In this document: piece by piece, positions 1 to 32,000 of the stretch
Layout of the letters: the number at the start of each line of letters is the position of its first letter
Numbering within the stretch: the stretch's first letter is position 1
NCBI RefSeq assembly: GCF_000012285.1
Contig: NC_007181.1
Span: 210,001-242,000, forward strand
Length of the DNA: 32,000 nt
Source of the DNA: Sulfolobus acidocaldarius DSM 639
GTDB lineage: Archaea; Thermoproteota; Thermoprotei_A; Sulfolobales; Sulfolobaceae
Direction of reading: 5' to 3'
Notes under the pieces: model-generated
What the model was told of the DNA's origin: nothing
Databases searched by the model: none
What the model saw: the letters and a program-made list of their open reading frames with translations, nothing else
Translations under genes and position numbers: made by a program

Positions 1-617
1 ATAGGAAAGATCCCATACCTGATGAAGTCTTAGCAAAAATTTTAATGGCTGCACACTTAGCACCATCTGTAGGTTTTTCTCAGCCGTGGAACTTCATAAT
101 TATCAGAGATATAGAAAAAAGGAAGAAGATAAAAGAGCTCGTCCAGAAGGAGAGGGAAAACTTTAGACAACAACTAAGTGAGGAGAGAAAAGAGATTTTT
201 GATAGGATAAAAATAGAGGCAATACTAGATACACCAATTAACATAGCAGTAACATGTGACCCACAAAGGTTTGGTCCTAATGTATTAGGTAGAAGTACTA
301 TGCCTTACTTATGTCAATATAGTACCGTTTTGGCGATCGAAAACCTATGGTTAGCATCTACTGCAGAAGGTATAGGAGTAGGTTGGGTAAGTTTCTTCCA
401 TAAAGAAGACGTAAAGAGAATTTTAAATATTCCTGATTCAGTGGACTTAGTAGCTTACCTCACGTTAGGTTATGTAACTCATTTTCCGGACAGACCTGAA
501 CTAGAGGAAAAGGGATGGCTCAAAAGGTTACCATTAGAGGATTTAGTATTTGAAGACGAATACGGAAAGAGACCATCAGATAACATGGTATTGGCAATCA
601 AGAACGTGAAACTTTGA
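1..617 (+). CDS. BluB-like nitroreductase-family protein (5,6-dimethylbenzimidazole synthase-like), 5' partial
   Basis: The frame stays open upstream of Met45 to the window edge (..[31 protein letters not shown]..). The [12 protein letters not shown] motif and the C-terminal [22 protein letters not shown] segment resemble the BluB/nitroreductase fold. Confidence 0.7.
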
Positions 618-629
618 CGAAAAGAGATT

Positions 630-660
630 GAAAATCTGATTCATTTTCTATTTTACCCTT
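630..660 (+). terminator. Hairpin (GAAAAT-7 nt-ATTTTC) followed by a T-rich tract, downstream of the BluB-like gene
   Basis: The inverted repeat 630-635/643-648 was read directly. It is followed by tattttaccctttaattttt. Archaeal termination favours oligo-T tracts. Confidence 0.25.
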
Positions 661-737
661 TAATTTTTATGGTGTAATGGAAATAAGTAGTTAGAGATGA
701 AGAACCAGTCATGGTTTTACATTAATCATAGATTGAC

Positions 738-971
738 TTAATTTGAGCTTTTCTTAAGCCTCTTAATAATTCTCAGTGTCATCTGACCAATTGAGAAGAC
801 AAGCAAAAATTCTACTGTATACACTATAACTGAATACAATAGGAGAAAAGGTATAGAAGTAGCTAATTCATATACTATCTGTCCATAAATGACTCTTATA
901 GCTTCTATTCCAATCCTTACATCTATAAATGTAAATAGGAGGGACAGTAGAGCGAAAATAACCAACTTCAT
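738..971 (-). CDS. Small hypothetical membrane protein (77 aa, about 2 TM helices, basic C-terminus)
   Basis: The ORF has two hydrophobic segments. A TATA-like element (tatctataagg on the minus strand) lies about 25 nt upstream of the ATG. No recognisable family. Confidence 0.4.
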   Translation of the reverse strand: MKLVIFALLSLLFTFIDVRIGIEAIRVIYGQIVYELATSIPFLLLYSVIVYTVEFLLVFSIGQMTLRIIKRLKKSSN

Positions 972-1083
972 GCTTTTAGTATGGTTTAACCTTATAGATA
1001 AGCTTTACTTTTAGAAAGATCTTATTTTTTAAAAATGTATAAAGTGAAACTTTCGATGAATTACACTTATTCTACCAAAAGTG

Positions 1084-1569
1084 TTAAGAGGCTTTCTTCA
1101 GGTACGTTATAAGTCCACCAGTTATCAATATCTCTAATGGCATTCCTGAAATGCCCTTACCCTTCAATACTTTACTTCCGTTAACTACGATTTCCCCTGT
1201 CTCAACATTTACTCTTACTAGGTCACCCTGATTGATCTCTTTCGTAGCGTTCTGAAGTGTTATTACAGGTAGTCCGTTATTAATAGCGTTTCTGAAGAAA
1301 ATTCTGGCAAATGATTCTGCTATTATTGCCTTTACTCCCGCAGCCTTAAGAGCCATTGCAGCCTGTTCTCTGGAGGATCCCATTCCGAATACCTTCCCTG
1401 CTACAATTATCACTCCTGAAGAGGCTTTCTTATAGAACTCTGGATCTAATGGTTCCATCGCATGCTGGGCTAAATACTGTGGATCAGTATACTTTAGGTA
1501 CTTGGCGGGAATAATAATGTCTGTATCTATTTTGTCTCCAAATTTTAGGACTTTAGCTTCTATTATCAT
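1084..1569 (-). CDS. leuD: 3-isopropylmalate / homoaconitate dehydratase small subunit (aconitase swivel domain)
   Basis: 161 aa with [15 protein letters not shown] and [18 protein letters not shown] motifs typical of archaeal LeuD/HacB. It overlaps the large-subunit stop by 1 nt. Confidence 0.85.
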
Positions 1570-2813
1570 TATAATCTCCTCGGGTCAGTTATTTTACCTT
1601 CTAATGCGGTAGCCGCAGCCACTGCGGGTCCTGATAGATAGACTTTTGCGTCAGGACTTCCCATTCTTCCTTTGAAGTTTCTTGAACTTGTTGAGATTAT
1701 TGTCTCTCCTGGACCCGCTATACCAAAGTGTCCTCCTAAACATGGACCGCATGTCCCATAAGTTATTATAGCCCCAGCATCAGCTAACGTCTGCACATAA
1801 CCTAGCTCTAATGCTTTCTTGAACAGCTGATAAGAGGCTGGAATCACAATTGTTCTTGTTTTAACTTTCTTTCCTTTCAATATCTTAGCTGCCATCTCAA
1901 GATCGCTTATTCTTCCGTTGGTGCAAGATCCTATGAAAACTTGATCTACTGGTGTACCTTCTACCTCATTTACGCTCTTTACGTTATCTACACTATGAGG
2001 AGCAGCAACTAGAGGGTCTAATTTAGATAGATCAATATTATATTCATCAACATATTTTGCATCTGAATCAGGAGTCACCATCTGTGGCTCATATCCTCTA
2101 GCTGTCTTTATGTAGTTGAATGTTTCCTGGTCTGGAACAAACATCAATGCATCTGCATTCATTTCAATACCCATATTAGAGACTGTAGCTCTGAAGTCCA
2201 TTGGTACGGCTGAGGGCTCTTTCACGAAAATCTCAAGAGACATTCCGTTAAAGTAATCAGCCTTAAAGTCCCCTAAAATCTTAAGGGCTATATCCTTACC
2301 ATTTATCCATCTGGCTGGCTTTCCCTCCAGTGTTATCTTAAATGGCTGTGGAACCATTACCCATGTCTTTCCAGTTATAACTGCTGCTGCTACGTCACTT
2401 GCTCCTAAACCTTGCGCGAATGCCCCAACAGCACCTGATGTGCTGGTGTGACTATCTGCTGCTACTATAACCTGACCAGGATTAGCATACCTCTCGATCA
2501 TTATCTGGTGTAATATTCCTGAGTTTATATCATAGAAGTTAGGCACTGATGTTTTCTTTACGAAGTTTCTAATTTGCCCTTGAATTTCTGCACTCCTTAC
2601 ATCTGGGGGTGGTGCTAGGTGGTCGAAAGCTATAACTAACTTCTCTCTATCAAATACTTTGAGAGTTCCCACATCTTCCATTACTTCTATGACATGATAT
2701 CCAGTTAAATCATGAAATGCGACCAGATCTACTTTTATTTCTGTTACATCTCCTGGAGAGACATTTTTACCTGAAGCCCTACTTAATATTTTTTCCGTAA
2801 GAGTTTGTGGCAT
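1569..2813 (-). CDS. leuC: 3-isopropylmalate / homoaconitate dehydratase large subunit
   Basis: 414 aa with [32 protein letters not shown] and [10 protein letters not shown] motifs (Fe-S ligand cysteines of the aconitase family). Leucine versus lysine (AAA) pathway cannot be resolved from sequence. Confidence 0.9.
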
Positions 2814-2876
2814 TAGGTTTATTAGAAACTATAGTAGAAAATAAATATTACTTTAAAGATTAGTTCTAACTTAAAA

Positions 2877-3713
2877 CTATTTAGTCATTAAAAGATTCTT
2901 TTTCTTCTCCCTGCTCTTTTCTGCTATCTTTGATGCATAAGCTCCTCCAAAGTAAAGCATGGAGAGAATAATCCCTATGATAGTTTCAATTATACCGCCT
3001 GTAGTGCCAGGAGATATAATATACGCAACAATAAAGGATATTAGTACACCCCACCTCCAATTTTTAAACCATGTTGACGACTTTATCAATCCCACCAGGG
3101 TGAGCATATACATTATAAGAGGCATTTCAAATGCAATTCCTGTACCAGCCATTAATAGTATTATAGTACTTATATATGAGTTAAATCCTAGCGTAGGTTC
3201 AACTCCCAGTGAGACGTCAAGCCTATATATGAATATTAACATAAAGGGTAAAAGCATAAAGTAGGCGAATGCTGAGCCGGCTACAAATAATAGCATTCCT
3301 GGAGTTACTAACTTCCTAAAAGTCCTCTTTTCATGCTCATATAACCCCGGAGACACGAATGCCCAAAATTCCCTCAATAAAATGGGCAAAGAAGAGAAAA
3401 TTGATAAGTAGACCGAAACAGTTATTGTGGTCAGTAAAGCTTCAAATGGAGATAAGGTTATTAGGATCAAGTCTTTTGGAATTGGTCTCATTAAGACCAC
3501 TCTAGTGAATTGGACTGATATGCTGTCATATAATGTAGGATAAAGTATGGGTATAGAGTAAGTTCCGATTTTAATAGTTGTAATTCCAAATGTGGTGTAA
3601 ATTGTAAGGAAGACAAGAAATGAGATTATAACTCTCCTTGTTCTGCGTAATAACTCCCTTATATGCTCTATTAATGGTTGCTCTTTATCCTCCCTTGCCT
3701 TCTGATAACTCAT
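2877..3713 (-). CDS. tatC: Twin-arginine translocase subunit TatC
   Basis: 278 aa, about 6 TM helices, with the N-terminal PLIEHIRELLRRTRRVIISFLVF signature typical of TatC. It sits in an operon with tatA genes. Confidence 0.85.
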   Translation of the reverse strand: MSYQKAREDKEQPLIEHIRELLRRTRRVIISFLVFLTIYTTFGITTIKIGTYSIPILYPTLYDSISVQFTRVVLMRPIPKDLILITLSPFEALLTTITVSVYLSIFSSLPILLREFWAFVSPGLYEHEKRTFRKLVTPGMLLFVAGSAFAYFMLLPFMLIFIYRLDVSLGVEPTLGFNSYISTIILLMAGTGIAFEMPLIMYMLTLVGLIKSSTWFKNWRWGVLISFIVAYIISPGTTGGIIETIIGIILSMLYFGGAYASKIAEKSREKKKNLLMTK

Positions 3714-4068
3714 TGTCTACTCCTCTATTCTTCTTAAGCTCATTTAACTCTTTCTCAAGCTCCTTGATCCTCTGCTCAAGCATATCCATCTTATAGTCCT
3801 TAATACTGTAATTTACTGGTGTATCATTGGTTGTCTCATAATACATAGTTCTCGAAACTTCAGAAAGAGGTCTAACTATTTCCTCATTGCTTTGAGCAAT
3901 TTCATTGAATTCACGTTTTAGTTCATTTACAATCTCAGTCTGCTTTCTCCTTAATTCATTGTATGTCTTTACCACGTTTTTAATGGTGGATATAGAGTTT
4001 TTGTCACCTGCTAATAGAATTATACCTAACACAATTATGATCAAAAAACCATCTATTGAAGAAACCAA
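3685..4068 (-). CDS. TatA/TatB-like membrane protein with a long coiled-coil tail (divergent)
   Basis: It has an N-terminal TM helix plus hinge (GFLIIIVLGIILLAGDKN) followed by an amphipathic/coiled-coil region (LEQRIKELEKELNELKK). It lies between tatA and tatC and overlaps the tatC start by 29 nt. Confidence 0.4.
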   Translation of the reverse strand: MVSSIDGFLIIIVLGIILLAGDKNSISTIKNVVKTYNELRRKQTEIVNELKREFNEIAQSNEEIVRPLSEVSRTMYYETTNDTPVNYSIKDYKMDMLEQRIKELEKELNELKKNRGVDNELSEGKGG

Positions 4069-4095
4069 TAACTTTCACCATTATCAGCTCTGCTG

Positions 4096-4386
4096 TTAGC
4101 TCTGTCCACTCTGCTGTTTTTGTTTCTTTAACTCCTCTAACTCTCTCTGTAAATCTTGAATCTTCTTTTGAAGTTCTGCCTCTTTATCAACGGGTTGCTG
4201 AGCCTGTTGAGCTTGTTGCATTTGCATTAGCTCCATCTCAGCCTCCATCTTGCCTTTCTTGAATTCACCGACAGATTTCCCAAGTGATCTGAACAGCTCA
4301 GGAAGTTTTGTTGCTCCAAAGAACAGTATGGCAGCTACAATAAGCACAACTAACAATTGATCCCAGTTGCCAAACATATTTATCAT
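4096..4386 (-). CDS. tatA: Twin-arginine translocase subunit TatA/E
   Basis: MFGNWDQLLVVLIVAAILFFGATKLPELFRSLGKSVGEFKKG is a canonical TatA TM, hinge and amphipathic helix. The C-terminal tail is Gln-rich and coiled-coil. Confidence 0.8.
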   Translation of the reverse strand: MINMFGNWDQLLVVLIVAAILFFGATKLPELFRSLGKSVGEFKKGKMEAEMELMQMQQAQQAQQPVDKEAELQKKIQDLQRELEELKKQKQQSGQS

Positions 4387-4403
4387 TATATATCTCGTTT
4401 CGC

Positions 4404-4413
4404 TATTTATAAA
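4404..4413 (-). promoter_or_regulatory. TATA box (TTTATAAATA on the minus strand) for the tatA operon
   Basis: Its centre is about 23 nt upstream of the tatA ATG (4386), which fits a leaderless Sulfolobales transcript. Confidence 0.35.
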
Positions 4414-4548
4414 CTTTTTTCACAATTAATTTATCGTTGTTCTTCAGCTAAAAGCTAACTGAGTTTGCAGGTAAGAAACTATCTTGCGCCTAAAGTTAAA
4501 TTATACAACGAGAATTTCTTTAGATACTATTAGATTTTGAAGAAAAGC

Positions 4549-4557
4549 TTTTAAATA
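4549..4557 (+). promoter_or_regulatory. TATA box (TTTTAAATA) for the ABC transporter operon
   Basis: The A/T box is preceded by purine-rich BRE-like gaaaagc. The predicted TSS is near 4578-4585, about 75 nt upstream of the first canonical in-frame start (GTG 4660). Confidence 0.35.
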
Positions 4558-4659
4558 CTTCAAGTTAAGAGACGGATTGGGCGGTGGTAAGTTGGAAGAA
4601 TCCTAGAGGGCATTAATCTAGGTTACGCTTATGTAGACGCAAACTTCGTATTCAGGAAT

Positions 4660-5376
4660 GTGAATCTTGAGACTCATGAAAATGAGCTGGTCAGTATTGT
4701 GGGACCTTCAGGTATAGGTAAATCTACCCTTCTGAGAATATTAGGCGGATTTACACTCCCAACAGAAGGAGAGGTAAGGTTAGAGGGTAACAAGATCACT
4801 AAACCAACACCAAAGATATCCTTGATTCATCAATCCATAGTTACTTTTCCTTGGATGACAGCTCTCGATAATGTTAAGTTAGGGTTAAAATATAGGAAGT
4901 TACCTAAAGAGGAGGAAAATAAGATAGCTAAAAGAATGTTAGAGTTAGTTGGTCTATCAGGGTTCGAAAACTTCTATCCTAAACAACTAAGCGGGGGAAT
5001 GAGGCAGAGAGTAGCTATTGCCAGAGCACTAGTAGCCGATCCTCTTGTCCTTCTTATGGACGAGCCCTTCTCTCACTTAGATGAGTTAACCGCAGAAGGA
5101 CTGAGGCAAGAGATATATCAATTGTTATTCAGTGAGGAGGTCCCTTTAAAGTCCGTGGTTTTAGTTTCACATAATTTGAATGAGGTAGTCGAACTTGCAG
5201 ACAGGGTGTATATACTCAACGGTTTTCCCGCTACAGTAATAGGTGAGGTAAAGATCGAATTAGAAAGACCGAGGGATCCCAAGGATACAAAGTTTACTGA
5301 GTACGTTGATGTACTTTATAAACTCCTTAGTCCCAAAGCAAAGAAAGTTAGTGACTCCAAGGGTGAACTAATATGA
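4660..5376 (+). CDS. ABC transporter ATP-binding protein, NitT/TauT (nitrate/sulfonate/bicarbonate) type; 5' end uncertain
   Basis: Walker A GPSGIGKST, Q-loop, signature LSGGMRQRVAIARAL and Walker B LLLMDEPFSHLD are all present. ABC-like sequence continues in frame upstream to 4591 with no canonical start (see findings). Confidence 0.85.
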   Translation: MNLETHENELVSIVGPSGIGKSTLLRILGGFTLPTEGEVRLEGNKITKPTPKISLIHQSIVTFPWMTALDNVKLGLKYRKLPKEEENKIAKRMLELVGLSGFENFYPKQLSGGMRQRVAIARALVADPLVLLMDEPFSHLDELTAEGLRQEIYQLLFSEEVPLKSVVLVSHNLNEVVELADRVYILNGFPATVIGEVKIELERPRDPKDTKFTEYVDVLYKLLSPKAKKVSDSKGELI

Positions 5377-7004
5377 GTGTAATCTTAGAAACTGTAATTG
5401 CTACTCTATTTACTCTAGGTAGAGTATGGATAACTATTGCCCTATCCATCATCACCGGTTGGTTTTTAGGTTATCTGGCTATTAAGAGCCACGTGGTAGA
5501 GAATATATACGTGAGTCTCATTGAGATTTTTGAGTCGGTGCCCGTATTCAGTTTCTTACCTATAGTTCTTATATTCTTCGTGTTCACAATTGGGGGAAAT
5601 TTAGGTATTCAGTTAGCGGTTTTGTTTCTTGTATTCACCGCAGTAGTATGGAATATTTGGATGGGTATTTACCAAGCATATAAGACTATTCCCCAGGATA
5701 TGTTAGAGGTCTCTGAAAACTATAGATTTTCACTTATGGACAAATTCTCAAAGCTATACATACCCTACAGCATGCCACGCATTGCCTCAAACTTATTTCC
5801 GAGTTTCGTCAACGCTCTATTTTACATAACTGTGAGTGAAGTATTCAGCATAGGGAATTCACAGTATCAGGTTTTCGGAATTGGTTCTCTTATAAATTAC
5901 TTTGTGAATAATGGGCTGTACAATGACGCTCTTATCGGAATAGTCATTTTGATCATATGGGTTATAATATTTACTCTCGTATTGAGAGAGCTAGCTGAGT
6001 ATATCATTTCAAGATTCGGGCTAGATACTGAGATTAAAGTTAGAAAAAGAGGGAGGCTTAGTATTCGCTATTCCTCCAGGATAAGTAGTGGTCTCTCCAC
6101 AATAGTCAAGTTAGGAAAAGCTTTCACCATACCTGTTGCTAGAAGAAGTGTTAGACAAGTGAGAGTAGAGGAGGAAAAGGAAAGAAGTAGAGCGGCTAAT
6201 TTATGGAAATACGTAGGTATCTCAATATCCGTCTTAATCCTGTCATTTATTTTATATGGCTCTATCTCTGTCATAATATCAGTACCGTTAGCTACTTGGT
6301 CATATTTAGTATCTAACACTCCTTTTGCTTTACTTTCAATAGCTGTGGATTACATAAGGGTCGCAGTAGTTACTTTAATTTCATTACTGATCACAATCTT
6401 CCTAGGCTACTTTATAGTTGTACACAAGAGAATAGAGAGAGTAATACTACCACTAATTCAAATTGTTGCTGCAATTCCAGCCCCTGTCTATTTTCCGTTT
6501 CTTTATGCATTTTCCATATCTTTTATAAGCCATTTGTTCGGAGCGTTTACTAACGAGTTTTATGTTCTACTCCTTGGATTCTTATCTACCTTCTATTACT
6601 CATTTTTCAGCTACTACATAGGAGTTACCAGTATGCCTGTTCAGTTTTGGGAGATAATGAAAAATTACGAATTGTCATTTTGGCAGAAGCTTAGGCAAAT
6701 AATCTTACCTTCCACAATGCCCTATCTCATAACAGGGATAACTTCCACAGTAAATAGCACTTGGGGAGGCTTAGCCATAGCAGAGTATTGGCCAAATATC
6801 ACGCAAGATCACAATCTATATGTGAGGACGGGTTTAATGAAGGATATTGTCTTATTTACAAATCAAGGCGAAATTGCGTTAGCATCATGGTTTTCGTTGA
6901 TTTTTGCCATAGTAGTTGTTGTCTACTCTATTTTATTCACGAGAAAACTTATGGATTTAGCTAGGAAAAAATATATTGCTGAGGAAGGAGTTTATTTAGC
7001 ATAA
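5373..7004 (+). CDS. ABC transporter permease with a duplicated transmembrane domain (anion-transporter type)
   Basis: 543 aa made of two polytopic halves separated by a basic linker (KVRKRGRLSIRYSS..EEEKERSR). It overlaps the ATPase stop by 4 nt. Confidence 0.8.
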   Translation: MSVILETVIATLFTLGRVWITIALSIITGWFLGYLAIKSHVVENIYVSLIEIFESVPVFSFLPIVLIFFVFTIGGNLGIQLAVLFLVFTAVVWNIWMGIYQAYKTIPQDMLEVSENYRFSLMDKFSKLYIPYSMPRIASNLFPSFVNALFYITVSEVFSIGNSQYQVFGIGSLINYFVNNGLYNDALIGIVILIIWVIIFTLVLRELAEYIISRFGLDTEIKVRKRGRLSIRYSSRISSGLSTIVKLGKAFTIPVARRSVRQVRVEEEKERSRAANLWKYVGISISVLILSFILYGSISVIISVPLATWSYLVSNTPFALLSIAVDYIRVAVVTLISLLITIFLGYFIVVHKRIERVILPLIQIVAAIPAPVYFPFLYAFSISFISHLFGAFTNEFYVLLLGFLSTFYYSFFSYYIGVTSMPVQFWEIMKNYELSFWQKLRQIILPSTMPYLITGITSTVNSTWGGLAIAEYWPNITQDHNLYVRTGLMKDIVLFTNQGEIALASWFSLIFAIVVVVYSILFTRKLMDLARKKYIAEEGVYLA

Positions 7005-7032
7005 ACTTATTTCTTTCTAAGTACTCCTAATT

Positions 7033-7090
7033 GTGAATGATGTGGAATCCGGGATCTGAGAATGATGACAAAAAGCGCGAGCGCTGATTA
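7033..7090 (+). ncRNA. Candidate C/D box sRNA (2'-O-methylation guide)
   Basis: Boxes read directly: C-like AUGAUGU 7037-7043, 12-nt spacer, D' CUGA 7056-7059, C' AUGAUGA 7062-7068, 15-nt spacer, D CUGA 7084-7087. The total of about 55 nt is typical of archaeal sRNAs. It lies between the permease stop and the accC promoter. Confidence 0.5.
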
Positions 7091-7168
7091 TAATTTGATC
7101 TGTAATGAGAAAAATTGGATGTATAAATTTTTTATATCTGTTTATGCTTATATAACTTAGTTGATTTT

Positions 7169-8701
7169 ATGCCCCCGTTCGGAAAAGTCTTGGTCGCAAA
7201 TAGGGGAGAAATAGCAATAAGGGTAATGAAAGCCGTAAAGGAAATGGGAATGAAAGCAGTTGCAGTGTACTCAGAGGCTGACAAGAACTCTCTTCATGTC
7301 AAGTACGCTGATGAAGCCTACTATATAGGACCTTCTCCGGCAATTCAAAGCTACTTGAATATAGAGTCAATTATCAGCGTAGCTGAGAAAGCACATGTTG
7401 ATGCAGTTCATCCGGGTTATGGGTTCCTGTCTGAAAGGGCAGATTTCGCAGAAGCAGTGGAAAAGGCAGGGGTGGTGTTCATAGGACCTTCTCCCCATGC
7501 AATGAACTCCATTAAAAGTAAACTTGACGGAAAGAGACTTGCAAAGGCTTCTGGAGTTCCCATATCACCTGGTTCTGATGGACCAGTGGAGAATTTAGAT
7601 GAGGCTATTAAGATAGCAGATAGGATAGGCTACCCTATAATGGTGAAAGCAGCCTATGGAGGAGGAGGCACAGGTATAACTAAGGTAGATTCTCAAGAGC
7701 AACTTATTGAGGTTTGGGAGAGAAATAAGAGATTGGCATACCAGGCATTTGGAAAAGCTGACTTATATATAGAGAAAGCCGCAGTAAATCCTAGACACAT
7801 AGAGTTTCAACTCATAGGAGATAAATATGGCAATTATGTGGTTGCATGGGAGAGAGAATGCACGATACAGAGGAGAAATCAAAAACTAATTGAAGAAGCC
7901 CCCTCACCTGTAGTTAAGATGGAAGAGAGAGAAAGAATGTTTGAACCTATAATGAAATTTGGGCAACTAATAAGATATCACACCTTAGGTACATTCGAGA
8001 CAGTGTTCTCCGATGTAAGCAGAGAGTTTTACTTCCTTGAGTTAAACAAGAGGTTACAAGTTGAACATCCAATAACAGAGACCATATTCAGAATAGATCT
8101 AGTGAAATTACAGATAAGACTAGCTGCAGATGAACATTTACCCTTCACACAAGAGGAGTTGAATAAGAGGGTAAGAGGACACGCAATAGAATATAGAATT
8201 AACTCAGAGGATCCAATGAGTGATTTTTCGGGAAGTTCAGGAACTATTACCTATTACGAGGAGCCATCAGGACCTGGAGTTAGAGTAGACAGTGGAATCA
8301 CCTTAGGCAGTTATGTTCCACCTTTCTACGATTCATTAATAGCTAAGTTGATAGTTTACGGTGAAGATAGGATCTCAGCACTACAGTCAGGGCAAAGGGC
8401 TCTGAGCGATTTCAAAATTGGTGGTGTAAAAACGACAATAGAATTATATAAATGGATAACGAGAGAAGAAGATTTTGTAAATGCCAAATTTACTACCGCA
8501 TACATAAGTCAGAAAAGCAAGGAGTTTTTAGAATACCTGAAGAGAAAAGAGATGACTAAAGCTGTTATAGCATCAGTCATGTACAGTAAAGGATATGTTA
8601 AAAAGAGTGGTAACGGCAAAAAGGAGACAGTTTCAAACAATAAAAACAAATGGAAGACTTATGGAATAATGTCACAATCTTCATATAGGGTGTTGTGGTA
8701 A
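7169..8701 (+). CDS. accC: Acetyl-CoA/propionyl-CoA carboxylase, biotin carboxylase subunit
   Basis: 510 aa with KVLVANRGEIAIRV, an ATP-grasp glycine loop (KAAYGGGGTGI) and ELNKRLQVEHPITE motifs. Confidence 0.92.
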   Translation: MPPFGKVLVANRGEIAIRVMKAVKEMGMKAVAVYSEADKNSLHVKYADEAYYIGPSPAIQSYLNIESIISVAEKAHVDAVHPGYGFLSERADFAEAVEKAGVVFIGPSPHAMNSIKSKLDGKRLAKASGVPISPGSDGPVENLDEAIKIADRIGYPIMVKAAYGGGGTGITKVDSQEQLIEVWERNKRLAYQAFGKADLYIEKAAVNPRHIEFQLIGDKYGNYVVAWERECTIQRRNQKLIEEAPSPVVKMEERERMFEPIMKFGQLIRYHTLGTFETVFSDVSREFYFLELNKRLQVEHPITETIFRIDLVKLQIRLAADEHLPFTQEELNKRVRGHAIEYRINSEDPMSDFSGSSGTITYYEEPSGPGVRVDSGITLGSYVPPFYDSLIAKLIVYGEDRISALQSGQRALSDFKIGGVKTTIELYKWITREEDFVNAKFTTAYISQKSKEFLEYLKRKEMTKAVIASVMYSKGYVKKSGNGKKETVSNNKNKWKTYGIMSQSSYRVLW

Positions 8702-9204
8702 TGAAGATTATAAAAGTAGTTACAGATCAGGGAGATTCTTACACTTTTGCTACAGAGAAGAGGGATAATAAGGATTTAATGAAAGCGGAGGGAGCAGAAT
8801 TTGAGGTTGAATACCTGGGAGCTGGATGGAGAGAGGGAGAACATTTAGTAAAAGTCAATGGCGAAGTACATACTGTCTCCATAATTAATGGTCATTTAGT
8901 TATTGATAACGAGACGTTATTCAAAGTTGATAGGGTTATTGAGGAATCTCTAGGTGAAAAAGTGTCATTTGAGGAATTATTTAAGGGTAAGGAGGGAGAG
9001 ATCGTTTCACCTCTACAGGGTAGAATTGTCCAGATAAGGGTAAAGGAGGGAGATGCAGTAAATAAGGGTCAGCCCTTATTATCGATTGAGGCTATGAAGA
9101 GTGAAACAGTAATATCAGCACCTAAAGGAGGAGTTGTGAAAAAAGTTTTGATAAAACCTGGACAGGGCGTTAAGAAGGGAGACCTTCTCTTGATAATTGA
9201 ATAG
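8701..9204 (+). CDS. accB: Biotin carboxyl carrier protein
   Basis: The C-terminal biotinyl domain carries IEAMKSE (biotinyl-lysine motif). ATG 8701 overlaps the accC stop (TAATG). An in-frame GTG at 8695 is an alternative start. Confidence 0.88.
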   Translation: MKIIKVVTDQGDSYTFATEKRDNKDLMKAEGAEFEVEYLGAGWREGEHLVKVNGEVHTVSIINGHLVIDNETLFKVDRVIEESLGEKVSFEELFKGKEGEIVSPLQGRIVQIRVKEGDAVNKGQPLLSIEAMKSETVISAPKGGVVKKVLIKPGQGVKKGDLLLIIE

Positions 9205-9210
9205 TTATGG

Positions 9211-9218
9211 GGTGAGGT
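9211..9218 (+). promoter_or_regulatory. Shine-Dalgarno-like GGTGAGGT upstream of pccB
   Basis: The sequence matches the Sulfolobales GGTGA-type SD motif. It lies 11 nt upstream of in-frame ATT 9222 (first G to A) but 28-35 nt upstream of TTG 9246. Confidence 0.4.
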
Positions 9219-9245
9219 CAAATTACATCTACATATGATAAAATA

Positions 9246-10781
9246 TTGGAAGAATTGAAAAAGAAGAAGGAATTGGTATACAAGGGAGGAGGAGAAGAGA
9301 GAATTAAAGCACAGCATGATAAGGGGAAACTGACTGCAAGAGAGAGACTATCATTATTGTTTGATGGTAATACATTTCAGGAATTTATGGGGTTTGCAAC
9401 AACAAAGGCTACGGAATTCGGTCTAGATAAGAACAAGGTCTATGGGGACGGTGTGGTCACGGGATGGGGAAAAGTAGAGGGAAGAACTGTTTTCGCCTAC
9501 GCACAAGACTTCATATCATTAGGAGGTACATTGGGCGAGGTACATGCTAACAAGATTGCCAGAGTTTATGAGTTAGCCCTTAAGACAGGTGCACCTGTTG
9601 TAGGAATAAATGACTCAGGTGGAGCTAGAATACAGGAAGGAGCTGTTGCACTGGAAGGCTATGGTGCAGTGTTCAAGATGAATGTTATGGCATCAGGTGT
9701 TATACCACAGATAACTATTATGGCTGGACCTGCTGCAGGAGGTGCAGTTTATTCTCCAGCATTAACAGATTTCATTATAATGATTAAAGGAGATGCTTAC
9801 TATATGTTTGTGACAGGACCAGAAATAACTAAGGTAGCTCTAGGTGAAGAAGTCAGTTATCAAGATCTAGGAGGAGCAATAGTGCATTCAACTAAATCTG
9901 GTGTGATACACTTCATGGCTGAAAATGAACAAGACGCTATAAACATAACTAAGAAATTGCTGTCATACCTACCCTCAAACAACATGGAAGAACCACCATA
10001 CATAGATACAGGAGACGCTGCAGACAGAGACGTATCAGGAGCTAATGATATAATTCCAACAGACCCCGTAAAGCCATATAGTATGAGGGAGTTAATATAT
10101 AGGACTGTCGATAACGGCGAGTTCATGGAAGTTCATAAGTATTGGGCAAACAATATGATCATTGGATTCGCAAGAATAGGAGGTAATGTTGTTGGTATAG
10201 TAGCCAATAATCCGGAGGAGTTCGGTGGTGCAATTGATGTAGATGCAGCTGATAAAGCAGCTAGGTTTATAAGGTTCTGTGACGCGTTCAATATACCCTT
10301 AATAAGCCTAGTTGACACTCCTGGTTACGTTCCGGGCACTGAGCAGGAGTATAAGGGGATTATAAGACATGGGGCTAAGATGTTGTATGCCTTCGCTGAA
10401 GCTACCGTACCAAAGATTACGGTAATACTGAGAAAATCTTACGGCGGAGCTCACATAGCTATGAGCATAAAGAGTCTAGGCGCTGACTTAGTTTATGCTT
10501 GGCCTAATGCAGAAATAGCGGTTACAGGACCTGAAGGGGCAGTTAGAATATTGTACAAAAGAGATTTGCAGAAGATGAGTAATCCTGAGGATTATATAAA
10601 ACAAAAGATAGAGGAATACAGGAGATTATTTGCAAACCCATATTGGGCAGCAGAAAAGGGTCTAATTGATGATGTTATAGAGCCTAAAGATACAAGGAGA
10701 ATAATTTACTCTGCTTTGGAAATGTTAAAGAACAAGAGAGAGTATAGGTATCCTAAGAAGCATGGGAACATTCCACTGTAA
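9246..10781 (+). CDS. pccB: Acetyl-CoA/propionyl-CoA carboxylase, carboxyltransferase subunit
   Basis: 511 aa from TTG 9246. It has QHDKGKLTARERL, INDSGGARIQEG and VDTPGYVPGTEQE carboxyltransferase motifs. The start may be upstream at AUU 9222 (see findings). Confidence 0.92.
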   Translation: MEELKKKKELVYKGGGEERIKAQHDKGKLTARERLSLLFDGNTFQEFMGFATTKATEFGLDKNKVYGDGVVTGWGKVEGRTVFAYAQDFISLGGTLGEVHANKIARVYELALKTGAPVVGINDSGGARIQEGAVALEGYGAVFKMNVMASGVIPQITIMAGPAAGGAVYSPALTDFIIMIKGDAYYMFVTGPEITKVALGEEVSYQDLGGAIVHSTKSGVIHFMAENEQDAINITKKLLSYLPSNNMEEPPYIDTGDAADRDVSGANDIIPTDPVKPYSMRELIYRTVDNGEFMEVHKYWANNMIIGFARIGGNVVGIVANNPEEFGGAIDVDAADKAARFIRFCDAFNIPLISLVDTPGYVPGTEQEYKGIIRHGAKMLYAFAEATVPKITVILRKSYGGAHIAMSIKSLGADLVYAWPNAEIAVTGPEGAVRILYKRDLQKMSNPEDYIKQKIEEYRRLFANPYWAAEKGLIDDVIEPKDTRRIIYSALEMLKNKREYRYPKKHGNIPL

Positions 10782-10906
10782 GAATGCAAGTGTTTTCTCC
10801 TTCTTCTACTTCTATACGACTTTTCTTACCTAAGGCTAGGAGTATTAATGAGAACTTTTGGAGTACATCGCAATCGTCCTTAAATGTCACTTTACCGTTT
10901 AAGTAA

Positions 10907-13024
10907 TCAAGCAATAATTCTTGCAGCCTCTTTGACAATCTTCTCACCTAGATTTTGTCCTAGTAAACTCTTTACCCTCTCAGGTTTCATTACTATGTCC
11001 TCAGGTCTCTTTATCCCCTGGTTAAATAATAACCGAGCCCTAGCTCTACCTATGCCTGGAACTCTGACCAACTCTAACAACTCCTCCTTAACTCCGTCGG
11101 CTATCCTCTTATGTAACTTCTCTAGAACTGAGGTATGTTGATTCAAATCAAGGATTGAAGATACGTGAAAAGCACCATATGTCAACCATTCCATTGTGTC
11201 AATTATTGCCCTTAAATCTCCTGATCCTATGCCATATTTACTAAGTATTGTATCTTCATCTACCTCCTCAATCCAGTCCTTAAGAATAAATGCCACTTTG
11301 AGTGCTGAAATGTAATTCGAAAACTCAAGTTCATCATCAGGTTCATCTATTATTAGCTCACAGTCTAAATTGTCAAGTAGGGCGTCTTCTTCATTTCTAC
11401 CTACACTTACTAAAGGTCCGTCGGGTGTGTAAGCTATCAAGTGAAAATAAGCTATATCACATGGGCTCTCGGCTCTCTCCAGGTAATTCTTAATTGTAAC
11501 TGCAGTAAAGGGATTTAAGTAAAGATCTGACACCCTCCTGCCGAACTTTGTTAACTGGAGTCTATCGTCATTACTCTTTATGAACTCGTTTTTACTTAAC
11601 CAGTCAATGGCGTTGTTGTAGTATTTCCTAACAAGTTGCTTAGACAACATTGTATCTTCCACATAATCCTTGAGTCTGTCTTCAGTAATTTCACCTTCTG
11701 ATGCTATTAAACTTAACACGAAAGAGAAGAACGGTCCCTCAGCACCCAGTTTTGACTCTATGGGCTCTATGTCTGAATGGAGGTACTTGTCTATTACCTT
11801 ATCAACCTCTACTTTAGACCTCACCAGTATAATAGCCTCCCCGTGGTTATCATAACCAGGTCTGCCCGCTCTTCCACTCATTTGCCTGTACTCCATTGTC
11901 GATATCATTTCCGTAAAACCAACTATCTTCCTGTTGAATCTGTAAATATCACCTATTACTACTGCTCTTGCAGGGAGATTTACTCCAGCAGCTAGTGTGG
12001 GAGTGGCTGTTATAACTTTAATGATTCTTTCCCTAAACGAGGCTTCTATTATATCCCTTAAGCCCTTTGACAGACCAGCGTGATGAAAAGCTACTCCTCT
12101 TACAATCAAATTATATAGTACTTCTTTCTCGTTACTACCAGCGTCTTCTACTTCCTTTATTCTTTCTGCTGTCTCTAACAGTTTTTTATCATCTAATTTA
12201 ACAAAATTCATATACTGTGAGATCTTCATAGCTGTGGTCTCGGCGTATTTTCTCGACGACCTAAAAACTATTACCTGACCTCCTTTGGACAGTATGTCTA
12301 ACGTGTAGGCTATTATAGGGTCATCTCCCTTTAACTTGTTCGTCGTCCCATCAGAGTAAAGAATTATGTGCCCTTTTTTCCCCTCTGAATACATAACCCC
12401 TTCCTTTAATGGTACAGGTCTCCAGTTGGTTGCAACTATATCAGCGTTTAACCATTTTGCCACATCCTTAGCATTTCCAATGGTAGCACTCAAGGCTAGG
12501 ATAGTTCCCTGTCTCTTAGCCCTCACGGCTACACCTTCAACTACAGGACCACGATCTCCATCATTCATATAATGGAATTCGTCCAACACGAAGTAATCAA
12601 TGTCCTTCAACCACTCAGCGCTGTGCCTCCACAATGAATCTAGCTTCTCGTATGTCGTAACAATTATGTCAAAGTTGCGTAACCAAGGATCATCAGTATC
12701 ATAGTCCCCACTGGTTACACCTACCTTAAAGCCAAGTTTTTCCCAATCCTTAAATGTGGAATACTTCTCGCTGGTCAGAGCTCTCAGAGGGGTTACATAG
12801 ATTGCTTTACCGCCCTTATTCAGTAAATGGGATATCATACCTAATTCTGCCATAAGAGTCTTACCTGAGGCAGTAGGAGTAGTTATGAGAAGCCTCTTGT
12901 CCTCAATCAAACCTTTTTTCACAGCTTCGGTCTGGGGAGGGTTAAGCTTCTTTATACCCCTGCTCTTTATTATGTCCTTGACCTTACTATCGACAGGTAA
13001 ATCTTCTACGGTAATTTCTTCCAT
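10907..13024 (-). CDS. hel308: Hel308/Hjm Ski2-like DNA helicase
   Basis: 705 aa with TPTASGKTL (motif I), DEFH (motif II), SAT and [10 protein letters not shown] (motif VI), plus a C-terminal HhH-like region ([12 protein letters not shown]). Confidence 0.9.
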
Positions 13025-13186
13025 ATCCTAAACGTTACCCATTATTTTGTAGGATTTATAAGCATTTTCCCCCTTATATGAAGTTTTTACTTGCGTTTTC
13101 TGAATATTACCATTAATAAGCTTTTCCTTTGCTTCTCCATTAGTTATATTTATCTCCTATAATGAAGTATGATATTATGATCACTT

Positions 13187-13384
13187 ATGAATGGCGTCAA
13201 GAAACTTGACGATAATACCTTTGAACTTGAAATGAGCGGTGTTAAAACAATTTCCTTTAAACTTGATGATGATTTTTTGCAGGAAGTCGATAAAATGGTA
13301 AGACTTCTTGGTTATACAAATAGAAGTGATCTCATAAGAGATGCAATACTTGAGTACATCAGTGAGCTAGAAGATAAAACATGA
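13187..13384 (+). CDS. Ribbon-helix-helix (CopG/NikR-N-like) DNA-binding protein
   Basis: 65 aa. The segment TISFKLDDDFLQEVDKMVRLLGYTNRSDLIRDAILEYI follows a beta-strand, helix, helix RHH pattern. It overlaps the PiT start by 4 nt (ATGA). Confidence 0.65.
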   Translation: MNGVKKLDDNTFELEMSGVKTISFKLDDDFLQEVDKMVRLLGYTNRSDLIRDAILEYISELEDKT

Positions 13385-14352
13385 TAGATATAAGCCTTAT
13401 ACTATCTATACTTATATTTGTTTTTGGTATTACACTGTCTTTTATAGTAGGTGGGAATAACTCGGCAATATCTTTAGGGATTTTAGTTTCAACAAATGTA
13501 ATGAAGCGAAAATATTCCTACCTTGTTAGTGCAATCTCAATATTTTTAGGGGCATCAGTTGGGAGTCTAACTATGTTTAAGAGCGTACATGGCATAGTTA
13601 ACACGTCAGATGAGCTAATAGCAAAAGTCATCATAGTATGCATACTCTTCTCATCGATACTGTCCTTCTTCTATCTAAATAGAATGGGGGTTCCTACTGC
13701 TCTAAGCCAAATGATATATCCTTCTTTAGCAGTCATCTCGCTAGTCACTAGGATAGCTTTCCTTTGGAGTGCTTTCCTAGTGACTCTAGTGTCCTGGATG
13801 GTTTCACCATTAGTAGCAATAATTTCAGCTCTTTTATTATACAGATTAGTTCATGTCTTCTTGAAGAATACTAAAGGGATAATTGAACAGGTGAAGTATT
13901 ACAGGGTAATCATATTGATAGCCTCTGCATTGACATCGTTTGTAACAGGGGCTAATGCTGTAGGTATCATAATCTCAACTGGGCTATTTGCATTACCAGA
14001 ATATATAATAGTACCGTGTTATGCGCTAGCAGCTGCCATAGGGATTTACCTGAGTTCATGGAGGGCAGTGATCACAGTAGGTTTTAGGGTGACCAAGCTG
14101 GGTTATGCAAGTGCGTCCTCAGCACTTATAGGAAGCGCATTAGTATCTGAAGTTTTTACGGTATTTAGTGTGCCCATATCTATTACGCAAACAGTTATGG
14201 GAGGAATAATAGGTTTAAGTTTTAGGAGTCTTACTTCTGATATAGAGAAGCAGTTAAAACAAATAGGTCGTGGTTGGTTACTATCTCCAACGTTTTCCAT
14301 TATAGTATCTTTAGCCCTGTATGGTATAATAAGAAGTATTTTAGGATTTTAA
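13381..14352 (+). CDS. PiT-family inorganic phosphate (or sulfate) transporter
   Basis: 323 aa polytopic protein. The N-terminal GGNNSAISLG and C-terminal GANAVG motifs resemble the PHO4/PiT GANDVAN repeats. A DUF47 partner gene is adjacent. Confidence 0.7.
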   Translation: MIDISLILSILIFVFGITLSFIVGGNNSAISLGILVSTNVMKRKYSYLVSAISIFLGASVGSLTMFKSVHGIVNTSDELIAKVIIVCILFSSILSFFYLNRMGVPTALSQMIYPSLAVISLVTRIAFLWSAFLVTLVSWMVSPLVAIISALLLYRLVHVFLKNTKGIIEQVKYYRVIILIASALTSFVTGANAVGIIISTGLFALPEYIIVPCYALAAAIGIYLSSWRAVITVGFRVTKLGYASASSALIGSALVSEVFTVFSVPISITQTVMGGIIGLSFRSLTSDIEKQLKQIGRGWLLSPTFSIIVSLALYGIIRSILGF

Positions 14353-15003
14353 TGTAGCGTATAATATTTTTATGCTCAGTACTGCACTCTCCATGCTGTC
14401 CAATATGTCGTCAAGGAAAAATATGGCATCTCTTGTCTGTAACAGAGTTATTAGATGGAGTGAGTCCTCCATATCGTATAGCCTCGTTATGATCATGTCT
14501 TTGATTTCATCTCCACTCCTCTCCAACATCTGCACCTCTTTTCCAACTTTAAGTGCTGAGGCTATGTCCTTTGGTAATAGGGACAACATTAAAACTACTT
14601 TATCAGACGCCTCAAGAATTATAGAAATATATGAGAGAAGACTTTCCTTCAGAGTTGTCAAACACTTTTCATCAACTCTCCTGGCTGTCAACGCCCTACC
14701 TGCATCCTTCGCTGAAGCACTTGCCCTGTATAGATCTTGTGTAAGCATAACTATAGCCTCCTTAAAGTCAGGCAGAAACGCTTCACTGTATATTACTGAG
14801 AGTAATTCCTCCCTGGTCATGCTTATCTTTTCGTTCAAAGATTTGATTTTAATTAGACTACTGTTTTTCATGTCGTCGTCCTTGACCAATAGGGCGTTTA
14901 TTAACTGTCTCAAAGCTTCAGCTGTAGTTTTCAAATCTTCTCCTATTTTGATTAGCTTGTCAAATACCTCTTGCTCTCTGTTGATTCTAATTTTTAGTAC
15001 CAT
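14341..15003 (-). CDS. DUF47/PhoU-like putative phosphate-transport regulator (TIGR00153-like)
   Basis: 220 aa, all-helical, with a two-repeat architecture and an E..GDEI motif (LERSGDEIKDMII). Its 3' end overlaps the PiT 3' end by 12 nt in convergent orientation. Confidence 0.6.
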   Translation of the reverse strand: MVLKIRINREQEVFDKLIKIGEDLKTTAEALRQLINALLVKDDDMKNSSLIKIKSLNEKISMTREELLSVIYSEAFLPDFKEAIVMLTQDLYRASASAKDAGRALTARRVDEKCLTTLKESLLSYISIILEASDKVVLMLSLLPKDIASALKVGKEVQMLERSGDEIKDMIITRLYDMEDSLHLITLLQTRDAIFFLDDILDSMESAVLSIKILYATLKS

Positions 15004-15058
15004 AATATCAAGATAGAATCTCTTCTCTTCTGAACTTAAAAGGATTTTCCTCTTAAGA

Positions 15059-16192
15059 CTATTCCTTTAACCCTTCAGCTAAACTTCTCAATTTCCTAAG
15101 TGCAAATTCCCTGTCTTTCTCTTCGGTCTTGATCCTTTGCAGTATATCCTCTAAGGTGTAGATTACCTCATATGCAACCTTCCTGTTAACTGGAAATGGA
15201 ATACCGTCCTTTCCTCCAATTGCATAAGCATATTTAAAGGGATCGTAAGGCATGTTAACAGGGTCATTATAGGAGGGCGGTTCATTATATATTAAATCTG
15301 CCACAAGATATAGCGCCCTAGTACTAGATGGACCTAAACCATGTAAGAGTGCCTCCTCTAAATTAGATGGGTTTACTTCATATACCTTATGTAGTATTTG
15401 CCTAATTTTGGATATCTCTATCGGCTTCATGTAAATTCTCCTCTTCTTTATATCAACCTTGAACGCGGAGGGATTATCTAGTGTGGTCTGTCCTTTTATC
15501 ATATTTTCAGCCTTTACTACGTCATTAATTAATTTCTCAGGAGGCTCTTTAAGGAGGTCAACCATCAACTTTCTTGTATTCTCCACATTCTTATCTACGG
15601 CATTTATGGCAATTTCCTGTTTTACACCCATTATGCCTTTATGCGGTTCAACTAGGAAGTTTTCAGTAGAAAGCCAATGGTACCTCCTGGCAAATCTGGT
15701 CTCCAGATTCATCCCCTGTTGTATAATACCCCATTTTCCGCTTTCACTAACTAAAACTGAGTGGTGATATAGCGTATGTCCATCCTGAATTAGTGTACTA
15801 TCAACTTTAGCCACTAATCTACTGGCTCTTTCAATCTTTTCAAGGTTTACAGAAAATTTTCCTCTAAGGCTGTTTAATTCATCAGGGACTTTTAAGGCAT
15901 TTTTACCTTTACCGCCTAATACTGCTATTCCTTCTTCCTCTGGTTTTATAACTTCTTTGAGTATTCCTAACGTAACTGTGGTTGAACCAGAGGAGTCCCA
16001 ATCCATGCCTATGATATTGTTAAACCCTTGAAACCACAGAGGGTTTGATAGCCTCTCAACTACTTTATCTGGACCCCACTCAATTATCATCACGTCTATA
16101 ATAGCCTTTGATAACCTCCTCATAATACTTGCTAACCAGTAGGGAACTTTACCTGTGTGAAGCGGTAAATCTGCTATTCCTTCGAGACCCAC
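15059..16192 (-). CDS. Conserved archaeal protein of unknown function (DUF763-like)
   Basis: 377 aa. The N-terminal ADLPLHTGKVPYWL..RRLSKAI and DWDSSGSTTVT segments match my recollection of DUF763. No catalytic assignment is possible. Confidence 0.5.
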   Translation of the reverse strand: MGLEGIADLPLHTGKVPYWLASIMRRLSKAIIDVMIIEWGPDKVVERLSNPLWFQGFNNIIGMDWDSSGSTTVTLGILKEVIKPEEEGIAVLGGKGKNALKVPDELNSLRGKFSVNLEKIERASRLVAKVDSTLIQDGHTLYHHSVLVSESGKWGIIQQGMNLETRFARRYHWLSTENFLVEPHKGIMGVKQEIAINAVDKNVENTRKLMVDLLKEPPEKLINDVVKAENMIKGQTTLDNPSAFKVDIKKRRIYMKPIEISKIRQILHKVYEVNPSNLEEALLHGLGPSSTRALYLVADLIYNEPPSYNDPVNMPYDPFKYAYAIGGKDGIPFPVNRKVAYEVIYTLEDILQRIKTEEKDREFALRKLRSLAEGLKE

Positions 16193-16226
16193 AAATAGCT
16201 TTTCTAGTAGTAATACGATTTATATT

Positions 16227-16892
16227 TTGATGCTAATAGCAGCAACATCAGATATCCATTCACCTAGATATCTAACGCAGTTCTTTGCTTCATTTAATTT
16301 AATAAGGAATCTCTCCATTGATATATTCCTTTTAGCAGGTGATTTAGCCAATGAAGGAGAGTACATACACTTTAAACCGGTATACGATGTTCTAAAGAGG
16401 TTTAGGACAATAGCAGTATTTGGAAATGAGGACTTTAGGGAGAACAGGGATTCGTATAAGGAAACTTATCCTGATATAAAATGGTTGGAAGAGGATATCG
16501 TGGAGTTCGAGTTGGGAGATATCTTAGTCAGTATAATCGGTAGTGACGGCGTTTTAGAAGAACCTACAAAGTGGCAAAAACTTAACGGTATTGATGAGAA
16601 CTATTATAGGGAGAAGGCTAGAAAAATAGAGGATTTACTGTGTAAGGCTAGAGGAGACGTGAAGTTACTTTTGACACATTACGCATGTACATTTATGACT
16701 GTCCAGGGAGAGAAAAAGAGCATATTTCCCCACTTGGGTTATAGGATACTTGAGGAAACCAGCTGTTTACCCCATTTGGCTATACATGGTCATGCGCATC
16801 ACTCTAAAGTCACTCAAGGCTTGGTTAGAGGAGTGAGAGTTTATAACGTTGCGTTACCTGCTAATCATAAGATTGTCTTAATAAGGTTATAG
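16227..16892 (+). CDS. Calcineurin-like metallophosphoesterase
   Basis: Motifs SDIH, AGDL, GNED and GHAHH occur in canonical order. The likely start is ATG 16230, immediately after TTG 16227. Confidence 0.7.
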   Translation: MMLIAATSDIHSPRYLTQFFASFNLIRNLSIDIFLLAGDLANEGEYIHFKPVYDVLKRFRTIAVFGNEDFRENRDSYKETYPDIKWLEEDIVEFELGDILVSIIGSDGVLEEPTKWQKLNGIDENYYREKARKIEDLLCKARGDVKLLLTHYACTFMTVQGEKKSIFPHLGYRILEETSCLPHLAIHGHAHHSKVTQGLVRGVRVYNVALPANHKIVLIRL

Positions 16893-16898
16893 ATACTA

Positions 16899-17720
16899 CT
16901 AACAAGTATATTTACATTGTAGTGCCAGGTTATACGCGGCGTTAAAGTCTCTGTCAGCCTTGTAACCACATGATGGACAGACAAATAACGGTCCCATCAC
17001 TTCACCTCTCCTGAATCCACAGTTAGAGCAAATTTTGCTCGTGTAATATGGGGGAAGTTTTCTGAACTTAACTCCCTTCCTATATAGGTGACTCTCTAGT
17101 TCTTTCTCCACAGTTCTCAATGCACTGCCTATTTTACTCTCAAAATATTCTAAATCCTCTATTGCGACTACTTTAGGGTTAAGGTCTTGGATAAATGACA
17201 CAACATCTCTTATGATATTACCAATCTTACCCTTTATCGTCCTTATTTCTGAAACTCCCTGCGGATCACCGATTACCTTTATCATCTCTTCAGTTATTAC
17301 ATCGTTTCCCCAATATCTTACTTTCCAGAGGCTATCTTCTCTAATCGACACCACTGTGATTAAGTGCCTCACCCCGATGTCAATACCAACTATTGATTTA
17401 GGCTTTTCATAAGCTAGAAAAACTCTCACGTCATCTGAAAATTCAGCTATAGCATAGAGAGGAGGTGATCTTCTTGTCGAACTCACTAGAGCATCGACTT
17501 CAGGTATTCTATAGGGACTTGTATTTCCTATTATTCTCAATGGACCGTATCTTATTTTGTTACTTGAGGAGGTGGCTTGATAATACAATTCACGGGGTAT
17601 ATTTGAGGGGGGAGGACCCCCCTTCACTATCTTCGAGTACTCCCTGATAAACAAAATCTGTTTATGGATCTCTTTTAATTTTCCGTAATTCAAAATTTTA
17701 GCTTCTATCAGCTCTTCCAT
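16899..17720 (-). CDS. Miniature TnpB/IS605-OrfB-like RuvC nuclease with a Zn ribbon (273 aa)
   Basis: RuvC-I VGIDIGV (D114), RuvC-II AIEDL (E188), Zn ribbon CSNC..CPSC (C231/234/248/251) and RuvC-III ADRDFNAAYNL (D256/D258) are present. The N-terminal WED/REC region is strongly reduced. There is no tnpA or IS ends. Confidence 0.7.
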   Translation of the reverse strand: MEELIEAKILNYGKLKEIHKQILFIREYSKIVKGGPPPSNIPRELYYQATSSSNKIRYGPLRIIGNTSPYRIPEVDALVSSTRRSPPLYAIAEFSDDVRVFLAYEKPKSIVGIDIGVRHLITVVSIREDSLWKVRYWGNDVITEEMIKVIGDPQGVSEIRTIKGKIGNIIRDVVSFIQDLNPKVVAIEDLEYFESKIGSALRTVEKELESHLYRKGVKFRKLPPYYTSKICSNCGFRRGEVMGPLFVCPSCGYKADRDFNAAYNLALQCKYTC

Positions 17721-17746
17721 AAGATTAATTATAACTAGTCATACAT

Positions 17747-18460
17747 TTAAATTTCGATTACACTACCCTGTCTTAATTCCTCACCTTTAACTCCATAGTA
17801 ATACATAACAGTGGAAGAGAAAACATAGTTTTCATATCTATACATCTTGTAGTAATCTTCTACATCCCTCATCTTATTCTTATTGTAATAATGCCCGACC
17901 AAGAGAGATACATCCTCATTACTTAATGATAAGAGAATTGAGTTCAAAGTGACTGAAAACTCAGACAGCTTGATTATTGTCTCCTCATAGGCTCTCTTCA
18001 CATCAAGGTTGTTTCTATCGATGTTCTTTATTATCTCTTGCAGGAAAAGGTAACTATCTGTTGAAGGGTAGTTTGGGTCTTCAAATGCTTTTCTACTTAT
18101 AGATCCATTATGGGCGAAGTAAATATCCAGATTCTTTGTCCTCACATGATATGGGTGATTATGCCTTACTCCTAAAAGAAAACCCTTTCCAGCTCTCCTG
18201 ACATGAATCATGCCTATTACTCTGTCTCCTTTCAATAGGCTTGCAATATCATAAAATGTGGGATCATCATAAATTGGGATTGGTGACTTGAAGTGGAGTA
18301 CTCTGGGTTTATTATCCCTATATATAATTGCTGAAATTCCCCAACCATGAGGGTGATTGAGATATCTAGAAAACACATCGTTTCTTGCAGCATCAATTAG
18401 GGATTTCAAAGCCTTATGGTCAACTTCACCTTTTACTGAAAATCCTAATAATCTACACAT
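17747..18460 (-). CDS. Class II (Ntn-type, YafJ/EgtC-like) glutamine amidotransferase-like protein
   Basis: The N-terminal MCRLLG provides the Cys2 nucleophile. HPHGWGI and HVRRAG..HPY..FAHNGSI motifs are typical of GATase_4/6 proteins. Confidence 0.7.
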   Translation of the reverse strand: MCRLLGFSVKGEVDHKALKSLIDAARNDVFSRYLNHPHGWGISAIIYRDNKPRVLHFKSPIPIYDDPTFYDIASLLKGDRVIGMIHVRRAGKGFLLGVRHNHPYHVRTKNLDIYFAHNGSISRKAFEDPNYPSTDSYLFLQEIIKNIDRNNLDVKRAYEETIIKLSEFSVTLNSILLSLSNEDVSLLVGHYYNKNKMRDVEDYYKMYRYENYVFSSTVMYYYGVKGEELRQGSVIEI

Positions 18461-19148
18461 TTAATACTAACCCATCATATGCTACTATATAATTCTTGGC
18501 TATTAATTTAACTTGATCTTCTATTTGTGAAGGTATATGTGTCATAACTAACTTGCTTGGACTCGAAAACATTGATAGTAATTGTTTAACTGATGTATGT
18601 CCATATTTAGAACACTCCTCTAAGCAACTTGCCTCATGGATAACCAAATCAGCGTCCTTAATTTCCTCCATAATTGGCTCACACGGCTGGGACGTATCTC
18701 CGGTATACACAATTTTCCTTTTATTATCGGTTATCACATACGAAACAGCGTATATTGCATGGCAAGCCTCCACAGAGTATATGTTTAAGTCTCCTACCTT
18801 CCCTTTAGGTTTACTTTCCTCGATCAACTTTATGTTTATACCATTCCATTTTTGATAAGAGCTAAGTATTTCGTATAGTCCGGGAGGAGATCTAATTTCT
18901 ACGTCAGGAAGACCGAAAATTCTTCTGTATATTAAGTGGTCAGGGATTCCGTTTATGTGGTCAATATGTAAATGTGTTACAAATATTGCAGAGAAATCCA
19001 CTAGTTCCAGGTCATCTAATTTGAAACTTGCTCCAGAACCTAAATCCAGTAGTAGTGACCCTTCACTGCCTTTCACATATATAGAGGATTTCACTCTTTT
19101 GCTCCCTTTTGTTGACCCTGCTCCAGTTCCCACAAAGACTATTTTCAC
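18453..19148 (-). CDS. MBL-fold metallo-hydrolase (RNase Z/ElaC-like small form)
   Basis: 231 aa with the HLHIDH metal-binding motif, DLGSG, and downstream TGDT and H residues. The start is GTG, and it overlaps the GATase start by 8 nt. Confidence 0.75.
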   Translation of the reverse strand: MKIVFVGTGAGSTKGSKRVKSSIYVKGSEGSLLLDLGSGASFKLDDLELVDFSAIFVTHLHIDHINGIPDHLIYRRIFGLPDVEIRSPPGLYEILSSYQKWNGINIKLIEESKPKGKVGDLNIYSVEACHAIYAVSYVITDNKRKIVYTGDTSQPCEPIMEEIKDADLVIHEASCLEECSKYGHTSVKQLLSMFSSPSKLVMTHIPSQIEDQVKLIAKNYIVAYDGLVLNV

Positions 19149-19162
19149 TTCTCGTCACTCTC

Positions 19163-19176
19163 TAAATATATTATAC
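19163..19176 (-). promoter_or_regulatory. TATA-like element (GTATAATATATTTA on the minus strand) upstream of the MBL-GATase-TnpB-like genes
   Basis: Its centre is about 22 nt upstream of GTG 19148. It is the only sizeable intergenic gap (93 bp) in the minus-strand run 16899-23144. Confidence 0.3.
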
Positions 19177-19241
19177 AGTAAGGACAAGGGCTTTTATGTT
19201 TACTATTTAACCTTTTTATTCTGACCTTATTCTTGGATTTT

Positions 19242-20108
19242 TCACTCTTTCTCAATTAGTTCACTCACCTCGCTCAACCTGGGTCCTAAGGCACCTATCC
19301 TTGTAGTTGAATACGCTGAGATTATGTTAGAGATTCTCACCGCCCTCTCTAAACTATAGCCCTTTTCAAGGTAAACTGCCAGGGATGCATTAAACACATC
19401 ACCAGCTCCTGTAGTATCAATAGCGTCTACTGCGAGTGTAGGGATTAAAATTCTCCTCTCCCTTGTGCCTATATAAGCTCCCCTTTCACCTAACGTTACT
19501 ATTACTGCTCTCTTAACTTTCTTTAAGAGTAAGTCTATTCCGTAGTTCAAATCTTGAGTACCTGTTAATTCCTTAAACTCAATTTCATTTGGAGTTAATA
19601 TGTCAACGTACTCAAGCAGGGAGTTGTCATTAAGAACAGCGGGGGCTGGATTTAGTACTTTAACACCGGGGAACTCCTTCAATGCTTTCTTGACAACGTT
19701 CTCGTTCACTTCCAATTGTGTAAGTAAAATATCTCCATTTAAACATCCATCTAAGTCGTCCTCGCTGAGGAGAGCGTTTGCTCCTCTATTCACGACTATG
19801 AAGTTCCTCCCTCTCCTATCAAAGACTATATAAGCAGACCCTGTTAACGCGTTTTTAATTTTCACATACGCAACATCTAACCTCTCGTCCTCCCAAAATT
19901 TTATAGCCCTTTTTCCGAACTCGTCATTACCCACTGCAGAGATTAACCTAACGTTTCCACCTAGTCTTGATGCAGATACAGCTTGATTTGAGCCCTTCCC
20001 TCCGTGATCTATATAGACACCATCGCTGAAAACTGTTTCTCCCTCTGACGGGAAGTCTCTAACCTTAATTAGAAAATCCACATTATAACTTCCAACGACA
20101 ACAATCAT
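19242..20108 (-). CDS. PfkB-family carbohydrate kinase (ribokinase-like)
   Basis: 288 aa with GGKGSNQAV and DTTGAGDVFNASLAVYL (the anion hole and catalytic Asp of the ribokinase family). It has an ATGA overlap with the thiDN stop. Confidence 0.8.
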   Translation of the reverse strand: MIVVVGSYNVDFLIKVRDFPSEGETVFSDGVYIDHGGKGSNQAVSASRLGGNVRLISAVGNDEFGKRAIKFWEDERLDVAYVKIKNALTGSAYIVFDRRGRNFIVVNRGANALLSEDDLDGCLNGDILLTQLEVNENVVKKALKEFPGVKVLNPAPAVLNDNSLLEYVDILTPNEIEFKELTGTQDLNYGIDLLLKKVKRAVIVTLGERGAYIGTRERRILIPTLAVDAIDTTGAGDVFNASLAVYLEKGYSLERAVRISNIISAYSTTRIGALGPRLSEVSELIEKE

Positions 20109-21313
20109 TTTGACACCCTTTTAAGTTTCTCTATCATCTCTTCTACAGTGTTAGCCGTGAGATAAGCCCTACCTTCATGTAGTATTAGGTCTCCATCAAG
20201 ACCGCTCTTTGTAATTTTTATCGTACCCTCCTGAACAGCGTTAAGTAGATTACTGTTCAAGGAAACTGATAGAACTATTCTCCTCTTATAATCCTTGGCA
20301 ATTTGCGTTACCTTATTATTGAGGTTTATTAGTACGGGTCCATCAACCTTAATCTTATCTAGATAAGGTATCGTACCCCCGGCTAATGTTGCAACGTCTT
20401 GATAACTGGTTAGAACAGCAACATTGCTCTTGTCTTCCTCTTCTAATACAGTCCTTATTAGTTTAGGGTTTCTTTCTAGTTGCCATAACAAATTCTCTGC
20501 ATCTTCCCTTGCAGTTTCTCTTTCGACTATGCTTTCCACATTAGAAAAAGGATCAACTGGACCATTCCCCTCCCCTAAATCCAAAGAGTACTCTATGGAT
20601 TTTGACACAAACTCCTTAGCCATCTTTACTGCTTCCTTGATTTTGTGACCCTTGGCTAAATACGCTGTGAGAGAGGCAGAGAACACATCTCCACTCCCAT
20701 GAGTGTTCTTAGTTTCCATCTTTTTACTCTGTAATTCGATTTCTTCTCCTTGGACAATGGCATAATCGATTCCTCCCAAGCTTCCCCCTCCCTTTACAAC
20801 AACATCGACACCATACTTAGTATAGATCTCACGAGCAGTATTTTTAAGGTCTAGTATGTTCTCGATTTTTCTTCCCACTATTTTCTCAGCTTCAAACTTA
20901 TTTGGAGTGAGTATTATGGATTCCCTTATCAACTCCTTCAAAGCTGACACGGTATCCTCTGTTACCAATAGGTCACCTGATTTAGCTACCATTACCGGAT
21001 CGAGTACTAGCCTTATGTTGTATTCCCTTACCTTTTTCCTCACTACTTCAACTATACGGGAGTTAGCTAGCATTCCCGTTTTTGCGTATTCGGGCTTCAG
21101 GTCGGTCATAATTACATCTATTTGAGACTCCACAAAATCTGGAGGAACTTCAAGGACTTTGAATACACCTTTAGTGTTTTGTGCAGTTAAGCCTGTGACT
21201 ACTACTGTCCCGAATACGCCTAATGTTGTGAAAGTTTTCAGATCAGCTTGTAATCCTGCACCCCCACCTGAATCACTGCCTGCTATTGTCATGACTACAG
21301 GTCTTTTCCTCAC
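20105..21313 (-). CDS. thiDN: Bifunctional HMP/HMP-P kinase with a ThiN thiamine-phosphate synthase domain (archaeal ThiDN)
   Basis: The N-terminal TIAGSDSGGGAGLQADLKTF and THGSGDVFSA motifs indicate ThiD. An extra C-terminal domain of about 130 aa, as in archaeal ThiDN fusions, follows. The start is GTG at 21313. Confidence 0.8.
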   Translation of the reverse strand: MRKRPVVMTIAGSDSGGGAGLQADLKTFTTLGVFGTVVVTGLTAQNTKGVFKVLEVPPDFVESQIDVIMTDLKPEYAKTGMLANSRIVEVVRKKVREYNIRLVLDPVMVAKSGDLLVTEDTVSALKELIRESIILTPNKFEAEKIVGRKIENILDLKNTAREIYTKYGVDVVVKGGGSLGGIDYAIVQGEEIELQSKKMETKNTHGSGDVFSASLTAYLAKGHKIKEAVKMAKEFVSKSIEYSLDLGEGNGPVDPFSNVESIVERETAREDAENLLWQLERNPKLIRTVLEEEDKSNVAVLTSYQDVATLAGGTIPYLDKIKVDGPVLINLNNKVTQIAKDYKRRIVLSVSLNSNLLNAVQEGTIKITKSGLDGDLILHEGRAYLTANTVEEMIEKLKRVSK

Positions 21314-21353
21314 AAATAATTAGAGTGAAGGGCATGAATAAAAATAATTCTAG

Positions 21354-21965
21354 TCACTTTATTTTCTTATAGGGACACAAAGTCTTAAAGGCACAATATT
21401 CACATTCCCAGGAATAACGTGGAGCTATCTTAGCCTTCAACGTCTCTTCTGCTAATCTTATTATAGTTACCTCCTCTGCGGGTTCGTTTACTGAGTATTC
21501 GGTGACCCTATCTGGTGTTATGTATACCAAAAGTCCTCTCTTTATCCCAAAAAGCCAGAGGTAAATTTGCAGTTGATATTTGTGATGTTCATGCGGTAGG
21601 CTTCTGTCTGCCCTAGCACTCTTTATTTCAACTATGACCTTTTCGTCGTTTATCTGTATTATGGCGTCTGCTCTACCCTTAATCTTTATCTCCTTTCCGT
21701 CTACCGGAATAGTCTTCTCTCCTTCAACTTCGATTTGAGAGTTGGGGTACACACTCTTTATGAATTCCTGTAGTCCTAAATGAACAAGGTCTCCTAGCAT
21801 AGTAGCTGGGGTGAACGCTTCAGATAGTGCGATCTCTTTATACATGGTCTCAAATCTAAGTTTCATGGGGCATCTCAGTAGGTCTGTAACGTATAATACT
21901 CCCTCTTCTCTTTGGTGGGACATATAGTCCTTTATTTTGGAATTTATAAGAGCCTCGATCAGCAT
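21354..21965 (-). CDS. cas4: Stand-alone Cas4-like PD-(D/E)XK exonuclease with four Fe-S cysteines (DUF83)
   Basis: 203 aa. It has an N-terminal Cys (LLRCP), GRADAI, VEIKSAR, YQLQIY (QxxxY) and a C-terminal CEYCAFKTLC, which together match the Cas4/RecB motifs. No cas genes or CRISPR array are present in the window. Confidence 0.75.
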   Translation of the reverse strand: MLIEALINSKIKDYMSHQREEGVLYVTDLLRCPMKLRFETMYKEIALSEAFTPATMLGDLVHLGLQEFIKSVYPNSQIEVEGEKTIPVDGKEIKIKGRADAIIQINDEKVIVEIKSARADRSLPHEHHKYQLQIYLWLFGIKRGLLVYITPDRVTEYSVNEPAEEVTIIRLAEETLKAKIAPRYSWECEYCAFKTLCPYKKIK

Positions 21966-21968
21966 AAA

Positions 21969-23144
21969 CTACACCTCAGGTACTGATATCTTCCCACTTC
22001 TCTCCGTCTTTATCCAAACTCTTGGAACTCTCACTATTTCCAAGAATACTGCTGTGACATTTAATAACATTACGAAATTCATGTAAATGAGGGATAGTAT
22101 AGAGTATTGATATTCAATTAAGTGTTTCCTCGATATTCCAACTGCCGTTATGAAAGACAAAAGAGTCGCCGTGGAAACAATTACCATGGTCACAACGAAA
22201 AGCGGGGTCTGATATATTAGGACTAAGGAGTAATTTACAAGGTTCATCAACATAAATATAGGAGTTCCTATAAGGAGTATTCCGTCAAATATCCTGGGGT
22301 CAATCTTCTTGGGCATGGATAATGAAATTTCAAAGTGTCCCCTGTACCACCTCAACCTCTGCTTTATTAACCATCTCAAACTACTGGCTACTTCTCTCCA
22401 TGCAACCACATTAGGGTTATACATTATTTTGTAACCAGCACTAGTCAGTTTTACACTCAAATCCAAATCTTCGGTTAAGCTATATTCATTCCATCCCCCC
22501 ATCTCCTCTATAATGGATTTTTTAACGAATGTGCAAGTACCTTCTAAGGGGACAAACAATCCAAATCTGGCTCTTCCACCAATAGAGTACTCATTAAAAA
22601 GCTCTTCAAGGCTGGCAAATCTCGCTATTATACTTTCCCTAACATTTATTGGAATTAACTTTCCTTGAACAGCTACAACGTTATCTGAATCAAAGGATCC
22701 TGACACATAGCTTAAAACATCTAACCTAGGAAACGTGTCTGCGTCAAATACTCCTATTATATCAAATTTTGCAAGTTTCATGGCATAGTTCAACGCCCTG
22801 CTCTTTCCATTAGGAACATTAGATTTGTCCAGCTTGACACATCTCACATTATCGTAATTCTCCTCGTAGTTTTTACAAATTTGAAAAGTCCTGTCTGTTG
22901 ATCCGTCCTCCACAACTATAATCTCGTATTTAGATTTATCATATTCTTGGTTTATCAGCCGATCAAGGAGTCTGCCTAAAACCTTCTCCTCATTTTTTGC
23001 TGGCACTAGAATAGAGAAAGTTTTATCGCTGTACTCTATTTTTTGGTTTACCCTCCAAGTAAGCCCATAGAATGATAGAGCACTGTTATAAATGTTCCAT
23101 GATGAAACTAATATGCTAAAGAATACTACGATTTCATTAAGCAT
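21969..23144 (-). CDS. Membrane-bound family 2 glycosyltransferase (processive-type)
   Basis: It has an N-terminal TM helix, LVPAKNEE, VVEDGSTD, FDAD (DxD) and QRLRWYRGH (the Q(R/Q)xRW motif), plus C-terminal TM helices. Confidence 0.8.
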   Translation of the reverse strand: MLNEIVVFFSILVSSWNIYNSALSFYGLTWRVNQKIEYSDKTFSILVPAKNEEKVLGRLLDRLINQEYDKSKYEIIVVEDGSTDRTFQICKNYEENYDNVRCVKLDKSNVPNGKSRALNYAMKLAKFDIIGVFDADTFPRLDVLSYVSGSFDSDNVVAVQGKLIPINVRESIIARFASLEELFNEYSIGGRARFGLFVPLEGTCTFVKKSIIEEMGGWNEYSLTEDLDLSVKLTSAGYKIMYNPNVVAWREVASSLRWLIKQRLRWYRGHFEISLSMPKKIDPRIFDGILLIGTPIFMLMNLVNYSLVLIYQTPLFVVTMVIVSTATLLSFITAVGISRKHLIEYQYSILSLIYMNFVMLLNVTAVFLEIVRVPRVWIKTERSGKISVPEV

Positions 23145-23162
23145 TGATAATCCTTTTCCAAT

Positions 23163-23175
23163 CTATATATTAAAA
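23163..23175 (-). promoter_or_regulatory. A/T-rich TATA element shared by the divergent GT2 and 110-aa ORF promoters
   Basis: The ctatatattaaaa element is centred about 24 nt upstream of the GT2 ATG (23144). The intergenic spacer is only 38 bp. Confidence 0.3.
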
Positions 23176-23182
23176 CTCTTTC

Positions 23183-23515
23183 GTGGTATTAGACTATAAT
23201 ACTGGGATTAGGAGTTACCTTAATACACTGCCCTTTAGCGTAAAAGAGAAAATGCCCAATATATGTATTGTGAGAGAGCTACTGGGTGACTACGAGAAGA
23301 GGGGGGAGAGCCTGAAAAGACTAGGCAAGTTCGTGGCACTAGTACTAGACGATCCATTCCATGCAACAACAGTAACCGGACTAGCACTTTACGGCATGGG
23401 TAAAATAGCAGAGAGAAGAACAAACTACGGTCTAAGACTTGCATATATGAGTGTCAGGGAAGGAGAGAAAGCCATAAGAGAAGGGTTATTAGACATAATG
23501 TCTTTAAGGTTCTAA
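23183..23515 (+). CDS. Hypothetical protein (110 aa from GTG; 87 aa if ATG 23252 is used)
   Basis: The ORF has protein-like composition and lies directly upstream (16 nt) of the UPF0282 gene. I recognise no family. The start is uncertain given the TATA position. Confidence 0.45.
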   Translation: MVLDYNTGIRSYLNTLPFSVKEKMPNICIVRELLGDYEKRGESLKRLGKFVALVLDDPFHATTVTGLALYGMGKIAERRTNYGLRLAYMSVREGEKAIREGLLDIMSLRF

Positions 23516-23531
23516 GGAGATAAAATAATAA

Positions 23532-24461
23532 ATGGAATTTACACCTTTAGCATTTGAGAGCCTTGGAGTAAGGTCGCAGGCAACACTGGTAGAGACAAAG
23601 GATGTGAGAATACTGATAGACCCTGCGGTATCCTTAGCTCCAAGGAGGTTTGGCTTACCCCCTCACCAGATCGAGGTCGACAGGCTCACGGAACTGGCAA
23701 AGAAAATATATGAGGAGGCAAAAATTGCGGACATCATAATAATAACCCACTATCATTACGATCACCATGATCCAGGATATGTCATCCCACTAGACATATA
23801 CCAAAACAAGACTGTGTACATTAAGGACCCACAAAACTTTATAAACCCAAGCCAAAAGTTCAGGAGAGCTCCACGCTTCATTAAGACGATAACGGGAAAG
23901 CCTAAAACAATGGAAAGTGCAGACGGTAAAGTTGTAAAGTATGGCTCAACAACTATTCAATTTTCAAAAGCCGTTCCTCATGGTGCCGATGAGAGACTAG
24001 GATATGTGATACAAGTAGCTATAAATGACAAGGACTCAACTATACTATTCACGTCTGACATAGAAGGAGCACCAAAGAATTCACATATAGACTTCATTAA
24101 GTCAGTGAGACCAAATTTCCTCATAATAGATGGACCATTAAGTTACCTACTAGGAAGAGCACTGTCACAGGATGAACTTGATACAGAGATAAAGAACATG
24201 GAAGAAGTGGTGAGAAATGGTTTACAGTATGCTATAATTGATCATCATGTACTCAGGGATCCGAACTACGAAAGTGTGTTGAAACCTGTGAAAGAGGTTG
24301 CAAACAGCGTAGGTTGTAAAGTAATTTCGGCTTCAGAGTATCTGAGGGAACCACCTCAGCTACTCGAGGCTAAAAGAAGAGAACTATTCCAAAGAGACAA
24401 TAGACCTGCTAAAATACCTAGGGGTTTAGCTAAATTACTAAGTGCTGGGGAAGGGGGATAA
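23532..24461 (+). CDS. UPF0282-family MBL-fold protein (archaeal)
   Basis: The N-terminal [37 protein letters not shown] and [11 protein letters not shown] motifs match the archaeal UPF0282 family as I recall it. Confidence 0.75.
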
Positions 24462-25188
24462 AGTAAGATATTATCATACCGGCGAAATAACTACCTATCA
24501 GTGCAATTAACCCTGTGCCAATCTGCTCAAAGGCACCTCTACTCTTACTGAGACCGGTATACTTAGTAGATAAGACACCGAAAATAGCCAATGTAACAAG
24601 TATAACAGCCATTGAGGACACAACTAGATATAGAAATGGTATTGAAAAGAACATTCCCAATATAAATGGTATTAGTGGTATAATACCACCGACTATTAAG
24701 TAAAAAGACATTAGAAATCCTAACTTTACTGGACTCTCAAATTCCTCTGGTGTCATCTTTAACTCGTGGATTAACATCTCCTGTAGTACAACGTACTTAT
24801 TGGTCATTATCTTGTTAGCAATTTTTTCAGCTTCACTCTCTGTTAACCCCTTCTGCATATAAAATGATTTAAGTTCTTCTTTTTCTTTCTCAGGATAGTT
24901 TTCTATTTCGAACTTCTCCTTCTTTATTTCATTCTCTATTATTTGTGATCTGACTCTAGTGGATATGTATTCCCCTACGCCCATGGAGAAAGCCTGGGCT
25001 ATAGTCGCGAGTAAACCTGTTACTAATACTATTAAAGGATCGTGAGAGTAACCTGATGCGCCAGATATTAGGGCGCCTACTCCTATGAGTCCATCTTGTA
25101 TTCCGAAAACTTTAGTTCTGAAGATATCAGCTTCATGTGTATTATGAACAATTGGCTCCTCCATTATATTCATGGTTAGACTTTGCAT
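24430..25188 (-). CDS. VIT1/CCC1-family iron/manganese transporter
   Basis: 252 aa with [15 protein letters not shown], an acidic cytoplasmic helix region (EKEKEELK..) and C-terminal TM helices, as in the VIT family. Its 3' end overlaps the UPF0282 3' end by 32 nt. Confidence 0.7.
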
Positions 25189-25257
25189 TTTTAAACTATT
25201 CTTGAATTACGCCCCATCATAATTAGTAATACAGTAATACGACAAATCATAATTAGC

Positions 25258-25728
25258 TTAGGGGACAGCGTATTCCTCTCCGTCCTTCTTAAGGAAATTG
25301 GAGTATATACCCCATTCAGTCAATATTATCTCCAGATCTCTTAGCCCTGATGGACTACTGTATAATGTAATTCCCTTCTCTTCAAGTGACTTCAGCAAAT
25401 CCTCAGTCTTAAATCTCTTTAAATCCTTGGCTGTTTTGAAAGGTTCTATTCTATCTAAGGATTCCCTTAATAACTCTTTTCTTCTTTTAATATTTCCTTT
25501 GATAAACTCTATTCCCTTATCTGTTATTATAGTATCCCCTTCAACTAGGTTAATAAAACCCATGGAGTTTGCCGCGTAAAGAATAGGCATTAGTTCATCA
25601 ATGTCGACCTCCAGTTCCTTCTCTAGAACGTAAACGTCAGCTTTTCCATCAAAAGTGTTGTATAGAACTGAAAGTAATCCTAATAGGTCTGCTACTCTTG
25701 CATCCGGATGTAAGGGTCCCTCTACCAT
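25258..25728 (-). CDS. Stand-alone AAA-associated (AAA_assoc_C / COG4754-like) domain protein
   Basis: 156 aa. The segment ARVADLLGLLSVLYNTFDGKADVYVLEKELEVDIDELMPILYAANSMGFINLVEGDTIITDKG resembles the domain usually fused to the C-terminus of NitT/TauT-type ABC ATPases (from memory). Confidence 0.5.
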   Translation of the reverse strand: MVEGPLHPDARVADLLGLLSVLYNTFDGKADVYVLEKELEVDIDELMPILYAANSMGFINLVEGDTIITDKGIEFIKGNIKRRKELLRESLDRIEPFKTAKDLKRFKTEDLLKSLEEKGITLYSSPSGLRDLEIILTEWGIYSNFLKKDGEEYAVP

Positions 25729-25768
25729 TCAATTTCATTATTTAATCTAAAACTATTTTAAACTTTTC

Positions 25769-27157
25769 CTAAGCTTCATATTCAACTGGATCTTTCAATC
25801 CGTTTACCTCAAATGCAACTTTTCTCATATAGCATGGACCGCATTTGCCACAGTGCTTATTACCTCCCTCGTAACAACTCCAAGTTAAATGTAAGGGGGC
25901 ATCAATCTGGACACCTAGTTTAACTATTTCGTGTTTCACTAAATTCCCAACAGGCATTAACACTTCTACTTTCTTATTGGGACCAACAGCGTATGGTACC
26001 AGCCTAGAGAACATCCTTACGAATTCCATCTCGTTATCAGGATATGCCCCAGCTTCCTCTAAGTTTATACCTGATGCGATTGCGTCAAAACCGTAAGCTT
26101 CAGCCATTGCCAAAGCCACTGAGAAGAATATCAAGTTTCTAGCTGGAACCCACTCATGGGCAAACTCAGCACCCTCTTCTCCCTTCCTATCTTTCACTAT
26201 CTCTCCACTACTACCTTTTATTAGGGTTGAATGACCCACAATTTTGAATAAGTCTGTATCTATTTCTACAAAAGGAACGTTCAGGTACTCGGAGATTTTT
26301 CTCACGGCTTCCCTCTCTTTTTCCTCTGCCTTGTGATGATAATTGAAGTGAAGAAGTGTGACCTCGTGACCTTGCCTGACTAGGTAAGTTGCAGCTACAG
26401 TTGAATCTAGACCACCACTTGCAACTACTAAAATTCTCTTCTTATTCTTCTCTTTCAGTAGTGGAACTTTCCTGATCTCAAGTTTGTCATCAACCATGAC
26501 AACAGAATAGGGATCTAACTTTGTTACGTTGTCAAGCTCGGTTGCGTCAAAGTAATCATCTAAAGATGTAAAGAACACAGCCCCTAGATCTCTATCATAC
26601 ATCATGTAGACAGGCTTGAAGTTTTGGGCTATAAATATCCTGTCTGGATTCTTTTTATCTCCTATAACTAGCGCGAAACTTCCTCTAATACTATTTAGAA
26701 TTTCCGATAATGAGTCCAAGTTACCATTCCATGACCTGTCTAGTACAGGTGGGAGTACTGAACTGTCTATTCTTGATAACTTAGATACTTTATACTTCTT
26801 CTCTAATTCCATGTCATTGGCTATTATACCGTTATGTGTGACAACAAATCTTTCTCCCTCAAAGGGTTGTATGTCATTTTCAGTTTTACGTCTCACGTAT
26901 TCAGTTGTCGGTTCAGCCCTATTGTTGGCTATAACCACTTTACTGTTCTCATCAAGTATCCCGTATAATTTTTCCTCTTGAAGAGATGGCTTTCCCACAT
27001 GCTTTGAGGACTTAGTAGACCCGTCCTTTTGAATTACGACAATTCCAAAACTGTCTCTGCCTCTGTCCTCAGCCCTGATTAAGATTTTAGCTAATTTCTT
27101 CTCGATTTCCTTATAATTGTGAGGATTTAGAATTAATACTCCGGTTACACTACACAT
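25769..27157 (-). CDS. GAT-QueC fusion: class II glutamine amidotransferase plus QueC-like PP-loop ATPase (proposed crenarchaeal archaeosine-synthase type)
   Basis: The N-terminal MCSVTG provides the Cys2 Ntn nucleophile. The C-terminal half has SGGLDS (PP-loop), VPARNL, and the WSCY..CGKCGPC Zn-cysteine cluster of QueC. Confidence 0.8.
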
Positions 27158-27190
27158 GGTTAGGAAAATAGGAAAGGAGGAGTAATAAAA
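27158..27190. promoter_or_regulatory. 33-bp divergent intergenic region holding back-to-back A/T elements for GAT-QueC and the helicase
   Basis: The sequence is ggttaggaaaataggaaaggaggagtaataaaa. The ttttatta element (minus strand) lies about 25-30 nt upstream of the QueC ATG, and gaaaatag lies about 25 nt upstream of the helicase TTG. Confidence 0.3.
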
Positions 27191-29431
27191 TTGTCCACTG
27201 AATTAATTGATAGAGTTTCAGAGAGGTTATCGTATTTTAACGTCAAGATTGCCCACATATTTACGGAGACTGCTCTTGAACCTGATCTGGGGGCTAAGGT
27301 AGAGGACTTACCATTAGGTGGAAATTTGAAACAAATGTTGAAGCAAGTGGGGATACACAGACTCTACAAATTTCAGGAGGAGGCTTATAATAAAATATCT
27401 CATGGAAATAACGTAATGATAGTTTCAGGAACGGGGACAGGGAAAACTGAAGCGTTCTTAATCCCTTTGTTGGATCTTGCATTGAAAGGAGAGAGGAGTG
27501 TTTTAGTTTATCCCACTAAGGCATTAGCTCGTGATCAGTTGGAGAGGGTGAGGAGGTTAGCCTCACCTTTAGGAGTAGAGATGGGAGTTTTTGATGGTGA
27601 TACACCTGAGAAGGAGAGGAAGCGATTATACGAGAATCCTCCACATATTCTTATCACGAATCCTGATATGATTCATATAGGTCTACCTCTCAGCTATAGG
27701 TTTAGAAGGCTGATTAGAACAGCAGATCATTTTGTATTTGATGAGGTTCACTCATATGATGGCGTTCTAGGCTCACATATAAGGATGATTAGTGATAGGT
27801 TAAGGGAGTTAACTGACTACCATGTCATAGGCTCAAGTGCGACAATAGATGCTTCTCCATATTTGTTCGAAGAGTTATTTGGAGTAAAAGGGGAGATTAT
27901 TTATGGCTCCCCTAGAAGAAAAGGCGTTGCAATTCACGCTCTACTAAACATTGGGTCAGCTAGTAGATGGACTCTCTCTGCATACCTTACCGCATTTCTT
28001 GTGAAGGAGGGTTATAAGGTTCTTACGTTTGTGGACTCACAACAAATGGCTGAATTAATTGCAAAGATAACTGCTAGATTTGGTGAAGAGAACATTCATG
28101 TTCACCGAGCTGGGATAAATAAAGAAGATAGGCTAAAAGTTGAAGAATCTATTAAATCAGGGAAAATTAAAGGAGTCATAGCTACTCCTACCCTTGAACT
28201 TGGAATAGACATAGGCGATTTAGATGTGGTAATAATGGCTGAAAATCCTCCAAACTACACAAAGTATCTGCAGAGGGCTGGCAGAGCAGGGAGGAGAAGT
28301 AAGATCGGTTATATCTTCACCTTATTGGGTGAAGATCCTATTGATACATATTACCTTAGGAAGCCTACCGAATTTTTCAATAGGAAAGTCTTACCCTTAA
28401 CATTTGATGTGAGTAATAAGGAGGTAGTAAAGATTCATGCTGCAGCCTATTTAGCTGAAAAGGGGAGTTTGAGGTTGGGAAGAGTAATTCCCAAAGCATG
28501 GGTAAAAGCTTATGAGGAGTTAGTAAAAGACGGAAAGGTGAAAATTGAAAACAACGTTGTTTCCGCTTTACCTCCTCTATATTCCTACGTGAGATCGACT
28601 TACTTAAGGTCCACAGGACCTATAGTAGGTCTATATGATAGGGATGGAAACAGATTGGGAGAGAGGGAATTACCTGTCGCGCTTTATGATATTTATCCTC
28701 AGGCAATTTACTTTATATCAAAAAGGAATTACATTGTTGAAGATGTAAAACTGGATTCCCTAAGGGCTACTCTAAGAAGAGCTAAAGATGACTTGAGCTA
28801 TTACACTAAACCCGTTTACTCTACACACCTTCTGTCCTTTGAGGAAATTGAGGAAAGAAAAGTATTTGGTTTACCTGTGAAGTATGGAATCTCTGAAATA
28901 ATGATTAGCGTAGACGGTTTTGCTACATATGAAATATCAGGGAATAAAAATAAACCTAAGCAGGAGTTTTTCTATAAAGAACCTATAATATTTACATATA
29001 CCACAAAAGGAGTCTTGATCAAGCACCCGATATTGGAAGAGTTCAATGAGTTCGATTCAATTGAAGCTTATCACGCTACAGAACACGTTTTGATTTCTTC
29101 AGCGAGGGTTGTTGCAGGGGCATCAATGACGGATCTGGCTGGGATAAGTTATCCCACTGGACACGTGGTGATATATGATTCTGTTGTCGGAGGAAGTGGA
29201 GTAAGTAAGTTGTTATATGATAGGTTAGAGGAGGCTTATGATATATCTATAGATATTACAGGAAAGTGTGATTGCGAAGATGGTTGCCCTAAATGTATTT
29301 ATAGCCCTTACTGTGGTAATAACAACAAAATGTTATCTAGAAGAAAATCGCATAGATTGATGACTAAAATCAAACTTGGTGAATTTGATAATTCGGTTGA
29401 ACAAAATATTAATGGTAAACCCATAGTTTAG
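27191..29431 (+). CDS. DEAD/DEAH-box SF2 helicase with a C-terminal DUF1998 / MrfA-like Zn-binding domain
   Basis: Motifs [11 protein letters not shown] (I), FDEVHSY (II), SSAT (III) and QRAGRAGRR (VI) are present. The C-terminal [39 protein letters not shown] segment is diagnostic of DUF1998. Confidence 0.85.
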
Positions 29432-29461
29432 TTTTTAAAGGATAAAGTTAATGTTGGTCTC

Positions 29462-30302
<841 letters not shown>

Positions 30303-30322
<20 letters not shown>

Positions 30323-30680
30323 TAACGTGATGAGCTACACACTTAGAGTTGGTGTAATAATAAGCATTGCGTTGATAATTCTTGGATTCATATTATTAGC
30401 CCAAGATCCCACAGCTCTTCAACGTCTAGCATCAAGGCATTCAACATTTAACACATCAAGAGTGAGTCCTATACAGGTTTTGCAAGGTTTAAATCGTTTC
30501 GATGGCGTAGACTATATTCTATTTGGTCTAATAATATTAATAGCAACTCCGGTCATTAGAGTTATTTTAGGGCTAGCTGGATTCATAGCAGAAAGGAATA
30601 AGCTCTACATAGTGATTACTTTTATAGTATTGTTAGATTTGCTTATTGCAATCTTCATAATCCCCTTAGTGTACAAATAA
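30303..30680 (+). CDS. DUF1634-like small membrane protein
   Basis: The LRVGVIISIALIILGFILL N-terminus and three TM helices fit the family, as does its position after TauE. The more likely start is ATG 30330 (MSYTLRVG..). Confidence 0.6.
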
Positions 30681-30683
30681 ATA

Positions 30684-31187
30684 ATGGTATTAGAGATTTG
30701 TACTGATGGAAAAAGAATAGGAGTTAAATTAGAATCAGAAGTAATTAGTGTAGAGAGTAACAAGCCCATAAAACTGAAGGAAGTATATTGTTTAAAATTT
30801 GAGAACTTAAGATATGATGGGGACAAGCTTAGATACAAAGATATTGTTATTCCTTTACCAAATTTGCCTGGCGATTTGAAATTACTAAAAGTAATTTATT
30901 TGGTATCAGGTGAGGCTTCAAACGAGCTTTGGTACTGCTGTTCCTGTGAAATTCACGTGGATACAAAAATAAAAGATATAAAGTTAGATGAGGGTTTATC
31001 TCCTATTTATTCTAGGTTCTGTGGGAATTATGGTTTAATTACTCCAAAACACTGTATTGCCAATGAGACTTTTGCTATTTTCGGTAATGATCATAGAGGA
31101 GTTATCTTAGCTTATCAGGAGTTTATATCGTTTATTAAGGAAATCGGAAAAATTTTATTAAAACTAAAAGTATATTCGCATCTGTGA
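30684..31187 (+). CDS. Hypothetical soluble protein (167 aa, Cys-containing)
   Basis: The ORF starts 3 nt after the DUF1634 stop, which suggests the same operon. It contains WYCCSCEIH..FCGNYG..KHC. I recognise no family. Confidence 0.5.
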   Translation: MVLEICTDGKRIGVKLESEVISVESNKPIKLKEVYCLKFENLRYDGDKLRYKDIVIPLPNLPGDLKLLKVIYLVSGEASNELWYCCSCEIHVDTKIKDIKLDEGLSPIYSRFCGNYGLITPKHCIANETFAIFGNDHRGVILAYQEFISFIKEIGKILLKLKVYSHL

Positions 31188-31621
31188 ATAATCAAATAGT
31201 TAGTTACTACTCATACGTTCTCATATTTTCATCCATTCTAATAATAATAGGATTGGTATTTGGTGGCTTTACACCAATAAATGAACAAGTGGCAACACCC
31301 AGTTATGATCTAGCATTACCTGTGAGCTTAAGCTTTTCAGCCTTCATACTTCTAATTATTTTCATTTTCTCCTCCATTATCTTGTGGGGCTCCAAGAGTT
31401 TAGCCTCGAACTTAATTATAGATTCCTCTGCACTTTCCTTTTCAATCCTTAACTACGTCAATTTTTATGTCATATATGAGATATGGAGACCTGAAATCAT
31501 TCCATTACCATTATTTTTTTACATACACTACAGCAACATAAACGAGCTTACGGTGGATTTCGGACAAATAGCCTTAATCATATTCTTCTATAGGCTCTAT
31601 AAGAGAAATAAAAGTGTTTAG
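31184..31621 (+). CDS. Hypothetical membrane protein (145 aa, about 4 TM helices)
   Basis: The GTG start overlaps the upstream stop (GTGA). The protein has hydrophobic helices and a basic C-terminus. Confidence 0.45.
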   Translation: MNNQIVSYYSYVLIFSSILIIIGLVFGGFTPINEQVATPSYDLALPVSLSFSAFILLIIFIFSSIILWGSKSLASNLIIDSSALSFSILNYVNFYVIYEIWRPEIIPLPLFFYIHYSNINELTVDFGQIALIIFFYRLYKRNKSV

Positions 31622-31643
31622 AAATCAGTTTAGAAATCAGTTA
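31616..31643. repeat. 12-bp tandem repeat (GTTTAGAAATCA x2 plus a partial GTTA)
   Basis: Read directly. The first unit contains the TAG stop of the 145-aa ORF, and the second unit repeats an in-frame TAG. Confidence 0.6.
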
Positions 31644-31650
31644 AGAAAAA

Positions 31651-32000
31651 TTATTTTCTTGATCTAAATAGGGCAATTATGAGTATAGCTATAATGATTA
31701 TGACACCAGCGCCTACTAAATAATATGCTGCTTGCTCTAGTTTTGTTATCAGAAATCCGATTTGATAATAATATATATACCCTAGAATTGCTAAAGTTGA
31801 ATCCCATATTAAATGTCCTAAGAAGGTTAGAATCAAAAAGTTAAAAATGTTCATGGCTGCTAGACCAGCTGGGAAAGATATTAAGGCTCTAATTTCAGGT
31901 ACAAACCTAAAACCAAAGACCGCATAATTACCATATTTTTTAAACCAACCATTTAATCTATCTAGTCTTTTACTGGTCAGCCGGAAGAGCTTACCATATC
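31651..32000 (-). CDS. DedA/SNARE-associated (VTT domain) membrane protein, 5' partial (runs off the window)
   Basis: Translating the minus strand upstream of Met 31854 stays open to the window edge: YGKLFRLTSKRLDRLNGWFKKYGNYAVFGFRFVPEIRALISFPAGLAAMNIF.. This matches the DedA motif F(G)RF(V)P..R..IS.PAG. Confidence 0.7.
   Translation of the reverse strand, partial: YGKLFRLTSKRLDRLNGWFKKYGNYAVFGFRFVPEIRALISFPAGLAAMNIFNFLILTFLGHLIWDSTLAILGYIYYYQIGFLITKLEQAAYYLVGAGVIIIIAILIIALFRSRK

Follow-up and report, generated by a model that had tools for sequence, protein, structure and literature searches.

The locus considered here raises the question of what a short but complete gene with the catalytic motifs of a transposon-borne nuclease does in the chromosome of Sulfolobus acidocaldarius, where nothing of a transposon surrounds it. 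TnpB, the ancestor of Cas12, is among the most abundant prokaryotic gene families; IS200/IS605 and IS607 elements carry it, and ISDra2 TnpB (408 aa) is an OMEGA RNA-guided nuclease. The known exits of TnpB from transposons are, to our knowledge, CRISPR effectors, eukaryotic Fanzors, and nuclease-dead TldR repressors. A preliminary description of the locus took the gene to be a domesticated TnpB derivative. This reading is supported by immobility, order-wide synteny, purifying selection, the closed character of the family, and expression, and we consider it probable that Saci_0269 is an exapted TnpB-derived nuclease, fixed as a single-copy host gene across the Sulfolobales.

The window, i.e., the whole stretch of 32,000 nucleotides that was analyzed, is part of NC_007181.1 (S. 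acidocaldarius DSM 639), the organism that the preliminary description had guessed, and genome coordinates are obtained by adding 210000 to window positions. The mini-TnpB gene, Saci_0269, corresponds to SACI_RS01310 and WP_011277187.1 (GFF entry 226899..227720, minus strand), and its product is annotated as a "zinc ribbon domain-containing protein". The ORF, with an ATG start codon, codes for 273 aa; its extent, motifs, and residue numbering, as well as the distances to both neighboring genes, proved on the sequence to be as first described. The GC content of the gene is 39.3% versus 38.2% for the window. The sole tandem repeat of the 32-kb window (12-bp unit, 2.8 copies) lies at 31616-31648. 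The gene and its surroundings are as follows.

16227..16892, plus strand: Saci_0268, metallophosphoesterase, convergent (Pfam Metallophos)
16893..16898, no strand: 6-bp spacer to the convergent gene, read from the sequence
16899..17720, minus strand: Saci_0269, the mini-TnpB gene, complete (ORF, identical protein P0001 from S. acidocaldarius, GFF, family alignment)
17745..17751, minus strand: TTTAAAT, putative archaeal TATA box, -31..-25 relative to the Saci_0269 ATG, read from the sequence
17747-18460, minus strand: Saci_0270, GATase_4, upstream (Pfam; conserved synteny)
18453-19148, minus strand: Saci_0271, MBL-fold hydrolase, upstream (Pfam; conserved synteny)

Since the spacer downstream of Saci_0269 measures 6 bp, there is no space in it for a transposon right end or an omega-RNA scaffold. 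The gap to the upstream GATase_4 gene is 26 bp (17721-17746), and the putative TATA box sits within the 3' end of that gene.

The relationship to TnpB is evident from profile comparisons. A Pfam search, which the preliminary description had suggested as a check, returned a significant match to the profile PF07282 (Cas12f1-like TNB) at residues 206-265 (E 6.9e-18, 65 bits, cutoff 26.3), while OrfB_IS605 (PF01385) scored 16.3 bits, under its threshold of 30.5. The same search found no match in Saci_0269 to the N-terminal TnpB domain PF12323, and the NCBIfam model NF040570 (guided_TnpB) reached 69.3 bits, under its threshold of 100. When the profile of the Sulfolobales mini-TnpB family was aligned to an ordinary TnpB profile by hhalign, columns 92-276 matched with a probability of 99.95% and an E-value of 2.7e-38. 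N-terminal columns 1-91 gave no alignment in this comparison; this part spans about 160 columns in ordinary TnpB profiles and about 91 in the family. The E-values obtained with PF07282 and with the TnpB profile place the catalytic motifs of Saci_0269 far beyond chance. A Foldseek search with the AF2 model gave Cas12f, TnpB, and Fanzor as best matches, with E-values down to 3e-11; Thermus RuvC was also matched (E 2e-4).

The AF2 model (mean pLDDT 91.1) consists of WED, RuvC, and TNB parts with a REC lobe that is down to two helices. The individual elements, all encoded on the minus strand, are listed from the N-terminus.

17688..17717, minus strand: residues 2-11, the N-terminal strand that opens the WED-like beta domain (AF2 model, pLDDT 94)
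17553..17687, minus strand: REC lobe remnant, residues 12-56 (AF2 secondary structure; profile comparison)
17406..17552, minus strand: WED-like beta strands, residues 57-105 (AF2 strands 57-61, 70-72, 77-80, 89-93, and 99-105)
17379..17381, minus strand: codon of D114 in RuvC-I, GIDIG (gtc on the plus strand, GAC on the minus strand); invariant; matches GIDLG of AsCas12f
17157..17159, minus strand: codon of E188 in RuvC-II, AIEDL; invariant; aligned with E324 of AsCas12f chain 7wju
16968..17030, minus strand: zinc ribbon C231-x2-C234 ... C248-x2-C251 in the TNB domain; all four cysteines invariant; PF07282
16947..16949, minus strand: codon of D258 in RuvC-III, DRDFNAA (D256/R257/D258); invariant together with R257; aligned with D401 of chain 7wju

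In HMM alignments to PDB chains 8j1j and 7wju, residues D114/E188/D258 coincide exactly with D225/E324/D401 of AsCas12f in the numbering of the published structures; D114 falls on position 235 of chain 8j1j, which is native D225. The assignment of the D/E/D residues to RuvC catalytic positions is therefore upheld by the alignment to AsCas12f, and the hhalign comparison with the TnpB profile agrees with it. D114 and E188 are 74 residues apart, in line with the earlier figure of about 75 aa for the linker between RuvC-I and RuvC-II. The statement that the REC region appears to be missing goes slightly too far: the region is strongly reduced, but a stub of about 45 residues remains in the AF2 model, formed by helices 15-31 and 43-50 and a Pro-rich loop, GPPPSNIP. 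The N-terminal strand contains a strongly conserved segment, EELVEAKI, in the family alignment, and positions 58-112 of the family profile match residues 134-184 of the TnpB-like chain 9yyg_A (408 aa).

The mini-TnpB thus shares with TnpB the succession of N-terminal beta strand, helical insert, WED strands, RuvC-I, RuvC-II, TNB, and RuvC-III; the motifs GxDxG, xEDL, CxxC..CxxC, and DRDxNAA follow in the common order, the fold also matches, and both the split RuvC D-E-D and the TNB zinc ribbon are present. Unlike TnpB, Saci_0269 is about 130 residues shorter, has a two-helix REC and a shorter RuvC-I/RuvC-II linker, and lacks the C-terminal tail. It stays below the curated full-length thresholds, and it is single-copy, vertically inherited, and far less basic, with no detectable cis omega RNA and no element ends, TnpA, or residence in a mobile element. 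Cas12f proteins, which are type V-F CRISPR effectors of 400-550 aa, provide the best PDB matches in both sequence and structure, with catalytic residues corresponding one to one. In contrast with them, Saci_0269 has roughly half to two-thirds of their size, is devoid of their REC and zinc-finger N-terminal parts, and lies in a 32-kb window with neither a CRISPR array nor cas genes. The RuvC resolvase likewise has an RNase H-like fold and acidic catalytic residues, but it is without a WED domain and a zinc-ribbon insert, so that the likeness is limited to the catalytic core. By analogy with the resolvase, we hypothesize that Saci_0269 might act without a guide. Such a mode would be unprecedented, because every characterized TnpB, Cas12, Fanzor, and TldR protein depends on a guide RNA.

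Intact orthologues of 272-285 aa, one per genome, occur in most Sulfolobales genera examined, namely, in Sulfolobus, Sulfurisphaera, Stygiolobus, Saccharolobus (including S. islandicus), Sulfuracidifex, Metallosphaera, Acidianus, Aramenus, and in deep uncultured Sulfolobales lineages. Across 29 orthologues of 42-64% identity, residues D114, E188, D258, R257, and C231/234/248/251 do not vary, and the same residues are retained in the S. islandicus orthologue and in two divergent members, P0162 and P0163. The dN/dS ratio is 0.036 and 0.066 in close pairs and at most 0.18 in others. Sequences P0167, P0168, and P0172 were set aside as family members, being contig-edge fragments or unrelated short TnpB-like forms. 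An exhaustive HMM search of 1.84 billion protein representatives returned seven clusters at E <= 1e-30; the next match, at 5e-19, covers the RuvC/TNB half only. The family is closed: in E-value, about 34 orders of magnitude lie between it and ordinary TnpBs.

Searches of IMG/VR, phage, and plasmid collections gave no family-level copy; the matches there have at most about 31% identity (alignments >100 residues) and involve mainly the RuvC/TNB part. Around Saci_0269, positions 16000-18600 contain neither direct nor inverted repeats, no TnpA or other transposase lies within +/-6 kb, and the 32-kb window holds no second family copy. The absence of a transposon context reported in the preliminary description is thereby confirmed as regards both element ends and transposase. 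Two outcomes that it had named as arguments against domestication, a multi-copy IS fragment and orthologues absent or decayed in relatives, are contradicted, the former by the single member per genome, the lack of flanking repeats, and the absence from viral and plasmid collections, the latter by intact, syntenic orthologues with dN/dS of 0.04-0.18.

The gene order GT2, Cas4-like, ThiD, PfkB, MBL, GATase4, (small ORF), mini-TnpB is conserved in Sulfolobus, Sulfurisphaera, Saccharolobus, Sulfuracidifex, Metallosphaera, Acidianus, Aramenus, and a deep Yellowstone lineage, and the arrangement MBL hydrolase, GATase, mini-TnpB is the usual one, with synteny of the two upstream genes in at least eight genera. 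It should be noted that this evidence comes from a genome-contig scan of at least seven Sulfolobales loci and otherwise from exact-protein look-ups. The 3' neighbor varies by genus, and in at least seven lineages it overlaps the stop codon of the mini-TnpB gene or is at most 6 bp away. Saci_0268 is such a lineage-specific neighbor outside the conserved module; other genera carry a different gene in its place.

In public RNA-seq data (File S2, PMC12817955), the DESeq2 baseMean of Saci_0269 is 7675, compared with 918 and 1258 for Saci_0268 and Saci_0270, respectively. Its log2 fold change was +0.2 and +0.26 in two comparisons in which Saci_0270 changed by -2.35 and -2.03. Saci_0269 is a separate, well-expressed transcription unit, distinct from the upstream GATase/MBL genes. 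We infer that TTTAAAT serves as the TATA box of a leaderless transcript, which is consistent with the RNA-seq data. An entry of Table S2 in the same source (PMC12817955) places asRNA_107 on the mini-TnpB strand, antisense to Saci_0268 and just downstream of Saci_0269; judging from this entry, asRNA_107 could be an RNA derived from the 3' end of Saci_0269. The essential-gene lists of S. islandicus contain no arCOG00679 gene and no gene among M164_2109-2121, the latter range being based on an inferred locus-tag mapping. Given these lists and the inferred tag offset, the S. islandicus orthologue is probably non-essential. The word "housekeeping" in the preliminary description is consequently too strong. 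A literature search found no mention of Saci_0269 or of the inferred orthologue tags.

A guide RNA was sought in several ways. Rfam had no match in the window or in nine orthologous loci. A synonymous-codon identity scan of the gene was flat (0.24-0.52, with 0.40-0.47 at the 3' end), and the RNAalifold structure-conservation index in a sliding window stayed at or below 0.09 throughout the mini-TnpB ORF; at such divergence, the power of both measures is limited. The predicted fold of the Saci_0269 3' end plus 200 nt of downstream sequence is no more stable than that of shuffled sequences (z = -0.46), and BLAST shows no mutual similarity among the three long spacers that follow the gene in Saccharolobus caldissimus, Sulfuracidifex, and HS-7. 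A 25-nt GC-rich motif common to loci L085 and L086 occurs neither in the window nor in the other loci and was dismissed as unrelated. No cis-encoded omega RNA for the mini-TnpB is detectable by these sequence-based searches. The net charge of the mini-TnpB proteins is +7 to +12 (pI about 9.1) versus +23 to +50 (pI 9.8-10.4) for ordinary TnpBs, a low basicity that fits the loss of a large RNA scaffold.

Several explanations other than an exapted nuclease have to be weighed. That the gene is a decaying IS200/IS605/IS607 remnant, or a still-mobile minimal element, might be suggested by its "transposase" label in several genomes and by its being shorter than a normal TnpB. Nevertheless, uniform length, dN/dS of 0.04-0.07, order-wide synteny, single copy, missing ends, and expression effectively refute a remnant or pseudogene and make this explanation scarcely credible. 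A further possibility is a module of two genes, resembling a toxin-antitoxin pair or serving defense, in which Saci_0269 would be the toxin and the small ORF (87-112 aa) found directly upstream in Aramenus, Sulfuracidifex, one Acidianus lineage, and the deep Yellowstone lineage its inhibitor. The archaeal RHH/MazE-TnpB pairs would be the analogue of such a module; the small ORFs are homologous, and TnpB toxins with small upstream partners have been proposed (Altae-Tran et al. 2023, PMC10691335). However, the ORF is missing beside an intact nuclease gene in S. acidocaldarius, Sulfurisphaera, Saccharolobus, Metallosphaera, and A. copahuensis. The small upstream ORF (ORF87), whose homologues were searched for within Acidianus, has no Pfam or PADLOC match and no RHH/AbrB signature, and its AF2 model (pLDDT 80, two input sequences) has no significant PDB match. 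Moreover, a toxin expressed at the level of Saci_0269 without an antitoxin would kill the cell. In the archaeal RHH/MazE-TnpB pairs, the catalytic site is rearranged, the 3' untranslated region is long, and the distribution is patchy (PMC10691335), whereas the mini-TnpB combines a canonical site with a vertical and syntenic distribution, lacks such a 3' region, and has GATase_4 upstream. A toxin is, in our opinion, very improbable.

A programmable or sequence-specific DNA-binding regulator akin to TldR, which would bind rather than cut and in which the triad would serve metal- or RNA-dependent folding or RNA processing, deserves somewhat more attention and is still unlikely. The domesticated TnpBs so far characterized are TldRs, i.e., TnpB-like nuclease-dead repressors (Wiegand et al., bioRxiv 10.1101/2023.11.30.569447), and like them, the mini-TnpB is a TnpB descendant off the transposon, now a host gene with conserved neighbors. 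Its steady, moderately high expression would suit a regulator, as would the phosphate-uptake genes beside or near it in three divergent lineages (S. acidocaldarius, Sulfodiicoccus L086, and lineage L089). On the other hand, TldRs are defined by the loss of RuvC residues, whereas D/E/D and R257 are invariant here across the order, which bears out the contrast drawn in the preliminary description. TldRs also have an adjacent guide RNA targeting a linked promoter; none was found at the mini-TnpB locus, where the neighbors make no consistent target and the conserved MBL and GATase4 genes are regulated differently from it. More weight attaches to the possibility that Saci_0269 is a true RNA-guided DNA endonuclease, the smallest known, with a guide encoded elsewhere or derived from its own 3' read-through, although we are inclined to doubt it. 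The WED, RuvC, and TNB parts, which in TnpB hold the omega-RNA scaffold and the active site, are all retained, the characterized relatives are all RNA-guided (PMC10691335), and asRNA_107, by its table entry, directly follows the gene on its strand. The nearest structural matches are dimeric Cas12f enzymes, and a dimer of this kind may offset the lost REC lobe. Against this stand the lack of conserved sequence or structure in or beside the gene in any lineage, a 3' flank made of different genes in different genera, the reduction to two helices of the lobe that cradles the guide-target duplex, and a net positive charge per residue one-third to one-half that of guide-bound TnpBs.

The preferred reading, an exapted host nuclease, can be framed as follows. 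An ancestral TnpB would have become fixed in the chromosome before the Sulfolobales radiation and been inherited vertically since. The split RuvC would have been kept complete (D114/E188/D258), as would the WED beta domain and the TNB domain with its zinc ribbon, with little of the REC lobe left. The ends of the transposon, its partner transposase, and any omega RNA encoded in cis would have disappeared. Transcribed from what appears to be its own promoter at a fairly high and steady level, Saci_0269 would act on nucleic acid as a metal-dependent RuvC-type endonuclease in a host process dispensable in laboratory growth. The conserved active site indicates that the protein is probably catalytically active, although the triad could be kept for a structural or RNA-processing role rather than for DNA cleavage. 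The choice of substrate would be freed from the canonical 3'-encoded omega RNA, and we infer that targeting may proceed via a short trans RNA, a DNA or RNA structure, or a protein partner.

Immobile archaeal TnpBs with a predicted-active nuclease are known: non-mobile clades of this kind, mostly unlinked to other genes, have been reported (Altae-Tran et al. 2023, PMC10691335), and the mini-TnpB resembles them in its immobility and its predicted-active nuclease. For this reason, the category is not wholly new; no description of the Sulfolobales mini-TnpB family was found in the text of that paper. A stronger proposal, which we offer tentatively and consider doubtful as a whole, is that the protein is either the smallest natural RNA-guided nuclease, served by a trans guide, or the first guide-independent cellular nuclease descended from TnpB. 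The former would be an enzyme of about 275 aa, roughly 100 aa under any characterized TnpB; the latter might have an order-wide host role such as recombination, repair, or RNA processing.

Since markerless genetics is available in S. acidocaldarius and S. islandicus and the gene is seemingly non-essential, the question is directly testable. If the preferred reading is true, an order-wide, vertically inherited, and well-expressed TnpB derivative would represent a different outcome of domestication, one in which the cutting site was kept while most of REC and any cis guide were shed. If RNA is still used, the family would be thermostable and would set a new lower size limit for programmable nucleases; if it is not, the family would exemplify a guide-dependent enzyme reverting to a conventional one.

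The gene Saci_0269 (SACI_RS01310) is annotated as a "zinc ribbon domain-containing protein" and nothing more. Genome coordinates in the S. acidocaldarius DSM 639 sequence NC_007181.1 are obtained by adding 210000 to those of the window:

16899–17720, minus strand: Saci_0269 open reading frame, ATG start, 273 residues

Its stop lies 6 bp from the end of the convergent metallophosphoesterase gene and its start 26 bp from the GATase_4 stop, as the preliminary description had it. The motifs noted there are likewise present in the frame, namely GIDIG (D114), AIEDL (E188), DRDFNAA (D256/R257/D258) and the cysteine pairs C231-x2-C234 and C248-x2-C251; the linker from RuvC-I to RuvC-II, put at about 75 residues, measures 74. 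Among Pfam profiles, PF07282 (Cas12f1-like TNB) matches with E 6.9e-18 and OrfB_IS605 leaves only a sub-threshold trace, while NCBIfam guided_TnpB scores 69 bits where 100 are required. The bland annotation is due to the latter two falling below their cutoffs.

Profile-profile comparison of 29 orthologues with 31 diverse full-length TnpBs gives a probability of 99.95% (E 2.7e-38), the alignment spanning only family columns 92–276, against TnpB columns 161–367 of 400. When the family HMM is aligned with solved Cas12f structures, D114, E188 and D258 pair with the acids of GIDLG, MEDL and ADYNAA in AsCas12f (D225, E324 and D401), so that the proposed triad does fall on RuvC catalytic positions. 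The AlphaFold2 model (pLDDT 91.1, pTM 0.77) finds its best PDB matches in Cas12f, TnpB and Fanzor complexes (E to 2.6e-11), with Thermus RuvC also among the fold matches; a BFVD search returns TnpB-like viral proteins. The model comprises a strand (2–11), helices 15–31 and 43–50, five strands within 57–105 and the RuvC/TNB core; the domain order is that of TnpB, WED-beta1/REC/WED/RuvC/TNB. The REC region, initially thought to be missing, is indeed strongly reduced, but about 45 residues of it, with the two helices, remain in the model.

A word-indexed search recovered 36 clusters of miniature TnpBs (272–282 aa, E 1e-180 to 1e-57) from Sulfolobus, Sulfurisphaera, Stygiolobus, Sulfuracidifex, Acidianus, Saccharolobus, Metallosphaera, Aramenus, Sulfodiicoccus and Sulfolobales MAGs, below which there is a sharp fall to ordinary 412-aa TnpBs at about 1e-6. 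HMMER, run exhaustively over 1.84 billion representatives, gave seven clusters at E <= 1e-30, the first match outside the family (4.7e-19) covering the RuvC/TNB half only; this confirms that the family is closed. The triad is retained in two divergent members new from this search, P0162 (Sulfolobales MAGs) and P0163 (hot-spring metagenomes), and D114, E188, R257, D258 and the four cysteines are invariant in the 29-orthologue alignment. No family-level relatives were found in IMG/VR, INPHARED phages or PLSDB plasmids.

Purifying selection on the gene is strong: dN/dS is 0.036 for a Sulfuracidifex pair, 0.066 for a Saccharolobus pair and at most 0.18 for other pairs with unsaturated dS. The gene order GT2, Cas4-like, ThiD, PfkB, MBL hydrolase, GATase_4, (small ORF), mini-TnpB is found again in at least eight genera, S. 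islandicus and a deep Yellowstone lineage included; the context differs in Sulfodiicoccus, strain HS-7 and the P0163 lineage. No direct or inverted repeats flank Saci_0269, and neither TnpA nor a serine recombinase is encoded within 6 kb of it; the window has no second TnpB-like sequence or CRISPR array, and the gene's composition does not stand out from it. The suggested lack of IS200/605 ends and tnpA is thereby borne out, and the gene is conserved across Sulfolobales; Saci_0269 is a gene of the host rather than the remnant of an IS.

It should be noted that in HS-7 (locus L008, 5930–6822) the open frame reaches further upstream than the annotated product of 247 aa, and this extension codes for the conserved N-terminal strand and helix, with no ATG, GTG or TTG start in it; this orthologue has either an unusual start codon or an N-terminal truncation. 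Within the conserved block, Saci_0274 (window about 21350–21960; locus L001 1756–2367) is a stand-alone Cas4-like PD-(D/E)xK nuclease gene distant from any CRISPR array, with asRNA_108 annotated antisense to it. The MBL-fold hydrolase Saci_0271 (18453–19148, minus strand) weakly matches the anti-Pycsar protein Apyc1 (19.6 bits, cutoff 50) and is an RNase Z paralogue by COG.

The small ORF (87–112 aa), which is conserved, occurs between GATase_4 and mini-TnpB in Aramenus, Sulfuracidifex, one Acidianus lineage and the deep Yellowstone lineage. Phosphate-uptake genes adjoin or lie near mini-TnpB in three divergent lineages. Within-locus coordinates are as follows:

L003 5705–5974: small upstream ORF
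L004 5712–5975: small upstream ORF
L005 5665–5931: small upstream ORF
L009 5705–5974: small upstream ORF
L087 4718–4981: small upstream ORF
L173 4578–4916: small upstream ORF
Window 13187–15003: phosphate-uptake genes (Saci_0264–0266)
L086 (Sulfodiicoccus) 2775–4749: phosphate-uptake genes
L089 (P0163 lineage) 1–3731: phosphate-uptake genes

Neither Pfam nor PADLOC assigns the small ORF to a family, and nothing in the PDB significantly resembles its AlphaFold2 model (alpha, three strands, two helices). S. acidocaldarius, Sulfurisphaera, Saccharolobus, Metallosphaera and A. copahuensis lack it at this place, so it cannot be an obligatory cis-encoded partner. The phosphate genes are RHH, PHO4 and PhoU_div/DUF47 in S. 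acidocaldarius and Sulfodiicoccus, and pstSCAB-phoU in the P0163 lineage; their proximity may reflect ancestral synteny or hint at function.

In canonical TnpB systems the omega RNA overlaps the ORF's 3′ end and continues into conserved right-end sequence. The gene downstream of mini-TnpB varies by genus (metallophosphoesterase, histone-deacetylase-like, M24 peptidase, others); in S. acidocaldarius, S. tokodaii, S. islandicus, two Acidianus lineages, Sulfodiicoccus and the Yellowstone lineage it either overlaps the mini-TnpB stop or is at most 6 bp away. Downstream spacers of about 540–580 bp in three lineages have no similarity in common. Along the gene, codon-level synonymous identity stays level (0.24–0.52, mean 0.41; 0.40–0.47 at the 3′ end), the RNAalifold structure-conservation index is about 0 (0.09 in the final window), the Saci_0269 3′ end plus 200 nt folds at shuffled level (z = -0.46), and Rfam gave no match near mini-TnpB at ten loci. 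Sequence analysis thus excludes a conserved cis omega RNA, within the limits of what it can show. Net charge is +7 to +12 in the family (pI about 9.1) against +23 to +50 in sampled ordinary TnpBs (pI 9.8–10.4); a large RNA scaffold seems unlikely, and a short, trans-encoded or lineage-specific 3′ read-through RNA is possible.

Several RNA-like features were encountered. The sole Rfam match in the window is the C/D-box sRNA sR33 (RF01120, 47 bits, above the gathering score; 7033–7089, plus strand). A 25-nt GC-rich motif, GAGGCTTTCCGCnCCCTTAACCTAA, occurs with 96% identity in Saccharolobus caldissimus (L085 6283–6307, plus) and Sulfodiicoccus (L086 2356–2380, minus), about 25–45 nt 3′ of a TTTAAATA box in both and followed by a T-run in L085; it resembles a small RNA gene that has escaped annotation, and does not occur in the window or at any of the other loci. 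In L085 a 537-bp GC-rich insertion with inverted repeats (5850–6385) separates mini-TnpB from the deacetylase gene; in S. islandicus the two are just 2 bp apart. The insertion, which Rfam does not match, could be a MITE or a structured RNA.

In DESeq2 data from the post-transcriptional atlas of S. acidocaldarius, baseMean is 7675 for Saci_0269, 1258 for upstream Saci_0270 and 918 for convergent Saci_0268; in two comparisons Saci_0269 is unchanged (log2FC +0.2 and +0.26), and Saci_0270, Saci_0271 and Saci_0272 fall by 1–2.35 log2 units (PMC12817955, File S2). Saci_0269 therefore constitutes a separate, well-expressed transcription unit. A candidate promoter element was read from the sequence:

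17745–17751, minus strand: putative TTTAAAT box, -31 to -25 relative to the Saci_0269 ATG

Such a promoter would yield a leaderless mRNA, which fits separate transcription. The atlas also lists asRNA_107 as antisense to Saci_0268, with which its expression correlates positively (r 0.65, p 2.6e-5; PMC12817955, Table S2); since Saci_0268 occupies 16227–16892 on the plus strand, this RNA lies on the minus strand just downstream of Saci_0269. The complete essential-gene lists from S. islandicus M.16.4 Tn-seq contain neither an arCOG00679 (IS605 OrfB) gene nor any of M164_2109–2121, the range inferred for the orthologue from the between-strain locus-tag offset (PMC6249222); growth in rich medium therefore probably does not require the orthologue.

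In our opinion, there is hardly any doubt that Saci_0269 is a domesticated TnpB derivative, as first proposed: the canonical, strongly selected RuvC site, order-wide synteny and immobility all support this. Catalytic competence is likely, judging from the conserved active site. On the reading we favor with reasonable but not strong confidence, the protein would cut as a metal-dependent RuvC-type endonuclease, serve a non-essential host process and be targeted independently of a canonical cis omega RNA. Targeting by a trans or short RNA guide is a tentative proposal, and guide-independent recognition is about equally tentative.

A binding-only regulator is improbable; unlike TldR, mini-TnpB keeps a canonical, strongly selected RuvC site. 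Very improbable is a toxin of a two-gene module, whose presumptive partner would be the small upstream ORF, which S. acidocaldarius and several further genera lack at that position. Decay from an insertion sequence is scarcely credible, given the low dN/dS, the conserved synteny and the lack of mobile-element hallmarks or a second copy in the window.

Altae-Tran et al. 2023 (PMC10691335) already report TnpB clades that are not mobile, have a nuclease predicted to be active and in most cases show no linkage to other genes. The literature searched contained no description of the Sulfolobales family, its REC truncation or its order-wide synteny, and no mention of Saci_0269 or the inferred orthologue tags. 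The real interest of mini-TnpB lies in its being experimentally tractable in two model archaea.
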